The notes under the pieces were generated by a model, which saw only the letters and a program-made list of their open reading frames with translations, made no database searches and was not told the DNA's origin. The position numbers were made by a program, and so were the translations under genes. Shown piece by piece: positions 1 through 64,000 of a stretch of DNA of 64,000 nt (positions within the stretch are counted from its first letter, which is position 1; each line of letters opens with the position of its first letter). The DNA is from Candidatus Krumholzibacteriota bacterium (lineage in GTDB: Bacteria; Krumholzibacteriota; Krumholzibacteriia; JAJRXK01), in the NCBI GenBank assembly GCA_963764625.1, contig CAVXTH010000006.1, positions 138,029-202,028 of the forward strand, given 5' to 3'.

Positions 1-2
1 TC

Positions 3-155
3 ATCAAGCTCGCGGTTCGGGGCATGCTGCCCAAGAACCGTCTTGGCCGACAAATGATCAAGAAGCTCAAGGTGTATGCCGGCGGCGAGCATCCTCATAC
101 CGCCCAGAAGCCCGAGCAATTGGAGTTGAAGAGTGGCTACAACCGCGACAATTGA
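3..155 (+). CDS. rplM: 50S ribosomal protein L13, 3' end (5' truncated by window edge)
   Basis: Frame-3 translation ...[37 protein letters not shown]... is a typical L13 C-terminus. It lies directly upstream of rpsI in the conserved rplM-rpsI pair. TGA at 153-155. Confidence 0.8.
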
Positions 156-537
156 ACGGCACTACGGGACCGGCCGCCGCAAAGAGGCGGTAGCGCGGGT
201 CTGGATCACTCCCGGATCGGGGAAGATCCAAGTGAACAAGCGCAGCTTCGAGGATTTTTTCCCGGCGGAAACGCATCAGCTCATCATCAAGGGTCCCTTC
301 GAGGCCATCGGCAAACCCGGTGAGTTCGACGTGGTGGCTACGGTGAAGGGTGGAGGTCCCTCGGGACAGGCCGGCGCCCTGCGACACGGAATCGCGCGTG
401 CGCTGACGAAACTCGATGAGGCCTATCGGCCGGCGCTTCGCAAGGCCGGTTTCATCACCCGCGACGCCCGTGAGGTGGAGCGGAAGAAGTACGGTCAGCC
501 TGGCGCCCGCAAGAACTTCCAGTTCAGCAAGCGTTAG
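133..537 (+). CDS. rpsI: 30S ribosomal protein S9
   Basis: 134-aa ORF with ...[13 protein letters not shown]... and C-terminal ...[26 protein letters not shown], the S9 signature tail. GTG start overlaps the rplM stop. Confidence 0.9.
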
Positions 538-675
538 AAACGGCCAGGCGATCGATTTCACACTCGTCGGGAGTGTTCCCCCCAGGTGCGCTTGGCGTAG
601 GGGAAACGCGAAGATCGGCGGGTAGGTTTCAACCTGAAAGGGCCCGGCGTGGCTGGGCAAAGGAGTCAGGGCGAC

Positions 676-1587
676 ATGTCCCACGACATCACCCTCAAAG
701 ACCTCCTCGAGGCCGGTGTCCACTTCGGTCATCAGACCCGCAAGTGGAACCCGAAGATGAAGGAGTACATCTTCATCTCTCGTGGAGGCATCCACATCAT
801 CGATCTTCAGAAGACCCTACGTAACATCGACAAGGCCTACCAGTTCATCAGGGATACCGCCGCCTCGGGAAAGAAGGTCCTCTTCGTCGCGACCAAGAAG
901 CAGGCGCGCATTCCCATCATGGAAGCCGCCAAGGCCGTCGACATGCCATACGTCACCGAGCGCTGGCTGGGTGGCATGCTCACCAACTTCCAGACCGTGA
1001 GCAAAAGCATCCGCAAGCTCGAGGAAATCGAGCGGGTCCTCGACGGCCCAGAGCGCGAAATGCTCTCCAAGAAGGAGACCCTTCAGCTCGAGCGTGAGAG
1101 AGTGAAGCTGGATCGAAATCTGGGCGGCATCCGCGAGATGGATCGCCTTCCCGGAGCCCTTTTCGTCATCGACACGCAGGAAGAGGAAACCGCGGTACGT
1201 GAGGCGCGCAAGCTCGGCATCCCGGTGGTGGGCATCGTCGATACCAACGCCGATCCAGACGTGATCCACTACCTCATTCCGGGCAACGACGACGCGATCC
1301 GTTCCATCCAGCTCTTCACGCGCTTGGCCAAGAACGCCATCTCCGATGGGGTCGCGGCACGCACCGAAGGTGCGGTCGTTGCCGAGGTCGAGATGGAGGA
1401 TGCGTCGCAGGAGAGTTCGAGCGCTGGCCTCGAACAGAGCGCGGGCAGCGACGATCTCAAAGTGAGCGACGAGAAGTCCGAGGCCAGCAAGAAGGATGCG
1501 GCGGACGGCGGGACCACTTTGCGTGCCGGCAGCGGCGCCGCAGCCGCGCGGGCTGGCAACGGGAACGAGGCACCGGCCGAGGCCTGA
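676..1587 (+). CDS. rpsB: 30S ribosomal protein S2, with ~60-aa acidic/Ala-rich low-complexity C-terminal tail
   Basis: [28 protein letters not shown]... is the canonical S2 N-terminus. AGGAG lies 8 nt upstream of the ATG at 676. Confidence 0.9.
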
Positions 1588-1721
1588 GCTGCGCGAGGGC
1601 TTCGCTTGCAACGCGAGTAGCTGAAGTGGTATTGCCCGACCGCCCTAGCGCGAGTCAGCTACTGCACGGATCCAACGACACCTTGAATTCAACGAGGGAT
1701 TTCGCAGAGGAGAACAGGCCG

Positions 1722-2315
1722 ATGAAGATTACCGCCAGCATGGTCAAGGAATTGAGAGAGAAGACCGGAGCCGGCATGATGGACTGCAAGAAGGCCCTCC
1801 AGGAGGTCGAAGGCGACCTGGAGAAGGCCGTCAATTGCCTGCGCAAGAAGGGAATCGCGGCCGCGTCCAAGAAGGCGGGCCGGGAGACGAGCCAAGGTCT
1901 GGTCGAGGCCTACATTCACCCCGGAGGGCAGGTGGGGGTTTTGGTCGAGGTCAACTGTGAAACCGACTTCGTGGCCCGCACCGACGAGTTCAAGACCTTC
2001 GTGCGTGACCTGGCCATGCACATCGCGGCGGCCAATCCCGTGGCGCTTTCCGGTGACGACCTCGACGAAGCGGTACTCGCCAACGAGCGTGAGATCTACC
2101 GCGCCCAGGGCGAAGCCGAAGGCAAGCCCAAGGAGATCGTGGAAAAGATCGTCGAGGGCCGTATCGCCAAGTACAAGAAAGAGGTTTCCCTGCTCGACCA
2201 GCCGTTCGTCAAGAACCCCGACGAGACGGTGGGCGAACTTCTAAAATCGAAGATCGGCAGTCTGGGAGAGAACATGAGCATCCGCCGCTTCTCTCGCTTC
2301 CAGATCGGCTCCTAG
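1722..2315 (+). CDS. tsf: Elongation factor Ts (short ~197-aa form)
   Basis: MKITASMVKELREKTGAGMMDCKKALQE... has the UBA-like EF-Ts N-terminus. It follows rpsB in the conserved rpsB-tsf pair. AGAGGAG RBS. Confidence 0.9.
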   Translation: MKITASMVKELREKTGAGMMDCKKALQEVEGDLEKAVNCLRKKGIAAASKKAGRETSQGLVEAYIHPGGQVGVLVEVNCETDFVARTDEFKTFVRDLAMHIAAANPVALSGDDLDEAVLANEREIYRAQGEAEGKPKEIVEKIVEGRIAKYKKEVSLLDQPFVKNPDETVGELLKSKIGSLGENMSIRRFSRFQIGS

Positions 2316-2319
2316 CTGT

Positions 2320-3048
2320 TTGCCGGGTTGGTGGGATGCGTTGAAATTGCCGAGCTTTTCCCGGATACTCCTCAAGCTGAGCGGTGAAATCCTGCGCGAG
2401 GGCGAGAATGCCTTCGCGCCGGAGTGTATGGAGCCCTTGGCGGACGCCATTGCCCGCGTGCACGCAAATGGCGTGCAGGTGGGAATCGTGGTCGGCGGGG
2501 GAAATCTCCTGCGGGGACGTAGCGTCCCGGCGGAGCTCTCGCGCGCCGACGCGGATCAGGCGGGCATGCTCGCGACGATCCTCAACACGGCGATGCTCCG
2601 GTTTCATCTGGAGGCCAAGCGCGTGCCGTGCCGGGTCTTCTCGCCGCGCGCGGTGGAACCCGTTTCCGAGGCCTTCCATCGTGCACGTGCTCTTTCCGCC
2701 ATGGAGGCAGGCGAGGTGCTGCTCCTGGGGGGAGGGACCGGCAACCCCTTCTTCTCCACCGATTCGGCGGCCGCCCTGCGCGCGATCGAGCTGGAGTGCG
2801 AGATCGTGCTGAAGGGAACGCTGGTGGACGGGGTCTACGACGACGATCCCCATCGCAACCCCCAAGCCAAGCGCTTCGACCAGCTCAGCTTCGACGAGGT
2901 GATCCGGCGCGATCTGAGAGTGATGGACCAGACCGCCATTGCCCTCTGCCGGGATCACGGGATGAAAATCATGGTCTTCGACATCACCGACGCGCAGAAT
3001 CTGGTCTCGGTGGTGGAAGGAAAGCTCAGAGGCACCGTGATCGGCTGA
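2320..3048 (+). CDS. pyrH: UMP kinase
   Basis: ILLKLSGEIL...GGGNLLRG... matches the amino-acid-kinase-fold UMP kinase motifs. tsf-pyrH-frr order. The start codon is uncertain (TTG at 2320 or 2341). Confidence 0.85.
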   Translation: MPGWWDALKLPSFSRILLKLSGEILREGENAFAPECMEPLADAIARVHANGVQVGIVVGGGNLLRGRSVPAELSRADADQAGMLATILNTAMLRFHLEAKRVPCRVFSPRAVEPVSEAFHRARALSAMEAGEVLLLGGGTGNPFFSTDSAAALRAIELECEIVLKGTLVDGVYDDDPHRNPQAKRFDQLSFDEVIRRDLRVMDQTAIALCRDHGMKIMVFDITDAQNLVSVVEGKLRGTVIG

Positions 3049-3089
3049 GCATCGGTCGGGCGGGCCATTCGGCTCCGAGGAGGGCTTCG

Positions 3090-3647
3090 ATGCTGGACGA
3101 GATTTACAACGATCTACAAGAACGCATGGACAAGACCCTGGAGGCGCTGCGGCGCGAGCTGGGTCATCTGCGCACAGGGAAGGCAACCCCCAAACTCCTC
3201 GACGGCGTGGTGGTGGAGGCCTACGGATCGAAGATGCCGCTCAACCAGCTCGCCTCCATCGGCGCGCCCGAGCCGCGACTCTTGACGATCCAACCCTTCG
3301 ACCACTCGCAACTGGGCGCCATCGAGAAGGCTCTGTTGGCGAGCGACCTCGGCATTACTCCCAACAACGACGGCAGCCTCATTCGTCTGCCCATTCCCGC
3401 GCTCAACGAGGAGCGCCGTCGCGAGTACGTCAAGCTGGCCAAGAAGTACAGCGAGGAGGCCAAAGTGGCGCTGCGCAACGTGCGGCGCGACGGCAACGAC
3501 AAGATCAAGAAGGCCGAGGGCGACAGCGATCTCACCAAGGACGAAGCCCACCGCGGCCAAGATCAAGTCCAAAAGCTCACCGACGAGTACGTGGCCAAAG
3601 TCGACGAAATCCTCGCCGCCAAAGAGACGGAGATCATGGAGGTTTGA
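3090..3647 (+). CDS. frr: Ribosome recycling factor
   Basis: 185-aa ORF MLDEIYNDLQERMDKTLEAL...RNVRRDGNDKIKK..., typical RRF. Confidence 0.9.
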   Translation: MLDEIYNDLQERMDKTLEALRRELGHLRTGKATPKLLDGVVVEAYGSKMPLNQLASIGAPEPRLLTIQPFDHSQLGAIEKALLASDLGITPNNDGSLIRLPIPALNEERRREYVKLAKKYSEEAKVALRNVRRDGNDKIKKAEGDSDLTKDEAHRGQDQVQKLTDEYVAKVDEILAAKETEIMEV

Positions 3648-3656
3648 GGGGAGTCA

Positions 3657-4015
3657 ATGGCTGACGAACCGGACCGCGCTCGCGTATCTCGGGCTGAATC
3701 TCCTCTTCGCGACGATCCACGCCGGCCTCGACCTCCAACTCAGTGCTCTATTTCTCGGTTCAGACCTCGTCGACCATCGGCTACGGGCACATCAGTCCAC
3801 ATGGCGACATCGCGAAGCTGGTCGATACCATGGAGTCATTCTTCGGGTTGCTCGGAGTGGCCCTCATGACCGGGATCGTCTTCGCGCGCTTTTCCCGCCC
3901 GGAGCCCACAGGAGTTCCCCTATTGCTTTCCGGTGCGCTAAGCGCCAATCTCCGCTATAGTTGGGACGAAGAGGGGATGGTCGAGAGGGCGGTTCTTCCG
4001 CCGCTCCGGCTGTGA
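3657..4015 (+). pseudogene. Miniature KirBac-like (inward-rectifier type) K+ channel pore module: TM1, pore helix with TIGYG filter, and TM2 ending FARFSRP. It is spread over three reading frames and has no Kir cytoplasmic domain.
   Basis: ATG at 3657 follows a GAGGGGAG RBS (frame 0). Frame +1 over ~3660-3740 encodes ...TALAYLGLNLLFATIHAGLDLQLSA (TM1-like). Frame +2 over 3743-4015 encodes LYFSVQTSSTIGYGHISPHGDIAKLVDTMESFFGLLGVALMTGIVFARFSRP..., which matches the KirBac pore helix, selectivity filter, inner helix and the conserved ARF-RP motif that follows TM2. The ORF stops at 4015; the ~200-aa Kir C-terminal domain is absent. Confidence 0.5.
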
Positions 4016-4083
4016 GCCCCACGCCCGGCGCCATGTCCCGAACCGGAGGAAACCAGGGAGGGCAGGACCCTCCGTCGAACCCG

Positions 4084-4833
4084 ATGGCCACGAGACTGCA
4101 GACGAGCTCCCACACTTCCGAGACCGTCGACCGAAGCAAGCTTCCGCGTCACATCGCCGTGATCATGGACGGCAACGGTCGTTGGGCGCGCAAACGTGCC
4201 ATGCCGCGCATTGCGGGACACCGCGCCGGCCGGCACGCGGTGCGTGAGGTCGTCCGTAGCTGTGCCGAACTGGGGATCGAAGCCCTCACCCTCTACACCT
4301 TCTCGGTGGAAAACTGGAAGCGGCCCAGCTACGAGGTGAAGGCCCTGTGGTCCTTCCTCGAGGAAGTTCTCCGTAGCGAATTCCTCGAGCTCGCCGACAA
4401 CAACATTCGCCTCATCGCCACCGGTGATCTCAGGCCCATTCCCGAACCGGCGCGGCGCGCGCTGGAACGAGCCCAGGTCGATCTGCGCGAGAACACCGGC
4501 ATGATCTTGAACCTGGCGGTGAGCTACGGCTCACGCAGCGAGATCGTCGAAGCGGCGCGCGGCTTCGCGCGCGATGTGGCCGAGGGAAAGTGTCGCCCCG
4601 AGGAGCTCGACGAAAAACTCTTCGGCGAGTACCTCTATGCCCCCGAGCTTCCCGATCCCGATCTCCTCATTCGCACCAGCGGAGAGATGAGGCTGAGCAA
4701 CTTCTTGCTGTGGCAACTCGCGTACGCCGAACTCTACGTCACCGAAACGCTCTGGCCCGATTTCGGCCGCGCCGAACTCATGGCGGCCATCGCGGCGTAC
4801 CAGAGACGGGACCGGCGTTTTGGCGCAGTCTGA
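4084..4833 (+). CDS. uppS: Undecaprenyl diphosphate synthase
   Basis: ...LPRHIAVIMDGNGRWA... and ...RTSGEMRLSNFLLWQLAYAELYV... are cis-prenyltransferase signatures. The start could also be the ATG at 4033. Confidence 0.85.
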   Translation: MATRLQTSSHTSETVDRSKLPRHIAVIMDGNGRWARKRAMPRIAGHRAGRHAVREVVRSCAELGIEALTLYTFSVENWKRPSYEVKALWSFLEEVLRSEFLELADNNIRLIATGDLRPIPEPARRALERAQVDLRENTGMILNLAVSYGSRSEIVEAARGFARDVAEGKCRPEELDEKLFGEYLYAPELPDPDLLIRTSGEMRLSNFLLWQLAYAELYVTETLWPDFGRAELMAAIAAYQRRDRRFGAV

Positions 4834-5686
4834 GGCAGGCGCGAGGCGACCGGCCCAGGGGCGTTCGGATCTGGCGCTCCGCATCTTGGCCGCGGCGCTC
4901 TTTCTTCCCAGCGCATTCTTCATCACCCTGCACGGCGACCTTCAATTTCTCTTTCTGGTCGACGTAGTCGTCTTCACCGGTCTGTGGGAGTTCTACGGAC
5001 TGCTCGAGACCAAGGGCTTTCATCCCGCGCGCAAGATCGGGGTGTTCTGCGGACTCGCTCTGACCTGGTACGCCTACTTTCGCGGCGGGATCTACCTCAA
5101 CTTCTTGCTCTCGGTTGCGCTGCTGGTGTTGATGACGGTTGCACTCGCGCGGCGTAGCGTGGAGCAGGCGGTTCTGCACATCTCCTCGACCATCTTCGGC
5201 GTCCTCTACGTGGGGTGGCTCGGCAGCCACTTCGTTCTTCTGCGCGAGCTCCCCCTACTGGGAGGACTCGACTATCGTCTGGGCGCGCGCTTCGTCTTTC
5301 TCGCCGTCCTTTTGACCTGGTCGTGCGACAGTGGCGCCTATTTCGTGGGAAGGTCGATTGGCAAGCATCCACTTCTCCCACGGGTGAGTCCGAAAAAAAC
5401 CTGGGAAGGCGCCGCGGGTGGGGTGCTCTTCAGCCTGGTGGCGGGCGCGGTCGCGCACTTCACCTTCGCGTCCTATCTTAATCTTTCCACCGCGTTGAGC
5501 CTGGCGGTGGTGGCCGCAGTCGCCGGAGTTACCGGTGATCTGGTCGAGTCGCTCATGAAACGCGATTCTCACGTGAAAGACTCCGCCACCCTAATTCCCG
5601 GGCACGGCGGTACGCTGGATCGTTTCGACAGTCTTCTGTTTTCGGTCCCCTTGATCTACTACTTCCTGAAGTTCTTCGTGATCTGA
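4820..5686 (+). CDS. cdsA: Phosphatidate cytidylyltransferase
   Basis: Multi-TM ORF ending ...KRDSHVKDSATLIPGHGGTLDRFDSLLFSVPLIYYF, the CdsA C-terminal signature. Overlaps the uppS stop. Confidence 0.85.
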   Translation: MAQSEAGARRPAQGRSDLALRILAAALFLPSAFFITLHGDLQFLFLVDVVVFTGLWEFYGLLETKGFHPARKIGVFCGLALTWYAYFRGGIYLNFLLSVALLVLMTVALARRSVEQAVLHISSTIFGVLYVGWLGSHFVLLRELPLLGGLDYRLGARFVFLAVLLTWSCDSGAYFVGRSIGKHPLLPRVSPKKTWEGAAGGVLFSLVAGAVAHFTFASYLNLSTALSLAVVAAVAGVTGDLVESLMKRDSHVKDSATLIPGHGGTLDRFDSLLFSVPLIYYFLKFFVI

Positions 5687-5690
5687 GACC

Positions 5691-6860
5691 ATGGCCACTT
5701 ACCCTCGACCCCTCGTCCTTTTGGGCGCCACTGGCTCCATCGGCCAGAGCACCCTGGACATCCTCGGGCGCTTTTTGGGCCGCTTTCAGGTCGTGGCCGT
5801 CTCGGCCCGCAGCCGCCACGAGGAACTCGCCCAAATCGTTCGGACGCATGAAGTCGAGCACTTCGCGCTGGTGGAGGAGTCGGCGCGCGAGGCATTTTGC
5901 CAGGCGAATCCCGATCTGAAGCCCCGTCTGGCTGGGGGGGGCGGGGAGGGCATCCTGGAGCTTGTGGAGCGTGCCCCCGCCGATGCGCTGGTGGTCAACG
6001 GTCTGGTCGGTGCGGCGGGACTTCAACCCACCGTCGCCGCCCTGCGTCGGGGTCTCGACGTGGCCCTGGCCAACAAGGAAGCCCTCGTGGTGGGAGGAGA
6101 GCTGGTGCTTCAGGCTGCCCGCGAGAGTGGGGCCACTCTGTGGCCGGTGGACAGCGAGCACTCCGCCATCGCTCAGTGCCTCCGCGCGGCCGGACCGGGC
6201 GAGTTGCGCCGGATCTGGCTCACCGCCTCCGGCGGACCCTTCCGCGATACGGCGCCCGAGGATCTGGCGAAGGTGACTCTGGAACAGGTTTTGGACCACC
6301 CCAACTGGGACATGGGCCCCAAGATCACCGTCGACAGCGCCACCATGATGAACAAGGGTTTGGAGGTCATCGAGGCGCTGCACCTCTTCGGGCTTCCCCT
6401 GAGCGAGATCCACATCGTGCTGCACCGGCAGTCAATCGTGCACAGCATGATCGAGTTGCGAGATGGGGCCTTTCTGGCCCAGCTGGGGACGCCGGACATG
6501 CGCCTGCCCATCCTCTACGCACTCACGCAGGGAGAGCACTGGGCCACCGATTTCCCCTCCCTGGACCCCTTGCGCATGGGTAGCCTCGACTTCGAGGAAC
6601 CCGACCCGCGCCGCTACCCCTGCCTCGCCCTGGCCCGGGCCGCGGCCGAGAGCGCAGGCTCCGCCCCACTGGTCCTCAACGCCGCCAACGAGGAGGCGGT
6701 GGCAGGACTCTTGCGGGAGAAGCTATCCTTTGTGGACATCGCTCCTCTCATCGAACGGGCGCTGCAGAGTCTGAGTGGGCCGGCTCCGCGTTCGGTGCCC
6801 GAAGCCCTGGAAAAAGACACCGAAACGCGCCGTCTGGTGCGTTCCTGGATCACATCCTGA
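5691..6860 (+). CDS. dxr: 1-deoxy-D-xylulose 5-phosphate reductoisomerase
   Basis: LVLLGATGSIGQSTLDIL... NADPH-binding N-terminus and a 389-aa Dxr-like body. Conserved uppS-cdsA-dxr-rseP order. Confidence 0.9.
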   Translation: MATYPRPLVLLGATGSIGQSTLDILGRFLGRFQVVAVSARSRHEELAQIVRTHEVEHFALVEESAREAFCQANPDLKPRLAGGGGEGILELVERAPADALVVNGLVGAAGLQPTVAALRRGLDVALANKEALVVGGELVLQAARESGATLWPVDSEHSAIAQCLRAAGPGELRRIWLTASGGPFRDTAPEDLAKVTLEQVLDHPNWDMGPKITVDSATMMNKGLEVIEALHLFGLPLSEIHIVLHRQSIVHSMIELRDGAFLAQLGTPDMRLPILYALTQGEHWATDFPSLDPLRMGSLDFEEPDPRRYPCLALARAAAESAGSAPLVLNAANEEAVAGLLREKLSFVDIAPLIERALQSLSGPAPRSVPEALEKDTETRRLVRSWITS

Positions 6861-6912
6861 AGCCCGCGGCCCATGGAGGTCTGGCTCCAGGGGTAACGCA
6901 TACGGTGGTGGC

Positions 6913-8277
6913 ATGAATCTCGAGCAGATCCTGGCCTTCGTCTTCGTTCTCGGCGTGGTCGTCATCATCCACGAGGGAGGGCACTTCCTCGTGGCCAAGT
7001 CGGTGGGGGTCTACGTGAAGACCTTTTCCGTCGGCTTCGGCCCCAAGCTGCTCCGCAAGCGCTGGGGAGGGACCGAGTACGCGCTCTCCGCCGTACCCTT
7101 CGGCGGCTATGTGAAAATGGCCGGCGAAGGTGCCATGGAAGAGATCCAGGACACCGGCACCGGCGGCGAGGTGGACAGCGAAGGCGAGGTCATCCCCCCC
7201 GAGCAGTATTTTTCGAGCAAGTCGCCCTGGCAACGGCTGGCCATCGTGGTCGCGGGTCCTCTGGCCAACCTGGTGCTGGCGCTGGTGGTGATGGTCGGAC
7301 TGGTCTGGGTAGGGGGCGTGCCGGTGATCCCGGTGACCGAGGTGGGGAAGGTGGTCGAGGGTGGCCCCGCGGCCGAGGCCGGGCTGCAGACGGGCGATCA
7401 AATTCTTCAGGTGGCGGGAACCAGGGTGACCACCTGGGACGGCGTGCTCGATGAAATCGTGGAGGAGACCCAAGCGAAGCATCTTCCTCTGGACATCACC
7501 TACGAACGTCAGGGGGAAACCAAGACCGCGAAGCTCACACCTCTCAAAGATAACACGAGCGGACGCTGGCGCATCGGAATGGACTACCGGCACGACACGC
7601 GCGTGGGCACGGTGAAGAAGGGGGGAGCGGCTTGGCGCGCCGGTCTGCGCAGGGGCGACGTGATCGTAAGCATCAACGGCGAGGAAATGAAGGATTACGG
7701 ACAGATTGCCAAAGTCGTCAACGAGAGCATCGGGGTTCCTCTGGAGATCGCCTGGACGCGAGGCGGAAAGCCCTACCACGCTACCGTCGTTCCCCAAGCA
7801 GCCGAGGTACCGATCGATTTCAAGAATGTCGAGACGGTGGGACGCATCTACTACGAGCCCTACCGGGAGAAGCGTCCGGTGAGCTTCGCCGAAGCGGCCA
7901 CGCTCGGCGCGCAGGCGACCTGGAGGACGGTCGATCAGACCGCCACCTTCCTGGTGGTTCTGGTGCGGGGTGGAGCCTCGCGGGACGCGGTGAGCGGTCC
8001 GGTGCGCATCGCGCAGTTCGCCGGCCAGATGGTGGAGTGGGGTTTCGACTACCTACTGGGATTCCTGGCCCTGTTCAGCGTCAACCTCTTCCTGCTGAAT
8101 CTCTTGCCGATCCCGGTTTTGGATGGAGGGCACGCGGCGTTCATCACCTACGAGTTGATCACACGACGTCGTGCCGATGAGAGAATTCAGACGGTCGCCA
8201 CCCAGGTGGGGTTCGTCCTCCTCCTTCTCCTCATGGCCTATGTCATCACCATGGACGTCATCAAGGTCGCGAGCTGA
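6913..8277 (+). CDS. rseP: RIP site-2 metalloprotease (RseP/MmpA family, M50 with PDZ)
   Basis: MNLEQILAFVFVLGVVVIIHEGGHFLVAK (HExxH in TM1). PDZ-like middle region. C-terminal ...LLPIPVLDGGH... motif. Confidence 0.85.
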   Translation: MNLEQILAFVFVLGVVVIIHEGGHFLVAKSVGVYVKTFSVGFGPKLLRKRWGGTEYALSAVPFGGYVKMAGEGAMEEIQDTGTGGEVDSEGEVIPPEQYFSSKSPWQRLAIVVAGPLANLVLALVVMVGLVWVGGVPVIPVTEVGKVVEGGPAAEAGLQTGDQILQVAGTRVTTWDGVLDEIVEETQAKHLPLDITYERQGETKTAKLTPLKDNTSGRWRIGMDYRHDTRVGTVKKGGAAWRAGLRRGDVIVSINGEEMKDYGQIAKVVNESIGVPLEIAWTRGGKPYHATVVPQAAEVPIDFKNVETVGRIYYEPYREKRPVSFAEAATLGAQATWRTVDQTATFLVVLVRGGASRDAVSGPVRIAQFAGQMVEWGFDYLLGFLALFSVNLFLLNLLPIPVLDGGHAAFITYELITRRRADERIQTVATQVGFVLLLLLMAYVITMDVIKVAS

Positions 8278-8300
8278 CGATCTCCGGCCCCCGAGGAGGG

Positions 8301-8690
8301 TCAGGGTCTCGGCTTGGCGGTTTCGGGAGACCCTTCCCCGGGCTGGCCACTGGTGGGGCTACGCTCTGACCGCAGAGGGGCTCGCAGGCTGTCCTGCAGG
8401 GCTTGGAAGAGGAACTGACCCCGGCTCGGCTCCTCCCAGAGCTTCTGGATCCGTTGGCTGAGACCGGTGGTGTCGGAGTGAGCGAGGAAACTGTCCAATT
8501 GAGCCTGGGCGCTGTCGGGATACTGTTCGGCGAGGATCCTAATCTCAGATAGTTTGAGCAATTGCCCGAGCAGGGGCCGATCCTCGGGGTCCAGCGCTTT
8601 CTGCCGCTTCTCGGAGCACGCCGACAAGCTCAGGACCAGGGCCAAAGCCGCGAGAAGGCGTCGAAGCCGGTAGGAGGGCGTAACTTTCAT
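8301..8690 (-). CDS. Small lipoprotein of unknown function
   Basis: MKVTPSYRLRRLLAALALVLSLSAC lipobox signal. GAGGA RBS before the second ATG. Convergent with rseP. Confidence 0.55.
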   Translation of the reverse strand: MKVTPSYRLRRLLAALALVLSLSACSEKRQKALDPEDRPLLGQLLKLSEIRILAEQYPDSAQAQLDSFLAHSDTTGLSQRIQKLWEEPSRGQFLFQALQDSLRAPLRSERSPTSGQPGEGSPETAKPRP

Positions 8691-8790
8691 GGTTGTCCTC
8701 ATCTGCGGTTGGAACCTATAACAGCGGAAGGACTTTGGCTACTAACTGGTCGAATCGCAAGCATCAGGTCGTCGGGAGCAAGGGAAGGTC

Positions 8791-10848
8791 TTGGACGCCT
8801 CGCGTCGAAATCATCTTCGGATGAACGCTCTCTCACTCATGGCCGCTCTCCTGCTGTTGAGTGTGGGCCTTCGTGTCGCCCGGGCGGACGACGAGCTCGA
8901 CTATGGGCTCGAACAGAGACTGGTCGCCTCGATCACCATCGACGGCGCGGAGAGTTTCGAGGACAGCCGCATCAAGGACCTCCTGCCCTTCGGCGAACCG
9001 CACTGGTACATGCTCCTGAGCTCTCCTCACTACACCGAGGATCTCCTGCTGCTCGGTGTCGATGCCGTGCGCAGCTTCTATCGCGCGCAGGGGTTTCACT
9101 CCGTCACCGTGGATGGCGAAGCGACGGACCGTGATTCGCGCCACGGTGACAAGATCGCGATTCACATCGTGGAAGGCCCGCGAACGCTCATCTCCAGCAT
9201 TCGATTCACTGGCAATTCGCCACTGGACGAAGACGAGCTGAGCTCGCGCCTGGTGCATCCAGCCGGTAGCCCGGCGCCCTTCGTGAAGTCCGCCTACGGT
9301 CGCGACGTCTACGCGCTGCGCTCGGCGCACTTGGCCCGAGGCTTTCTCGGCACCAAGATCCAGTTCGACATGGACGAAAACGAAGATAAGGTCGCACTCA
9401 CCTTCCACATCGATACCGGGCCCGCCTACCACATCGAGCGAATCGACGTGGAGGGGAACAGAGAGGTGAGGGGAGAGCTGATTCGCCGCGAGTTCCGGTT
9501 TGCGCCGGGCGACATCTTCGATCTGGAGAAGATCGTGCGAACTGAATCGGATTTGCTGGAAACCGGGTGGTTTCGCGACGTCGGGTTCACTCCGGTCGAC
9601 TTGGACACTCTGGCCAGCACCTGTGCCCTGAACCTTCACGTGGTGGAAAGGAACAGCGGCTACTACGAAGTCGGTGTCGGCGCGGGCGACAATTCTCAAC
9701 TCAGGCTCACCGCCGCCTGGGGTGACCGGAATTTCTTCCGCAGCGGCAAGGGGCTCAACGCGAGAGTTCGGCTCCTGTGGGGTCTGGAGGACATACTCGA
9801 CATCGACCGGCGCATCGTATTCGACCACCGGGAAGAGCTCAACTACGTGCACCGAAGGCTCTTCGGAAGCCGCTACACGATGACGCTCAGCGGCTTCTTC
9901 GACCGGCAGAGCAGAGGCTCCTCGGGAGTCGCGGTGGAGAAACTGGGTCTGCTGGGGAGCACGACCCTGTGGCGGTACCGGGCACGCAGTCTCGAGCTGG
10001 AGCTCTCCCACGAACGCGTACGCAAAGTCCTGCTGTCGCAGGTGAAGGATCTGAGCCCCGCGGACGGAGTTCTCCCGCAGGTCCAGACCGGGAATTCCAC
10101 CACGAATTCAGTTCTTCTGCTCTACACCCGGGACACCCGCAACAGTCTGTTCGAGCCCAGCGATGGAAGTCTGCGTCAGATTCTATGGCAGACCGCCGGT
10201 GGCCCCGTCTTCGCCGGCGACAACTCCTTCCACAAAGCGGTCGCCACCTGGGCCGGATTTTTCGGCCATGAAGACGGAAGCGTGCTGGCCCTGCGCATGC
10301 AGGCGGGCTGGGCCACGCCATGGTACAAGAGCGGCGGCAAAGGGGTCCTCGGCGTTCCTTTGGAAAACCGGTTCTTCGCCGGCGGTCAGCGCAGCGTACG
10401 CGGCTATCGGGAAAACAGTCTGGGGCCCAGGCTCACGCAGCAGGACCAAGAACTGGTCCTGGACGATCGCTTTCTTCTGAATCACCCGGCCGCGGGCGGA
10501 GAAGCATTGCTGGTGCTCAACGCGGAGCTGCGATTGCCCTTCCCTCTGCTTTCGCGTTGGGGCTTCGGACTGATCCTCTTTGCCGACGGTGGAAACGTCT
10601 GGGAAGACTGGTCGAAGGTGAAGTGGAAGGATTTTCGTCTCGCCTCCGATCCCGAGGGCAGCAGCCCCACCACGATCTACGACTTTCGCACTGGAGTGGG
10701 ATTCGGTTTCTTGTATCACACACCGGTCGGTCCGCTTCGTCTGGAATACGGCCTTCCGCAAAAGCGGGTCAAACTGGTCGGCGAAGATGGGTCCACCGAG
10801 ATCGACCCGCAGCATATCTGGCACTTCAGTCTAGGATTCGCGTTCTAA
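8791..10848 (+). CDS. tamA: Omp85-family outer-membrane assembly protein, TamA-like (three POTRA-like repeats plus beta-barrel)
   Basis: Signal peptide. POTRA-like repeats (e.g. IERIDVEGNREVRGELIRREFRFAPGDIFDLEKI). C-terminal barrel ending ...HFSLGFAF. Directly followed by a TamB-like gene. Confidence 0.75.
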   Translation: MDASRRNHLRMNALSLMAALLLLSVGLRVARADDELDYGLEQRLVASITIDGAESFEDSRIKDLLPFGEPHWYMLLSSPHYTEDLLLLGVDAVRSFYRAQGFHSVTVDGEATDRDSRHGDKIAIHIVEGPRTLISSIRFTGNSPLDEDELSSRLVHPAGSPAPFVKSAYGRDVYALRSAHLARGFLGTKIQFDMDENEDKVALTFHIDTGPAYHIERIDVEGNREVRGELIRREFRFAPGDIFDLEKIVRTESDLLETGWFRDVGFTPVDLDTLASTCALNLHVVERNSGYYEVGVGAGDNSQLRLTAAWGDRNFFRSGKGLNARVRLLWGLEDILDIDRRIVFDHREELNYVHRRLFGSRYTMTLSGFFDRQSRGSSGVAVEKLGLLGSTTLWRYRARSLELELSHERVRKVLLSQVKDLSPADGVLPQVQTGNSTTNSVLLLYTRDTRNSLFEPSDGSLRQILWQTAGGPVFAGDNSFHKAVATWAGFFGHEDGSVLALRMQAGWATPWYKSGGKGVLGVPLENRFFAGGQRSVRGYRENSLGPRLTQQDQELVLDDRFLLNHPAAGGEALLVLNAELRLPFPLLSRWGFGLILFADGGNVWEDWSKVKWKDFRLASDPEGSSPTTIYDFRTGVGFGFLYHTPVGPLRLEYGLPQKRVKLVGEDGSTEIDPQHIWHFSLGFAF

Positions 10849-10852
10849 GACC

Positions 10853-13800
10853 ATGTGGGTGAAGACGACACGGATCACTCTCCTCGTGGCGCTGTTGATC
10901 GCGGTGACGGTATTGTCATGGCTGGCCGCGCACCCCAGGCTCTACGCTGGCCACGTTTCCCGGGTCATCACCCAGAATCTCCTTGGTCAGACCGGCGCCT
11001 CCTTTCGCTACGAAAGCCTCGAGGGGAACGTCCTGGGGGGGGACCTACGTCTTTTCGGCGTCGACCTGAGCTGGCAGGGGTTGGACGGTAGCTTCGCCTA
11101 CCTGCGGGCGGACACGCTGGAGGTTTCGTACGACCTGACCGATCTGTTCAAGGGCCGCGTGCACTTGTACCGTCTGGCCATGTTGTCGGCTCATGGCATG
11201 ATTCGGCGTCGCGAGTTGAGCGAGCCGATGCAGAAGCACCAGCGTTCCGGTCCCGGTTTCCCCACCCTTGCCATCGAAGAGGGAATTCTGCGTGGACTCG
11301 AACTCCGCATCATCCAAAGCGATGGCACCGAAGACCGACTTGAAAACCTGAGCTGGTGGGGGAGCGTGCGGACACGGGACAAGAAACTCGTAGTGGATAC
11401 CCGTGCGCTCGGCGGGGGCTGGCCCCAGAGGAACCTGTACCTGAAGTCGGTGTGGGGACGCACAGAGGTTTCCTCGACCGGTATCATGGTGGCGAATCTA
11501 CGCGTCGCTTCCGACTCCACCCGAGTTCAACTCAACGGAACCTGGAATAAAGAGGATGGTCTCGATGTGCAAGTCGAGGCGGAGAGCTTGTGTCTGAGTG
11601 AGTTCCTGGAAGCTCTGGGGAAGCCTAGTCCGATCCTGGCGGACTTCGCGGGAACTGCGAGGGTCGAAGGTTTCTCCCCCTTCGAGCTGAGCGGCAAGCT
11701 CTCCGGAGTGATCGACCACTACACCTTTTCCGACACCGATTTCGCCCTTACGGTCGATGGATCGGATCTACAGCTCAGCCGAGCGAGCGGCCTCATCTTC
11801 GGTTCCCCGGCCAAGCTGCATGGCACCGTCGATACCAGTACCGGCGACCTATACCTGAGCGGTGAAGTCGAAAACCTCGACTTGAGCCAACCCTGGACCA
11901 TCGATGACACCCAATGGCCGAGCTCGGACCTGAGCGGGGACATCGATCTGAGCGTCGCGACGAAGGCTCCGGTGCGTGTCGACCTGAAGGCCAGCGGGGT
12001 AAGAGGGCGAATCGAGGAGCTGCCGGTTGACTCCCTGAGCGGCCGGGTCCATTTCCAAGAGGAGCACGGCACGCGGTTCGAGGGAATTCGTGTCCTCACT
12101 CACGGCACCTGGATCGCGGGTTCCGCCACTCTCGACTCGCTCAACGTCCTGGATTTTCCCTTTACCGCCCGTGCTAATGATCTCTCCTCCTGGCGCACCG
12201 CCTACCAGCTCCCCTGGGACCATGCGGGGAGCCTGCAGGCCACAGGTACGTTCTTCGGACCCATCGACGCGCCCACCCTTCAGATCGATGGCGCGCTCGA
12301 CTCCCTCTCTGGCTTTCGTATGCAGGCAAACAAGCTGCATGGGAGCTTCAAGATCAGCCCCTGGAACGATCTCGAGACCGTCGACGGACAGATCGAGGCG
12401 GCTGATTTCTTCATTGGGGGCGTACGTCTGGGAACCCTGAGGAGCCAATTTCAGCGCCGCTTTCCGATCGTCGAGGTGCCGCAGCTCGAAGTGGCCGACG
12501 GAGATTCCATCCTGAGCTTGAAGGGGAAGGTGGAGGAGAAAGGGAACCGCGCGCTTGTTTCGATCGAGTCGGCGAGCTTCGACCTGGGCCCGCGGAAATG
12601 GACCCTGGCCGAGCCGGGTGAACTCGAGCTCGGAAAGGGCTGGGTGCGCAGCCACGGGCTGAGTGTCCGCTCCGCCTCGGGAGGCTGGACGGTTCGTGGG
12701 GGGGTGGACAGCCTGGGAGTCATGGATCTCCGCGTCGATCTGATGGAGGGCGATCTGGAACTCCTTCCCCATCTGGGCCTGGGACCGAGCGATCTGGAGG
12801 GCACACTCAACGGCCGCGTGATCGTGGGAGGAAAGCGCGAGAATCCCGAGCTGCACATCGACCTTCGCGGGAACCAGCTCAGAGGGTTCGGGCGGCGCCT
12901 CGATCGCCTGCGGCTTCTCACTTCCATTTACGGTTCGAAAGTCTCGGTGGATTCGCTTCAGGTGCATTCTCCGCAGGGGAATCTCTCCCTCACCGGTTCG
13001 CTCGATCTGCTACGCGACGACGCGTTGCATTGGCTGGCCAAGCACCCCAAGAGCTGGCGCGAATTCCTGGCCCCGGCACAACCAAATCTGCAGCTTTCGT
13101 GTCAAGATCTGAACAGCCGTTACTGGATGGATCCTCAGGCCAAGGACGAGGATTTCGGCCGTGCCACGGCGGGACTCTCGATTCGAGGAACGCTCCAGAA
13201 GCCGCTAATCCAGGGCGAAACCGAAATCGCCAATCTGGTCACCGGCGGAGGTTCGCTCGTTTTTCCCGCCCTCCGGTCCCGGGTCGAGTCAGATGGGGAG
13301 GATTTGAAGCTCAGCCAGGGAATCATCCTCACCCCGGATCCCTGGCTCCGTTTCAGCGCGAGTCTTCCGCTGAAACTCTCGGCTGTCGAGGCGCCACAGT
13401 GGGGTGGCTCGAAGGGAGCCGAGGTGGAATTGACCTCCGACGGCGAGGTGGAGTTACGGCGCTTGGGGCCCATCCTGCCCATGTTGAGCGAGATTTCCGG
13501 AAAGGCGGAGCTGCTGTATCGCGCACGCGGTTCGATGGATCATCCCAAGATCGAGGGTTACCTGCGGGTGCACGACGGCATCGCGCAGTTGGAAGGCAGC
13601 CTAGAGCGGCTTCGCGATGTCGAGATCGATGCTCCCATTCAAGACGGAGTGATGCAAATCCAGAAATTCACCGCGCGAGAAGGCTTGAAAGGTACGGTGA
13701 ACGCGACGGGAGAGGTCGACTTCGACGGACTTCTTCCCGATGACATTCAGATGGACATCTCCGCCGATCGATTCCTCTTCGCATCCATCCTCCACCTTCG

Positions 13801-14719
13801 CGCCCTGCTGCGCAGCGACGATCTCCACATGAGCCTCAAGAGACCGGCGCCCCATCTCGCTCGCAGGCCTTATTTCAGCGGGACGATCGACGTCATCAGG
13901 GCCCGCTACACCGGAGAATTCGACAACAAGGCCGGGGGAGAGGCGCTCGGCGCAACGACCACCCCTTCGTGGCTCGCCAATCTCCACCTTCGGGCGCCGC
14001 GCACCGCGAGAGTGCAGAATCGCACTGCTGAACTGCTGCTCGACGGTGACGGTGATCTGGTGCGCGATCTCGACGGTCTGCACTTCTACGGGCAAGTCGA
14101 GATCCCCCAAGGGCGCGTACCCATCTTCAACAACGACTTCAACATAGAGCGGGGGACCCTCGACTACAGCCGGGCCCGCGGTCTGGTCCCTTCGGTCGAC
14201 ATCGTGGCCAAGACCCGGGTGCGAGATTTTCGTTACGAGGGGAGTACTAGCGCGGAGTTGGAGGAGATCACCGTATATTTGACCGGGACGTTCACGAACT
14301 TGCACACGCGTTTCGAGAGCGCGAGCGGCTACGATGAGGAGCGCATCATCCGGCTCTTGGCCGGGATCAGCGAACAGCCGGGAGGCAGTGCGTTGGCCGA
14401 TACCGGATTCAAGGCCGGTTTGAACTTCATCGAGAGGTCGATCGCGGCGGAGATCCACGGGATCGACACCCTGGACATCGAGACGGAATCGGCCTCGATC
14501 TCCGAAGCGCAGCGGATGCGGGTGGCGGTGGGGAAATATCTATCCCCCGATCTCTATCTCCGGTACAGCCAGGGTGTTTCCATCACGGAGCGGGCTTTGT
14601 TTCTTGAGTACCAGATGAACCGTCGCTTGCGACTCTCTTCGGAGTTCGGTACCGGTCTGCAGAGCGGGGCTCCGACGACTACCTTCAACGTGGACTTGAA
14701 GTACCGGGTCGAGTACTGA
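10853..14719 (+). CDS. tamB: Translocation and assembly module protein TamB-like (DUF490 C-terminus)
   Basis: 1288 aa with an N-terminal TM anchor and a long beta-rich body. C-terminus ...VGKYLSPDLYLRYSQGVSITERALFLEYQMNRRLRLSSEFG...KYRVEY is typical of TamB/DUF490. 4-nt gap after tamA. Confidence 0.8.
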   Translation: MWVKTTRITLLVALLIAVTVLSWLAAHPRLYAGHVSRVITQNLLGQTGASFRYESLEGNVLGGDLRLFGVDLSWQGLDGSFAYLRADTLEVSYDLTDLFKGRVHLYRLAMLSAHGMIRRRELSEPMQKHQRSGPGFPTLAIEEGILRGLELRIIQSDGTEDRLENLSWWGSVRTRDKKLVVDTRALGGGWPQRNLYLKSVWGRTEVSSTGIMVANLRVASDSTRVQLNGTWNKEDGLDVQVEAESLCLSEFLEALGKPSPILADFAGTARVEGFSPFELSGKLSGVIDHYTFSDTDFALTVDGSDLQLSRASGLIFGSPAKLHGTVDTSTGDLYLSGEVENLDLSQPWTIDDTQWPSSDLSGDIDLSVATKAPVRVDLKASGVRGRIEELPVDSLSGRVHFQEEHGTRFEGIRVLTHGTWIAGSATLDSLNVLDFPFTARANDLSSWRTAYQLPWDHAGSLQATGTFFGPIDAPTLQIDGALDSLSGFRMQANKLHGSFKISPWNDLETVDGQIEAADFFIGGVRLGTLRSQFQRRFPIVEVPQLEVADGDSILSLKGKVEEKGNRALVSIESASFDLGPRKWTLAEPGELELGKGWVRSHGLSVRSASGGWTVRGGVDSLGVMDLRVDLMEGDLELLPHLGLGPSDLEGTLNGRVIVGGKRENPELHIDLRGNQLRGFGRRLDRLRLLTSIYGSKVSVDSLQVHSPQGNLSLTGSLDLLRDDALHWLAKHPKSWREFLAPAQPNLQLSCQDLNSRYWMDPQAKDEDFGRATAGLSIRGTLQKPLIQGETEIANLVTGGGSLVFPALRSRVESDGEDLKLSQGIILTPDPWLRFSASLPLKLSAVEAPQWGGSKGAEVELTSDGEVELRRLGPILPMLSEISGKAELLYRARGSMDHPKIEGYLRVHDGIAQLEGSLERLRDVEIDAPIQDGVMQIQKFTAREGLKGTVNATGEVDFDGLLPDDIQMDISADRFLFASILHLRALLRSDDLHMSLKRPAPHLARRPYFSGTIDVIRARYTGEFDNKAGGEALGATTTPSWLANLHLRAPRTARVQNRTAELLLDGDGDLVRDLDGLHFYGQVEIPQGRVPIFNNDFNIERGTLDYSRARGLVPSVDIVAKTRVRDFRYEGSTSAELEEITVYLTGTFTNLHTRFESASGYDEERIIRLLAGISEQPGGSALADTGFKAGLNFIERSIAAEIHGIDTLDIETESASISEAQRMRVAVGKYLSPDLYLRYSQGVSITERALFLEYQMNRRLRLSSEFGTGLQSGAPTTTFNVDLKYRVEY

Positions 14720-14752
14720 TGAGCAGACACCCCTTCAGGATTCCTCGATAGA

Positions 14753-17700
14753 ATGAGAACGCATATTCGTTCGGCAATTAAGGTCATGCTGGCTTCGGCC
14801 GGACTGCTCGCGCTCCTTTCGGGCGCCGCCCTCGCGCGCAACAAAGTGCAATACGACAACTTCCACTGGCAGGTTCTGAGTACCCCGCACTTCGAGATCT
14901 TCTTCTACAAGGGAGAGGAGACTCTGGCCGCGAGGGCCTCGGTCATCGCCGAAGATGCCTACGTCCGGCTCAGTGGGGTCTTCAAGCACGATTTCCAAAA
15001 GCAAATCCCCTTCATCCTCTATGCATCCCCCAACGACTTTCAACAGACCAACATCAGCGACGAGCTCATCGGCGAATCCACCGGAGGCTTCTCCGAGCCG
15101 CTCCGCAATCGCGTGGTGCTTCCCTATCCCGGCGACAACGAGGCGTTCGTGCACGTGATCAACCACGAGCTGGTTCACGTCTTCATGTTCGATCTGGCCT
15201 ACAAGAGCACCGCCTCGGGTGCCGCGCGCCGTGCCCTCTTTCCGATCGACCTCTGGTTTGCCGAGGGAGCGGCCGAGTATTTCTCTACTGCGGACGGATG
15301 GGACAAGACCACCGACATGTGGATGCGCGATGCGACCATCTACGACTGGATCGCTCCGCTGGACAAGATCTACTCCGGCTATCAGGTCTACCGGGAAGGG
15401 CAGGCGGCGCTGCGCTACTTGGGCTTGACCTACGGCCACGAAAAAGTCGTCGAGTTCTTCAAGGAGGTGGGGAAGGTACGCAACGTGGACCGGGCGCTGG
15501 AGATGAGCATTGGGCTCAACACGAAGGATTTCTCGGCCGAATGGGAGAAGTGGCTCAAGCACAGCTACTGGCCCGTCTATCAGGACAAGAAAGAGGCCTC
15601 GAGAATCGGCCGCCGCATGACCGACCACGCGAAGGATCACTACTATTTCGCGCAACAGCCGGCGATCTCGCCCGACGGAAATGTCATCGCCTTTTTCAGC
15701 GATCGAGAGGGCTTCGTGAAGCTCTTTCTGATGGACGTGGCCGACAAGACCATTCTCTCCACTCTGGCCACCGGGTACCGCAGCGACCGTTTCCTGAGTT
15801 TTCATTCCTACGACAGCGGAATCAGCTTCGATCCCCAAGGTCACCGTCTGGCGGTGGTGGCCAAGAGTGGGGGGCGTGAAACTCTCTACATCCTACGCGT
15901 GCCAGACGGCAAGATCCTCCAGCACATCAAACTTCCAGTGGACATCGCGCGGAGTCCGTCCTGGTCACCCACAGAGAACCAGGTCGTGGTGGTGGGAAGT
16001 AAGGATGGCAACACCGATCTCTTGCTGGTGGACTTGAAGACGGAAGCGGTCACGAAGCTCACACGGGACCTCTCCAGCGAGTTCTCTCCTTCGTGGATGC
16101 CCGACGGCAAGAGCATCGTCTACTCCGCCTCTCCCAATCCGGTGATCGATGTCGGAATTCAAAAGGACACCGATGGAGGGGAGCGCATGACGAGGGTGGA
16201 TTTCTCCAACACCCAAAACGTCGAGCAAATGGAAACCAGCCGTGACCTCTATCTCTTGGACCTCAAGACCGCTAAGAGAAGCAGGCTTCTGTCCACTCCA
16301 GGGGACGACTCGGCGCCGGTCGCGGTGGATGACGAAAGCGTCGTCTTCGTGAGTGATGCGAGCGGAATTTCCAATCTCTATCACTACAATCTGCGGACGA
16401 AGGAGCTGCATCGTTTCACCGACGTGCTGACGGGCATTTTCCAGCCTTCCCTCAGCCGCCAGGCAGGCCGTCTGGCCTTCACCGCATTTTCCAACGGCGG
16501 TTACGACATTTTCGAACTGGAGAATCTCTCGCAGTATGTGAAGGAACACTCCTATCCCGACCCGGTGCCGCCGCCGCCGGTGGACGAAGACCGGCTGAGT
16601 CTTGCTGCGAACACCGAGCCGGATAGTACGGCCACCAACCCTCCTTTGACGGTGAGAGACCTACTCTCTGGCGAATCGGTTCCCGCCGAGGAGCCCGAAG
16701 CGCCGGCGCCACAAGAGCCCGAGGGCACAAAGGAGAACGGAGGCGAGGAAAAGCCGGCGAATCTTGGGGACAAACCGGCGGGGACGATCACCAAGTACAA
16801 GCCGCGTTTCAGCCTCGATCCCCTGGGGAGTGGGAGCATCGGCGGAGTCTACTACTCCTCCGGGCTTGGACTCGGCTTCGCCAACATCATCAGTCTGAGC
16901 GACCTTTTGGGGAACCACCGCATCCAGTTTTTGGTGAACTTCTACGGTTCGCTCAAAGACAGCGACCTGGCCGCGAGCTACTACTATCTGAAACGGCGGG
17001 TGAATCTCGGCTTCGGCGTATTCCACTACAAGAATTTCTTCAACAGCAACTTCACCACTCTCGGGGAAGTCTTCGATCGGAGCCGGCTCTTCAGCGAGCG
17101 AAACTACGGGTTCTTCGGGCTGGCCAGCCGACCGTTCTCCACCTTCAACCGTCTTGATTTCGAGGTGCAGGCCTTCGTGGCGGATCGAACTTTCTACGAA
17201 TTGGATACGTTGAGCGGCTACTATTTCGAGACCTCGCATACCAAGGCGCAACTCATCCAACCCAGCCTCTCCCTCATCCACGATTCGGCGTTCTACGGAC
17301 CCAATGGCCCGCTCACTGGCAGCCGTTGGACTCTCAATTTCTCGCCCGCCTTGCCAATCGGGCGCGATGGCCTCGATCGGGTGACCGGCTTCGGGGACTA
17401 TCGCAAGTACATTCACTTCGGCCGGGGCAACGCCATCGCGACTCGGTTCACCGGGGCCTACAGCAACGGCAGCGATCCCAACGCCTTCGTGCTCGGGGGG
17501 CCCTACACCCTCAGGGGCTGGGATACCTTCGACTTCGAGAAGAGCGTAGAGGGCGATGATCCCCTCTACCAGAATCTCGTGGGTCGCAAGATGCTGCTCA
17601 TGAACCTCGAATATCGTTTCCCCGCGATCGACGCGGTGTTCTTCGGATGGCCGGGACGGTTCGGTATCGGCGGAATTGGAGGGGTGGCCTTCTTCGACTT

Positions 17701-17908
17701 GGGCAGCGCGTTCGGCTCCGCCTTCAAACCCTTCGGGAAGACCGGTAACGGGAATTTCCGCTTCCAGGACTTCAAGGCCGACTATGGGCTTGGAATGCGC
17801 GTGAACTTCCTCGGCCTCCCCTTCAAGTTCGATTGGGCATGGAAGACTGACTTCGCCCGCACCTATGGAAACATGCAGTTCACCTTCTCGATAGGACCGG
17901 AGTTTTAG
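14753..17908 (+). CDS. Outer-membrane fusion protein: signal peptide, gluzincin-like domain (HELVH...EGAAEY), TolB/WD40-like beta-propeller repeats, Pro/Glu-rich linker, Omp85 (bacterial surface antigen) beta-barrel
   Basis: Signal peptide MLASAGLLALLSGAALA. The FVHVINHELVHVFMFD...AEGAAEYF region carries an HExxH+E gluzincin motif (Peptidase_MA-like). Repeated ...SPDGNVIAFFSDREG... and ...SWSPTENQVVVVGSKDGNTDLLLVDL... segments look like TolB-type propeller blades. The C-terminal ~350 aa (...GRKMLLMNLEYRFP...FFDLGSAF...GLGMRVNFLGLPFKFDWAW...FTFSIGPEF) looks like an Omp85 barrel and ends in Phe. Starts 34 nt after tamB. Confidence 0.7.
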   Translation: MRTHIRSAIKVMLASAGLLALLSGAALARNKVQYDNFHWQVLSTPHFEIFFYKGEETLAARASVIAEDAYVRLSGVFKHDFQKQIPFILYASPNDFQQTNISDELIGESTGGFSEPLRNRVVLPYPGDNEAFVHVINHELVHVFMFDLAYKSTASGAARRALFPIDLWFAEGAAEYFSTADGWDKTTDMWMRDATIYDWIAPLDKIYSGYQVYREGQAALRYLGLTYGHEKVVEFFKEVGKVRNVDRALEMSIGLNTKDFSAEWEKWLKHSYWPVYQDKKEASRIGRRMTDHAKDHYYFAQQPAISPDGNVIAFFSDREGFVKLFLMDVADKTILSTLATGYRSDRFLSFHSYDSGISFDPQGHRLAVVAKSGGRETLYILRVPDGKILQHIKLPVDIARSPSWSPTENQVVVVGSKDGNTDLLLVDLKTEAVTKLTRDLSSEFSPSWMPDGKSIVYSASPNPVIDVGIQKDTDGGERMTRVDFSNTQNVEQMETSRDLYLLDLKTAKRSRLLSTPGDDSAPVAVDDESVVFVSDASGISNLYHYNLRTKELHRFTDVLTGIFQPSLSRQAGRLAFTAFSNGGYDIFELENLSQYVKEHSYPDPVPPPPVDEDRLSLAANTEPDSTATNPPLTVRDLLSGESVPAEEPEAPAPQEPEGTKENGGEEKPANLGDKPAGTITKYKPRFSLDPLGSGSIGGVYYSSGLGLGFANIISLSDLLGNHRIQFLVNFYGSLKDSDLAASYYYLKRRVNLGFGVFHYKNFFNSNFTTLGEVFDRSRLFSERNYGFFGLASRPFSTFNRLDFEVQAFVADRTFYELDTLSGYYFETSHTKAQLIQPSLSLIHDSAFYGPNGPLTGSRWTLNFSPALPIGRDGLDRVTGFGDYRKYIHFGRGNAIATRFTGAYSNGSDPNAFVLGGPYTLRGWDTFDFEKSVEGDDPLYQNLVGRKMLLMNLEYRFPAIDAVFFGWPGRFGIGGIGGVAFFDLGSAFGSAFKPFGKTGNGNFRFQDFKADYGLGMRVNFLGLPFKFDWAWKTDFARTYGNMQFTFSIGPEF

Positions 17909-17916
17909 TCCTTCCG

Positions 17917-20220
17917 ATGCTTCAAGGTCTCAATCCACAGCAGCGGCAAGCAGTCGTGAACACTCGGGGACCCATGCTGGTCATCGCCGGCGCGGGTAGC
18001 GGGAAGACACGCGTGCTCACCACTCGCATCGCCTATCTCATCAAGGAAGAGGGTGTTCGCCCGGAGAACATCCTCGCCTTCACGTTCACCAACAAGGCAG
18101 CGCGCGAGATGCGCGAGCGCGTCGAGGCCCTCAGCCACGAGGGAAAGCGGGCCTGGATCGGCACCTTCCACGCCACCGGGGTGAGAATTCTGAGGCGCGA
18201 GGCCGAGCGCTTGGGCTATTCGCGAGAGTTCAGCATTTACGACGCGGACGATAGCCGCGCCGTGATCAGGGCGATTCTGAAAAGACGCCACGCCGATCCC
18301 AAGGAATTCACCCCACGCGCGGTTGCTACCGCCATCAGCCACTTCAAGAATCAATCCATGAGTCCGCGGGAAGCCCAAGAGGACGCGATGACGGGATGGG
18401 AAGAGCGCATGGCCAAGGTCTACTCCGAGTACGAGAAGGAGCTGCGCTCGAACCAGGCCATGGACTTCGACGATCTCATCGCGCGCACCGTGGAGCTTTT
18501 CGAGAAGCACCGAGACGTGCAGGAGCGATACGCGGAGCAATTTCACTACGTGCTCGTCGACGAGTTTCAGGACACCAATCCGCTTCAGCTCATTCTGACC
18601 AAAGCGCTCAGCGCGCAGTGGGAGAACCTCTTCGCGGTGGGGGACGACGACCAGGCCATCTACTCCTGGCGGGGCGCGACGGTGGAGAACATGCTCTCCT
18701 TCGAGGAGTATTTTCCCGGCGCCAAGGTTCTGCGGCTCGAACAGAACTACCGCTCTACCGGCATCATTCTCCGCGCGGCGAACGAGGTCATAGCGCACAA
18801 TCGCAAGAGACGAGGCAAGAAGCTCTGGACCGAAGCGGCTGACGGACTGCCCCTCGAATTGTGGTGGGTGGACGACGAAGAGGGCGAAGGGTCGGCGATC
18901 AAGAGCCGGATCGAAGAACTCGGAAGCAGCGAGGGATTTCACCGGCGGGACTGTGTCATTCTCTACCGCACGAACGCACAGAGCCGTGCTCTGGAAGATG
19001 CCTTGCGCCGCGCCGGGCTTCCCTATCAAATCGTGGGAGGAACGCGCTTCTACGAGCGGCGTGAAGTGCGCGACATTCTGGCCTATCTCAAACTGATCGT
19101 AAATCCTTCCGACCAGGTGAGTTTGGAGCGCGTGATCAACTTGCCGCGCCGCGGTATCGGCAAGAAGAGCGTGGAGAGGCTGCTGGAAGCCGCCGGGCAA
19201 CACGATCTCTCGCCCCTACGATTTTGTGAGTTGCACCCCGAACTCCTCGCGAAGTTCTGCGGGAGGGGAGCCTCGCGCATCCAGAGCTTCGTGACTCTCG
19301 TCACCGCGATGCGGCGAATGGCGGAGAGCCAGAACGCGGCCTCGGTGGTGGAGGAAGTTTTGCGCAGCACGAAGTACCTGGAATGGTTGCACGAGGACGA
19401 TCCGGCCACCGCCGAGGACCGGGAAGAGAACGTCCGCGAACTGCTGCACGCCGCCGAGTCGTTCGTGGCGGAGAGCGATGAGGGGCGCCTCTTCGATTTT
19501 CTCGAGTCGGTGGCGCTCTTGGCCGAAGTGGACCGCATGGACGCGGCCGGGGACATGGTGACGCTCATGACCATGCACAACGCGAAAGGACTCGAATTCC
19601 CCGCCGTCTTCGTCGCCGGGTGCGAGGAGAACCTGCTTCCCCACGCCAACAGCATCGACGAAGAGAATCGTCTGGAGGAGGAGAGGAGGCTCTTCTACGT
19701 GGCGCTGACGCGTGCGCGTCAGAGAATATTCTTGAGTGCGGCCGCATTCAGACGGCGTTTCGGGGGATCCGAACCGGCCTACCCGAGCCGTTTTCTCAGC
19801 GAGATTCCCGCGGACATCGTGGTGGAAAAGGGGGAGAGGGTATCTCCCGAGGAGAACTACGGGGTGAGACTCTCCGGAGTCCGCAGGAGAACTCGCGGTG
19901 TCTCCTCGGAGAATTCAGCTTCGCCTGCCCAGGATGCGTACGGAGCCGAGGCGTTTCTCAAGAGCAAGGCCAAACAGAAGGCCCAGTCCGGGAGCGACCA
20001 CGGCTTTCAGGATCACGAGTTCAGCCAGGAAGAGCTGGTCTTCGAGATCGGACAGCGAGTACGTCACCAAACCCTGGGCGAAGGAACGATCACGGAAGTG
20101 GAAGGTTTCGGTGAGCTGACACGTCTCACCATCGAGTTCGGAGATAGCGGCCGCAAGCGGGTCCTGGCCCGCTACGCGAAACTCGAGATTCTCGAAAAGG
20201 ACGGGGACCTGCCGTTCTAG
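17917..20220 (+). CDS. uvrD: ATP-dependent DNA helicase UvrD/PcrA family
   Basis: ...LNPQQRQAVVNTRGPMLVIAGAGSGKTRVLTTRIAYLI... Walker A, with the full SF1 helicase motif series through ...TMHNAKGLEFP...FYVALTRAR... Confidence 0.9.
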   Translation: MLQGLNPQQRQAVVNTRGPMLVIAGAGSGKTRVLTTRIAYLIKEEGVRPENILAFTFTNKAAREMRERVEALSHEGKRAWIGTFHATGVRILRREAERLGYSREFSIYDADDSRAVIRAILKRRHADPKEFTPRAVATAISHFKNQSMSPREAQEDAMTGWEERMAKVYSEYEKELRSNQAMDFDDLIARTVELFEKHRDVQERYAEQFHYVLVDEFQDTNPLQLILTKALSAQWENLFAVGDDDQAIYSWRGATVENMLSFEEYFPGAKVLRLEQNYRSTGIILRAANEVIAHNRKRRGKKLWTEAADGLPLELWWVDDEEGEGSAIKSRIEELGSSEGFHRRDCVILYRTNAQSRALEDALRRAGLPYQIVGGTRFYERREVRDILAYLKLIVNPSDQVSLERVINLPRRGIGKKSVERLLEAAGQHDLSPLRFCELHPELLAKFCGRGASRIQSFVTLVTAMRRMAESQNAASVVEEVLRSTKYLEWLHEDDPATAEDREENVRELLHAAESFVAESDEGRLFDFLESVALLAEVDRMDAAGDMVTLMTMHNAKGLEFPAVFVAGCEENLLPHANSIDEENRLEEERRLFYVALTRARQRIFLSAAAFRRRFGGSEPAYPSRFLSEIPADIVVEKGERVSPEENYGVRLSGVRRRTRGVSSENSASPAQDAYGAEAFLKSKAKQKAQSGSDHGFQDHEFSQEELVFEIGQRVRHQTLGEGTITEVEGFGELTRLTIEFGDSGRKRVLARYAKLEILEKDGDLPF

Positions 20221-20231
20221 GGGATCCCGCC

Positions 20232-22409
20232 TCAGCGCACCAGGGTGACGCGCTGACTGCTCGTGCCCGCGTCCGTCTGCATGCGCAGGAAATAGAGTCC
20301 ACTCGAGACGGCATGTCCGTCGCCGTCACGCCCGTCCCACTGCAGGGAAACCGGTCCCGGTGAAACCCTCCCCGATCTCAGAGTCCGAAGCCTCCGCCCG
20401 GCGACGTCGTAGATCTCCACGCTGAGGGAAGCGTCGCGCTGCGCGTAGGCCGGCAGATTGAAGACCGCTCCGGATGAAGCAATGAAGGGGTTGGGGTAGC
20501 CGGTCTCGAAGGAAATCCCCCCCGGGGTCGAGAACACGGGTGCGGTGTCTTGGTAGATGAGAAAATCTTGGTTGGGATCGACTTTCACCGTGCTTACTTC
20601 GGCGCCGACGGAGAGAGTCGTGTTCACGGTCGTATCCGTGGTCCACACCCAGGCATCGCTGCTATCACCCTGCGCCGTGTAGACCCGCACCGGCACCGGC
20701 AGAAGGAAGTAGTTCGCCGGGTCCTGGCTCATGGTCAAGCGGAGATCCTCACCTTCTGCCCGCCAGCGCGTCTGGAGCCGGCACACCTCGGCACGATGCA
20801 GCCAGGGGTCGAAGAACCAATCCAGGGCACCGCCGTACACCGCCTCTGCGTGCGACTGGAAGTCGGCACTGGTCACCGACGAGAAGCGCAGCGCCGGGTC
20901 GGAGACGTACTCGCGCATCGTCTGCAGCAGCTTCTCCAGCCCCATGCCGGGAAAGCGTTCTTCGAAGACCATGCGAAGCATGTGCAAGACCATTGCACCC
21001 TTCTTGTAACTGACGAGCCCGAACAGGTCCGCCGCCGGCGGATCGACGAGGGAGTGATCGAAGGAGTCGATGTAGTCGAAGAAGCGCAACTGACGATACA
21101 CACGCGCCACTTCGGCCGAGTAGCGGTGCTCCATCCAGATGACCTCGCAGTACGAAGCGAAGCCTTCGTTCAGCCAGATCTCTCCCCACCGCTGCACGTG
21201 CACGCAATCACCGAACCACTGGTGCGAGAGCTCGTGAGCGACTACCCACTCCCACAGGGGACCTCCAGTGATGGAATTGACGGAGCTGTTCACGTAGCTC
21301 TGGGACATGCTAGTGCAGGTCGGGTGTTCCATTCCTCCGCCCCACTTGAACATGGCCATGCCGTAGCGTTGCCTCGCAAAGGGGTAGGGTCCAAACACCG
21401 AATCGAAATACTCGACGAGATCGGGGGTCATTCCCCAGGCGAATTTGGAATCGCCCAACCAATCCACCGCACCGGGAATCTCCGGCTTGGCGATGTAGTA
21501 CTCGATCGGCATGTTCACGGTCTGGCCGGTTTCATAATCGGTGACCTGGGCCGTGTCGCTGTAGAAGTCGTAGTCGGAAATCGCCAAGGAGAAGAGATAC
21601 GCCGGGATCGGCGCGGTCATCTGGACATCGGTTTGCTTGAGGCCGCCGGGAAGGGAACTCTCCACGATTCGCGAGCGGTCGGTTCCCGGCACCACCACGG
21701 TCAACTGTTCGGGACAGACGATATGAATCGAGAAGGGCGCCGCGTCGTAAGGGGTGTCGTGGCAAGGCCACCACGAACGGGCCGACTTGGGCTCGCTCAG
21801 GGTCTGGATGATTGGTTTGCCCTCGAAGGTTCCGCGATTGAATCGATTCAACGCGAAGCCCATGAACCCGAACGAGATGGGCTGGCCGCGGTACTGCACC
21901 GAGATGGTGGTCGAATCGCCGACTGCCAGAGTGGAGGGCAAGGGGATGCTCAGCGTTTCGTCGAGGTGGTTGAAGGTGGAAGGGACGCCGTCGACCTCGG
22001 TGCTCTCCACCTGGATTCCCTCCGTGAAGAGATCGAGGTCGATCGAGTCCATTGGGGCCAGCGCGGTCAGATGTACTTTCACCAGCCCGTAGAGAGAATC
22101 AACGACGTCGCTCACCTGGAGGGTGACTTCGTAGAGCGTGACGTCCATGGGACGATCGTCGCGCTCGATGGGCGTCGCGCGGTCGCGCTTGTTCGAAACC
22201 AACCCTTCCGGCCGGTTCTGAAAGTAGGAGAGCGGCTTGTCCAGTTCATAGAACGCGCGCTCGCCATCGCTGATTTTGGTGTTCGAGGCGTTCCCTGGCG
22301 TGGATTCGTACTTTGCCGCGTGAATGGGTTGGGGCGAGAATGTGAGAGTGACGAGGGTTGCCAGCGCAACGAGCTGGGCCTTATATGCGTACTTAAGGAA
22401 TCTCGTCAT
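20232..22409 (-). CDS. Secreted M1-family aminopeptidase with T9SS-type C-terminal sorting domain
   Basis: Signal peptide. ...VVAHELSHQWFGD...WLNEGFASY gluzincin M1 motifs. C-terminal ~80 aa ...SLSVEIYDVAGRRLRTLRSG...GLYFLRMQTDAGTSSQRVTLVR resembles the Por-secretion (T9SS) tail. Confidence 0.75.
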   Translation of the reverse strand: MTRFLKYAYKAQLVALATLVTLTFSPQPIHAAKYESTPGNASNTKISDGERAFYELDKPLSYFQNRPEGLVSNKRDRATPIERDDRPMDVTLYEVTLQVSDVVDSLYGLVKVHLTALAPMDSIDLDLFTEGIQVESTEVDGVPSTFNHLDETLSIPLPSTLAVGDSTTISVQYRGQPISFGFMGFALNRFNRGTFEGKPIIQTLSEPKSARSWWPCHDTPYDAAPFSIHIVCPEQLTVVVPGTDRSRIVESSLPGGLKQTDVQMTAPIPAYLFSLAISDYDFYSDTAQVTDYETGQTVNMPIEYYIAKPEIPGAVDWLGDSKFAWGMTPDLVEYFDSVFGPYPFARQRYGMAMFKWGGGMEHPTCTSMSQSYVNSSVNSITGGPLWEWVVAHELSHQWFGDCVHVQRWGEIWLNEGFASYCEVIWMEHRYSAEVARVYRQLRFFDYIDSFDHSLVDPPAADLFGLVSYKKGAMVLHMLRMVFEERFPGMGLEKLLQTMREYVSDPALRFSSVTSADFQSHAEAVYGGALDWFFDPWLHRAEVCRLQTRWRAEGEDLRLTMSQDPANYFLLPVPVRVYTAQGDSSDAWVWTTDTTVNTTLSVGAEVSTVKVDPNQDFLIYQDTAPVFSTPGGISFETGYPNPFIASSGAVFNLPAYAQRDASLSVEIYDVAGRRLRTLRSGRVSPGPVSLQWDGRDGDGHAVSSGLYFLRMQTDAGTSSQRVTLVR

Positions 22410-22463
22410 GGGCTCCCAACCTCTTTTTCACTCTCGAGCCTCACCGCTCGGAGAGGATACGCA

Positions 22464-24119
22464 ATGAACCCAGGGGATTCAACGACTCACGCGCGTTCGC
22501 CGATGCCCATGCTTCTGATTTTGGCCCTGTGCCTGCTCGTGAGCGCCTGCGCGAGTCAAGTGACGAACGGCCCGGCCTGGCCCGATGAAGGTTCTTCCGA
22601 AGAGTCCTCCGCAACCGAACTCAAGACCGCGGAGAAAGCTTCCATTCTTCAGCCGCGGCCGCCCGCGGAATACTGGTGGAACCAGCCCAAGGACAAACTG
22701 CCCCACTTGGTGGGAGGGAAGTACCTGGATCATCGGGACAGCCTGGGGTTCTCCGAATTTCGCAAACTCGGGGAAGAGGACCAACGTGATCGACGGCGGA
22801 GCGCCCGCAAGCACCTGGAGAAGGGGCTGGCCCTGGGCGCGAATCGAGTGGCGCTGAACGACTACGCGACCGGAGCGGGTCTGTGTCCCTATTATCCCGA
22901 AATCTGGCTCCACTACGCGGAAGCCGAGATTCAAATGGGGAACTACCACACGAGTCGCTACTTGCTGCAGGGAGTGGAACGGAGCCTTCGCTTTGCCTCT
23001 GGAAGCAGCGAGCAAGAACAGGTCGCGTCGGACTTCTACTATCTCGACGCTCTCGCTTCCTACAATCTGGGTGAGAAGGACAGGGCCCTGGAATCGGCCG
23101 AAAACTGTCTGGCCCTGCGCGGGGGAAACCTGGACGCAAGGCTCCTGCGAGCGAGGTGCCTCACCGATTTGAATCGTTTCGACGAGGCACGAATAGAACT
23201 GAGCCGATTCGAGTTCGGGTCTCCCCATTACGCTCAGGCTCAGGCGGTGCGTGGCGTGTTGGAGATGGACGCGGGCGATCTAAAGAGCGCCGAGCGGGCC
23301 TTCTCCGAGGCCTACGAGTACGGACTTCGCAGCGGCATCCTCGAGAACGATCGGGGCCGGCTGGCCCTGATGCAGAACCGGCTGGACGATGCGGTCGATC
23401 ACTTCGAACGGGCGGTGCGGTTGATGCCCGAGCTCATGGAGGCGCGCAACAACCTGGCGGTGGCTCTGAGGCGCGCGGGGGAAAGCGCTCGAGCCGAACA
23501 GGTCTTGAATCGGGCCATCGCGCTGAACCCGAACTACGCCGCCACCCATTTCAATATGGCGGAGCTGCTCCGCTCTCGCCTGGAAGATCTCAAAGGAGAC
23601 GAGCTGAGACGAACCGCGCGCGAGGCCCGCGAGCACTACGACGCAGCGCTCGCCCTGCACTATCGCCCCAAGGTGATTCTCGAACGCCGAGCCTGGATTT
23701 CTCTTCGTCTCGGAGATCTGGCCGCAGCAGAAAACGACCTGCTCAAACTCACCGGTACTGCGAATCCCGACGGGCGCGTCCTGTTTCTTCTCGCCCATAC
23801 CAAACAGGAACAGAATGATCTCCGCGTCGCGCAGAAACTCTACGAGATGGCGATTCAGAGGGGATATGATGGAGCCGACGTTCACAGCGATCTAGGGGAG
23901 GTGCTGTTGCGACGCGAGGATCTCGAGCGAGCGCGAAGCGAGCTGGAGAAGGCCATCTCTTTGGACGGAAGTCTCGTCGCTACGCGACTCAATCTCTGTC
24001 AGACGCTCGCCGATCTGGGCGATCGTGAGGCGGCCGAGAAGGTCTTGAAAGAAGCGGAAGCGCTGGCCCCCGACGATCCCGCGGTGAGAGCGCAAAGGAA
24101 GGCTTTGGATTCGCGATGA
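22464..24119 (+). CDS. TPR-repeat lipoprotein
   Basis: MNPGDSTTHARSPMPMLLILALCLLVSAC lipobox, then repeated TPR-like helical units (...AEAEIQMGNY..., ...NPNYAATHFNMAELL...). Confidence 0.65.
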   Translation: MNPGDSTTHARSPMPMLLILALCLLVSACASQVTNGPAWPDEGSSEESSATELKTAEKASILQPRPPAEYWWNQPKDKLPHLVGGKYLDHRDSLGFSEFRKLGEEDQRDRRRSARKHLEKGLALGANRVALNDYATGAGLCPYYPEIWLHYAEAEIQMGNYHTSRYLLQGVERSLRFASGSSEQEQVASDFYYLDALASYNLGEKDRALESAENCLALRGGNLDARLLRARCLTDLNRFDEARIELSRFEFGSPHYAQAQAVRGVLEMDAGDLKSAERAFSEAYEYGLRSGILENDRGRLALMQNRLDDAVDHFERAVRLMPELMEARNNLAVALRRAGESARAEQVLNRAIALNPNYAATHFNMAELLRSRLEDLKGDELRRTAREAREHYDAALALHYRPKVILERRAWISLRLGDLAAAENDLLKLTGTANPDGRVLFLLAHTKQEQNDLRVAQKLYEMAIQRGYDGADVHSDLGEVLLRREDLERARSELEKAISLDGSLVATRLNLCQTLADLGDREAAEKVLKEAEALAPDDPAVRAQRKALDSR

Positions 24120-24604
24120 TGAGAATTGCATTCGCAAGCCTGTTGATTCTTTTCCTGTCCGTTCCCCCAAGCGTGGCACGGAGCGCGGATGAAACGTCCG
24201 AGAATTCCTCGAACGAGAGCGTGAGTTCGCGAGCGACTTCCCCGAAGTATTACGTGGCCTATCGAAGTCCCGAGGGCGCCGCGTTGCGGAGTCTCGTGGT
24301 CCCCGGCTGGGGGCAGCACTACAACGGAGAGACGGGAAAGGGATGGATTCTGGGTTCGATCGCGGTGGTGGGACTCCTCCTGGGAACCAAAGTCATCTCG
24401 CCGGGGGTGCTCTCGCGCGGCGACGAGAAACATAATCTGGAGAAAGGCCTCGGATGGTTCATGTATGGCGGGACAGTGGCATGGGCCACCTTCGATGCCT
24501 ATTCGCGCGCCGAGGCGATCAATCGAGAAAACGGCTACGATATGGCGCTGAGCGCGCAGACTTGTGGCCCCTTGCAATTCACGCTCCTGCGAATCGGTTT
24601 CTGA
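24116..24604 (+). CDS. Small exported/membrane protein, DUF5683-like (PGWGQ motif)
   Basis: Signal sequence. ...LVVPGWGQHYNGETGKGW... motif and hydrophobic segments. ATGA overlap with the upstream TPR gene. Confidence 0.45.
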   Translation: MMRIAFASLLILFLSVPPSVARSADETSENSSNESVSSRATSPKYYVAYRSPEGAALRSLVVPGWGQHYNGETGKGWILGSIAVVGLLLGTKVISPGVLSRGDEKHNLEKGLGWFMYGGTVAWATFDAYSRAEAINRENGYDMALSAQTCGPLQFTLLRIGF

Positions 24605-24641
24605 GCTTGACGACGCGCACGCTTTGGCTATCATGCAATTG

Positions 24642-24674
24642 CCTCCCGACGGCGAAACACGGGAGGATTTTTTT
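24642..24674 (+). terminator. Rho-independent terminator (CCTCCCG-11 nt loop-CGGGAGG followed by a 7-T run)
   Basis: Perfect 7-bp GC-rich stem at 24642-24648 and 24660-24666, with TTTTTTT immediately after. It lies 38 nt downstream of the stop at 24604. Confidence 0.7.
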
Positions 24675-24796
24675 GCCCGCCATTTCGCTCGCCTCTCTCC
24701 TTCACACTCGCCCTCTCTGAAGACCACCATCACGGGCCTTCGCGTCCTCCCGAGTGCAATTTCCTTTCTGCCTCCCGGTCATACTTGGAGCAAAGC

Positions 24797-25444
24797 ATGA
24801 GAATCTCTCTCGAGCGATTTTCTCTGGCTGTTCTTTTCGTCGGGATCTTGCTGATGCCGGTCCGCGGTTTCGCCGCGATCGTGTTGAACGAGCTGGTGGC
24901 AGCCCCCGCGCGCGACTGGAACGGTGACGGAGAGATCGATTACAAGAACGACGAGTGGGTGGAGATCCTCAACACCGGCAGCACGGCGGTGGATCTCACC
25001 GGTCTCTATCTCAAGGACGCCACCGGCGACGCGTATCACTACGGTTTCGAGGGCAGTCTGGAACCGGGGGAAACGCTGGTGGTGTATGGCAGCGACGCGG
25101 TCGCCTGGCAAGCTGCGAACAACGCCGGGAGCAGCGGCCTCAGTATCAACAACGGAGACGAGACCATAGAACTCTGGCGGGATGTTCCCGATCCGAGGAT
25201 CCTCCAGGTGGTCGACTTCGTGCCCATTCCGGCCCACGCGGGGGCGAGCGACCGCGCGATGGGGCGTCTCCCCGACAGCCTCGATTGGGTGCTGTTCGAT
25301 TCCCTGAATCCCTACTCCGGGGATCTCCTTCCCACCGGCACCGGGTGCGAACCGTCCCCCGGTACGCCCAACGTCTGCGACGTGGTGGGGGTGGAGAACC
25401 TCAGTTTCGGTCGCATGAAGGCCTCCCACGTCCCCCAGAACTGA
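24797..25444 (+). CDS. Secreted lamin-tail-domain (LTD) protein
   Basis: Signal peptide. ...IVLNELVAAPARDWNGDGEIDYKNDEWVEILNTGSTAVDLTGLYLKD... matches the LTD signature (NE.. / E.IEL.N). GGAG lies 7 nt before the ATG at 24797. Confidence 0.6.
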   Translation: MRISLERFSLAVLFVGILLMPVRGFAAIVLNELVAAPARDWNGDGEIDYKNDEWVEILNTGSTAVDLTGLYLKDATGDAYHYGFEGSLEPGETLVVYGSDAVAWQAANNAGSSGLSINNGDETIELWRDVPDPRILQVVDFVPIPAHAGASDRAMGRLPDSLDWVLFDSLNPYSGDLLPTGTGCEPSPGTPNVCDVVGVENLSFGRMKASHVPQN

Positions 25445-25523
25445 TCGGGGCAAGAGGGCGCGCCCGCCTCCGCGGAGGAGGGCGTGCCCCGATACCCGCT
25501 GGGCAAGAATTGCCGGGTGGTCT

Positions 25524-26474
25524 ATGCTGCCGCCCATGACACGCGATCTGCAGGAACTCTGGATGAAGGCTCGCGGGGGAGATCTGGAGGCGACCGCTTC
25601 GCTCCTGGATTCCCTCCACGTGAGTGGCCCGGAGCGTCAGGCCCTGGTGGAGATGGTGCATCCCCTCACTGGCCACGCCCATCGGGTGGGCTTCGCGGGT
25701 CCAGTGGGAGTGGGTAAGAGCACTCTCCTCAAAGGACTCTCCCGCCTCTGGCGCGAGACGGGTGCGACGGTCGGCCTGGTGACGAGCTCTCCGCCAGCGC
25801 GCGAAGTGAGTCTGGGCGAGGGTCTGAGTCTTCTGGAGCTGGCGCAGGAGGAGGGCACTCTCCTGCACGCCCTGCCGGGCGAATTGGAGCCCCGTGAGCG
25901 GAATCTCGCGGCGGGCCTGGTGGCGGACGCCATGGAGGCGCTGGGGTGCGACCCCATCCTGCTCGAAGCGCCTGGCCTGGGACCCAGCGAGGTCGAGCTG
26001 ATCCGCCGAAGCCATACCATCGTCCTGGTCCTGGCCCCTGACATCGCGGTCCTGGAACTGGTCCTGAGCGGCCCCTGGATCGAGGGTGCCGACCTGGTGG
26101 TTCTCAACCACAGCGAGCGCGAAGGGGCGCGAGAGGTGGCGAAGCGCCTGGAGGAACGACTCGCGCGGGGCGGGCGGAGCAAGGCCCTGCTGCTGACCGA
26201 GGCCAACCACGGCACGGGTCTGCAGGAGCTGAGCGTCGCGCTGAAAGCTCATGCCGAGGCTCTCCGGCAGGGAGACGGCTATGAGCTGAGACGGCGCAGT
26301 GGGCTTCGGGCTCAGCTGCGTTTGCTCACCGAGGAGCGCCTTCTGGAATCGCTCTGGCAGGACGCCGATCTGACCCGAACTCTCGACGAGTTGGCCGAGG
26401 ACGTGGCGCGTCTTCGCACCGACCCCGAATCCGCCGCCGCGAGGCTGGCGAAGTGGATTCGCGGCAAGCGCTAG
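25524..26474 (+). CDS. MeaB/ArgK-like P-loop G-protein (methylmalonyl-CoA mutase-associated GTPase family) with degenerate G4 motif
   Basis: P-loop GPVGVGKSTLL. Switch/G3 ...ILLEAPGLGPSEVE.... The position where MeaB has NKAD reads LVVLNHSE. Similar over the full length to the LAO/AO-transport ATPase family. Confidence 0.6.
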   Translation: MLPPMTRDLQELWMKARGGDLEATASLLDSLHVSGPERQALVEMVHPLTGHAHRVGFAGPVGVGKSTLLKGLSRLWRETGATVGLVTSSPPAREVSLGEGLSLLELAQEEGTLLHALPGELEPRERNLAAGLVADAMEALGCDPILLEAPGLGPSEVELIRRSHTIVLVLAPDIAVLELVLSGPWIEGADLVVLNHSEREGAREVAKRLEERLARGGRSKALLLTEANHGTGLQELSVALKAHAEALRQGDGYELRRRSGLRAQLRLLTEERLLESLWQDADLTRTLDELAEDVARLRTDPESAAARLAKWIRGKR

Positions 26475-26692
26475 CTTCATTCAGAAGCATTGGCTTCGGC
26501 TCGATCTCGACGGTTTCGAACTAATGTTCGGACGCTGGTCCTTTCAATTCTCCCGATCAAACGATATTGTATTCTTCTGTATGGGGTTTCAACGCTCCAC
26601 ACCCAAGAACCAATTGAACTCAACGCGATGTGCCGCGGCCCGATTCGTCATTCTGGGAGCGGACGGGTCCGGCTGAGCCGAGTGAGGTGCCG

Positions 26693-27829
26693 ATGCAGTT
26701 GACAGAGAACCAGACCATGATCCGGGACGTGGCGCGCCGCTTCGCCCAAGAACAGCTCGCTCCCATCGCCCACGAAATCGACGAGGAGGCTCGCTTCCCC
26801 CACGAGACGGTAAAGAAACTGGGGGAAATCGGGTTCTTGGGCTGCTTCGTTCCCGAGGAGTGGGGCGGGGCCGGCCTGGACACTCTCAGCTACGCCATCG
26901 TGGTGGAGGAAATCGCGAAAGTGTGCGGCTCCACAGGGCTCACCGTGGCCGCGCACAATTCGCTGGGTTGCTGGCCGCTTCTGGCCTTCGGCACCCAGGA
27001 GCAGAAGGAGAAATATCTGCGGAAGGCGGCCAGCGGCGAGATGCTCGTCAGCTACGGATTGACTGAGCCCGGCGCGGGAAGCGACGCGGGCGGCACGAAG
27101 AGCTACGCCGTCCTCGATGGCGACGAGTGGGTGCTCAACGGCAACAAGTGTTGGATCACCAACGCCTCCCACGCCGGACTGTACGTGCTCACCGCTCTCA
27201 CCGACCGCGAGAAGGGAACCCACGGAGGCATCAGCGCCTTCCTGGTGGAACGAGGCACTCCCGGATTCGAAGTGGGCTCGAAGGAACACAAGATGGGCAT
27301 GCGGGCCAGCGATACCGCGACCCTCACTCTGCAGGACGTGCGTATCCCTCGCGAGAATCTGCTGGGGGAGCTCGGACAGGGCTTCCCCGCGTTTATGCAG
27401 ATTCTGGATGGAGGCCGCATTTCCATCGGCGCCCTGGCCCTGGGAATCGCGGAAGGTGCCTACGAGTATGCGTTGAACTACTCCAAGGATCGAAAAGCAT
27501 TTGGCAAACCCATCAGCGCGTTTCAGGCCATCCAGTGGATGCTGGCCGACGCGCGGACGGAGATCGAAGCCGCGCGGCTGATGATCTACAACACCGCGCA
27601 GAAGAAAGATCGGGGCGAGGACTACACTCTCGAGAGCGCCATGTGCAAGCTCTACGCGAGTGAGATGGCGATGCGGGTCACGAATAACGCGATCCAGATC
27701 ATGGGTGGCTACGGCTACTGTCGCGACTACCCGGTGGAACGCATGTACCGTGACGCGAAGCTCTGCACGATCGGCGAGGGAACCAGCGAGATTCAACGCC
27801 TCGTGATCAGTCGGAACGTTCTCTCCTGA
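26693..27829 (+). CDS. Acyl-CoA dehydrogenase (short/branched-chain type) 1
   Basis: 378 aa. ...[14 protein letters not shown]..., ...[40 protein letters not shown]... are ACAD signatures. Confidence 0.9.
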
Positions 27830-27864
27830 CCACTCCAGCGATTGATTAGTGAAAGGGAAAGCTC

Positions 27865-29052
27865 ATGTCGACCAAAGCCGTGATTCTCTCGGGCGCACGT
27901 ACCCCGGTGGGAAAGTTCCAGGGGGGTCTTGCCCCGATCAAAGCTACCGAGCTTGGAGCCATCGCCGTGAAAGAGGCGGTAAGACGCGCAAAAGTCCCTG
28001 CCGAAAAGGTGAACGAGGTCGTGATGGGTTGTGTACTGCCGGCCGGCCTCGGTCAGAATCCGGCGCGACAGGCCTCCATCTACAGCGGATTGCCCAATAC
28101 CATCAGCGCCATGACCATCAACAAAGTTTGCGGAAGTGGGTTGAGAGCGGTGGCCCTCGCGGCGCAATTCATCAAGGCCCAAGACGCATCATTGGTGGTA
28201 GCGGGGGGCATGGAGAGCATGAGCAATACGCCGTACTCTCTGCCCGGCGCGCGCACCGGCTACCGCCTCGGCCATGGCCAGCTCATCGATCTCATGGTTC
28301 ACGACGGACTGTGGGACGTCTACAACGACTTCCACATGGGAATGACTGCGGAGCTGGTGGCCGAGAAATACAAGATCAGCCGTGAAGAGCAAGATCAGTA
28401 CGCCTATTCCAGCCACCAAAAGGCGATCGCTGCCATGGACGCGGGTCGCTTCAAGAAGGAAATCGTTCCGGTGGAAGTGAAAACGCGTAAGGGAACCATC
28501 GTGGTCGACACGGACGAAGGTCCCCGGCGCGAAACCACCCTGGAGGCTCTGGCCAAGCTCCGTCCCGCGTTCAAGCGTGACGGGGGGACCGTCACGGCCG
28601 GCAACGCGCCCAGCGTGAACGACGGTGCGGCGGCGGTAGTGGTGGCCAGCGAGGACTTCGCCAAGGAGATGGGTGCCGGGGAATGGTTCGAGATCGAGGC
28701 GTATGCCACCGGAGCTCTCGAGCCCGAATGGGTCATGATGGCGCCGGTGAAGGCAGTGCGAAATCTACTCGCCAAGACCAAGAGCGGGATCAGCGATTTC
28801 CCCCTCATCGAACTGAACGAAGCTTTTTCCGTGCAGGCGCTCGCCGTCATGCGCGAACTCGAAATGGATCCGGCCCGAGTGAACGTTAATGGCGGCGCGG
28901 TGGCTTTGGGCCATCCGATCGGCGCCAGTGGAACGCGGATTCTCGTCACCCTCATGCACGCGATGATCGACCAGGATGTCGAAAGAGGTCTGGCCGCTCT
29001 CTGCCTCGGTGGAGGCGATGCGGTGGCTCTCAGCGTGCGACGCGTCGCCTGA
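27865..29052 (+). CDS. Acetyl-CoA C-acetyltransferase (thiolase II)
   Basis: [22 protein letters not shown]..., ...[11 protein letters not shown]... (active-site Cys), C-terminal ...[18 protein letters not shown]...[10 protein letters not shown]... Confidence 0.9.
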
Positions 29053-29067
29053 GAAGGAGTGAATGTC

Positions 29068-29922
29068 ATGATCAGCCGGAAGATCGCCGTCATCGGCGGC
29101 GGAACCATGGGAAACGGGATTGCCCACGTCTTCGCGCAGAACGGCCACGAGACGGTTCTGGTGGACGTCGACGACGCGGCGCTCGCCCGCGCGCGCAAGA
29201 CGATCGAATCGAACCTCGCCCGCCAGGTCAAGAAAGAGAAGATCACCCAGGACACCGCCGACGCCTCGCTCTCGCGCCTCGATTTCACTGCTGACCTAAG
29301 TAGGGTCAAGGGGTGCGCTCTGGTGGTGGAGGCCGTATTCGAGCGCAAGGACGTGAAGCTGGGCATCTACGAGAAGGTCGTTCCTCTTCTGGGGGCCCAG
29401 ACCATTCTCGCCAGCAACACTTCGTCGATTTCCATCACGGAACTGGGTGCGGCCACTAAAATGGCCGATCGCTTCATCGGGATGCACTTCTTCAACCCCG
29501 TCCCCATGATGAAGCTCGTGGAGGTCATAAGGGGGTATCACACTTCGGACGAGACCACCAAAAAAGTGGTGGAGATCGCGCGCGATTTGGGGAAAACCCC
29601 CGTCGAAGTGAACGACTACCCGGGCTTCGTGAGCAATCGCGTGCTCATGCCCATGATCAACGAGGCCATCTACTGCCTCATGGAAGGGGTGGCCACGGCG
29701 GAAGGCATCGATGAGGTCATGAAGCTGGGAATGGCCCACCCCATGGGACCTCTGACCTTGGCGGATTTCATCGGATTGGATGTTTGCCTCGACATCATGA
29801 ACGTACTCTTCAGCGAGCTCGGAGATCCAAAGTACCGCCCGTGCCCCTTGCTCAAGAAGATGGTCGCCGCGAACGACCTGGGACGGAAGAGTGGACGCGG
29901 CTTCTACGCTTACGGCAACTGA
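29068..29922 (+). CDS. hbd: 3-hydroxybutyryl-CoA dehydrogenase
   Basis: ...[29 protein letters not shown]... Rossmann fold. ...[18 protein letters not shown]... matches the 3HCDH family. Confidence 0.9.
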
Positions 29923-29936
29923 AAGGAAACTTGATC

Positions 29937-31076
29937 GTGAAATTCGAGCTGACCAGTGAGCAGGAGCTCATCCGCAAGACAGCGCGGGAATTCACCGAGA
30001 ACGAAATCGTCCCCCATGCGGCGGAATGGGATGAACAGAGCCGGTACCCGAAGGAAGTCGTGGTCAAGATGGCCGAGCTGGGCTTCATGGGCATGTTCGT
30101 GCCCGAAAAGTGGGGCGGGGCCGGTCTCGATCACCTCAGTTACTGTCTAGCGGTGGAAGAAATCTCCCGCGGCGACGCTTCCTGCGGCGTCATCATGTCC
30201 GTGAACAACAGCCTCAGCTGCTGGCCGCTCATGCGATACGGAACCGATGAGCAGAAGAAGCGCTGGCTGAAGCCCATGGCGCAGGGCGAGACTCTGGGTG
30301 CGTATTGCCTGTCCGAACCCGAGGCGGGAACCGACGCGGCGGCGCAGAGTACAGTGGCCGAGGCCGATGGCGATGGCTTCATTCTGCGCGGCACCAAGAA
30401 CTTCATCACCAACGGGGCCAGCGCCAACACGCTCATCGTCTTCGCGATGACTGACAAGTCGGTGGGACACAAGGGAATCAGCGCCTTCGTGGTGGATTCG
30501 AATTCAAAAGGCGTGCAGGTGACGCATACCGAACACAAGATGGGCATCCGCGCCAGCGAGACCGCCCAGCTCGCGTTCGACGACGTGAAGCTCGGTCCCG
30601 AGAACCTGCTGGGAAAGACGGGCGAGGGATTCAAGATCGCCATGAATACGCTCGACGGAGGGCGCATCGGGATCGCCGCCCAGGCCGTCGGAATCGCGCA
30701 GGCCGCTCTGGAGCACGCCATCAACTATTCGAAGGAACGCGAACAGTTCGGACGCACTCTGTCCAAATTCCAGGCGATCCAGTTCAAGCTTGCCGACATG
30801 GCGATGAGAATCGACGCCTCGCGATTGCTCACCTTCCGCGCGGCCTTCGTGAAAGATCAGGGCCAGGCGCATCCTTCCGAAAGCGCGATGGCCAAGCTCA
30901 TGGCCTCCAATACGGCGGTCTTCTGCGCCGAGGAGGCGGTACAGATCTTCGGCGGCAACGGCTACTCCAAGGAATACCCGGTGGAGAAGCTCATGCGCGA
31001 CGCCAAGATCTGTGACATCTACGAGGGTACCAGCGAAGTGCAACGAATGGTCATCGCAGCCAAGTTGCTGGCCTGA
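29937..31076 (+). CDS. Acyl-CoA dehydrogenase 2
   Basis: GTG start. 379 aa. ...YCLSEPEAGTDAAA..., ...QIFGGNGYSKEYPVEKLMRDAKICDIYEGTSEVQRMVIA... Confidence 0.9.
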   Translation: MKFELTSEQELIRKTAREFTENEIVPHAAEWDEQSRYPKEVVVKMAELGFMGMFVPEKWGGAGLDHLSYCLAVEEISRGDASCGVIMSVNNSLSCWPLMRYGTDEQKKRWLKPMAQGETLGAYCLSEPEAGTDAAAQSTVAEADGDGFILRGTKNFITNGASANTLIVFAMTDKSVGHKGISAFVVDSNSKGVQVTHTEHKMGIRASETAQLAFDDVKLGPENLLGKTGEGFKIAMNTLDGGRIGIAAQAVGIAQAALEHAINYSKEREQFGRTLSKFQAIQFKLADMAMRIDASRLLTFRAAFVKDQGQAHPSESAMAKLMASNTAVFCAEEAVQIFGGNGYSKEYPVEKLMRDAKICDIYEGTSEVQRMVIAAKLLA

Positions 31077-31140
31077 TTTCGTGTACGGACTTCACCGGCG
31101 CACCAGGTAGTTGCCGGACGTCCGGACGCAGGAGACGGGA

Positions 31141-32286
31141 ATGGATTTTTCTCTCAACGAGCAACAGGAACTCTTCGTCAAGGGAACAGCCGATTTCGCC
31201 CGCGGAGAGATCGAACCGCTTTGCCGGCAGATGGATGAAGAGGGGATCATCGACCCCGGTTTGCTCTCAAAGCTCAAGGAGCAGGGCTATTTCGGTCTGA
31301 GCTTTCCTGAGGAATTCGGGGGAGTGGGCCTGGACACTCTCACCTACGGATTGGTGATCGCCGAGCTCGCCAAAGTCGACGCGGGAATCGCCATCATGGT
31401 CGGGGTCCACAACAGCGTGGGCAGTTACCCGGTGATGCACTTCGGCAGCCTCGAACTGAAGCAGAGGGTTCTTCCCGCGATGGCACTGGGTAACCTGGGG
31501 TCATTTTGCGTGACCGAACCCGGGGCCGGGAGCGACGCGGCCAGTCTCAGCTGCCGCGCCGAACGTAGCGCGAGCGGCTATCGTCTGAGTGGAGAGAAGA
31601 TCTGGGTGACCAACGGCTACCACGCCCGCTTCTTCGTGGTTCTCGCCCGGCTCGACGGCATTCCAGGACACGAGGGCATCTCCGCTTTTCTCGTCGAACG
31701 GGACGCCAAGGGGCTCTCCATCGGCGCCAAGGAAAAGAAGATGGGCTTGCGCAGCTCGGACGCGGTGTCGGTGATTCTGGATGGGGTGGAAGTGAGCCGG
31801 GAAAACCTGATCGGCCGCGAGGGGCAGGGATTCGAGATCGCCATGGTGAGTCTCGACGGCGGCCGTATTGGAGTCGCCTACCAGTCCATCGGCCTAGCCA
31901 CCGCCGCTCTGGAGGCCGCCCGTGACTATGCCAGCGAGCGCGAGCAGTTCGGGAGGCCGATCGCGCAGTTCCAGGCCATTCAGTGGATGCTGGCGGACAT
32001 GGGCACCGAGCTCGAACAGTCCAGCCTACTGGCGCACAAGGCCGCGACCCTTCGCGATGAGGGAAAGCCCTTCACCCGGATCGCGGCCATGGCGAAGTAC
32101 TCGGCCAGTGAGATGGTGAATCGGGTGGTGGATCGGGCCCTTCAGATCCACGGAGGCTACGGCTACTCCAAGGACTATCCAGTGGAGAGGTACTATCGCG
32201 ATGCCCGCGTATTGCGCATCTACGAGGGCACGAGCGAAGTCCAGAAGATCGTGATCGCCCGCAAACTGCTCAGCGGCTCCGACTGA
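31141..32286 (+). CDS. Acyl-CoA dehydrogenase 3
   Basis: 381 aa. ...[14 protein letters not shown]..., ...QIHGGYGYSKDYPVERYYRDARVLRIYEGTSEVQKIVIA... Confidence 0.9.
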   Translation: MDFSLNEQQELFVKGTADFARGEIEPLCRQMDEEGIIDPGLLSKLKEQGYFGLSFPEEFGGVGLDTLTYGLVIAELAKVDAGIAIMVGVHNSVGSYPVMHFGSLELKQRVLPAMALGNLGSFCVTEPGAGSDAASLSCRAERSASGYRLSGEKIWVTNGYHARFFVVLARLDGIPGHEGISAFLVERDAKGLSIGAKEKKMGLRSSDAVSVILDGVEVSRENLIGREGQGFEIAMVSLDGGRIGVAYQSIGLATAALEAARDYASEREQFGRPIAQFQAIQWMLADMGTELEQSSLLAHKAATLRDEGKPFTRIAAMAKYSASEMVNRVVDRALQIHGGYGYSKDYPVERYYRDARVLRIYEGTSEVQKIVIARKLLSGSD

Positions 32287-32355
32287 GGGCGCGGCTCGGG
32301 CGGGCCGACCCCACCTCGATTAGGTTGTTCTCACCCCCTCATTCCGGAGATTGGC

Positions 32356-33324
32356 GTGTCCTCTGCGGTCCATGAATTCCAAGTTCTTTTGGCGGCTCCT
32401 CGTGGTTTCTGCGCCGGGGTTGAGCGGGCGATCGAGATCGTCGATCTCGCGCTGGAGCTCATGGAAGGTCCGATCTACGTACGCAAGGAAATCGTGCACA
32501 ATCGACACGTCGTGCAGCGCTTCGTGAGGCAGGGTGTCATTTTCGTGGAGGAACTTGACGAAGTTCCCGAAGGAAGCACCTGTGTCTTCAGCGCGCACGG
32601 CGTCTCTCCCCGGGTATGGGAGAAGAGTCTTCAGAGGGGCCTCAAGATCATCGACGCCACCTGTCCTCTGGTGACCAAGGTGCACATGGAGGTTCTCAGG
32701 CAGGTCAAGGCGGGAGACACCGTCATCCTCATCGGCCACGAGGGGCACGACGAAGTCCTGGGCACCATGGGGCAGGCTCCCGGCAGAGTCGAGTTGGTGC
32801 AGAGCGTCGAAGATGTCGAGCGTATGCGGGTGGAGAATCCCTCCCGTCTGGCCTACGTGACCCAGACCACGCTTTCGGTCGATGAAACCCTGGGTATCAT
32901 CGAGGCCCTCAGAAAGAGATTTCCTCTCATCCAGGGCCCCAAGAAGAACGACATCTGCTATGCCACGCAAAATCGCCAGGAGGCGGTCAAGGACCTGCTG
33001 GGGGTGGAACATATCGAGCTCTTGCTCGTGGTGGGAAGTAGCAACTCCTCCAATAGCCGCCGATTGGTCGAGGTGGCGCGGAGCGCGCAGGTCGCGGGAC
33101 ACCTCATCGACGATGCTTCGGAGATTCAGAGCTCATGGTTGACTGGAATCAAGAGAGTGGGCGTCACCGCCGGTGCGAGCGCACCGGAGGATTTGGTGGA
33201 AGAGGTGCTGCAGCGCTTGCGATCGCTGGGCGGCACGGTGCACGAGAAAGAAGTTATTGCCGAAACGGTCACCTTTCCCATACCACCTGAATTGGTGCGC
33301 CCTGGCGTCGAAGACAGTCGTTGA
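32356..33324 (+). CDS. ispH: 4-hydroxy-3-methylbut-2-enyl diphosphate reductase
   Basis: ...LLAAPRGFCAGVERAIEIV..., ...HEGHDEVLGT..., ...ICYATQNRQEAVK... are IspH/LytB motifs including the conserved Cys. Confidence 0.9.
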   Translation: MSSAVHEFQVLLAAPRGFCAGVERAIEIVDLALELMEGPIYVRKEIVHNRHVVQRFVRQGVIFVEELDEVPEGSTCVFSAHGVSPRVWEKSLQRGLKIIDATCPLVTKVHMEVLRQVKAGDTVILIGHEGHDEVLGTMGQAPGRVELVQSVEDVERMRVENPSRLAYVTQTTLSVDETLGIIEALRKRFPLIQGPKKNDICYATQNRQEAVKDLLGVEHIELLLVVGSSNSSNSRRLVEVARSAQVAGHLIDDASEIQSSWLTGIKRVGVTAGASAPEDLVEEVLQRLRSLGGTVHEKEVIAETVTFPIPPELVRPGVEDSR

Positions 33325-33340
33325 TCCCATACTCTCCAAT

Positions 33341-33350
33341 TTGCCGGCAA
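33341..33350 (+). promoter_or_regulatory. Perfect 10-bp palindrome TTGCCGGCAA in a 279-bp AT-richer intergenic region upstream of the Gld-like ABC operon. Candidate operator.
   Basis: The sequence is its own reverse complement. It sits in the only sizeable non-coding gap of this region, ~250 nt upstream of the ATG at 33604. Confidence 0.25.
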
Positions 33351-33603
33351 AAATTTTCCTCCGCGGACAAATTTCTCCATCGAAGCTGGAACCACCCCGG
33401 CTTGATGGCGTATAGAATCCCTCGTGGAAGGCACTCTCGCCAGCGCTGTGCTCGGTGGACGCTTCGCGGATCATCTCCTATACTGCCCGATCGGACAAAG
33501 GAGAGGCTGCGTTCTTGCGAGACCGTGGACCTTCCCAACGCCGCACATACGCGACACGACATTCAATTCAGCACTGGTGTGATCATCCGGAGGTACCTGT
33601 ACG

Positions 33604-34569
33604 ATGATCCAGGTCAGAGACGTGACAAAGGTCTATGGCCCGACCAAGGCTCTGGACAAAGTCTCATTCGAAGTGGGAAAGAGACAGATTCTGGGCTTTC
33701 TCGGGCCCAATGGCGCCGGCAAGAGCACGGCCATGAAGATCATCACGAGCTACATCGCACCCACCGAAGGCATGGTCACGGTGGGGGGCATCGATGTCGC
33801 CAAAGATCCCATCTCCGTCCGGCGACTGATCGGTTATCTCCCGGAGACGACCCCGCTCTACGAAGGCATGCAAGTCGACCAGTATCTGCGCTTCTGCGCC
33901 AAGGCACGCGGCCTGGCGGGGGCGCGTCTGAGTTCGCGGATCGACTGGGTGGTGCAGCAATGCGGGCTGGAACAGATGTACAAGAAGGACATCAATCAGC
34001 TCTCCAAGGGCTTCAAGCAGCGCACGGGACTGGCCCAAGCCCTCATTCACGACCCGGAAATCCTGATTCTTGACGAACCCACCACCGGCCTCGATCCGCT
34101 GCAGATCATTCAGATTCGCAAGCTCATCCAGGAACTGGCCCACGAGAAGACGGTGATCTTCTCCACCCACATTCTGCAGGAAGTTTCCTCGACCACCGAT
34201 CGGGTCATCATCATCAACAACGGCCGCATCATCGCTGACGGGTATCTCAACGACTTGCAGTCGGACGCGCAGGGGGGGGCGCAGCTCCGCGTCGCCCTGA
34301 TCGCGGCACGAGAGGACGTGGAGAGGAGCCTCACCGCGCTCGACTCGGTGTCTTCAGTCAATATCGTTTCCGATTCGGATGGAGTGGTGACCACTCGCTT
34401 GAGGGGTACCGATGGAGTGGATCTTCGCCGTGAGGTCGGGCGGCTGGCCGCGGCGAAGAGCTGGGCCGTTATGGAAATGGGTGTCCCGGAGGTCAGTCTG
34501 GAGGATGCCTTCATCGAGTATATACGGCGCAGTAACGAGCAGCACCGCAAGGAGGCGCAACATGTCTAA
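33604..34569 (+). CDS. ABC transporter ATP-binding protein (ABC-2 / GldA-like)
   Basis: MIQVRDVTKVYG...LGPNGAGKSTAMKII... Walker A, LSKGFKQRTGLAQAL signature, ILILDEPTTGLD Walker B. Confidence 0.85.
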   Translation: MIQVRDVTKVYGPTKALDKVSFEVGKRQILGFLGPNGAGKSTAMKIITSYIAPTEGMVTVGGIDVAKDPISVRRLIGYLPETTPLYEGMQVDQYLRFCAKARGLAGARLSSRIDWVVQQCGLEQMYKKDINQLSKGFKQRTGLAQALIHDPEILILDEPTTGLDPLQIIQIRKLIQELAHEKTVIFSTHILQEVSSTTDRVIIINNGRIIADGYLNDLQSDAQGGAQLRVALIAAREDVERSLTALDSVSSVNIVSDSDGVVTTRLRGTDGVDLRREVGRLAAAKSWAVMEMGVPEVSLEDAFIEYIRRSNEQHRKEAQHV

Positions 34570-35287
34570 CACCGGCGTGATCTTCCGCCGAGAGTTCCGA
34601 GGGTATTTCGACTCGCCCATCGCGTACATCTTCGTCATCGTCTACTTGCTGCTGAACGCGGGCTTCTTCATGAGCGGATTCTTCCTCTCCGGTGAAGCGA
34701 GCTTGCGAGCGTTCTTCGAGAATCTGCCGCTCTTCAACATCTTCTTCCTGCCCGCGATCACGATGGGCCTGTGGGCGAACGAACAGCAGGGTGGCACCTT
34801 CGAATTGCTGATGACCCTCCCGATGAAGTCGTGGCAGGTGGTGACCGGGAAATACCTGGCGGCCCTGGCCTTCTACACGATCGCGCTTGCGTGCACCTTC
34901 ACGCTTCCTCTGATGGTGACGAGCTTGGGGAACGCCGATTCGGGCGCGATCTTCACCGGCTACGTGGGAGCGCTCCTGCTAGGAGCCTTCTATTTGGCAC
35001 TGGGGATCTTCATCAGCGGTCTGTTCAAGGAGCAGATCGCTGCCTTCATCGTCACCTGCCTGGTCTGTCTCTTTTTCCTCCTCTTGGGCAACGACTTCGT
35101 GGTGGCGGGAATCGACGGCTGGATCGCCGGATTCGGGAGCTTCCTGAGGGATCACGTGGCGTTCTCGGTGCACTGGAATTCGCTCCAACGCGGCGTCATC
35201 GACTTCAGTTCGATTCTCTACTTCATCACCATGCCGGCGCTCTTCTTGGGACTGAATGCCATCTCTCTCGAGAGGAGGCGGTACTGA
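34560..35287 (+). CDS. ABC-2 family permease (GldF-like)
   Basis: Six predicted TM segments. Overlaps the ATPase stop by 10 nt, and its stop overlaps the next gene start (ATGA). Confidence 0.75.
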
Positions 35288-37011
35288 TGACGACTCGCAA
35301 GACCAGTTTCACCCTCACCTTCACCATCGCGGCCGTCGTACTCTTTGCCATCGTCGTCTTCTTCAATGCGATCGTGGGAAGCCAGAGCAAGGCGCGAATC
35401 GACTTCACGCAGGACAAGATCTACACCATGAGTCCGGCGGCGAAGCGCATCATGGCCCAACTCAAGGTGCCGGTGCACGTGAAGCTCTACATCACACAGG
35501 CCTCCGACATGCCGACGGGCCTCAAGAGTCTCGAGCGCAACATCACCGATAAACTCGAGGAGTACAAGGCGGCCTCGGGAGGAAAGTTGACCTACACGGT
35601 CTCCGATCCCTCTCAGGACGAGGACCTGGCGCAAAAGATCCAGGCCAAGGGAATCAGACCGTTTCAGGTGCAAAGCATCGAAAAAGACGAGATCGGCCTG
35701 AAGCTGGTGTATTCGGCGCTCGAGATGAGCTACAAGGACAAGGACCCTGAGATCATTCCCCAGGTCGCTCCAAAGACACTCGACACTCTCGAGTACGAGA
35801 TCTGTCGCCGCATCATCAAACTGACCCGCGACAAGCCGCCGGTCCTGGCCATCTACTCATCCAAGGAGAGTTTGGACCCGCAGATGGTGCAGCTCTACAT
35901 GCAGATGGGACAGCAGCCGCCGGCGCCGCGGGATCTCTACTCGCAGATGCCCCAGATCTTCCAGGGTCAGGGCTACGACGCGCGCAGAGTCGAGATCACG
36001 CAGGAATCGCCCATTCCCGACGACGCGGCCACTCTTTTGATTCTCTCTCCGAAGAACCTCACCGACCGGCAGCGCTACGAGATCGCGAAGTTTCTGCACC
36101 GGGGCGGGCAGGTGTTCCTCGCGGTGCAGAACCACGAGTACGACTATAATCCGGGTCAAAGGGGCGGATTCGACGTTTCGGCGCGACCGATCACCACTGG
36201 AATCGAGCCGCTGCTCGAGGACTACGGAGTTCGTGTCTCCAAGGGCGTTTTCATGGACGAGAACCTCGAGACCCTCTCGATTCCGCGGATGCAGAACTTC
36301 GGCGGCATGCGGGTTCAGGTCGCCGAACCCGTCCAGGCTCCGATTCAGATCAAGGTGACGGGAGATCAGTTCAACCAGAACCTGTCGGTCTCCAGCCGTC
36401 TGGGAAAGCTCCTCTATCTGTGGGGAGGCCGGTTGGTGCTGGACGATTCGAAACTGAATTCGGTGAAGCTGTCGCACGACGTCCTCTTCACCTCATCGAA
36501 CAAGTCGTGGGAGGTGGACAACGACGGGGGTCCCCTCACCCAGCGAGACTTCACTTTCGATCAGGCGACTGCGCACTCGCGCGCTCCCCTGGCGGTGATG
36601 CTGCACGGAGAATTCCCCAACCCTTACGAAGGGCAAGCGATTCCCACCTGGGGCCCCAGCGATTCGACGACCACCGGCAAGGCGGTGAGCGAGAAAGCAG
36701 GGGAGGGCACGCTGATTCTCGTAGGCTGTGGAAAGATGTTCGAGGACAGCTATCTGCAGGCGGGCGGCTACAACAATGCACTGCTCATCCTCAATGGAAT
36801 CGACGTCTTGACTCTGGGCGAGGACCTCATTCAGGTGAGGGCGAAGACCACTGAGCAGAGGGCGATCCACGAAGTCTCGCAACAGGGAAAGCTCTTCTGG
36901 AGGACTCTCACCACCGTTCTCGTCCCGCTGCTCGTCGCGCTCTACGGAATCGCTCGCACGATACGCCGTCGTCGCACGCAGGCGGCCTGGCTCCACATGC
37001 ACACGAGTTGA
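35287..37011 (+). CDS. GldG-like auxiliary component of ABC-2 transporter
   Basis: 574 aa with an N-terminal TM anchor, a large periplasmic domain and a C-terminal TM helix (...TVLVPLLVALYGIARTIRRRR). Matches the GldG-family topology. Translationally coupled to the upstream permease. Confidence 0.7.
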   Translation: MTTRKTSFTLTFTIAAVVLFAIVVFFNAIVGSQSKARIDFTQDKIYTMSPAAKRIMAQLKVPVHVKLYITQASDMPTGLKSLERNITDKLEEYKAASGGKLTYTVSDPSQDEDLAQKIQAKGIRPFQVQSIEKDEIGLKLVYSALEMSYKDKDPEIIPQVAPKTLDTLEYEICRRIIKLTRDKPPVLAIYSSKESLDPQMVQLYMQMGQQPPAPRDLYSQMPQIFQGQGYDARRVEITQESPIPDDAATLLILSPKNLTDRQRYEIAKFLHRGGQVFLAVQNHEYDYNPGQRGGFDVSARPITTGIEPLLEDYGVRVSKGVFMDENLETLSIPRMQNFGGMRVQVAEPVQAPIQIKVTGDQFNQNLSVSSRLGKLLYLWGGRLVLDDSKLNSVKLSHDVLFTSSNKSWEVDNDGGPLTQRDFTFDQATAHSRAPLAVMLHGEFPNPYEGQAIPTWGPSDSTTTGKAVSEKAGEGTLILVGCGKMFEDSYLQAGGYNNALLILNGIDVLTLGEDLIQVRAKTTEQRAIHEVSQQGKLFWRTLTTVLVPLLVALYGIARTIRRRRTQAAWLHMHTS

Positions 37012-37032
37012 GCAAGGAGGGTACGGACTGAC

Positions 37033-38049
37033 ATGAACAACCGGACTCTAGGGGTTCTTCTGGTACTTCTCATTCTGTTCGCAGGTGGCTATTGGTACAG
37101 CAAGAATCAACGGCGCGACCTGGACCAGACGGGAGGATACGTGGACCTGGTGAAGGGGACCCTGTCCACCGATACGGTCTACGGTCTCTCCGTTTATCGC
37201 GGCTCGCATCCCGACAAGGGCTTCACCCTCGTGCGTCGCGGCAATGACTGGATCATGAACTCTCACCACGACGCCAAGGCCAACCTCAATCGCCTGCGCA
37301 CGCTTCTGAGCAATCTGGAGAATCTCGACGGGGAGCCACGTTCCAACGATCCCTCCGTACTCGCCGACTACGATCTCGACGATTCCAATGCGGTGCATCT
37401 GGTGCTCAAGGACGAGAGCGGCGGCGAGATCCTGCATCTGCTTTTGGGAAAGTCCGCCACCGGCGGTGGCTTCGTCCGGAAGGAGGGCAGCAATCAAGTC
37501 CTCTTAGGCAGCCGTAATCTCTTGAGCGACTTCGGAATCTGGGGAGAGGACAATCCGAACCCGGTCGCCACCACTTGGCTCGACCTCGACATCTACAAAC
37601 CAGATCGCGAATCGGTGAGTTCCATTGCCTTCCAGAAGGGAAAGAACCTGATCGCCATGAAAAAGGTTCTTCAGAAGCCGGCCAAGGTTGACACCACGGC
37701 GGTGAAGAAGCCCATCCCTTACGAATGGGAAGTCACCAAACCCAAGCACTTCACCGCTCTCAAGACACGAGCCGATGGCGTGCTCACCACTCTGACCAAC
37801 ATGCGCGCGCGCGATGTCGCTCCCAAGCCCGATTCGCCCGACGAATACGGATTGGGGAAGGATGCGGACTGGGCGGAGGTGACCGTGGGCGACAGCACCA
37901 CCACTCGCTTGCTCTTCGGCAAGGAAGGCCCCGAGGGCCAGTTCTACATGAAAGTGCAAGGGGATGACCGTTACTGGTTGGTCTCGGACTACGTGCGCGG
38001 AAACGTGTTCAAGCCTCTCAAAGAGTTCGAGCCCAACAACAAGGACTGA
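37033..38049 (+). CDS. DUF4340-like protein, the usual partner of GldG-type ABC systems
   Basis: N-terminal TM anchor (LGVLLVLLILFAGGYW). 338 aa. Sits immediately downstream of the GldG-like gene, as DUF4340 genes usually do. Confidence 0.55.
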   Translation: MNNRTLGVLLVLLILFAGGYWYSKNQRRDLDQTGGYVDLVKGTLSTDTVYGLSVYRGSHPDKGFTLVRRGNDWIMNSHHDAKANLNRLRTLLSNLENLDGEPRSNDPSVLADYDLDDSNAVHLVLKDESGGEILHLLLGKSATGGGFVRKEGSNQVLLGSRNLLSDFGIWGEDNPNPVATTWLDLDIYKPDRESVSSIAFQKGKNLIAMKKVLQKPAKVDTTAVKKPIPYEWEVTKPKHFTALKTRADGVLTTLTNMRARDVAPKPDSPDEYGLGKDADWAEVTVGDSTTTRLLFGKEGPEGQFYMKVQGDDRYWLVSDYVRGNVFKPLKEFEPNNKD

Positions 38050-38054
38050 GTTCT

Positions 38055-38997
38055 TCAGGCAGGACCCGCCCGCTCAGGGCGGGCGGTGAGCTGCCACTGT
38101 GCGCCGTCCTCATCGTAGAGGACGGCGCCTTCGTCGAGGGTCTTTTCGACCACGGCCAGCGCGATTCTGCCGCTCTCCATCCGAATGCAGCGCCGTTCGC
38201 ACCAGCTGACCGCAGGCACGGCGGTCCCGACGCAGCTCTCCTTCGGTGCGCGCGGTAGCCACTCCACTCAGGATGGCGGGAGTGCGGCGCACCTTGTCGT
38301 AGTTCTTCAGACGGGCCACGACCTCCTGGCCGATGTAGCACCCTTTGTCCCAGGACACGATTTCCCCCAAACCCACCTCGAGGGGATGAAACCGCTCGTC
38401 CAGGTCGAGACCGGGCCGAAAGCGACCGCGCAGGATTTGCGCGAGCTGAAAGCTCCCCTCCTCCAACGGCAGCGCTCCCGCGTCGACGAGGCGTTGCGAG
38501 AGCTCATCCCCGGCCGGGCACGTGAGGTGCAGCACCGCTTCCCCTTCTTCGCTGAAGATGATTCGTTCTTGCGTGCGCAGGAACGAGCCGGGGGCCGGCG
38601 GCTCGATCTGAAGTGCGCGGGCGAGGACTTCGGCCGAGTCCGCGCCGTGGAGACTCAGAGCGTGGGAGGATTCGTCTCGGAACAGCTCCACGTCCTCGGT
38701 GATGATGAACGACTCGAGCCACTGCTGGAGCAGGGCGCCATGCCCTTCTCCCGCCAGAAGGAAGACCTCGCCGTCTTTCTTCGCTCCGAGCGCGAGATCG
38801 ACGATGCGTCCCTTGGCATTGGTGAACAGGGACCAGAAGCTCAGTCCGTCTTCTTGGCGGACGAACTCCGAGGCGGCGATTCTCTGCAAAAGATCGACGG
38901 AATCAGGGCCTCGCAAACGCAGGAGACGCCCTGTCCCGGCCTTCTTGAAGAGGACGGAGCCGGGACGGTCGGCAGGAGGGGAGACACGGTGGTTCAT
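38055..38997 (-). CDS. ygfZ: YgfZ / GcvT-like folate-binding protein (Fe-S cluster repair family), frame-disrupted near the 3' end
   Basis: ...SWDKGCYIGQEVVARLKNYDKVRR... carries the diagnostic KGCY-GQE motif. The 38110-38997 frame degrades into an Arg-rich tail. The protein-like C-terminus (...MESGRIALAVVEKTLDEGAVLYDEDGAQWQL...) is in another frame (38055-38267). The frame switch is near ~38165-38200. Confidence 0.65.
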
Positions 38998-39164
38998 GGG
39001 CTACATCATTAGAGGCCTGGGCCCCATTCTGCCACCTCGCGCCAAGGGGCCTCGGGTGGGAACTCCCGGGGTTGAGGAAGCTCCCGGGGGGAAGCGGGGC
39101 CGCCTTGCCATGCCGTGGGACCACGGTATCTTGAACCACAACATTGCTCTCAAAGGGAATCTCC

Positions 39165-40328
39165 ATGGCGCGCGTGTATCTCGATCATCATGCCACGACT
39201 CCAGTCGACCCACGGGTCGAGGAGGCCATGGCCCCCTATTGGGGCCAAGCCTTTGGAAACGCCGCCAGCGCGCACATCTTCGGTTGGGAAGCCGCCGAGG
39301 CGGTGGAAAATGCGCGCGCGCAGATCGCGGCGTCGATCGCTTGCAAGCCGAGCGAAATTGTCTTCACCAGCGGGGCCACCGAGGCGGACAATCTCGCCAT
39401 TCTGGGAAGCGCCCCGGGCCTGGAGCGCCGGGGACGGCATTTCGTGACGAGTGCGATCGAACATCCAGCCGTGCTCGATGCCCTGAGGCACCTCAAAGCT
39501 CAGGGCGCCGAGCTGAGCATCCTTCCCGTCGATTCGGGAGGAAGGGTGCGAGTGGACGAGCTGAAGGCGGCCCTGCGGAACGACACGGTTCTGTGCAGCG
39601 TGATGTGGGCGAACAACGAAATCGGGACCATTCAGCCGGTGGAGGAAATTTCCGCCGCGTGCCGTGAACGGGGCGTGTTGTTTCATACCGACGCCGTTCA
39701 GGCGGTGGGCCGAATCCCGATGGCGATCGACTCGATCGACATGCTCTCGTTGACCGCGCACAAGATCTACGGGCCCAAGGGAATCGGAGCGCTGATCGTG
39801 CGCCGTCGCACGCCGCGGATCCACCTTCAGCCGCTTCTGTTCGGCGGAGGGCACCAGGATGGACTCCGTTCTGGCACCCTTCCCGTCGCTCTCATCGTGG
39901 GCCTGGGTGAAGCCTGCGCGCTCGCCGCAAGCGAACGCGAGCAGCGAGCGCGGCATGTCCAAGAGCTACGGGACCATCTCTTGCATCGCTTGCAGGCAGA
40001 GATCGAGGACCTCACGGTCAACGGAACTCTACGCGAGCGGCTTCCGGGGAACTTGAACGTGTGTATTCAAGGGGTGGAGGCGGAAGCCTTGCTCCTGGAA
40101 CTGCGCGAGGTCGCGGCCAGTACGGGGTCGGCCTGTTCCTCGGCCGAACACAATCCAAGCTCGGTTCTCTTGGGTCTAGGGCTGAGTCCGGATGAAGCTC
40201 ATGCCAGCATTCGCTTCGGAGTTGGGAAAGACAACACACTGGAAGAGATCGACACGGTGTGCGACGCAATAGTGAAGAAAGTGGAAGTGCTTCGTTCGTT
40301 TTCACGGCACGATAGCCGTGAGCGTTGA
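39165..40328 (+). CDS. iscS: Cysteine desulfurase (IscS/NifS family)
   Basis: MARVYLDHHATTPVDPRV..., ...TGSACSSAEHNPSSVLLGLG... (active-site Cys loop), PLP-fold length. Confidence 0.85.
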   Translation: MARVYLDHHATTPVDPRVEEAMAPYWGQAFGNAASAHIFGWEAAEAVENARAQIAASIACKPSEIVFTSGATEADNLAILGSAPGLERRGRHFVTSAIEHPAVLDALRHLKAQGAELSILPVDSGGRVRVDELKAALRNDTVLCSVMWANNEIGTIQPVEEISAACRERGVLFHTDAVQAVGRIPMAIDSIDMLSLTAHKIYGPKGIGALIVRRRTPRIHLQPLLFGGGHQDGLRSGTLPVALIVGLGEACALAASEREQRARHVQELRDHLLHRLQAEIEDLTVNGTLRERLPGNLNVCIQGVEAEALLLELREVAASTGSACSSAEHNPSSVLLGLGLSPDEAHASIRFGVGKDNTLEEIDTVCDAIVKKVEVLRSFSRHDSRER

Positions 40329-40353
40329 GCGAGTAACTCGCGGAGGAGAAGTC

Positions 40354-40689
40354 ATGGTTCATATCACCGACGGGGCCGCGAAGGCCATTCGCACCAATCT
40401 GACCGAGGAAAACCGCGATCCCGCCACCAACTATCTGCGGGTGGCGGTACAGGGTGGCGGCTGTTCCGGTTTGAGCTACAAGCTCGCGTGGGAGGATTCC
40501 CTGCGTGAAGGCGACGAGGTATTCTCGCACGAAGGGGAAGGAGTGAAGATCGTGGTGGACAACAAGAGTCTGCTCTTCATCCACGGTCTCACGCTAGACT
40601 TCTCGGGTGGACTCAATGGCAAGGGATTCGTCTTCGAAAATCCCAACGCCACCGGCACCTGCGGCTGCGGCTCCTCGTTCAAGGTGTGA
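40354..40689 (+). CDS. iscA: Fe-S cluster insertion protein (HesB/IscA/ErpA family)
   Basis: 111 aa with ...LRVAVQGGGCSGLSY... and C-terminal ...GTCGCGSSF, the three conserved Cys residues. Confidence 0.85.
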   Translation: MVHITDGAAKAIRTNLTEENRDPATNYLRVAVQGGGCSGLSYKLAWEDSLREGDEVFSHEGEGVKIVVDNKSLLFIHGLTLDFSGGLNGKGFVFENPNATGTCGCGSSFKV

Positions 40690-40840
40690 GCTTCCATACT
40701 CCCACGAAGTTTCGGTCCCTTCCCTCACGGAGCAAATGCTTGCCAGCGCATCTTCAAAATGAAACAATGCCCGTCGATTTCCAGACGACGGGGATTTCAG
40801 TTCTACGGTGGAGTCGGGGAGCGACTCAGAGAGGGTATCC

Positions 40841-42350
40841 ATGCATTTCAGCGTGAAAAAAGAGAGTCTCGAGGATGCGCGCGCGGAGGTTTTGATCGTT
40901 GGGGTGAATTCGGGCGGAAAGCGCTTACGAGGAGCGGTAGCCGGGCTCGATCGGCGCACTAGCGGAGCGTTGAGCAAGGCGATGGAGGTGAGCGGTTTCA
41001 GCGGGGAACTCAAGGAAGTCGCGTTCGCACCCGCGCCCCGCACTGGTGCCAAGAAGATTCTCCTCTTGGGCCTGGGAGAGATGCAGGACCTCGACGTCGC
41101 CGCCTTGAAGGACGCAATGGGAAGCGCCGCTTCCGCCTGCCAGAAGCAGGGCATCAAGTCTGCGGCGGTGCTGGTCCCCACCTCGCGCTCCACTCACGTG
41201 CGGGATGCGGCGGAAGCGACCTGTCGCGGGCTCCTCTTGGCGAGCTACGATCCCGGTCTCTACAAGACCGAGGAGAAGGAGCGCAAGAAAGCGGCGCTCA
41301 GTCGCGTGACTCTTCTTTGCGATGCCAAGAACGCGGATACCGAACTGAAAGCGGGAGCCGCGCGCGGAAACGCGATGGCGGCCGGAGTGTTGTTTACCCG
41401 CGATCTCGTGAACCGTCCCTCTAACGAACTCACTCCGCGTATGCTCGCGAAGGAGGCCAAGAGCCTGGCTCGCTCTCCGCTGGTAAAGTGTAGAGTCTTC
41501 GGGCCGGCGGAATGCGAACGCAAGGGCATGGGAGGACTGCTCGGAGTCGGACAGGGCAGCGCGGAACCAGTGCAGTTCATCTCCCTCGAGTACAAACCGG
41601 CACGCCTGCCGAAGAAAGCCCCCAAAATCGCCATCGTGGGCAAGGGAATCACTTTCGACACCGGTGGAATCAGCCTCAAACCTTCTGCCAACATGGACCA
41701 GATGAAGTTCGACATGGGAGGCGCGGGAGCCGTTCTCGGTGCGTTCAAGATCCTCTCGCTCTTGAAGCCCGCAGTGCACGTTTTGGGTTACGTGGCAGCC
41801 GCGGAGAACATGCCGGGGGGAAAGGCGATCAAGCCGGGCGATCTGCTCCGTATGATGAGCGGCCTCACGGTCGAGGTAAACAACACCGATGCAGAGGGCC
41901 GTCTGGTGCTGGCGGATGCTCTTCACTACGCGAAACTGCAAAAGCCCGATTTCATCGTGGATGCCGCCACCCTGACCGGCGCATGCATGGTAGCGTTGGG
42001 TGAGTACGCCTGCGGACTCATGAGCGAGGACGACGAACTGGTGCGCCTCATCGAAGAGGCCTCCAAGCTCGCTGGTGACCCGGTTTGGCGGCTGCCTCTG
42101 AGCGAATTGCATCGCACCAAGATGAAGGGTCACGTCGCCGACCTGAAGAACACCGGCTCCAGAGATGGCGGCGCCTCGACGGCGGCCGGTTTCTTGAGTT
42201 TCTTCGCTACGAGGAGCGCGCTGGGCGCATTTGGATATCGCAGGGATGGTCTGGGCGGAAGAGAATCGCCCTACCGAGCCCAAAGGCGCCACCGGCTTTG
42301 GAGCCTGTCTCTTTTACTGTATCGCCGAGGCCGCGGCGAAGAGCACCTAG
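40841..42350 (+). CDS. pepA: Leucyl aminopeptidase (M17), frame-disrupted ~42195-42215
   Basis: ...NTDAEGRLVLADALHYA... is the M17 signature. After ...AAGFLSFFAT the ORF frame becomes garbage and runs on to 42379. The expected C-terminus WAHLDIAGMVWAEENRPTEPKGATGFGA...* is in the +1 frame, ending at TAG 42348-42350. Confidence 0.7.
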
Positions 42351-42375
42351 GGCGCCCACACAGAAAGATGAACCC

Positions 42376-43129
42376 ATGACATCATGCAGGCCGAGACCGA
42401 AGCGGATGGGCCTCGTGCTCTTCCTTTGCCTCACCCTGGCGGCGTCGATTCTCAGCGCGAACGCGGAACCTCTCAAGAAGGTGAAGACTCCGGAGCCCCC
42501 CAAAGAAGCCAAGGAGGGAGCCCAGCGAGTGTTGGCGAAGGCACAAGCCGCGACGCACGTGAGCGCGCGCGCGCTCAGCCGCGTCATCGTGGGACGGGCC
42601 GTGTGCAACGGTCCGGACGGGTCGTACAGGACCGATATCAGTTCTCCGCCGGGGGAACGGCTTTGGTTCCGTCAGGTCCATCCCGGGAAGAAGGCCTTCG
42701 AAGCGCTCATCACTGCCGATGGGGCCTGGTCCATCAAGTCCGACGGTTCGCGAAGCCCCTTGAACTATCGTCGGACTCTCATGGTCAAAAGCCACGACTT
42801 CCAGCGCATCGCCCTCGATCCCGAGAGTTTCGTCTCGAATCTTGGCCTCATCGGAACGAAGGATTTCCAAGGGCTGAAGAGCGAGCAGCTCTCGGGGTTC
42901 ACGGAGGACGGCACCAAGATCGAGCTGTACTACGATCTCAAGAGCGGCCTTCCTCTCGGCTTCAAGATGATGAACCCGCTCGCAGGCCGGTGCCATCGTC
43001 ACCATCATCTTCCAGGAGTGGAAGGATGTGGAGGGAGTGCTCATGCCCTCGAAAGTAATCGCGTCCGACTCGCAAGGAAAGTTCTACCTGTCGTTCGAGG
43101 GGCTGTTCTTCGATGACGTATCGCCCTGA
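42376..43129 (+). CDS. Secreted hypothetical protein, frame-disrupted at a CCC run near ~42983
   Basis: Signal peptide MGLVLFLCLTLAASILSANA. The body is protein-like up to ...GFKMMNP. A protein-like continuation ...QAGAIVTIIFQEWKDVEGVLMPSKVIASDSQGKFYLSFEGLFFDDVSP* is in the +1 frame. Confidence 0.45.
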
Positions 43130-43165
43130 GCAAGGGTCGTCCATCGGGGTTCGAATGCTACCGGC

Positions 43166-44038
43166 CTAGGTGCGGCGGGAATCCGGATCGAAGGCGTCGC
43201 GCAGACCATCTCCCAGGAAATTCAGCGCGAGCAGTGTCACGCCCAAAAAGAGTCCGGGAAACAGAATCAACCACCAGTTCGTGTTGAGGGCGTTGATCGC
43301 CGTGGCTCCCTCGTTGGCGAGGCTTCCCCACGAAGCGTCGGGAGCTTGGACTCCGAGCCCGAGGAAAGAGAGGAACGCCTCCTCGAGCATGACGGCGGGG
43401 ACGGTGAGAGTCGCGTAGACCAAAATGGGGCCGAGCATGTTGGGAAGCAGATGCCGCAGAAAGATGCGGTTCCGCGGCACACCCAGCGCGATCGAGGCTT
43501 CGATGAACTCGCTCGAACGCAGACTCTTCAATTCCCCCCGTACGATGCGGCTCATGGTGAGCCACTGGACGGCGCCCAGAGCCAAGAACAACAGCAGCAG
43601 GCTCTGTCCGAAGAAGGCGACCAAGAGGATCACGAAGAACATGAACGGCAGCGAGTAGAGCAGATCGACGAAGCGCATCATGACCTCGTCGGTCTTTCCT
43701 CCTTGCCAGCCCGCCACCATGCCCCAGCTCACTCCGATGAGCAGGCTCACCAGGGTGGCCACCACGCCCACCGCCAAACTGATGCGTCCGCCTCGCATCA
43801 CCCGAGTCAACAGATCGCGGCCTACCGCATCGGTTCCGAAGGGATGCTGCCAGCTCGGAGCCTGGAGTTGATGGGGGAGATCCTGCCGATCGTAGGAATA
43901 GGGACTCAGAGCGGGTCCGGCCAGGGCGAGGACCACCATCGCGACCAACACCCAGAGACTGACCACTGCCACCTTGTGACGCCTCAAACGCCGCCAGGCC
44001 TCCTGAAAGGGAGAGCGGATGAGGTCGCGCTCGTTCAC
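43166..44038 (-). CDS. oppC: Oligopeptide/dipeptide ABC transporter permease (OppC/DppC type)
   Basis: N-terminal OppC-type leader region, six TM segments, and the EAA-loop region ...AIDALGA... expected of type-1 ABC permeases. Confidence 0.8.
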   Translation of the reverse strand: MNERDLIRSPFQEAWRRLRRHKVAVVSLWVLVAMVVLALAGPALSPYSYDRQDLPHQLQAPSWQHPFGTDAVGRDLLTRVMRGGRISLAVGVVATLVSLLIGVSWGMVAGWQGGKTDEVMMRFVDLLYSLPFMFFVILLVAFFGQSLLLLFLALGAVQWLTMSRIVRGELKSLRSSEFIEASIALGVPRNRIFLRHLLPNMLGPILVYATLTVPAVMLEEAFLSFLGLGVQAPDASWGSLANEGATAINALNTNWWLILFPGLFLGVTLLALNFLGDGLRDAFDPDSRRT

Positions 44039-44952
44039 TTCAATTCCACCCTAGGATCGAGAACCGAGTAGAGCAGATCGACGAGGAGATTGAGTCCGAT
44101 GAGCAAAGTGCTGTAGAGAAGCACCGTGCCCATGGCCAGGGTGTAGTCACGGTTGAGTGCCGAGTTGACGAAGAAGGTCCCCAACCCCGGGATGCTGAAG
44201 ATCTTCTCGACGACGACGCTTCCCACCAGAATGGAGGCGGTGGCCGGGCCGAGATAGCTGAGCACCGGCAGGATGGCCACGCGCAGAGCGTGTTTGGTCA
44301 TGACCACCGGTTCGGTGAGTCCTTTTGCCCGGGCGGTTCGGATGAAGTCGCGCGAGAGCACTTCGATCATGCCCACGCGGGTCAGACGCGCGATGTAAGC
44401 TCCGCGAATCGCCCCCAGAGTGATCGCCGGCAGCACCAGCTGCGAAGGAGTCCCGAATCCTCCCACCGGAAGCCAACCGAGCTGAAAGACGAAGAGCAAC
44501 ACCAGCAACGGTCCGAGCACGAAGTTCGGAATGCAGATGCCAAGGAGCGCGAAGCCGGTGGCGAAATGATCGGGCCATCTGTTGCGGTGGACCGCGGCGA
44601 GTACCCCCAGGGGAATGCCGGTGAACAGAGCGATCAAGAGAGCGCAGAGTCCGAGAGTGAGGGAAACCGGAAGCGCCTGCGAGATGATCTCGCGCACCGA
44701 CCAGCCAGGATAGCGAAACGAGGGCCCCAGGTCGCCTCGCACAAGTCCTTTTCCGTAGAGCCAGAGCTGCTCGGGGAGGGGCCGATCGAGACCGTAGCGC
44801 GCCTGTATCTGCGCCTTGACCGTGGGGTCGAGCGCACGCTCCATATCGAAGGGGCCGCCGGGGGCCAGCCGCATGAAGAAGAAGCTGACCACGATGATGG
44901 CCAAGAACAAGGGCACGAGCGAAAGCAGTCGTCGCGTGAGATACTGCATCAT
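44035..44952 (-). CDS. oppB: Oligopeptide ABC transporter permease (OppB/DppB type)
   Basis: MMQYLTRRLLSLVPLFLAIIVVSFFFMRLAPGGPF... is the classic OppB N-terminus. Overlaps both neighbours by 4 nt. Confidence 0.8.
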   Translation of the reverse strand: MMQYLTRRLLSLVPLFLAIIVVSFFFMRLAPGGPFDMERALDPTVKAQIQARYGLDRPLPEQLWLYGKGLVRGDLGPSFRYPGWSVREIISQALPVSLTLGLCALLIALFTGIPLGVLAAVHRNRWPDHFATGFALLGICIPNFVLGPLLVLLFVFQLGWLPVGGFGTPSQLVLPAITLGAIRGAYIARLTRVGMIEVLSRDFIRTARAKGLTEPVVMTKHALRVAILPVLSYLGPATASILVGSVVVEKIFSIPGLGTFFVNSALNRDYTLAMGTVLLYSTLLIGLNLLVDLLYSVLDPRVELK

Positions 44953-46511
44953 GGCTGCTTCCTCGTGCGCGCGAGGTGTTTGAGCTGCACCGTGTTCAAA
45001 AGATTGGGCTTCAGGCCGCTCCATATACTGGAGTCGTAGAGATCGGTGACGACGTAGTAGTAGAGCGGCACAATGATGCACTCCTCTTGGGTGACGATTC
45101 TCTCGCACTCCTGGAGAATCGCCATCCTCCGCTGGGGATCGAGTTCGTTGGCGGCCGCATTCAAAAGGCTATCGTAGCGGGTCGAGGCAAAACCGGTGCG
45201 GTTGTTTCCGTTTCCCGAACTCCAGATCGAGAGAAAGGTGTTCGGGTCGAGATAGTCGCCGATCCATCCTCCGCGGGCGATCTGAAAGTCCGTGGAGCGG
45301 GTTTTCGCCATGAACACCTTCCACTCCATGTTTCGCAGCTCCACCTGTACTCCCAGCTCGCGCTTCCACTGTTGCTGCAGGACCACCGCGATCTGCCGGT
45401 GCGCCTCACTGGTGTTGTAGAGGTAGGTCACCACGGGAAAGCCCTTGCCTCCGGGATACCCGGCCTCGGCCAGAAGCTCTCGGGCGCGATCGGGCTGGTA
45501 GGTTTGCAGCTGCACTTCGTGGTAGCCGGGCAACCCGGGCGGGACGAGGCTGTGGGCGGGGATCTGTCCTCCCCGGGTGACGTGCTGCGTGATCGCGCGG
45601 GCGTCCACCGCCAGGGCAAAGGCCTTTCGCACGCGGCGATCGTTCATGGGCTCCTGGTTTACCCCGAAGCGGAGGAAGTAGGTGTTGAGATAGGGACCCT
45701 GATGGAAATCCGGACGAGACGAAAGCTGACGCACGACGGTCGGGGGAACTCCCTCCGAGTCGACCCAATCGAGCTCTCCACTCTCGTAGCGGTTGAAGTT
45801 GCTGTTCACGTCTTCGCCGTGCATGACGTCGACGATCTTCAAACCCACGTGTCTAAGATCCCAGTAGCGCGGGTTGCGACGAAGCCGGACCCGGCGGTTG
45901 ATTTCCCATTTGTCGATGCAGTACGGACCATTGCTCACGATGAACTGGGCGTGTGTCCATCGATCGCCATGCGCCTCGATCACCCACGAGGGTACGGGGT
46001 ACAGGGGATAGTACGCGCAGAGGTCGAGGAAGTAGGCGACCGGGTGGGAGAGCTGCACCACAAAAGTCGTGTCGTCGGGGCACGCCATGCCCAGAGTCGA
46101 GGGATCGCTCGTTTCTTTCGAGTGGAAGCGCCGTGCGCCCACGAGAGGGTAGAGGAGGTCGGCATAGGGCGCGGCCGTGCTGGGGGTCAATAGCCGCGTC
46201 CAGGCGTATTGAAAGTCTCGGCTGCGCACCGGCTTGCCGTCGCTCCAGCGTGCGTCGCCCCGCAGATGAAAAAGATAGAGAGTTCCGGTCGCGTCGACCT
46301 CCCAGCTCCGGGCGACTCCGGGTCTCGGGGCCAGGGTGAGAGGATCACGCGTACAGAGTCCCTCGAATGCGTTGCTCAGGATCCGTCCGCCGGGCTGGGC
46401 GCTGCAGAGTCCCGGATCGAGACTCTCCGGTTCTCTACCCAGCATGGTGAAATCCGCCGCATCCTCCCTGAGTCCGCAGCCCCAGAGCACCACGACGGAA
46501 AGGATGAGCAT
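44949..46511 (-). CDS. oppA: Oligopeptide ABC substrate-binding lipoprotein (family 5 SBP)
   Basis: MLILSVVVLWGC lipobox. 520-aa SBP_bac_5-like body. The longer listed ORF (to 47087) is upstream run-on. Confidence 0.75.
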   Translation of the reverse strand: MLILSVVVLWGCGLREDAADFTMLGREPESLDPGLCSAQPGGRILSNAFEGLCTRDPLTLAPRPGVARSWEVDATGTLYLFHLRGDARWSDGKPVRSRDFQYAWTRLLTPSTAAPYADLLYPLVGARRFHSKETSDPSTLGMACPDDTTFVVQLSHPVAYFLDLCAYYPLYPVPSWVIEAHGDRWTHAQFIVSNGPYCIDKWEINRRVRLRRNPRYWDLRHVGLKIVDVMHGEDVNSNFNRYESGELDWVDSEGVPPTVVRQLSSRPDFHQGPYLNTYFLRFGVNQEPMNDRRVRKAFALAVDARAITQHVTRGGQIPAHSLVPPGLPGYHEVQLQTYQPDRARELLAEAGYPGGKGFPVVTYLYNTSEAHRQIAVVLQQQWKRELGVQVELRNMEWKVFMAKTRSTDFQIARGGWIGDYLDPNTFLSIWSSGNGNNRTGFASTRYDSLLNAAANELDPQRRMAILQECERIVTQEECIIVPLYYYVVTDLYDSSIWSGLKPNLLNTVQLKHLARTRKQP

Positions 46512-46724
46512 TCCCCTTCGAGCCCAGATTCGTTGCAGCCACCGGAAGGCCACGCGTTCCGCCCTTTCGCATGAGTGGGGCGGGGTGATTGTAAGGGTTT
46601 CCCCTTCGCGGTCCAGACCTGAAGCGAGTCGCCCGTGAAGTGTTCTCGCGCCACGGGGCCCTAGAGTGTATAAGAGAGAGGACGCCCCGGACTTTCCACT
46701 ACGCCCCCGGAGATCCTGGCATTC

Positions 46725-48155
46725 ATGAACGATCTGCCGCTCTTCGCCACCACCTCCCCACAAGACGACGCCACGTGGTCGGTGACGCGCCTGAACGAGG
46801 CGATTTCGCACGCGCTTTCCGAACGCTTCCCCCAGGAGATCTGGGTACGCGGGGAGATCCAGGGGCTCGCGCGTACGCGAATGCGCAAGCACTGGTATTT
46901 CGAATTGGTAGAAAAGGAAGAGTTCGGCGATGGAGTGAAGGGAAAGCTCTCGGTGGCGCTTCTCTCGTGGAATCGGGGACCGGTAGACCGGACCATCACG
47001 AGCTCGCCGGGCTTTGGTCTCGATGACGACATCGAGGTCCGGATTCGCGGCCGGGTCGATTTCTATCCACCGTTCGGAAAACTCCAATTCATGATGACCG
47101 GGGTGGATCCGGCGTTCACGCTGGGACAGTTGGCCTTGCAGCGCGAGCGGGTGCTGCGGGCCCTCAGCGCGGAAGGTCTGCTCAGGGCCAATGCCTCACG
47201 GACGATGCCCCTGGTTCCGGCGCGGATCGGACTCATAACCAGCGTGGGTAGCGCGGCCTACAATGATTTCGTCAACGAGCTGCAACAAGGTGGATTCGGC
47301 CACGTGCTCATGGTGGCGGACGCGCGCGTTCAGGGAATCGAGGCCGAACGCACTCTGCTCGCCGCGCTGGCCACGCTTCGCAAGCTCGATCTCGATTTGA
47401 TCGCCATCGTGAGGGGAGGGGGCAGCCAGAGCGACCTGGCGGCGTTTGACAGCGAAGCCCTGGCCCGCGCGATCTGCAAGATGCCCATTCCGGTACTCAC
47501 CGGAATTGGTCACGAGATCGACACTTCGGTGGCGGATCACGTGGCGCACACCGCGTACAAGACACCTACCGCATGCGCTGCCGCTCTGGTCTCGATGACG
47601 GCCAACTTTGTCGATCTGCTGCAAGAGCGCGTCGGCGAGATCATTCAGCTCGCGGAAAAGAGAACCGCCATGGAGCATCATCGTCTGATGATGGGGGCGC
47701 AGGTGGCGAGTTCCCGCGCCAAGGCGCTCATCGTCTCCGCAGGGCGCGATCTGTCGGAGGCCGAGAGAAATCTCATTCGGGAGACGCCGCGGGCGGTTGT
47801 GCTCGCCAGTTCCAGGCTCGAGCGCATCGCCGGCGAGCTTCGCGGGGCGGGACGCCTGGTTCTGCATCGAGCCGATCAAACTCTGAAGACGTCGCGCGCC
47901 CACTTGAGCCTCCCTCGGCTTCGAACTCTGCTGCACCGCCGCGAGGAGAAGCTCAACGCGCACCAAACTCGGGTGCGGCTTCTGGATCCCCGCAAAGTCC
48001 TCGCGAGGGGATACAGTATCGCTCGCGGCCCGACCGGTACCGTCGTGCGCCGCGCGGAGGACCTGAAGCGCGGGGACCTCATGATCACGCAATTGGCTCT
48101 GGGAAGGGTGAAGAGCAAAGTCGAGGAATGCCAAAAGGAGAACGAAAACCCATGA
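46725..48155 (+). CDS. xseA: Exodeoxyribonuclease VII large subunit
   Basis: ...VTRLNEAISHALSERFPQEIWVRGEIQG... OB-fold N-terminus, 476 aa. Followed by xseB with an ATGA overlap. Confidence 0.85.
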   Translation: MNDLPLFATTSPQDDATWSVTRLNEAISHALSERFPQEIWVRGEIQGLARTRMRKHWYFELVEKEEFGDGVKGKLSVALLSWNRGPVDRTITSSPGFGLDDDIEVRIRGRVDFYPPFGKLQFMMTGVDPAFTLGQLALQRERVLRALSAEGLLRANASRTMPLVPARIGLITSVGSAAYNDFVNELQQGGFGHVLMVADARVQGIEAERTLLAALATLRKLDLDLIAIVRGGGSQSDLAAFDSEALARAICKMPIPVLTGIGHEIDTSVADHVAHTAYKTPTACAAALVSMTANFVDLLQERVGEIIQLAEKRTAMEHHRLMMGAQVASSRAKALIVSAGRDLSEAERNLIRETPRAVVLASSRLERIAGELRGAGRLVLHRADQTLKTSRAHLSLPRLRTLLHRREEKLNAHQTRVRLLDPRKVLARGYSIARGPTGTVVRRAEDLKRGDLMITQLALGRVKSKVEECQKENENP

Positions 48156-48406
48156 ATGCGAAGAAGGCCCAGACCAAAGCGCCACGCTACGCCGAAGCCA
48201 TGGAGGAGTTGGAGACCATTCTCGCGCAACTCGAGGAGGAATCGGTGGATGTGGACGAGCTCACGGCCAAGGTGAAACGGGCCAGCGAACTGATCCAGTT
48301 CTGCCGAGACCGGCTGAGCAATACGCGACTGGAGATCGAGCAGGTCGTGGCCGAACTGCAGGCGGTCGAGAAAGAAGAGAACTCGGAGGACGAAGAGCGA
48401 TCGTGA
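48152..48406 (+). CDS. xseB: Exodeoxyribonuclease VII small subunit
   Basis: 84 aa. ...YAEAMEELETILAQLEEESVDVDELTAKVKRASELIQFCRDRLS... is typical of XseB. Confidence 0.8.
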   Translation: MNAKKAQTKAPRYAEAMEELETILAQLEEESVDVDELTAKVKRASELIQFCRDRLSNTRLEIEQVVAELQAVEKEENSEDEERS

Positions 48407-50251
48407 ATTCCGCGAGTCGGAGTGAACCCCAGCTCAGCGGCGAGGAACTGGACCGGAAGTGGCGTGACGAAGTCTACGTCGCCGACGGAAGCCCCCAACT
48501 CACGCTTCGGTCCACGCTGACCGGAGTCGTCTTGGGCTGTCTGCTCGCCTTGAGCAACCTCTACGCGGGCCTGAAGACCGGCTGGTCGTTCAGCATCGCG
48601 ATCACTGCCTGCATTCTCTCCTTTTCGTTCTGGCGTCTGTTGATGGTGGCCAAGCCCGGTTCGCGTTCCCCGGAAATCCTCGAAGACAACTGCATGCAGT
48701 CGACCGCTTCCGCGGCGGGCTACACCATCGTGGCTCTGCTCGTCTCGGCGATTCCCGCCTACCTCATGGTCACCGGAGTGAGGATTCGCGCGGGATGGCT
48801 CATGCTCTGGGTGTTCTTCTCGGCCGCCCTGGGCCTGATGCTCTTCATTCCCTTCAAGCGCCAGCTCGTCAACGACGAGAGTCTGGTGTTTCCCAGTGGC
48901 GTCGCCGCGGCCGAGACCCTGCGTGGCCTGCACGCCAAGGACGGAGAGTCTCTGCGGCACGCCCGGGGGCTCTTTTCCGGCATGGGCCTGGGCGCTCTGG
49001 GATCGTGGCTCGGCACGAACAACGCGTTCAGCTTGGTGGCGTCTCCCCAGGATTCCCGAAACCGTATTCGCGCCCGGTTCGATCTCGGGGGTCTCGCTTT
49101 CGCCGCTGACGGTCGGCCTGGATCTGGCCGGCGTGTCTTTGGCGGGTGGAGCCCTCATCGGGATCCGAATTTCCCTGTGGATGCTCGCCGGGTCGACGGC
49201 GATCTACCTGGTGATTGCTCCCTGGCTGGTGTCGAATCACTACATCGTGGGTGAGGTGGGGTACCGCACGGTGCAGAATGGCTTCGCGCTCTGGCTCGGT
49301 GCCTCGCTCATGGTCGGCGCGTCGTTGGCGGATCTGTTCTTTCAACGTCACACGATGGGGCGCGCGTTTTCGGGTCTGTGGAGGATTTTGCGCGGGGGCT
49401 CGAAGTCCGCTAGACACGATCCCATGGCCGAAATCGAAGTACCCGACTGGTGGTCTCTGGTGGGGCTTGGGTTCTGCGCGGTCGGCCTGGCCGTGACCGG
49501 CATCCTGGCCTTCGCCATTTCCCCTTTGTCCCTGCTCGCCGCCCTCATCTTGAGCCTTCTCTTCGTGGTCGTGGCCACGCGCGCGGTAGGGGAAACCGAT
49601 CTCATCCCGGTGGGTCAACTCGGAAAGCTGGCGCAGCTCACCTTCGGGGGACTGGCGCCGCGCCGGCTCAGCACCAATCTGATGGCCACCGGGATGAGCG
49701 TGAGCTCCGCCGCCTCTGCGGCCGATCTCGCGACCAACCTCAAGTGCGGACGCATCCTGGGAGGGAATCCACGGAAGCAGTTTCAGGCGCAGCTCTTGGG
49801 CACTCTGGCAGGGGCCCTGGTAGTGGTTCCCGCCTTCTACGTGCTCGTACCCGACGTCAGCGTTCTCGGCACGCCCCAGCTTCCCGCTCCCGCCGCGGCC
49901 GCCTGGCGCGCGATCGCGGAGTTGACGTCCAGCGGTTTGAGCGCGCTCGAACCCGCGGCTCGTCTCGGTTTGGTGGTGGGACTCATGCTGGGCTTGATCC
50001 TCTCGACGATCGCGCAGCTGTGGCCCGAGAGAAAGTGGACGCCCAGTGCCTTCGGTTTGGGCTTGGGAATGGTGATTCCCTTCAGCCAATCCACTGCCTT
50101 CGTGGTCGGCGCCCTGCTCGCCATCCTCGTGCGACGCCTGAGCCCCTCGCGCGCTGAGGCCTACACCGTTCCCGTCGCCAGCGGAATCATCGCGGGGGAA
50201 AGCCTGCTCGGCGTTCTCTTCGGAACTCTGGCCGCTCTGGGCCTCATGTAG
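48403..50251 (+). CDS. OPT-family oligopeptide transporter, split into two overlapping ORFs by a frame break at a CCCC run (~49043-49050)
   Basis: The N-terminal part (48403-~49045) and C-terminal part (~49050-50251) are both polytopic and OPT-like (...ETLRG... and ...IVGEVGY... motifs). Their ORFs overlap over 48896-49254. Combined length ~615 aa, as expected for the OPT superfamily. Confidence 0.6.
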
Positions 50252-50717
50252 ACCGTTCGCAGAGCTCCAGGAGAACTCCACCAGTGGAGCGGGGATGGCA
50301 GAAGGCGATGAGTTTGTTCGAGGCTCCCCGGCGGGGCGTTTCGTCGATCATCGAGATGCCGGCTTCACGCAGCGCCTTCGCCGCCGCTGCGCAGTCCTTC
50401 ACCCTGAGGGCCAGGTGGTGAAGCCCCGGTCCGTGCTTCTTCAGAAACTTCGCCACCGGGCTCGTGTCCGAAGTGGGTTCCAAGAGCTCGAGGTGCGCGC
50501 CCTTCAGATCGAAGATGGCCACGTGCACCCCGTCGCTCTCGATCGTCTCTAAGCCCAGCAGCGGAAGCTCGAGCAGATCGCGGTACAGAGGCAGGGTTTC
50601 TTTTAGACTCATGACCGCGATTCCTAGATGGTCCAGTCCATCGCAGAGAGGTCTCAGCTCGGGGGGGAGCCCGAGGATGGCCTTGCGCAGGAGCTCGGGA
50701 TGGTCGGGTAAGTTCAC
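50244..50717 (-). CDS. mce: Methylmalonyl-CoA epimerase (VOC/glyoxalase fold), N-terminally extended ORF
   Basis: ...LDHLGIAVMSLKETLPLYRDLL... and ...HHLALRVKD... are paired VOC motifs. Last gene of the pccB-accC-BCCP-mce unit. The true start may lie ~25 codons inside the ORF. Confidence 0.7.
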   Translation of the reverse strand: MNLPDHPELLRKAILGLPPELRPLCDGLDHLGIAVMSLKETLPLYRDLLELPLLGLETIESDGVHVAIFDLKGAHLELLEPTSDTSPVAKFLKKHGPGLHHLALRVKDCAAAAKALREAGISMIDETPRRGASNKLIAFCHPRSTGGVLLELCERST

Positions 50718-51250
50718 TGCGCCTCCGCTGCTTTCGGCTGCAGACGCAGGAGCGCCGTGCCCGCCGCAACCGTGCTGCCTGCTTTTACCAGGATTTCGCT
50801 CACCACTCCCGAGCTCGGCGAGGACAACTCGTTCTGCATCTTCATTGCTTCGAGGATGACCAGGGCCTGCCCGGCCTCCACCTCGTCACCCACCGAGCAC
50901 TTGTATTCGACGACGAGCCCCGGCATGTCGGCCGAGACTTCCGCGCGCGAGGAGCCGGCATGAACCTGCTCGGCCGCGGCCGCGGCCAGCTCGTCGAGCA
51001 CTTCGACTTTGCCGCCGCGTCCTCCCAAGAGCGCTGCGTGCCACGAGCTTCCCGGAGGAGTGAGATCGACGAGGTACATCCGGCCGTTTTGCCGAATGCT
51101 GACGGTCCGGCCTCCGTCGAGCACCAGAGCGTCGGTGATGAGCGCGCCGGTGGGAGTTTCCACCCACACCTTTCCGGCGCCATCGCGCACCACGGCCGCT
51201 TTCAGATCCTCGCCAAAGAGCCGGGTGATATAGGTCTTGCGGAGTTCCAC
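50714..51250 (-). CDS. Biotin carboxyl carrier protein / biotinyl domain subunit
   Basis: C-terminal ...ALVILEAMKMQNELSSPSSGVV... has the biotinyl-lysine AMKM motif. The start is uncertain (a GTG just downstream of the accC stop is likely, since the listed ORF overlaps accC by 45 nt). Confidence 0.75.
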   Translation of the reverse strand: MELRKTYITRLFGEDLKAAVVRDGAGKVWVETPTGALITDALVLDGGRTVSIRQNGRMYLVDLTPPGSSWHAALLGGRGGKVEVLDELAAAAAEQVHAGSSRAEVSADMPGLVVEYKCSVGDEVEAGQALVILEAMKMQNELSSPSSGVVSEILVKAGSTVAAGTALLRLQPKAAEAQ

Positions 51251-51258
51251 GCTGCCCC

Positions 51259-52782
51259 CTAGTCGAGCCTGCCGGTCATGGCGAGACGCCCGTACTGCCC
51301 CCACGCCGACAGAGGCGCCGGTTGCTCGCTGTGTCCGCCGTTCGCGTCACCCACTCCTGCTTCCACCAGCGCGAGCGCGGCCGCGAGAGCTTCCTTCTCG
51401 TCCGGCGCCAGATTGCTCTTGAGTTTGGCGGGATCGAAACACTCTTCGAGAAAGCGCGTGCTGTAGAGCCCCTTCACGAACTCAGGTTGCTCGAGCACCC
51501 AGCGGTGTAGGGGGATATTGTGAATCAAGCCCAGAATGCGGTAATCGGCGAGGGCGCGCCGCCCGCGCGCGATGGCGGCCTGCCGGCTCTCGGCGGACAC
51601 GATCAGTTTGGCGAGCAGCGGATCGTAGAAGACCGGAATCACGTAGCCCTCGCGCAAACCGCGGTCGTTGCGTACTCCGGCGCCCACCGGCATTCGCAAG
51701 CGGTGCACCGTGCCCGGACTGGGCGCGAAGTTCTGCCAGGGGTTCTCGGCGTACACCCGGAATTCAATTGCATGGCCTCGCTGATACAGGTCTTCTTGCT
51801 TCCAGGGAATTCCCTCGCCCCGCGCGACTCTGACCTGCGCCGCCACCAGGTCGACCCCCACGACTTCCTCGGTGACCGGATGTTCCACCTGGAGCCGGGT
51901 GTTCATCTCCAGGAAGTAGAAGTGATCGTTCTCGTCGGCGATGAACTCGACGGTGCCAGCGCCGCGATAGTTGACAGAGCGCGCGGCCTGCAGCGCGGCT
52001 TCGCAGAGCTTTTGTCGGGTCTTTTCGGTGATGGAAGGGGAAGGAGACTCCTCGATCACCTTCTGGTGGCGGCGTTGGACGCTGCACTCGCGCTCGAAGA
52101 GATGGACCGCGTTGCCCTTGCCGTCGCCCAAAATCTGCACTTCGAGGTGGCGCGGGTGCTCGATGAACTTCTCCAGAAACACCGAAGAGTCCCCGAACGC
52201 TCCCTTGGCCTCACCCCGTGTCCGATCCAAAAAACTCGCCATTTCCTTCTCGGACTGCACCACCCGCATTCCCTTCCCGCCTCCACCGGCCGCCGCCTTG
52301 AGCAGTACCGGGTAGCCGATGGCTTTCGCCGCCTTCAGGGCGGAGGGAAGGTCTTCCAGCGCGCTCGAGTTGCCGGGAACCACCGGGACTCTCGCCTTTT
52401 CCATGAGCGCTCGGGCCGAGAGCTTGTTGCCCATGCTCTGCATGCTCTCCGGCGTGGGTCCGATGAAACACAGCCCCGCATCTTCGACCGCGCGCGCGAA
52501 CTCGGCATTCTCACTCAAGAACCCGTAGCCGGGATGAATCGCGTCGGCCTTTGCCTGGCGAGCCGCGTCGAGAATCTTGTCGATGCGGAGATAGCTCTCG
52601 CTCGAGGGCCCATCCCCCAGGGGATATGCCTCGTCCGCCTGCAGCGTGTGCAGGGCAGTCCGATCGGGTGCGCTGTAGACGGCGCACGCGGTGATGCCCA
52701 TTTCGCGCAAGGTCTGCTGGATGCGTACCGAGATTTCACCTCGGTTGGCAATGAGGACTTTCTTGAGAGTTGAGGCGCTCAA
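51259..52782 (-). CDS. accC: Biotin carboxylase subunit (acetyl/propionyl-CoA carboxylase)
   Basis: MSASTLKKVLIANRGEISVRI..., ATP-grasp ...GYPVLLKAAAGGGGKGMRVV..., ...EMNTRLQVEHPVTE... Confidence 0.9.
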   Translation of the reverse strand: MSASTLKKVLIANRGEISVRIQQTLREMGITACAVYSAPDRTALHTLQADEAYPLGDGPSSESYLRIDKILDAARQAKADAIHPGYGFLSENAEFARAVEDAGLCFIGPTPESMQSMGNKLSARALMEKARVPVVPGNSSALEDLPSALKAAKAIGYPVLLKAAAGGGGKGMRVVQSEKEMASFLDRTRGEAKGAFGDSSVFLEKFIEHPRHLEVQILGDGKGNAVHLFERECSVQRRHQKVIEESPSPSITEKTRQKLCEAALQAARSVNYRGAGTVEFIADENDHFYFLEMNTRLQVEHPVTEEVVGVDLVAAQVRVARGEGIPWKQEDLYQRGHAIEFRVYAENPWQNFAPSPGTVHRLRMPVGAGVRNDRGLREGYVIPVFYDPLLAKLIVSAESRQAAIARGRRALADYRILGLIHNIPLHRWVLEQPEFVKGLYSTRFLEECFDPAKLKSNLAPDEKEALAAALALVEAGVGDANGGHSEQPAPLSAWGQYGRLAMTGRLD

Positions 52783-52791
52783 GGGTGGCTC

Positions 52792-54348
52792 CTACAGCGG
52801 AATGTTGCCGTGCTTCTTGCGGGGCGTTTCCTGCTTCTTGTTGCGTAGCCTCCTGAGGGCGGCGATGAGCAACGGACGGGTATCGCGGGGTTCGATCACG
52901 TCGTCGAGGTATCCGAGGCTCGCGGCCACGTACGGATTCGCGAGCCTCGCCTCGTACTCGGCGACTCTCTGCTTGCGCACCACGTCGGGATCCTCCGCCT
53001 GATCGATCTCTTTGCGGTAGATGATGTTGACCGCACCCTCGGGCCCCATGACTGCGAGCTCGGCGCTGGGCCAGGCCACGTTCCAGTCCCCTCTGATGTG
53101 CTTGGAGCTCATGACGTCGTAGGCCCCGCCGTAAGCCTTGCGGGTGATGACCGTCAGTTTGGGCACGGTAGCTTCACAGTAGGCGAAGAGAAGCTTGGCG
53201 CCGTGCTTGATGAGGCCTCCGAACTCCTGGCGAGTGCCGGGGAGAAAGCCCGGAACGTCTTCGAAAGTGACCAGAGGAATGTTGAAGCAGTCGCAACTAC
53301 GCACGAAGCGCGCAGCCTTCAGGCTCGCGTCGATGTCGAGTACTCCGGCCAGGGTCTTGGGTTGGTTGCCCACGATTCCCACGCTCGCCCCGCCCAGGCG
53401 CGCGAAGCCACACACGATGTTCCGCGCGTACGCGGGTTGAATCTCCAGGAACTCACCGTCGTCCACCACGAGCCGAATGACTTCCTTGATGTCGTACGGT
53501 TGCTTGGAGCTGTCGGGAATGATCTCGTTGAGACGATTCTCGCGTCGATCGATGGGATCGGTGCAACTGACGGCCGGCGGATCTTCCAGGTTGTTCTGGG
53601 GAAGGTAGCTCAAGAGCTTCTTCAGCATCAGCAGACACTCTTGATCGCTTTGCGCTTTCATGTGGGCCACGCCGCTCTTGATGTTGTGCGTGTCGGCTCC
53701 GCCCAGCTCTTCGAAAGTGACGTCCTCGTTCGTGACCATCTTGATCACGTTGGGCCCGGTCACGAACATGTGACTCGTCTTTTCCACCATGATGGTGAAA
53801 TCGGTGATCGCGGGGCTGTACACCGCGCCACCGGCGCAAGGGCCCATGATCGCGCTGATCTGAGGGACTACTCCTGAGGCCTGGGTGTTGCGCCAGAAGA
53901 TCTCGGCGTAGCCGGCAAGGCTCTCGACGCCCTCCTGAATGCGCGCGCCACCGCTGTCGTTCAGCCCGATGACCGGCGCGCCGCTCTTGAGCGCTTCATC
54001 CATGATGCGGCAGATCTTCTCCGCGTTGGCCATGCTCATGCTTCCGCCGAACACGGTGAAGTCTTGCGCAAAGAGGTAGACCAGGCGGCCGTCCACCTTG
54101 CCGGCCCCGGTGATGATGCCGTCGCCCAAAGGGCGCGTTTTTTCCATTCCCAAGTCGTGGCAACGGTGGGTGACGAAGACTCCCGTTTCCTGAAAGGTGC
54201 CTTCGTCGAGAAGGAGGTGGATGCGCTCGCGGGCCGTGAGCCGACCGGAGGCGTGGATCTTGTCGATCCGGGCCTGTCCTCCTCCCAGGAGGGCTTCCTG
54301 GTGCTTGGCGGCCAGCTCTTGGATCTTCTTTTGAGTGTTCTCGCCCAT
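52792..54348 (-). CDS. pccB: Propionyl-CoA carboxylase beta chain / carboxyltransferase
   Basis: 518 aa. ...[20 protein letters not shown]..., ...GGARIQEG..., ...[11 protein letters not shown]... are carboxyltransferase signatures. Confidence 0.9.
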
Positions 54349-54468
54349 GGTTCCAAAGGGGTATTGGTGCGGCGCGCCTGGCTACGCCTGCGACCGTGGA
54401 TTCGTTCCGAGGGTCCAAGAGAAAATAGACTAACAGAGGAGGGAATTCAGTGCTTCAAAGAAAACGCC

Positions 54469-57202
54469 CTAGCGGACGATGAGAACCGAGTTGAGCGCGC
54501 CGAAGCCGTCGGAAACTCGGCTCGGATTGGCCGGATCGGCGATCCAGCGGGTTCCATCGACGACGAGCTTGTACTCAAAGCTGCCGGGACGAAGGCGGAT
54601 CTCGGTGCGCCAGACCCCATCGTTGCCGCGACTCAAGACGTTGGCCCGGGGGCTCCATCCGTTGAAGCTACCGACCACAGAGACGCTCGAAGCGCCTCGA
54701 TTGCGGTAGGTGATCGGAATCAAGCGCATCTCCACGCGGGTCTTTCCTTCGGGAGTGGCTTGATTCGGGGCGGGTGCCGAGCCCAGATACGCGTAGCCCT
54801 CGACGAGCCTCTCCAGGCGATAGTCCGCGGCAAAGAGAGGGTCGCCGGTGACGTCCTTCAAGTCCAAACGGATCCGCGCGATTCCGTTGTCGTCCGCTTG
54901 CACTTTCACCAAAAGGTAATTCGAGCCCGGGGTGAGTCGGATCGCGCTCTGGATCGACCTCCGTAGGGTGTAGGTGCGCCCGATTTCGTATCCGTTCACT
55001 CTCAAGAGTGCATCGGTCGGTGATTCCAACTTCACTTGCGCATCGTGGGTCGAAGTGGACACCGCGCTCAGGCCGTACCAGATGGCCCCCGGCGGTCCGT
55101 GACCCAATTCGACCCACCCGTCGGTGGAGAGCGCGCTCGGGTCGATTTGCTGCCAACGCACGCGTCCTTCTTGCCCGCGGTAGCTTTGCCCGAGTGCCAC
55201 CTGAGTGTCCGGCCCCGAGTGCCCCGCCAAGGGGGAGCTGACTCCGGGAGAGAAGGGACCGATGGTGAGCCACCGGAAATGGACGGCGAACTGTTCGTCG
55301 AGTCTAGAACTAAGACCACGGTTGTCGTAGAAACGCCATTCCACCGGGTAGTTGCCGGGGGCAGAGTTGTCCGGCGCCGTGATGCGGACATCCCAGGACT
55401 GGGAGGACCTGGCGGAAAGCGTGAACGGCGTCGTGGTTTCCGGTTCCACTTTGAAATCAGACGGAACGACGATCTCGTAGTGACCCTCGAGATCACTCAT
55501 AAGGGAATTCTCGATGGAGATCTCGAAGTTGCGCGCGTGGCTGTTGCCCTGCGGAAGGGCGAGGACGGTGGCGCGCATGGGATCGACCAGCGAGCAGGCC
55601 GGGGCATGCTTCGGTGCGCCCCCGGGTCCTCTGAGGACGATCCACCAGAGCCCGGGATTCTCGGGAAGAGAGGGGAGACTTGCGTTCGCGCCCAGCCTTC
55701 CCTGAGCCTGCATCGTCACCGGCACGAAGGGACGGGTGTCTTGCCCGTCGGTCCAGGCGGCGCTCCACTGACCGGGGATCTGGCGCTCCGCATCCGACTC
55801 CCGATCGAAGTGAAGATGGGCCGTGGGCGTGTGATCGCGGGTGACGACTCCCGGCTCGAGGCTCGCCGTGTAGTCCGCGTCCAGCTGACTGCGACACAAG
55901 AGCGTGGCGGCGTCTCGACGCAACAACTCCACGGCGGTCGGCAGCCATTTCTCGACGTCCCGATCGCGCAGGCTGAAGGCGGCCGTGGCGTTGGCACCAT
56001 TCAAGCCCTGCTGGTCGGGCTCGCGGGCCTGCATGGACTGGCGTTCTCTGACGTCGAGCAGTTCCCATTGGTCGGCCCAACCCTGGAGCAGAGATCGCCA
56101 CCGAATCCGCGGCGGCCGGGAGACGCGCGATGGCATCTTTCAGCGCGAGACGGGTGGCCAAGCTTTCCTCCGCCGTCAAGATGTGCCCACGGATGAGGAA
56201 CTCGATGGCGACGCGGCTACGCTGCAGCTCCTTCGGGCTGGGAAGTGCGGTCGGAATGGAGAGGGAACCGTCTCCGAGATCGATGTTCATGGGTCCGCGA
56301 CTGGGCAGATCCAGCTCGGTGAGGGTCAACCCGAGCATGTTGCTCAGTTCCGCATCGCCTAGCAGCGCCACGGCCCGGCTGAGGAGGATGGCATTCTGGT
56401 CGGGCCGCAGAAGGTCGAGCCCCGGCTGCAACGGCCAGCCGGAGGCGGGGTCCAGCCTTTGGGATAGGAAGGCGCGGGCCCTGGGGTCGTCGCGATCCTC
56501 GAGGGTTCCCCCCGCCAGAAGCTCGTAGGCAAGTCGGAGGGCGGCGCCGCGATCCGAGGGTGCGTTGAGAGCGATGGGCAAAAGATCGGCGAGATCCGGA
56601 GGATGTTGTTTCCGATGCCCCAGGGAGTCGTAGCGCGCATAGCCGCCGGTCGAGGGATCGTAGATGTTCCGCGCGATCCGGCGCTCGATCAGATCATGGT
56701 CCCTCCACCAGATCATCGCGTCGAAGACGTGACCCGCCCGGAGGGCCAGGCCAGCCAGAGCTTCGAGCTGGGTCATCTCCAGAGCCGGCAGGATGGCGGT
56801 CGTGCCGCGCGTGATGTGCATCGACGCGGGCAAGGCCTCGGGAAGGGCCTCCCACGCGCCGTGATTTTCGGCGTCGAGGTGATTGGAGAGCCAGAATTGC
56901 CAGCGGACCAGGGCCTTGTAATCGATAGAGTCGGGCTGGCCCACCTCGCGTTCTGCCTCGTCGACGACCCTCGCCATCAGCGGGATCTGCAAGGGATTGA
57001 AGGTCTTGGCCCGTTCATCCAGCTCTTCCGGTCGGGCCTGAGCCGTCCAATTCAGGAAGTTTCCCAGAGCTACGTATGATTCCGCCACCTTCCCCGTGCT
57101 TACGACAGAAGGAGCCGGCGCAGCGGGGCGAAGGCCCGCGCAGAGCAGAGGGACGAGGAGGAGTGTGGCAGCCGCCCGGAGGCGGCGGCGTTGTGTGGTC
57201 AT
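54469..57202 (-). CDS. Large secreted protein (~910 aa) with C-terminal CBM48 / AMPK-beta glycogen-binding-type domain. Two ORFs joined across a frame break at ~56065-56085.
   Basis: Signal peptide at the 57202 start. Protein-like N-terminal ~370 aa; the listed frame then turns to Arg-rich garbage, and a protein-like continuation is in the 54469-56136 ORF. C-terminus ...SVSVVGSFNGWSPRANVLSRGNDGVWRTEIRLRPGSFEYKLVVDGTRWIADPANP... matches the CBM48/E-set motif. Confidence 0.55.
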
Positions 57203-57330
57203 GACGGAAGCTCTGAGGCTGCAAGAGGCAGGCCAAGGAGTCCCTTGTCGTCACGGCGCTTCGGTGCTTTCCTGGAGCTTCCGATTCCCGCGGCCTCCCC
57301 GGCCGCTCAGACGCGAAGAGAGGTCGCTTC

Positions 57331-58503
57331 ATGCTCGAACCCCAAGCCGGCGTGGCTTCCGCCGTCCGCACCCCGATCGGGAAGTTTCTCGGCTCTCTCT
57401 CGGGCCGCAGCGCGATCGAGCTGGGGGTCTTCGCCGCCGGCCAGGCTCTCGAGCGGGCCGGACTCAAGGCAAGTGACATCGATCTGACCATCGTGGGCAA
57501 CGCCCGTCCGGCAGGGCTGGGGCCGAATCCGGCCCGGCAGATCGCGATCGGAGCCGGGGTGCCCCAGGACAAGGTCGCCTACACCCTGAACATGGCCTGC
57601 GGCAGCAGCAGCACCGCCATCATCCTGGGGATCCAGGCCCTCACCCTGGGGAAGGCCAAACGGGTTCTGGTGGGGGGAAGCGAGAGCATGTCTCGCGTCC
57701 CCTACCTGTTGACTGAGGCGCGCATGGGCTACCGCATGGGCCACGCGCCAGTGGTGGACGGAATGTACCGCGACGGATTCGACTGCCCGATCGCGCAGCA
57801 GGTCATGGGCCTCACGGCCGAGACTCTGGCGCGCGAGTACGAAATCTCACGTGAGGAGCAGGACCGTTATGCTCTCATGTCGCAGTCGCGCGCCGCGAAG
57901 GCCTGGGAGGAACGAGCCTTCGACGCGGAAATCGCGACAATTCCTGCCGCGGGGAAATTGCCCGCACTCGATCACGACGAGCATTTGCGTCCCAACACCA
58001 GCCTGGAGAAGCTCGCGAAGCTCCCCACCGTGTTCGACGAAAACGGCACCGTGACCGCGGGATCGAGTAGCGGACTCACTGATGCGGCGTGCATGCTCGT
58101 GCTCGAGAAGCCGGGGCTGCGCGAGAGGCCCTTGGCGACCATCCTGGAGAGTGAAAGCGCCGGAGTGGATCCCGCGCGAATGGGGCTGGGACCGGTTCCC
58201 GCGACACGAACCCTCATGGAGCGCTGCGGCCTGAGCATCGGCGACTTCGATCTCATTGAACTGAACGAAGCGTTCGCGGCACAGGTGTTGGCGTGCCAGC
58301 GCGAGCTCGAGTTCGACATGGAACGGACCAACGTCCACGGAGGCGCGATCGCGCTGGGCCATCCCATCGGAGCCACCGGGGCGAGGATCACCACCACGCT
58401 CATCCACGCACTGCGCCGCCACGGAAAGTCCCTGGGTTTGTCGACTCTGTGCGTGAGTGGAGGGCTGGGCGTCTCGCTTGTGGTTCGGAACGAGGAAGCC
58501 TGA
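57331..58503 (+). CDS. Acetyl-CoA acetyltransferase (thiolase) paralog 2
   Basis: ...VRTPIGKFLGSL..., ...NMACGSSSTAI..., ...[17 protein letters not shown]...CVSGGLGV... Confidence 0.85.
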   Translation: MLEPQAGVASAVRTPIGKFLGSLSGRSAIELGVFAAGQALERAGLKASDIDLTIVGNARPAGLGPNPARQIAIGAGVPQDKVAYTLNMACGSSSTAIILGIQALTLGKAKRVLVGGSESMSRVPYLLTEARMGYRMGHAPVVDGMYRDGFDCPIAQQVMGLTAETLAREYEISREEQDRYALMSQSRAAKAWEERAFDAEIATIPAAGKLPALDHDEHLRPNTSLEKLAKLPTVFDENGTVTAGSSSGLTDAACMLVLEKPGLRERPLATILESESAGVDPARMGLGPVPATRTLMERCGLSIGDFDLIELNEAFAAQVLACQRELEFDMERTNVHGGAIALGHPIGATGARITTTLIHALRRHGKSLGLSTLCVSGGLGVSLVVRNEEA

Positions 58504-58528
58504 GAGCGGGTCCGTCTCGGCCAAGTCC

Positions 58529-59950
58529 TCAGCGGTAGGTACGGAACCTCAGGATGGTCGATTCCCCGGGATCAACCCGCACCGTTTCGAAGGTCGCGGT
58601 GCGACCCACTCTTCCCGAATTATCGAGACATTCGACCACGACCCGATGCTCTCCGGCCGGGACCCGCAACTGCGCGATGTGAATGCGATCGGGAAGCATG
58701 CTCCAGGAGCGAGTGTCGGCTCGTTCGGTGGCCACTGAAGTGAGGTTGGCCAAGAACCCGGCAACCTGGCCCTTGTCCTTGGCTGCCTTGGTCATTCTCC
58801 ACTTGGCGAGAGCGCGGAGCATGGTCTTCAGGAGGCGCTTGCCGGCTCCTTCCTCGAAGGTGAGCTGGGCGATGGCGGAGACGTCTTCGGCCAGCTCCGT
58901 CTTCTGGCTGCGTCCGTCCGCCATCAAACGCGCGTGAGTGAGCTGTGGGGGAGTGGCGACCATGATCGGCATTGCGACCCGCAGCCAATACGCCACCTTC
59001 ACCTGCCTCTCCTTCTTGACCCAAACCTCGCGCCTGCCGCGCCGCGTGAGAACCGTCACCATCTCTCCATCGTCTCGGTCCTTGTCCGATTCGAGGATGG
59101 GGAAGAACACGGCATTCTCCTCGAGGTGATCCACGAACCCGCTTTCGTAGATCAAGATGATGCGCCCTTCGTTGCGAGCCAGCGGCTCGAGCTCGTCCGC
59201 GAGCTCGGGGCGGGCCTGCAGCATTGTGTTGGCCTCTTCGTTGAATCCGAATCGACGCGCCCAGCGGGTGTAGTCCAGAAGGAACTCTTGGGGCATCGGA
59301 GTGGAGAAGGTCCTCTCGTAGTTTTCGTAGGCCGCCATTCCGCGACGGGCTGCGACCATGGCCGAGTTCGCGTCCCGATCCTCTGCGAAGATCATCCCCG
59401 ACAGCCACTCCGCGAAAGCGTCATCGGTGTAGGCCTCCTTGTCGTCCCGAATCAGGGCGAGTTGGTCGAGGCGCAGGCCAGCTCGGCGGCATTCCACCAG
59501 AGCGTCCTGATGATTTCCTTCGAACAGGTAGTTCAGGGCTCCGTAGATGTGGAGCAGCACCTGCTCGTGGGGATAGCCGCTGTAAGGCAGGGTTCCGTCG
59601 TTGGTCAGAAACGCGAGGGCTTCGCCGCTGATGCTCTTGGTGAATTGATCTTCGATCTTGGAATCAGCGAGCTGGAAGGCCTGGTTGCTCTCGTCGTAGC
59701 GTTCCGCGTAGTGGTAGAGCAATCCGCGTTGCAAGAGGTTCAGAACGTCGGGGTCCTTTCCCCCCTTCTTCTCGGTGGCTTGCACCGCCTTGGGTAGATC
59801 CTCCTCCAATAGGTCGGAGCGTAGCTGATTGCTGAAACTGCTGTAGGTGGAACATGCGCCCAGACCCCAGACGGCGCCCAGAAGGAGGACGGTCCAGAGA
59901 AGCACGCGCCGCGAGCGGCGCGTGCCATGTTGCCACGACGGAAGAATCAT
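58529..59950 (-). CDS. Lipoprotein of unknown function (COG3014-like)
   Basis: ...LLWTVLLLGAVWGLGAC lipobox. 473 aa with no recognisable catalytic motif. Adjacent to the LpoB-like gene on the same strand. Confidence 0.5.
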   Translation of the reverse strand: MILPSWQHGTRRSRRVLLWTVLLLGAVWGLGACSTYSSFSNQLRSDLLEEDLPKAVQATEKKGGKDPDVLNLLQRGLLYHYAERYDESNQAFQLADSKIEDQFTKSISGEALAFLTNDGTLPYSGYPHEQVLLHIYGALNYLFEGNHQDALVECRRAGLRLDQLALIRDDKEAYTDDAFAEWLSGMIFAEDRDANSAMVAARRGMAAYENYERTFSTPMPQEFLLDYTRWARRFGFNEEANTMLQARPELADELEPLARNEGRIILIYESGFVDHLEENAVFFPILESDKDRDDGEMVTVLTRRGRREVWVKKERQVKVAYWLRVAMPIMVATPPQLTHARLMADGRSQKTELAEDVSAIAQLTFEEGAGKRLLKTMLRALAKWRMTKAAKDKGQVAGFLANLTSVATERADTRSWSMLPDRIHIAQLRVPAGEHRVVVECLDNSGRVGRTATFETVRVDPGESTILRFRTYR

Positions 59951-59960
59951 GCCGAATCGC

Positions 59961-60581
59961 TCAAGCCTTGTAGTTGCCCTTACCGATGTACTTCTTGATT
60001 TGCTTCTGACCGATCCAGACCTTCTCGTTGGTCTGGATGTCGATGAGCTCGAGATTGGTCTGATAGAAGATGACCTTGTCCTTGCCCTCTTCGTCGACGA
60101 TCGAACCCACCGAACCGATGAGCATGTAGTCGGCGCCGAGTTCTTTTCCCATCTGTTTCACGGTCGCGGGATCGGACCAGTCCTGCTGCGAATCGCGTTC
60201 CTCGCGGACCTCGCCCCGCTCGTCACGGGATGCGACCACGCGCACTCGTCCGCTATTGATAAACGCGACTTCGAGATTCTTGGTGAAGATGTTGGTGTCG
60301 ATGTGTTCGCTGCTGTTGTTGCGAACGGTTCCCACGATGACCGTCGGACGGTCGGTATGCGTGGCCTCGAAGCGCGCCAACCAGGGGTTGGCCAGGACCT
60401 GGGCGATCATTTCCTCCGAGACCAGACGGGAATCGGTATCGTTCCAATTTCCACTGATGTCCACCGTCGTGTCCGTGCCGATGCGCTGCACGGTCTTGCC
60501 CCCGCAGGCAGTCAAGGAAGCCAGGGCGGCGGCGAGGAACATCGAAAGGACGATTCCACGGGAAAGCGTCACTCGTGTCAT
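59961..60581 (-). CDS. LpoB-like lipoprotein (PBP-activator family, COG3417-like)
   Basis: ...MFLAAALASLTACGG lipobox. ...TVIVGTVRNNSSEHIDTNIF... and ...LGADYMLIGSVGSIVDEEGKDKVIFYQTNLELIDIQTNEKVWIGQ... resemble the LpoB C-terminal domain. Confidence 0.5.
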   Translation of the reverse strand: MTRVTLSRGIVLSMFLAAALASLTACGGKTVQRIGTDTTVDISGNWNDTDSRLVSEEMIAQVLANPWLARFEATHTDRPTVIVGTVRNNSSEHIDTNIFTKNLEVAFINSGRVRVVASRDERGEVREERDSQQDWSDPATVKQMGKELGADYMLIGSVGSIVDEEGKDKVIFYQTNLELIDIQTNEKVWIGQKQIKKYIGKGNYKA

Positions 60582-60882
60582 GAGATAGACCTCCATCGGG
60601 GCATGCAAACTCTACGATCCAGCTCTTGACGCGTCTGCAAAAGCCGCGCCAGCATTTCCAGGAGGCTAGCCCACGCCCGCGAAGAGCACAAGACAAGACG
60701 CGACGCGCAAGCAGGTGGTGAAAGCGAGGCGCCAGCGTTGTCCAAACACGGCGTCTGTGGTACAAAGAGGGCCAGTTTGAGCTTACGAGCCGACTTTCCC
60801 GAGCGGACCCCAATCCCTGCGGACTTCAGGCGACGCGTGCCCGTCGGCTGAGAGTCTCGCGATCTCGATCAGGAAGGCAGTC

Positions 60883-61665
60883 ATGGAGTTCCAAAACCTC
60901 TTGTACTCGGTGGAAGAGGGCATCGCCCTCGTCACCATCAATCGTCCCAAGGCTCTCAACGCGCTCAACCGCGAAACCATCGCCGAATTGGCCGCGCTCA
61001 TGGATGAACTGAGCAGCGACGAGGACGTGCACGCCATCATCCTGACCGGCGCGGGGGATAAGGCTTTCGTGGCCGGCGCCGACATCAAGGAACTGGCTGC
61101 GAACAGCGCGCTGGAGAGTAACGACCACTCGAAATTCGGTCAGAGCCTCATGGATCTCATCGAAGATCTCGGAGTTCCCACCATCGCCGCGATCAACGGC
61201 TTCGCGCTGGGGGGAGGGCTGGAACTGGCGATGGCCTGCACCTTCCGTCTCGCCAGCTCGCAAGCAAGATTGGGCCAACCGGAAGTGAACCTGGGCATCA
61301 TCCCGGGCTTCGGCGGGACCCAGCGTCTTCCACGCCTGGTGGGGCAGGGCCGCGCGCTTCACATGGTCCTTACCGGTGACCCCATCGACGCCCAGACCGC
61401 TCTGAACTACGGGCTGGTCACGGAGGTCCACCCGCCGGACGCCCTCCTGGACGCGGCCAGGAAGCTGGCCAAGAAGCTGGTCGCCAAGAGCTCATTCACG
61501 CTCCGGGTGGCCGAAGAGACGGTGCGCCACGGCATGCAGATGGCCTTGGCGGAGTCTCTGGCCTACGAGGCGAGTCAGTTCGGGCTGGCGGCGGCCGCGC
61601 AGGACTACCAGGAAGGCATGACGGCCTTTCTCGAGAAGCGGAAAGCGGAGTTTCACGGTCGCTGA
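60883..61665 (+). CDS. Enoyl-CoA hydratase (crotonase family)
   Basis: ...[12 protein letters not shown]..., ...[19 protein letters not shown]..., ...[20 protein letters not shown]... are crotonase-fold signatures. Confidence 0.9.
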
Positions 61666-61710
61666 GCCGCCCGAAAAAGCAGACGGATGATCGTTCGTCG
61701 TTCGCGTGTG

Positions 61711-61734
61711 TTTCGGCTATATTATGGGCCGAAA
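61711..61734 (+). promoter_or_regulatory. Inverted repeat TTTCGGC-N10-GCCGAAA enclosing a TATATTAT element, ~70 nt upstream of thiolase paralog 3. Candidate operator/promoter.
   Basis: 7-bp perfect arms at 61711-61717 and 61728-61734. The AT-rich loop is TATATTATGG. Located in the 139-bp crotonase-thiolase intergenic gap. Confidence 0.3.
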
Positions 61735-61804
61735 TTCAGGCCGCGTACTGGCGATTTTCCCGTCGCGCCGCCATCCAAAACACAACTCGAAATGGAAGTG
61801 GGAC

Positions 61805-63031
61805 ATGTCAGTGGAGACCGCCTTCATCGTTGCCGGAGCGCGTACGCCCATGGCGGAGTGGGCAGGGGGCAAGACCGGCGAGGGCAAGCCGGGTGGGGCC
61901 TTCGCCCGGATCAGCGCCATCGACCTCGGGGTACACGCTTCACGCGCCGCTCTGCAGAAGAGCGGCATCACGGCGGACATGGTCGACGAAGTCGTGTTCG
62001 GCAATGCCCTGCAGACCTCTTCAGACGCGATCTACGGGGCGCGTCACGTGGGCCTGAAGGCCGGCGTGCCCAAAGAGCGCCCCGCTCTCACCGTGAACCG
62101 TCTCTGCGGATCGGGCATCGAGGCCGTGGTGCAAGCGGAGGCTCGTATTCAACTCGGACACAGCAAGATCGTCTTGGCCGGAGGCATGGAGAACCTCTCG
62201 CAGGCGCCCTTCGTCGTGCGCGGCGCGAGGCAGGGCATCAAGCTGGGTCAGGGCAAGCTGGAAGACTATCTGATGGCCTCGCTCATGGACTCGCACGCCA
62301 AGTGTTACATGGCCATCACGGCGGAAAATCTGGCACGAGACTTCTCCATTTCGCGCGAAGAACAGGACGTCTTCGCGCTTCGTTCGTTCAACGCGGCGGA
62401 GCGCGCCATCGAGACCGGGATCTTCGACGAGGAAGTGGCGCCGTTGGAGATTCCCATGGGCCGCTCCAAGAGCATGAACTTCAAACACGATGACCACTTC
62501 TTCCCCAACTGCACGATCGAGGGGCTGAGTAAGTTGCGCCCCGCCTTCGCGGAAGACGGATTCGTCACCCCTGGCAACGCGAGCGGACTGGTGGACGGCG
62601 CCGCCGCGGTGCTCGTCACCGGCGAGAGCACCGTGAACGAGAAAGGCTTGAATCCTCTGGCGAGAATCGTCACCCACGCGGTGGTCGGAGTCGAACCCAC
62701 GCGCATGGGAATCGGACCGGTGCCCGCCATCTTGGCCGTTTTGAAGAAGGCCGGCATTGCCCTCGATCAGGTGGACCGCTTCGAAATCAACGAGGCGTTC
62801 GCGGCCCAGTATCTCGCGGTGGAAAAGGAACTCGGACTCGACCGGGAGAAAGTGAACGTGAACGGCGGAGCCATCGCGATCGGGCATCCTCTGGCCGCCA
62901 CCGGAACCCGCCTGCTTCTGACCCTCGGCCTGGAACTGAGGCGCCAGAAACTGCGTTACGGAATCGCCAGCGCCTGCATCGGTGGTGGGCAGGGCATCGC
63001 GATGCTCATCGAGAATCCGCAAGTCGTGTGA
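61805..63031 (+). CDS. Acetyl-CoA acetyltransferase / 3-ketoacyl-CoA thiolase paralog 3
   Basis: [19 protein letters not shown]..., ...[11 protein letters not shown]..., ...[19 protein letters not shown]...[11 protein letters not shown]... Confidence 0.85.
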
Positions 63032-63089
63032 GGCGAAGCGCGTTGGGTATTGCGGACATGTCATTCCTGGGCGAAAGAGAGCTTCGATC

Positions 63090-64000
63090 ATGAGCACGGC
63101 TTTGAGTCAGCGCGAGGTGAAAGAAACGCGAGCGGAAGTGAGAATCGAGGGACGCATTCTCTATCTCACCGAAGATCCGGAGTTGATCCGCCAGCAGCTC
63201 GCGGGCGAGGACCTCGACTGGACCGAGGCGATGAAGCTGCGCGACAACATCTCGACCGACGAGATCACCCCCGCGTACATCTGCTACTACCACGACCAGA
63301 CTCTGGGCGACTTCCCTTACCTGGGACTCATGGCGGGCGGCGAATTTCCGGTAAGCGAGAAAAGCGTGCGGAAGGGTGGATTCGCGGTCTCGGTGAGCGG
63401 GAAGCGCCGGGGCAAGGGAAGCAGCCGCGAGCAATCTCCCTACGCTGAGATGATGGCCGGGATCAAGCTCGTGGTCGCCGAGAACATCGAACGCATCTAT
63501 CACCAGAACTGTCTCAACCTGGGAATGCTGGCTACCACCGACTTCTCCGTGCTCGAGCGGGTCAAGGCCGGCGAGACGATTCCCCTGAGCGTGTTCACCG
63601 AGGGAAAGGACGAGGTCACCCGACAGATCATCGAATACGGGGGGCTCTTCAATTTCAATCTGGCGCGACTGCAGGGTAAGGTAGTCATACCCGCCGTCGA
63701 GACAGCGCCCCGTCCCATGACGGTCGCCGACAAGATCTTCGCCCGTCACATGGTCACCGATCTCGCTGCAGACGAGGTGGGAGTGAAGGCGGTCGCGCCC
63801 GGCGACAGTGGTTTCGTGCGCTGCGACCTTCGCTTCTCGCACGAGTACGTGACCCCAATGGCGGCGATCTTCTACGAGAATCTGGTGGGGAAGGACGTGC
63901 CTCTGCGCGACAAGCAAAGTGTGGTGTTCTTTCGCGATCACCTCACCTTCCTCGAGATGGCCATGACCCAGGAGCGAATCGACGCGGGCCTGTTGAAGGT
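63090..64000 (+). CDS. Aconitase-family hydro-lyase, 5' part (window end). LeuD/swivel-type domain first, then the start of the catalytic domain (AcnB-like topology without HEAT domain).
   Basis: I translated 63090-64000 myself. ...LRDNISTDEITPAYICYY... and ...GKGSSREQSPYAEMMAGIKLVVAENIERIYHQNCLNLGML... give the swivel-domain signature. ...TVADKIFARHMV...GFVRCDLRFSHEYVTPMAAIF... is the opening of an aconitase large domain. No stop before the window end. Confidence 0.6.
   Translation, partial: MSTALSQREVKETRAEVRIEGRILYLTEDPELIRQQLAGEDLDWTEAMKLRDNISTDEITPAYICYYHDQTLGDFPYLGLMAGGEFPVSEKSVRKGGFAVSVSGKRRGKGSSREQSPYAEMMAGIKLVVAENIERIYHQNCLNLGMLATTDFSVLERVKAGETIPLSVFTEGKDEVTRQIIEYGGLFNFNLARLQGKVVIPAVETAPRPMTVADKIFARHMVTDLAADEVGVKAVAPGDSGFVRCDLRFSHEYVTPMAAIFYENLVGKDVPLRDKQSVVFFRDHLTFLEMAMTQERIDAGLLK

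What the first reader, a model, noticed from the sequence alone, without database searches (positions are those of the whole stretch)
3657..4015. Miniature Kir-type K+ channel module wedged into the conserved frr-uppS junction, spread over three reading frames
The pyrH-frr-uppS-cdsA string is otherwise tightly packed, yet a 360-bp insert between frr and uppS carries a recognisable K+ channel core. Frame +1 holds a TM1-like helix (TALAYLGLNLLFATIHAGLDLQLSA). Frame +2 holds the pore helix with a canonical TIGYG filter and a TM2 ending FARFSRP; the ARF-RP motif directly after TM2 is Kir/KirBac-specific. The ~200-aa Kir cytoplasmic domain is absent; the ORF stops at 4015, 70 nt before uppS. One reading is a decayed KirBac remnant. 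The other is that two homopolymer indels (a CC run near 3667-3669 and the TTT at 3749-3751) hide an intact ~120-aa minimal channel (M-A-D-E + TM1 + P + TM2), comparable in size to the viral Kcv channel, expressed from the GAGGGGAG RBS and the ATG at 3657. A stand-alone Kir pore with no cytoplasmic domain would be unusual. The rest of this contig does show homopolymer frame breaks, so the intact reading cannot be dismissed.
Basis: partly seen in the sequence, partly recalled or inferred. Interest (0 to 1): 0.72.

Follow-up and report, generated by a model that had tools for sequence, protein, structure and literature searches.

The report
Decayed Kir potassium-channel gene relic
The short potassium-channel-like stretch between frr and uppS is the deletion-riddled leftover of a normal 321-residue bacterial Kir channel gene that still sits intact at the same spot in a sister lineage, so it is an ordinary dead gene fragment and not a new miniature channel.

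Summary
Window 3657-3904 holds Kir-type channel sequence in three reading frames: a start codon plus 7 codons, most of TM1, then half the pore helix, the TIGYG filter, TM2 and FARFSRP. The best solved-structure matches are KirBac1.1 and KirBac3.1 (E about 1e-12).

The intact mini-channel reading is not supported. A metagenome contig from the closest Frr relative (L087, Frr 86.5% identical) carries a complete 321-aa Kir gene (IRK plus IRK_C domains) directly downstream of frr. About 20 intact 318-330-aa orthologues exist in Krumholzibacteria.

Against these orthologues, both frame changes in the window fall on large losses:
- net -185 nt (residues about 8-67: N-terminus, slide helix, start of TM1)
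- net -50 nt (residues 88-108: end of TM1, turret, N-terminal half of the pore helix)

Both losses are 3n+2 in length. The whole C-terminal domain is also gone. The tail of the 90-aa ORF runs into a 54-nt uppS-upstream element shared with the relatives closest by UppS (L082/L083).

Two other genes in the window do carry frame breaks, but those breaks lose no sequence. Verdict: a recently decayed Kir pseudogene. Low interest.

The parts
3090..3647 (+). frr (ribosome recycling factor), intact. It is the upstream anchor of the locus.
   Evidence: 185-aa ORF. It is 86.5% identical to Frr of L087, 76-77% to L084 and L085, and 66% to L001.
3646..3653 (+). GAGGGGAG ribosome-binding site of the former Kir gene. 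It overlaps the frr stop codon.
   Evidence: Orthologues carry the same motif at the same distance from their ATG: GGAGGGGAATGA-ATG in L112 and L081, GGGAGAGGTTT-ATG in L087.
3657..3677 (+). Retained Kir start codon and codons 1-7 (MADEPDR), in the third frame.
   Evidence: It matches orthologue N-termini such as MANEPPR, MADEQQR and MADERQH. ATGGCTGACGAACCGGACCGCG aligns with ATGGCCAACGAACCGCCGCGCG of L111, and 10 of the first 12 nt match L087.
3669..3678 (+). Junction of deletion 1. The net loss is 185 nt (3n+2), which removes residues about 8-67: the cytoplasmic N-terminus, the slide helix and the first third of TM1. The frame shifts by +1.
   Evidence: L087 nt 674-868 (195 nt) correspond to 10 nt here. 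N-terminal and TM1 homology overlap over 3670-3677, which suggests breakpoints in a short repeat (inference).
3673..3732 (+). TM1 relic, orthologue residues 68-87 (TALAYLGLNLLFATIHAGLD), in the frame of 3649.
   Evidence: 80% nt identity to L087 866-921. tblastn against P0007 gives E=1.65e-4. Six of the 7 clade-invariant residues are kept; Y83H is new.
3733..3745 (+). Junction of deletion 2. The net loss is 50 nt (3n+2), which removes residues 88-108: the end of TM1, the extracellular turret and the N-terminal half of the pore helix. The frame shifts by +1.
   Evidence: L087 nt 922-986 (65 nt) correspond to 15 nt here. L087 and L112 both show a 50-nt shortfall between the two aligned blocks; for L081 and L111 the block ends give 49 and 50 nt. 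This stretch has no base run longer than 2.
3746..3904 (+). C-terminal half of the pore helix, the TIGYG selectivity filter (3773-3787), TM2 and the post-TM2 FARFSRP motif (3881-3901). These are orthologue residues 109-161, in the frame of 3650.
   Evidence: 83.6% nt identity to L087 987-1151, the same as frr at 83.2%. Family profile E=1.7e-30. KirBac1.1 and KirBac3.1 are the best PDB hits. 29 of 32 clade-invariant residues are kept; N132K and V135D are new.
3905..3911 (+). Left edge of deletion 3. Kir homology stops here. The remaining ~160 residues (IRK_C cytoplasmic domain) and whatever lay downstream are absent.
   Evidence: Every hit of the 90-aa ORF in 1.84 billion representatives ends at its residue 53-60, apart from a few weak extensions. 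tblastn and the family profile find no C-terminal domain anywhere in the window.
3912..3965 (+). 54-nt conserved non-coding element upstream of uppS. It is not Kir-derived and lies inside the tail of the 90-aa ORF.
   Evidence: 96% identical to L082 825-878 and L083 265-318, just upstream of uppS, where the neighbouring gene is a minus-strand Ser/Thr kinase. The adjacent uppS coding DNA is only 85% identical. It is single-copy in the window, has no Rfam match and no sigma-70-type promoter match.
3743..4015 (+). The 90-aa ORF (P0001), present as a predicted protein in NCBI/ENA-derived collections. It is a mechanical ORF across the relic and the uppS upstream region.
   Evidence: It is a singleton cluster. 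Only residues 2-55 have homologues. No frame shows a clear coding-type GC3 signal from about 3880 to 4000. By eye, no Shine-Dalgarno-like sequence precedes GTG 3743.
4084..4833 (+). uppS (undecaprenyl-diphosphate synthase), intact. It is the downstream anchor of the locus.
   Evidence: 249 aa, 96% identical to P0156 (L082/L083). The start ATGGCCACGAGACTGCA is conserved.

Best explanation
Window 3657-3911 is a non-functional relic (pseudogene fragment) of a full-length, 321-residue KirBac-type inward-rectifier K+ channel gene. In the common ancestor of this organism and its closest known Frr relative, that gene lay immediately downstream of frr.

In this lineage the gene was cut down by at least three deletions:
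1. About 185 nt, removing residues about 8-67.
2. About 50 nt, removing residues 88-108.
3. One large deletion, removing the whole C-terminal cytoplasmic domain and everything up to a conserved 54-nt element upstream of uppS.

The first two deletions each shift the frame by +1. That is why the start codon, TM1 and the pore-TM2 block sit in three different frames.

Nothing in the fragment is expected to form a channel. The 90-aa ORF in public annotation is a by-product of the relic running into uppS upstream DNA. The decay is recent: the surviving 74 codons still keep 35 of 39 clade-invariant residues.

Shown directly: homology, synteny, the deletion map, and the absence of the missing parts from the window. 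Inferred: the order and mechanism of the deletions (probably slippage between short repeats), the size of the third deletion, and the lack of expression.
For: **Family.** Pfam Ion_trans_2 and IRK both hit. KirBac1.1 and KirBac3.1 are the best solved-structure matches. A profile of 49 full-length relatives gives E=1.7e-30, covering profile positions 98-159 only.

**Intact orthologue at the same locus.**
- L087 carries frr (37-594) followed by Kir (662-1627, 321 aa, with IRK and IRK_C domains).
- The same frr-Kir order is seen on L108/L109/L110 and on the P0277 contig.
- Window Frr is closest to L087 Frr (86.5%). It is 76-77% identical to L084 and L085, whose frr-uppS gaps are 18 and 8 nt.
- The relic is as similar to L087 Kir (83.6% and 80.4% nt) as frr is to L087 frr (83.2%).

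**Deletion map.** The start codon, the RBS and 7 N-terminal codons are conserved with the orthologues.

**All close homologues are full length.** About 20 relatives at 69-100% identity to L087 Kir are 318-330 aa. The relic's ORF has no relative at E<1e-30 except itself.

**The ORF tail is not Kir.** 3912-3965 is homologous to uppS-upstream DNA of L082 and L083.

**Contrast with the other two broken genes.**
- pepA and OPT keep all of their sequence across the break. Pfam model positions run 2-273 then 276-308 for pepA, and 1-178 then 194-619 for OPT.
- The Kir relic has lost about 75% of its gene.

**Signs of relaxed constraint.** There are three interior replacements never seen in 20 orthologues: Y83H, N132K and V135D. 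Two of them fall at invariant positions.
Against: - The surviving pieces are well preserved, and they happen to be the start codon, TM1, the filter and TM2. That pattern looks superficially designed.
- Branch-polarised substitutions on the window branch are 8 non-synonymous to 10 synonymous. This is not a clearly neutral pattern, so decay must be recent, or some constraint persists.
- The contig does contain indel-type frame breaks in two other genes, so single-base errors cannot be excluded from the sequence alone.
- No single contig spans frr to uppS in an intact-Kir relative. The content and size of the third deletion are therefore inferred.
Confidence: 0.93

Rival explanations
1. Intact minimal channel. 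The two frame changes are sequencing or assembly indel errors. The real genome would then encode a ~118-aa protein (MADE-TM1-P-TM2) produced by in-frame reductive deletions, working as a stand-alone Kir pore of Kcv-like size.
For: - The start codon and RBS are retained and orthologous.
- The filter, TM2 and most of TM1 are well conserved.
- Two other genes in the window carry frame breaks, one at a CCCC run.
- Related assemblies use 'contig_N' names, and one relative (P0007/L081) also has an out-of-frame-looking tail. This hints at error-prone long-read assemblies (inference).
Against: - Each frame change coincides with a large loss of 3n+2 length: 185 nt and 50 nt. A plain 185-nt or 50-nt deletion explains each with one event. 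This rival needs a deletion plus an error, twice, within about 80 nt.
- At the observed density of about 2 breaks in 55-60 kb, two errors within such a stretch have a chance of roughly 1e-5 (my estimate).
- Junction 2 (3733-3745) has no homopolymer. The TTT run cannot be the break, because TAT-TTC-TCG is already in the orthologous frame.
- The restored product would lack the turret, the N-terminal half of the pore helix, part of TM1 and the slide helix. It would also carry N132K and V135D.
- Its last 35 residues would be read from a conserved non-coding element.
- No similar small protein exists among 1.84 billion representatives.
Confidence: 0.02
2. The annotated 90-aa ORF (GTG 3743 to 4015) is a real small membrane protein, consisting of half a pore helix, the filter and one TM helix, with a new role.
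For: - It is an open frame of 90 codons that gene callers predicted.
- Its first 55 residues are conserved relative to Kir genes.
Against: - By eye, no Shine-Dalgarno-like sequence precedes GTG 3743.
- It has no outer helix, so it cannot form a K+-channel fold.
- Residues 56-90 have no homologue, and no frame shows a clear coding-type GC3 signal from about 3880 to 4000.
- Residues 57-75 are read from the 54-nt uppS-upstream element.
- It is a singleton cluster.
Confidence: 0.02
3. The piece was never a whole gene here. A Kir fragment was inserted between frr and uppS by illegitimate recombination or transfer.
For: - More distant relatives have a tight frr-uppS junction.
- The junction is variable in this phylum. 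L001 has a 2.9-kb insert of unrelated genes, and L082 has a kinase gene next to uppS.
Against: - The intact orthologue occupies the same position, directly after frr, in the closest Frr relative and in a second lineage.
- Its nucleotide divergence equals that of frr.
- The RBS and start codon are retained at the frr end.
- Several internal deletions are easier to explain by in-situ decay than by import of a fragment.
Confidence: 0.02

Closest known systems
Prokaryotic inward-rectifier K+ channels: KirBac1.1 and KirBac3.1 (Pfam IRK PF01007 plus IRK_C PF17655)
   Same: The pore helix, T-I-G-Y-G filter, TM2 and the post-TM2 F-A-R-F-x-R-P motif are shared. These are the best solved-structure matches at E about 1e-12, with 49% identity over 53 residues to KirBac1.1. 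The relic derives from a 321-aa gene of this architecture, as seen intact in L087.
   Different: The N-terminus and slide helix are missing, as are part of TM1, the turret, half the pore helix and the whole cytoplasmic domain. The remaining pieces lie in three frames. It is a dead derivative and not a working member.
The 318-330-aa Kir clade of Candidatus Krumholzibacteria (P0276-P0296; frr-linked in L087, L108-L110 and the P0277 contig)
   Same: Orthologous. Over the 70 surviving core residues identity is about 79-83%. The relic occupies the same locus downstream of frr, with the same RBS and the same N-terminal MA(D/N)E(P/R/Q) start.
   Different: All clade members listed are full length. 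The window copy has lost about 75% of the gene through deletions.
Miniature viral K+ channels: chlorovirus Kcv, 94 aa, and ATCV-1 Kcv, 82 aa (named from my own knowledge, not tested here)
   Same: A hypothetical frame-restored product would have a similar size and a TM1-P-TM2 layout.
   Different: As I recall them, Kcv proteins are single intact ORFs with a turret and a complete pore helix. Here there is no single ORF, the turret and half the pore helix are deleted, and nothing links the relic to Kcv.
Bacterial pseudogene decay by deletional bias (general phenomenon; named from my own knowledge)
   Same: There are several deletions of arbitrary phase in a gene that is intact in a sister lineage, few point changes, and leftover ORFs picked up by automatic annotation.
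   Different: Nothing notable. This is a textbook-looking case.

Membership tests
Kir / KirBac channel (functional member) | Pore helix, T-x-G-Y-G filter and inner helix with significant similarity to IRK/Ion_trans_2 | tested here: met
   Ion_trans_2 E=1.3e-9 and IRK E=7.5e-5, both above gathering score. KirBac1.1 and KirBac3.1 at E about 1e-12. TIGYG lies at 3773-3787.
Kir / KirBac channel (functional member) | Post-TM2 F-A-R-F-x-R-P motif typical of Kir | tested here: met
   FARFSRP lies at 3881-3901. These residues are invariant in 20 clade orthologues.
Kir / KirBac channel (functional member) | One continuous ORF containing N-terminus/slide helix, complete TM1, turret and complete pore helix | tested here: not met
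   The pieces lie in three frames. Residues about 8-67 and 88-108 of the orthologue are absent.
Kir / KirBac channel (functional member) | C-terminal immunoglobulin-like cytoplasmic domain (IRK_C, PF17655) | tested here: not met
   No IRK_C hit. tblastn and the family profile find no trace of it anywhere in the window. It is present in L087.
Kir / KirBac channel (evolutionary derivative / pseudogene) | Orthology to an intact Kir gene, by synteny and by divergence equal to the flanking gene | tested here: met
   The frr-Kir order is seen in L087, L108-L110 and the P0277 contig. Nucleotide identity is 83.6% for the relic and 83.2% for frr. RBS and start are conserved.
Minimal stand-alone K+ channel (Kcv-like) | Single intact ORF of about 80-125 aa with TM1, turret, pore helix, filter and TM2 | tested here: not met
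   No such ORF exists. Restoring it needs two assumed base errors, and the result would still lack the turret and half the pore helix.
Minimal stand-alone K+ channel (Kcv-like) | Conserved relatives of similar size | tested here: not met
   Of 1182 hits among 1.84 billion representatives, only the ORF itself scores below 1e-30. Most of the 150 best listed are 230-350 aa, and several of the short ones inspected end in out-of-frame-looking tails.
Minimal stand-alone K+ channel (Kcv-like) | K+ conductance of the product | not testable with these tools
   This needs expression plus complementation or bilayer recording.

The most novel reading that the evidence does not exclude
The two frame junctions are base-calling errors of a long-read assembly. 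The organism then really encodes a ~118-aa Kir-derived pore (MADE-TM1-P-TM2), made by three natural deletions that trimmed a KirBac down to its membrane core. That would be a naturally miniaturised Kir lacking both the slide helix and the cytoplasmic gating domain.
Probability: 0.02. Interest if true: 0.7.

Novelty: already known. Interest (0 to 1): 0.12.

Why it matters
It matters little for channel biology. There are three small practical points.

1. The 90-aa 'Ion_trans_2' protein in public collections (P0001) is an annotation artefact on a pseudogene. It should not be counted as a minimal K+ channel.
2. The locus is a clean, datable snapshot of how a bacterial gene is removed. The losses are of 185 nt, 50 nt and an unknown larger size, with few point changes.
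3. The normally tight frr-uppS junction is a variable insertion site in Krumholzibacteria. It carries a Kir gene in one sub-clade, saccharopine-dehydrogenase-like genes in another, and a kinase gene next to uppS in a third.

If the 2% reading were true, it would show that a Kir pore can work without its cytoplasmic domain.

Tried and rejected
- **Exact look-up of the 90-aa ORF** returned no contig on record.
- **Genome scan with Frr.**
  - The window's own genome is not in the species-representative genome set.
  - The nearest relatives are Krumholzibacteriota at 66-75% Frr identity.
  - None of the 80 loci has Kir at the junction.
- **Possible C-terminal vestiges.**
  - I briefly read 'SANLRYS' (3941-3961) and 'RGRFFRR' (another frame, about 3985-4003) as remains of the Kir C-terminal domain.
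  - Rejected for 'SANLRYS': 3912-3965 is homologous to uppS-upstream DNA of L082/L083, where no Kir is present.
  - Rejected for both: the family profile finds nothing there.
- **Turret-like similarity in frame A.**
  - tblastn extended the frame-A TM1 hit into a turret-like match (DLQLSALFLGSDLVDHRLRA against the P0007 turret).
  - Rejected as coincidence. The same bases encode the invariant YFSVQTSSTIGYG in the other frame, and four orthologue DNAs show a 49-50-nt gap there.
- **Selection test.**
  - Branch-polarised counts are 8N/10S on the window branch and 3N/7S on the L087 branch.
  - The numbers are too small to decide. They only indicate that decay is recent.
- **RNA and promoter scans** of the intergenic region and the whole window (Rfam, tRNA, sigma-70 promoter) found nothing.
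- **Cluster listing** gave no names or accessions.
- **Literature search** found nothing specific on truncated KirBac proteins.
- **Structure prediction** was not run. A monomer model also could not separate the hypotheses.

Full report
**1. What is in the sequence.**

frr occupies 3090-3647. uppS starts at ATG 4084, a start conserved with its closest relatives. The 436-nt gap between them is unusual. In 54 of 58 other genomes whose locus held both genes, the frr-uppS gap lies between -42 and +201 nt.

The gap reads as follows:
- ATG 3657, preceded by GAGGGGAG, opens a frame that turns into Arg/Pro-rich nonsense after 'MADEPDR'.
- The frame of 3649 reads WLTNRTALAYLGLNLLFATIHAGLD.
- The frame of 3650 reads LYFSVQTSSTIGYGH...GIVFARFSRP and stays open to the TGA at 4013-4015.

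**2. It is Kir-type and not a chance match.**

- The 90-aa ORF hits Pfam Ion_trans_2 (E=1.3e-9) and IRK (E=7.5e-5), both above their gathering scores.
- The best solved structures are KirBac1.1 and KirBac3.1 at E about 1e-12.
- A profile built from 49 full-length relatives hits only this locus in a six-frame translation of the whole window (E=1.7e-30). It covers profile positions 98-159.
- The TM1 piece in the other frame is collinear. It reaches E=1.65e-4 against the relative P0007, with 14 of 20 identities.
- Third-position GC is high in the TM1 frame over about 3640-3729 and in the pore frame over about 3700-3909. No frame stands out from about 3880 to 4000.
- No Kir cytoplasmic domain and no second Kir gene exist anywhere in the 64 kb.

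**3. What relatives have at this locus.**

The organism belongs to Candidatus Krumholzibacteriota, judging by Frr and UppS hits.

- **L087.**
  - This metagenome contig was found with the channel fragment.
  - It carries frr at 37-594, followed 67 nt later by a complete 321-aa gene at 662-1627.
  - That gene has IRK, Ion_trans_2 and IRK_C domains.
- **Same order elsewhere.** frr followed by Kir recurs on L108, L109 and L110, and on the contig of P0277, an 89%-identical orthologue.
- **Closeness.**
  - L087 has the Frr closest to the window's, at 86.5% identity.
  - L084 and L085 are at 76-77%, with frr and uppS 18 and 8 nt apart and no Kir.
- **Equal divergence.** The relic is 83.6% and 80.4% identical in DNA to the L087 gene. 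frr is 83.2% identical.
- **The clade.**
  - About 20 orthologues at 69-100% identity to L087 Kir are all 318-330 aa.
  - In more distant members (L111, L112, L081) the gene lies elsewhere in the genome.

The simplest history is that a full-length Kir gene sat downstream of frr in the common ancestor of the window organism and L087, and that it has decayed in the window lineage.

**4. Anatomy of the decay.**

- **Start region.**
  - The RBS, the ATG and the first seven codons are retained. They match orthologue starts such as MANEPPR, MADEQQR and MADERQH.
  - At the DNA level, ATGGCTGACGAACCGGACCGCG aligns with ATGGCCAACGAACCGCCGCGCG of L111.
- **Deletion 1.**
  - L087 nt 674-868 (195 nt) correspond to 10 nt in the window, a net loss of 185 nt.
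  - This removes residues about 8-67: the N-terminus, the slide helix and the first third of TM1.
- **TM1 relic.** Codons 68-87 survive at 3673-3732.
- **Deletion 2.**
  - L087 nt 922-986 (65 nt) correspond to 15 nt in the window, a net loss of 50 nt.
  - This removes residues 88-108: the end of TM1, the turret and the N-terminal half of the pore helix.
  - L087 and L112 both show a 50-nt shortfall between the aligned blocks. For L081 and L111 the block ends give 49 and 50 nt.
- **Pore-TM2 relic.** Codons 109-161 survive at 3746-3904.
- **Deletion 3.**
  - Homology to Kir stops at about 3910.
  - From 3912 to 3965 the window is 96% identical to a stretch just upstream of uppS in L082 and L083, the relatives with the closest UppS (96% amino-acid identity).
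  - In those relatives the neighbouring gene is a minus-strand Ser/Thr kinase and no Kir is present on the short contigs.
  - The C-terminal 35 residues of the 90-aa ORF are therefore read from uppS-upstream DNA.

Both internal losses have length 3n+2. Each shifts the frame by +1, which is exactly the observed three-frame layout.

**5. Could it still be an intact mini-channel masked by errors?**

- pepA (M17) switches frame near 42205.
- An OPT transporter gene switches frame at a CCCC run near 49035.

In both genes the Pfam model continues across the break with almost no loss of model positions. For pepA it runs 2-273 then 276-308. For OPT it runs 1-178 then 194-619. Twenty other ORFs tested have full-length domain matches.

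The Kir case differs in kind:
- Each frame change sits on a large deletion. A plain 185-nt or 50-nt deletion explains each with a single event.
- The mini-channel reading needs an in-frame deletion plus a base error, twice, within about 80 nt. At the observed density of about 2 breaks per 55-60 kb, I estimate the chance at roughly 1e-5.
- The proposed TTT site cannot be the second break. TAT-TTC-TCG already matches the orthologue in the pore frame, and the real junction (3733-3745) has no homopolymer.
- A restored product would lack the turret, half the pore helix and part of TM1. It would also carry N132K and V135D near the start of TM2.
- No related protein of that size exists among 1.84 billion representatives. 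Only the ORF itself scores below 1e-30, and matches to the ORF mostly end at its residues 53-60.

I put this reading at about 2%.

**6. Age of the relic.**

Of 39 positions invariant in 20 orthologues, the relic keeps 35. Two of the four changes lie at deletion edges. Y83H and N132K are interior changes at invariant positions, and V135D is a further residue never seen in the clade.

Polarising substitutions with three outgroups gives 8 non-synonymous to 10 synonymous on the window branch, and 3 to 7 on the L087 branch. These numbers are too small to test. They suggest the gene was under selection for most of the branch and died recently.

**7. Comparison with known things, and verdict.**

The relic derives from a KirBac-type channel. 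It fails the defining features of a working member:
- it is not a single ORF;
- it has no slide helix;
- it lacks a complete TM1, the turret and a complete pore helix;
- it has no IRK_C domain.

It resembles Kcv-type mini-channels only in hypothetical size. It is an ordinary bacterial pseudogene fragment, and the public 90-aa protein prediction on it is an artefact.

Interest is low. The residual value lies in annotation hygiene and in a neat example of stepwise gene loss at a variable frr-uppS junction. The same junction holds a 2.9-kb unrelated insert in L001.

Not run: read mapping and expression tests, as set out under next steps.

Noticed in passing
window 3912-3965: A 54-nt stretch (core CTATTGCTTTCCGGTGCGCTAAGCGCCAATCTCCGCTATAGTTGGG) is 96% identical to the uppS-upstream region of L082 and L083. 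The adjacent uppS coding DNA is only 85% identical. It is single-copy, has no Rfam match and no sigma-70 consensus match, and contains a small GCGC-TAA-GCGC hairpin. It may be a promoter or leader for the uppS-cdsA operon.
   Followed up: partly
window 3966-4083: About 97 extra nt lie between the 54-nt element and the uppS ATG. L082 and L083 have only about 20 nt there. The extra stretch includes an inverted repeat GGAGGG-CAGGA-CCCTCC just upstream of the start codon. Its origin is unknown; no fetched locus matches it convincingly (one marginal hit, E=0.079).
   Followed up: partly
window 40808-42345: The leucyl aminopeptidase gene (pepA, M17) is frame-shifted near 42200-42215 (ACGAGGAGCGCGC, not an obvious homopolymer). 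Pfam positions 2-273 lie in one frame and 276-308 ('WAHLDIAG...PKGATGFG') in the next. This is either a sequencing indel or a very recent pseudogene.
   Followed up: partly
window 48403-50251: The OPT oligopeptide transporter gene is split by a frameshift at a CCCC run near 49033-49040. Pfam OPT positions 1-178 lie in one frame and 194-619 in another.
   Followed up: partly
L001 4556-7468: In another Krumholzibacteriota MAG (JAJRXK010000090) the frr-uppS junction holds a 2.9-kb insert with two minus-strand genes. From reading the sequences (no profile search run), they look like saccharopine-dehydrogenase and alanine-dehydrogenase-type genes. The junction is an insertion-prone site in this phylum.
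   Followed up: no
L082 2-706 and L111 6977-9664: A minus-strand Ser/Thr kinase gene lies next to uppS in L082. It is 51% identical over its N-terminal 235 aa to an 895-aa kinase with Tricorn/PD40-type repeats that lies convergent to, and immediately after, the intact Kir gene in L111. L108 also has a large minus-strand repeat-protein gene downstream of Kir. This may be a conserved Kir-kinase neighbourhood.
   Followed up: partly
L081 6001-6942 (P0007): This Kir orthologue of 313 aa has a C-terminal third that reads like out-of-frame GC-rich sequence (…GSGAHARRFHTPPARTREG…). That suggests a frameshift in that assembly too. Several short 'representatives' (P0082, P0139, P0028, P0131) likewise end in junk just after FARFSRP.
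   Followed up: no
window 22427-23280: About 850 nt hold no ORF with coding-type GC3, no tRNA and no Rfam match. This stretch was not examined further.
   Followed up: no

Follow-up and report, generated by a model that had tools for sequence, protein, structure and literature searches.

An Omp85 barrel joined to a gluzincin-type peptidase domain and a TolB-like propeller in Krumholzibacteriota: a member of the WD40-like Omp85 subfamily

A gene lying directly behind tamB in a Candidatus Krumholzibacteriota bacterium (contig CAVXTH010000006.1) raises the question of what an outer-membrane barrel of the Omp85 type is doing at the end of a polypeptide that also carries the signature of a zinc peptidase and a beta-propeller. 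The window analysed, by which is meant the whole stretch of 64,000 nucleotides, contains this gene, hereafter X, at 14753..17908 (+), running from an ATG start to a TAG stop and specifying a product of 1051 residues. X is a real single-gene fusion of an outer-membrane (OM) barrel, a zinc-peptidase domain and a TolB-like propeller: the signal peptide, peptidase motif, propeller, linker and Phe-ending barrel that a first-pass annotation had read from the open reading frame were all confirmed.

Domains of the fusion protein

The first 28 residues (MRTHIRSAIKVMLASAGLLALLSGAALA; 14753..14836, +) read as a Sec-type signal peptide. They are followed by RNKVQY, which gives a cleavage context of ALA followed by RN, and in the AlphaFold2 (AF2) model residues 2-18 form a helix of low confidence (low pLDDT). 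The next domain (residues 29-292; 14837..15628, +) is peptidase-like, with a gluzincin fold of clan MA(E). Within it HELVH, the motif for zinc binding and catalysis (residues 138-142; 15164..15178, +), is invariant in 119 homologues and also in a set of 68. Downstream lies WFAEGAAEY (residues 168-176; 15254..15280, +), in which E171 is the putative third zinc ligand. X thus combines the HExxH motif, the downstream Glu and the thermolysin-like fold by which a clan MA(E) gluzincin is recognised. Tyr213 (15389..15391, +), 100% conserved, is a candidate transition-state-stabilising residue. Across 119 full-length homologues, with identities down to ~31%, H138, E139, H142, W168, E171, G172, E175, D193 and Y213 are invariant, and HExxH is present in 120 of the 120 homologues listed and in all 150 of the best cluster representatives. 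This conservation points to strong purifying selection on the active site and, since the catalytic HExxH...E...Y set is invariant, argues that enzymatic function is selected.

Fold neighbours of the peptidase domain include M1 aminopeptidases and the tricorn-interacting factor F3. WFAEGAAEY aligns to WWSEGVAEY of the M9 collagenases, and Tyr213 to a Tyr of the Vibrio collagenases. Identity to gluzincins of families M30 (lugdulysin), M9 (Vibrio and clostridial collagenases) and M1 (ERAP1, APN, factor F3) is 10-17%, and X is without the accessory domains of these families. M1 aminopeptidases are marked by HExxH-x18-E spacing, a GxMEN exopeptidase motif and an N-terminal beta-saddle domain. By contrast, 28 residues separate H142 from E171 in X, GxMEN is absent, the equivalent segment upstream of HExxH being GGFSEP, and the peptidase domain begins right behind the signal peptide, with no beta-saddle before it; among the homologues it always starts ~25-40 residues in. 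The Pfam matches anticipated by the first-pass annotation were obtained for PD40 and for Omp85, whereas Peptidase_MA_2 (PF13485) stayed under its gathering threshold in X (21.9 bits vs 32.4). A precomputed PF13485 match is present on many of the homologues, and PF26549 and PF26550 are precomputed on all of them.

The peptidase domain is followed by a six-bladed TolB-like (PD40) propeller (residues 296-592; 15638..16528, +). Profile searches returned PD40 repeats and matched TolB in part, the AF2 secondary structure resolves into six blades of four strands each at ~298-590, and the top Foldseek matches are TolB structures. TolB of the Tol-Pal system, itself a six-bladed PD40 propeller, is the best match to residues ~300-590 in both structure and sequence. 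The N-terminal domain of TolB is nevertheless missing from X, whose propeller sits inside a larger protein, and the TolB equivalog model TIGR02800 scored 115 bits, short of its cut-off of 343, in a match confined to the propeller portion. A disordered Pro/Glu/Ala-rich tether then runs from residue 593 to 676 (16529..16780, +), with 16 Pro and 12 Glu among its 84 residues and a pLDDT below 50. Tethers in the family are 45-188 residues long and rich in A, P, E and D.

The remainder of the protein (residues 677-1051, Phe last; 16781..17905, +) comprises a conserved pre-barrel segment, with Y682 and D689, and a 16-strand Omp85 barrel. The barrel matches PF01103 (Omp85) at 46.6 bits (cut-off 24), and by Foldseek its model matches the BamA, TamA and Toc75 barrels (E ~1e-9), with a TM score of 0.72 when normalised to 8us4, a TamA structure that contains the barrel only. 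The AF2 strands fit 16 strands for the barrel and six blades for the propeller, the two folds that structure prediction had been expected to confirm. The high pTM of the model (0.83) hints at a defined domain arrangement and is not proof of one. Omp85 barrels share a loop-6 motif of the (V/I)RG(F/Y) type and an (F/G)xDxG motif on strand 13. Both have counterparts in X. The first is GGPYTLRG (residues 915-922; 17495..17518, +), an Omp85 'VRGY/F'-type lid lock that reads LRGW at 920-923, in which G915 and G916 are invariant and R921 and G922 99% conserved; the neighbouring BamA has GGQRSVRG at the aligned position. The second is FFDLG (residues 980-984; 17690..17704, +), on predicted strand 13, with D982 invariant and F980 and G984 at least 91% conserved. 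X therefore shares with BamA and TamA the 16-strand barrel, the loop-6 RG and FxDxG; it differs in that these proteins have POTRA domains. No POTRA was found in X at E <= 0.1, and the stretch ahead of the barrel is disordered in the AF2 model, in agreement with the absence claimed earlier. The similarity in barrel sequence between X and the neighbouring BamA is negligible, with only the motifs aligning (BLASTP E 0.26), and recent duplication of that BamA as the source of the barrel was rejected.

Membership and breadth of the family

The first-pass annotation knew of no described Omp85 protein in which a peptidase and a propeller take the place of POTRA domains. Full-length homologues of X do exist, however, as WD40-like Omp85 family proteins, a subfamily defined by Heinz & Lithgow 2014 (Front Microbiol 5:370; PMC4104836) and cited in later papers (PMC11358297, PMC11116518). 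Table S3 of PMC4104836 gives barrel, TolB and aminopeptidase structural matches for its members. One listed member, Caldithrix abyssi H1XQ58 (WP_006929601.1), falls in the 90% cluster of P0315, to which X aligns end to end with 31% identity (E 2e-163). X likewise has N-terminal PD40/WD40-like repeats in place of POTRA domains ahead of its barrel, and an aminopeptidase/collagenase-like structural match at the extreme N-terminus, as in Table S3. By this homology X belongs to the WD40-like Omp85 subfamily as published; its architecture is not new, since the subfamily was already catalogued in 2014. The signal peptide, MA-type peptidase-like domain, PD40/TolB propeller, Omp85 barrel and lack of POTRA are common to X and H1XQ58, from which X differs only by divergence in sequence and lineage and by a gene position behind bamA-tamB. 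The text of PMC4104836 treats the propeller as BamB/TolB-like and is silent on the peptidase domain and on the active site conserved in it, and a literature search for functional work on WD40-like Omp85 members found none beyond classification papers.

Of the representatives listed, 112 are 900 residues or longer, and every one of these has both propeller and barrel; among them the peptidase-propeller-barrel fusion is obligate. The subfamily is large: the N-terminal domain alone gathers 1,218 clusters at 50% identity (E <= 1e-30), and relatives occur in at least 529 species-level genomes. Most FCB phyla are represented, and the subfamily is ancient and widespread. Two genes joined through a sequencing or assembly error are ruled out as the source of X, as the same uninterrupted architecture recurs in independent assemblies, namely in 119 full-length homologues with invariant catalytic residues, at the 80 genomic loci examined of 529 confirmed relatives, and in the cultured Caldithrix abyssi; the homologues that have it over their whole length number in the hundreds.

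Genomic context

Upstream of X the gene order is rpsB-tsf-frr-uppS-cdsA-dxr-rseP-bamA-tamB. rseP (6775..8277, +), encoding an M50 protease with PDZ domains, is a positional marker for bamA. The gene behind it (8791..10848, +; probable start Met11, nt 8821) encodes an Omp85 protein with POTRA domains and ends 4 nt before tamB (10853..14719, +; 1288 aa; PF04357, 112.9 bits). It had been called tamA. That identity was rejected: the gene reaches 92 bits with the TamA model NF047950, whose cut-off is 625, and a higher 256.6 bits with the BamA model TIGR03303 (cut-off 297), and the place after rseP in the rpsB...dxr-rseP-bamA cluster is the canonical one of bamA. The gene is BamA-type. X was said to start 34 nt after tamB, and the packing is indeed tight, although the spacer is 33 nt. 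On the other side, a pcrA/uvrD helicase gene (17917..20220, +) starts 8 nt past the X stop. A scan of 6000-22500 for promoters and terminators gave counts at shuffle level, with none in the junctions. Also nearby within the window is a gene for an M1 peptidase that carries a secretion tail.

The proposed link between X and a tamA-tamB pair survives, as a link to bamA-tamB, in a single clade. bamA-tamB lie upstream of X at 14 of 80 loci, all from Krumholzibacteria, Eisenbacteria and Latescibacteria, and the order rseP-bamA-tamB-X persists in several FCB lineages of phylum level; rseP-X occurs without bamA-tamB at 2 loci. At 7 further loci, in Bacteroidota and Ignavibacteria, a giant gene of the AsmA family lies ~2 kb upstream of the X homologue. 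Most lineages lack the linkage and have as neighbours an EPSP-synthase-family gene, RNase R, L9, SMC, TonB-dependent receptors or an S8 protease, TPR proteins being also found outside the TamB/AsmA loci. A TamB/AsmA linkage across the whole family is therefore not supported.

One could imagine that the bamA-tamB-X block is a physical module of Krumholzibacteria-like FCB lineages, in which X would dock to BamA-TamB, or be the OM partner of TamB through its POTRA-less barrel, and act as a built-in, barrel-anchored protease that clears stalled OM proteins or lipoproteins, unlike anything known from Proteobacteria. This is rather improbable. The adjacency of pcrA to X is conserved in the same clade as the bamA-tamB linkage, and the helicase is unrelated; since the conserved block includes pcrA, the synteny may merely reflect a stable housekeeping cluster.

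Proposed function and its rivals

The explanation that probably accounts best for the whole is that X is an OM-tethered, periplasm-facing zinc gluzincin peptidase, with degradation of envelope proteins as its most plausible role. An OM-anchored periplasmic protease, proposed in the first-pass annotation, is thus the reading favoured here too. In the proposed scheme, whose periplasmic topology, enzymatic activity, propeller role and substrates are inferred, X would be exported by Sec and inserted in the OM via its C-terminal 16-strand Omp85 barrel, while a flexible tether, variable in length, would hold the N-terminal module (~565 residues) on the periplasmic side. This module would join a catalytically competent zinc gluzincin peptidase to the six-bladed TolB-like propeller and work as an OM-tethered periplasmic metallopeptidase, the propeller perhaps acting as substrate filter or docking platform. 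Its task would be to degrade, near the OM, envelope proteins or peptides that are unfolded or mis-assembled. The rseP-bamA-tamB-X order of several lineages counts for this reading; the lack of bamA-tamB linkage in most lineages and the PF13485 score of X under threshold count against it.

The N-termini of Omp85 proteins and the propellers of TolB are periplasmic. A topology precedent for X is PlpD, an Omp85 protein whose N-terminal enzyme domain is exclusively periplasmic (PMC11116518). Like X, PlpD and other patatin-like Omp85 proteins (type Vd) carry an N-terminal enzyme domain fused to the barrel; PlpD differs in having a patatin lipase and one POTRA, where X lacks POTRA domains and has a zinc peptidase, a propeller and a linker that is long and disordered. 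For function, an analogy may be drawn with BepA, YcaL and LoiP, zinc metalloproteases that act on OM proteins at BAM, YcaL and LoiP being lipoproteins (PMC13067283). X would be a barrel-anchored functional analogue of these M48 enzymes, which are likewise periplasm-facing HExxH proteases at or near the OM, YcaL and LoiP membrane-anchored and BepA equipped with a protein-interaction (TPR) domain. The peptidase of X is M1/M9/M30-like rather than M48, its anchor is an Omp85 barrel rather than a lipid or none, and a propeller stands where BepA has TPRs. By this analogy, X may plausibly serve the quality control of envelope proteins.

Instead of policing the envelope, the tethered enzyme might trim imported peptides for catabolism, its propeller keeping folded proteins out as in prolyl oligopeptidase, DPP-IV and tricorn-type enzymes. 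The PD40 and DPPIV_N-type propeller matches fit this idea, as do M1 aminopeptidases and factor F3 as fold neighbours and the M1 peptidase with a secretion tail close by in the window. Oar-like TonB-dependent receptors lie directly upstream of the homologue at L030, L033 and L063, and an S8 protease at L026, but these are few loci, and housekeeping genes are the usual surroundings. Given GGFSEP where an exopeptidase would have GxMEN, and a conserved Omp85 barrel whose need as an anchor is left unexplained, such a nutritional role seems unlikely.

The barrel might also carry its N-terminal passenger across the OM in a type V-like manner, which would make X a surface-exposed protease, and passage of the long, unstructured linker through the pore is conceivable in principle. 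The passenger, however, is a compact folded module of ~565 residues with a TolB-type propeller, and TolB propellers are known from the periplasm only. The lumen of Omp85 barrels is filled by loop 6 with its lock motif, both of them conserved here. Translocation of this kind was the historical model for patatin-Omp85 (PlpD) and an alternative for enzyme-bearing Omp85 in Heinz & Lithgow (PMC4104836), but the PlpD passenger has been shown to be periplasmic (PMC11116518), and surface exposure of X is highly doubtful.

Finally, X could be a non-proteolytic platform, its barrel an active insertase or the OM docking site of TamB and its propeller a BamB-like scaffold, in line with the 'BamA-BamB fusion' idea of Heinz & Lithgow (PMC4104836). 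X lies directly behind tamB, with two Omp85 genes' worth of context, the 7 Bacteroidota/Ignavibacteria loci have their AsmA-family giant ~2 kb upstream, and the Omp85 functional motifs are retained. Against this, POTRA domains are absent, the barrel has diverged far from the neighbouring BamA (BLASTP E 0.26), bamA-tamB linkage is limited to one clade, and the invariant HExxH...E...Y set argues for a selected enzymatic function, so that an assembly platform is a poor prospect.

Gene X in itself adds little to a known family, save a clade-specific placement after bamA-tamB. The function of that family could reveal how the envelope is policed in non-proteobacterial diderms, and the role of a zinc peptidase anchored by such a barrel, once shown, would extend the emerging idea derived from PlpD that the Omp85 scaffold is reused beyond protein insertion.

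Architecture and predicted structure of the fusion protein

The gene at 14753-17908 (+) is a single unbroken ORF whose 1051-residue product contains every feature listed by the first-pass annotation: a Sec-type signal peptide (residues 1-28), the motifs HELVH (138-142) and WFAEGAAEY (168-176), a propeller recognized from PD40 repeats and a partial TolB-propeller match, a linker of 84 residues (593-676) with 16 Pro and 12 Glu, and a C-terminal Omp85 domain (46.6 bits versus a cut-off of 24) whose last residue is Phe. An AlphaFold2 model built on an alignment of 68 sequences is confident (mean pLDDT 85.4, pTM 0.83) and comprises an alpha/beta domain (~30-290), six blades of four strands each (~298-590), a disordered segment (~600-675) and a barrel with a strand count that fits 16, in which strands 11 and 12 are joined by a long loop. 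When compared with the PDB using Foldseek, the propeller matched TolB while the barrel matched BamA, TamA and Toc75, with a TM-score of 0.72 when normalised to 8us4, a TamA structure containing only the barrel.

The domain scan anticipated by the same annotation retrieved PD40 and Omp85 but left Peptidase_MA_2 under threshold (21.9 versus 32.4 bits), and the peptidase assignment is carried by fold and motif evidence. Fold neighbours of the domain share 16.6% identity for lugdulysin (M30), 15.6% for ERAP1 (M1), 15.5% for Vibrio collagenase (M9), 14.3% for the tricorn-interacting factor F3 (M1), 13.7% and 13.2% for ColT and ColG (both M9), and 10.8% for thermolysin (M4). In its 28-residue spacing between HExxH and the downstream Glu, and in its WxxEGxAEY motif, the protein looks more like M9 than M1, and it has no GxMEN motif.

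Two further segments are nearly invariant: the first mature residues, (R/K)-N-K-V-Q (N30 and K31, window 14840-14845), and a short structured segment before barrel strand 1 (residues 677-690, including G677, Y682 and D689; window 16781-16822; pLDDT ~80). These could form a plug or docking element.

Conservation and membership of the WD40-like Omp85 subfamily

A first homologue search gave 792 significant matches among scored candidates, the best 120 of which are nearly all full length, with identities as low as ~32%. Across 119 full-length homologues, H138, E139, H142, W168, E171, G172, E175, D193, Y213, G216 and Q217 are invariant in the peptidase domain, as are G915, G916, E953, R955, P957 and D982 in the barrel, where R921, G922 and G984 are 99% and F980 91% conserved; the 68-sequence alignment shows the same conservation. 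These barrel residues make up the loop-6 'RG' motif, which can be aligned to its counterpart in the neighbouring BamA, and, on predicted strand 13, the FxDxG motif; the two motifs are hallmarks of Omp85 barrels. The linker varies between 45 and 188 residues across the family and is rich in A, P, E and D, which fits a flexible tether. The protein is a secreted one in which an intact, invariant gluzincin active-site signature is joined to a TolB-type propeller and, through a disordered tether of variable length, to an Omp85 barrel that retains its lumen-lock motifs.

An exhaustive search of 1.84 billion cluster representatives with a profile built from just the N-terminal domain matched 1,218 clusters at E <= 1e-30; at E <= 1e-10 the number was 3,631. 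HExxH was found in 150 of the 150 matches listed, the domain always starting directly after the signal peptide, and propeller and barrel in all 112 listed matches of at least 900 residues; the rest, which are shorter, appear to be metagenomic fragments that were cut short. Scanning species-representative genomes yielded at least 529 confirmed relatives, in Krumholzibacteriota, Eisenbacteria, Zixibacteria, Latescibacteria, Calditrichota, Ignavibacteria, Chloroherpetonaceae, Marinimicrobia, WOR-3, Bacteroidota and Gemmatimonadota. The nearest named relative, in the cluster of an 84%-identical homologue, comes from Candidatus Krumholzibacteria. Precomputed matches to Pfam PF26549 and PF26550, which probably cover the propeller region, are present on all of the best 120 homologues.

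The first-pass annotation knew of no described Omp85 member with such an architecture. The Omp85/TpsB superfamily has been split into ten subfamilies, one of them 'WD40-like' or 'WD40-Omp85' (Heinz & Lithgow 2014, PMC4104836), with architectures given as PF01103 with several PF07676 repeats (Table S2) and, for each member, a BamA or TamA barrel match, a TolB or tricorn propeller match and a 'best aminopeptidase hit', namely 1Z5H, 4KXD, 4FGM, 3QNF or 4AR1 (Table S3). Later papers repeat the classification, one referring to 'divergent WD40 and peptidase domains' (PMC11358297). The first member listed in 2014, H1XQ58 (Caldithrix abyssi DSM 13497, WP_006929601.1), shares a 90%-identity cluster with the homologue P0315, to which the window protein aligns from residue 22 to its last residue (31% identity, E 2e-163), and the protein almost certainly belongs to this subfamily. 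Since the subfamily was defined in 2014, the claim is wrong: the protein adds a new and divergent member to an Omp85 subfamily that was already known. Relatives carry the automated annotations 'Peptidase MA superfamily/Omp85 superfamily domain/WD40-like Beta Propeller Repeat', 'peptidase MA family metallohydrolase' and 'BamA/TamA family outer membrane protein'. Literature searches turned up neither functional nor structural work on a WD40-like Omp85 member.

Gene order in the window and across 80 loci

Upstream of the fusion gene lie, in order, rpsB, tsf, frr, uppS, cdsA, dxr, rseP, a POTRA-bearing Omp85 gene and tamB. The classical gene cluster ends in rseP-bamA, and its intactness here (649-10848, in an FCB-group genome) makes the POTRA-bearing gene the positional BamA. 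Previously labelled tamA, this gene is BamA-type, scoring 256.6 bits on the BamA model versus 92 on the TamA model (cut-off 625). Outside Proteobacteria, bamA-tamB operons are common (PMC4494059). The gaps are 4 nt (bamA to tamB), 33 nt (tamB to the fusion) and 8 nt (fusion to pcrA), and no terminator signal at the locus exceeds chance. Co-transcription with the neighbours is plausible.

About 500 nt of unassigned sequence separate rseP from bamA. In the 5' region of the bamA ORF (8791-8850) the start is probably Met11 (nt 8821), giving the signal peptide MNALSLMAALLLLSVGLRVARA; the exact ORF from the TTG at 8791 is absent from the protein collection. The ORF at 2628-3647 (339 residues) has a ribosome-recycling-factor domain only at residues 174-337, and no separate ORF for pyrH, expected between tsf and frr, was seen there; possible explanations are a pyrH in a different frame or a wrongly set start of this ORF. 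Downstream, the pcrA/uvrD-type helicase gene (17917-20220), an odd partner for envelope genes, keeps its adjacency in the clade that keeps bamA-tamB-fusion (10 loci). Convergent to it is an M1-family peptidase gene (20232-22409, -) with a FlgD_ig domain and a weakly T9SS sorting-domain-like C-terminus, which recurs at the same relative position in the relatives' loci L001 and L002. The peptidase gene overlaps a long ORF (20550-24119, +) that encodes a genuine TPR protein in its 3' part only (~22500-24119).

Among 80 fetched loci, tamB lies directly upstream in 14, from Krumholzibacteriota, Eisenbacteria, Latescibacteria, UBP1 and unclassified MAGs; where contigs are long enough, bamA (11 loci), rseP and pcrA (10 loci) flank in the same order. 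In two Eisenbacteria MAG loci (L035 3654-8697, L044 7807-12343), rseP is followed by the fusion after ~700-800 nt without bamA-tamB between, so the fusion is not strictly coupled to tamB. Elsewhere its neighbours are an EPSP-synthase-family gene (upstream; Zixibacteria and Ignavibacteria), RNase R with an AsmA-family giant ~2 kb away (upstream; Bacteroidota/Ignavibacteria), L9 and SMC (Gemmatimonadota) or, in a few loci, an S8 protease. This variety makes the TamB link clade-specific and, being shared with an unrelated helicase gene, it is weak functional evidence. The AsmA-family protein (~1500 residues, beyond RNase R in L034, L056 (3240-7832), L057, L058, L064, L068 and L070) represents a second, independent proximity to the AsmA/TamB superfamily. 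In L030 (2545-9667), L033 (3564-9501) and L063 (700-3237) the fusion is directly preceded by Oar-like TonB-dependent receptors (CarboxypepD_reg, Plug, barrel), in some cases as tandem copies.

Candidate functions

The barrel would serve as the outer-membrane anchor. The N-termini of Omp85 proteins are periplasmic, as are TolB propellers. The enzyme domain of PlpD has been shown to be periplasmic as well (PMC11116518), and by analogy with all three the N-terminal module would stay in the periplasm, where it would act as an active zinc peptidase, the propeller filtering or recruiting its substrates. One rival is a nutritional enzyme trimming peptides; another is a protease displayed on the cell surface, a placement opposite to that of the three periplasmic precedents. 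A third is a non-catalytic assembly platform or TamB receptor; against it stand the invariant HExxH residues and the clade-specific TamB link. The text of PMC4104836 confines itself to the propeller, which it treats as a BamB/TolB-like platform, and is silent on the peptidase and its conserved active site. An assembly artefact is excluded by the large family and its almost all full-length best 120 homologues. The first-pass interpretation receives partial support, and a periplasm-facing, active peptidase is the somewhat favoured prediction. Its nearest functional analogues are BepA, YcaL and LoiP, M48 zinc proteases that remove stalled outer-membrane proteins at BAM (PMC13067283), and a specific role in envelope protein quality control may be entertained as a tentative, rather unlikely candidate.
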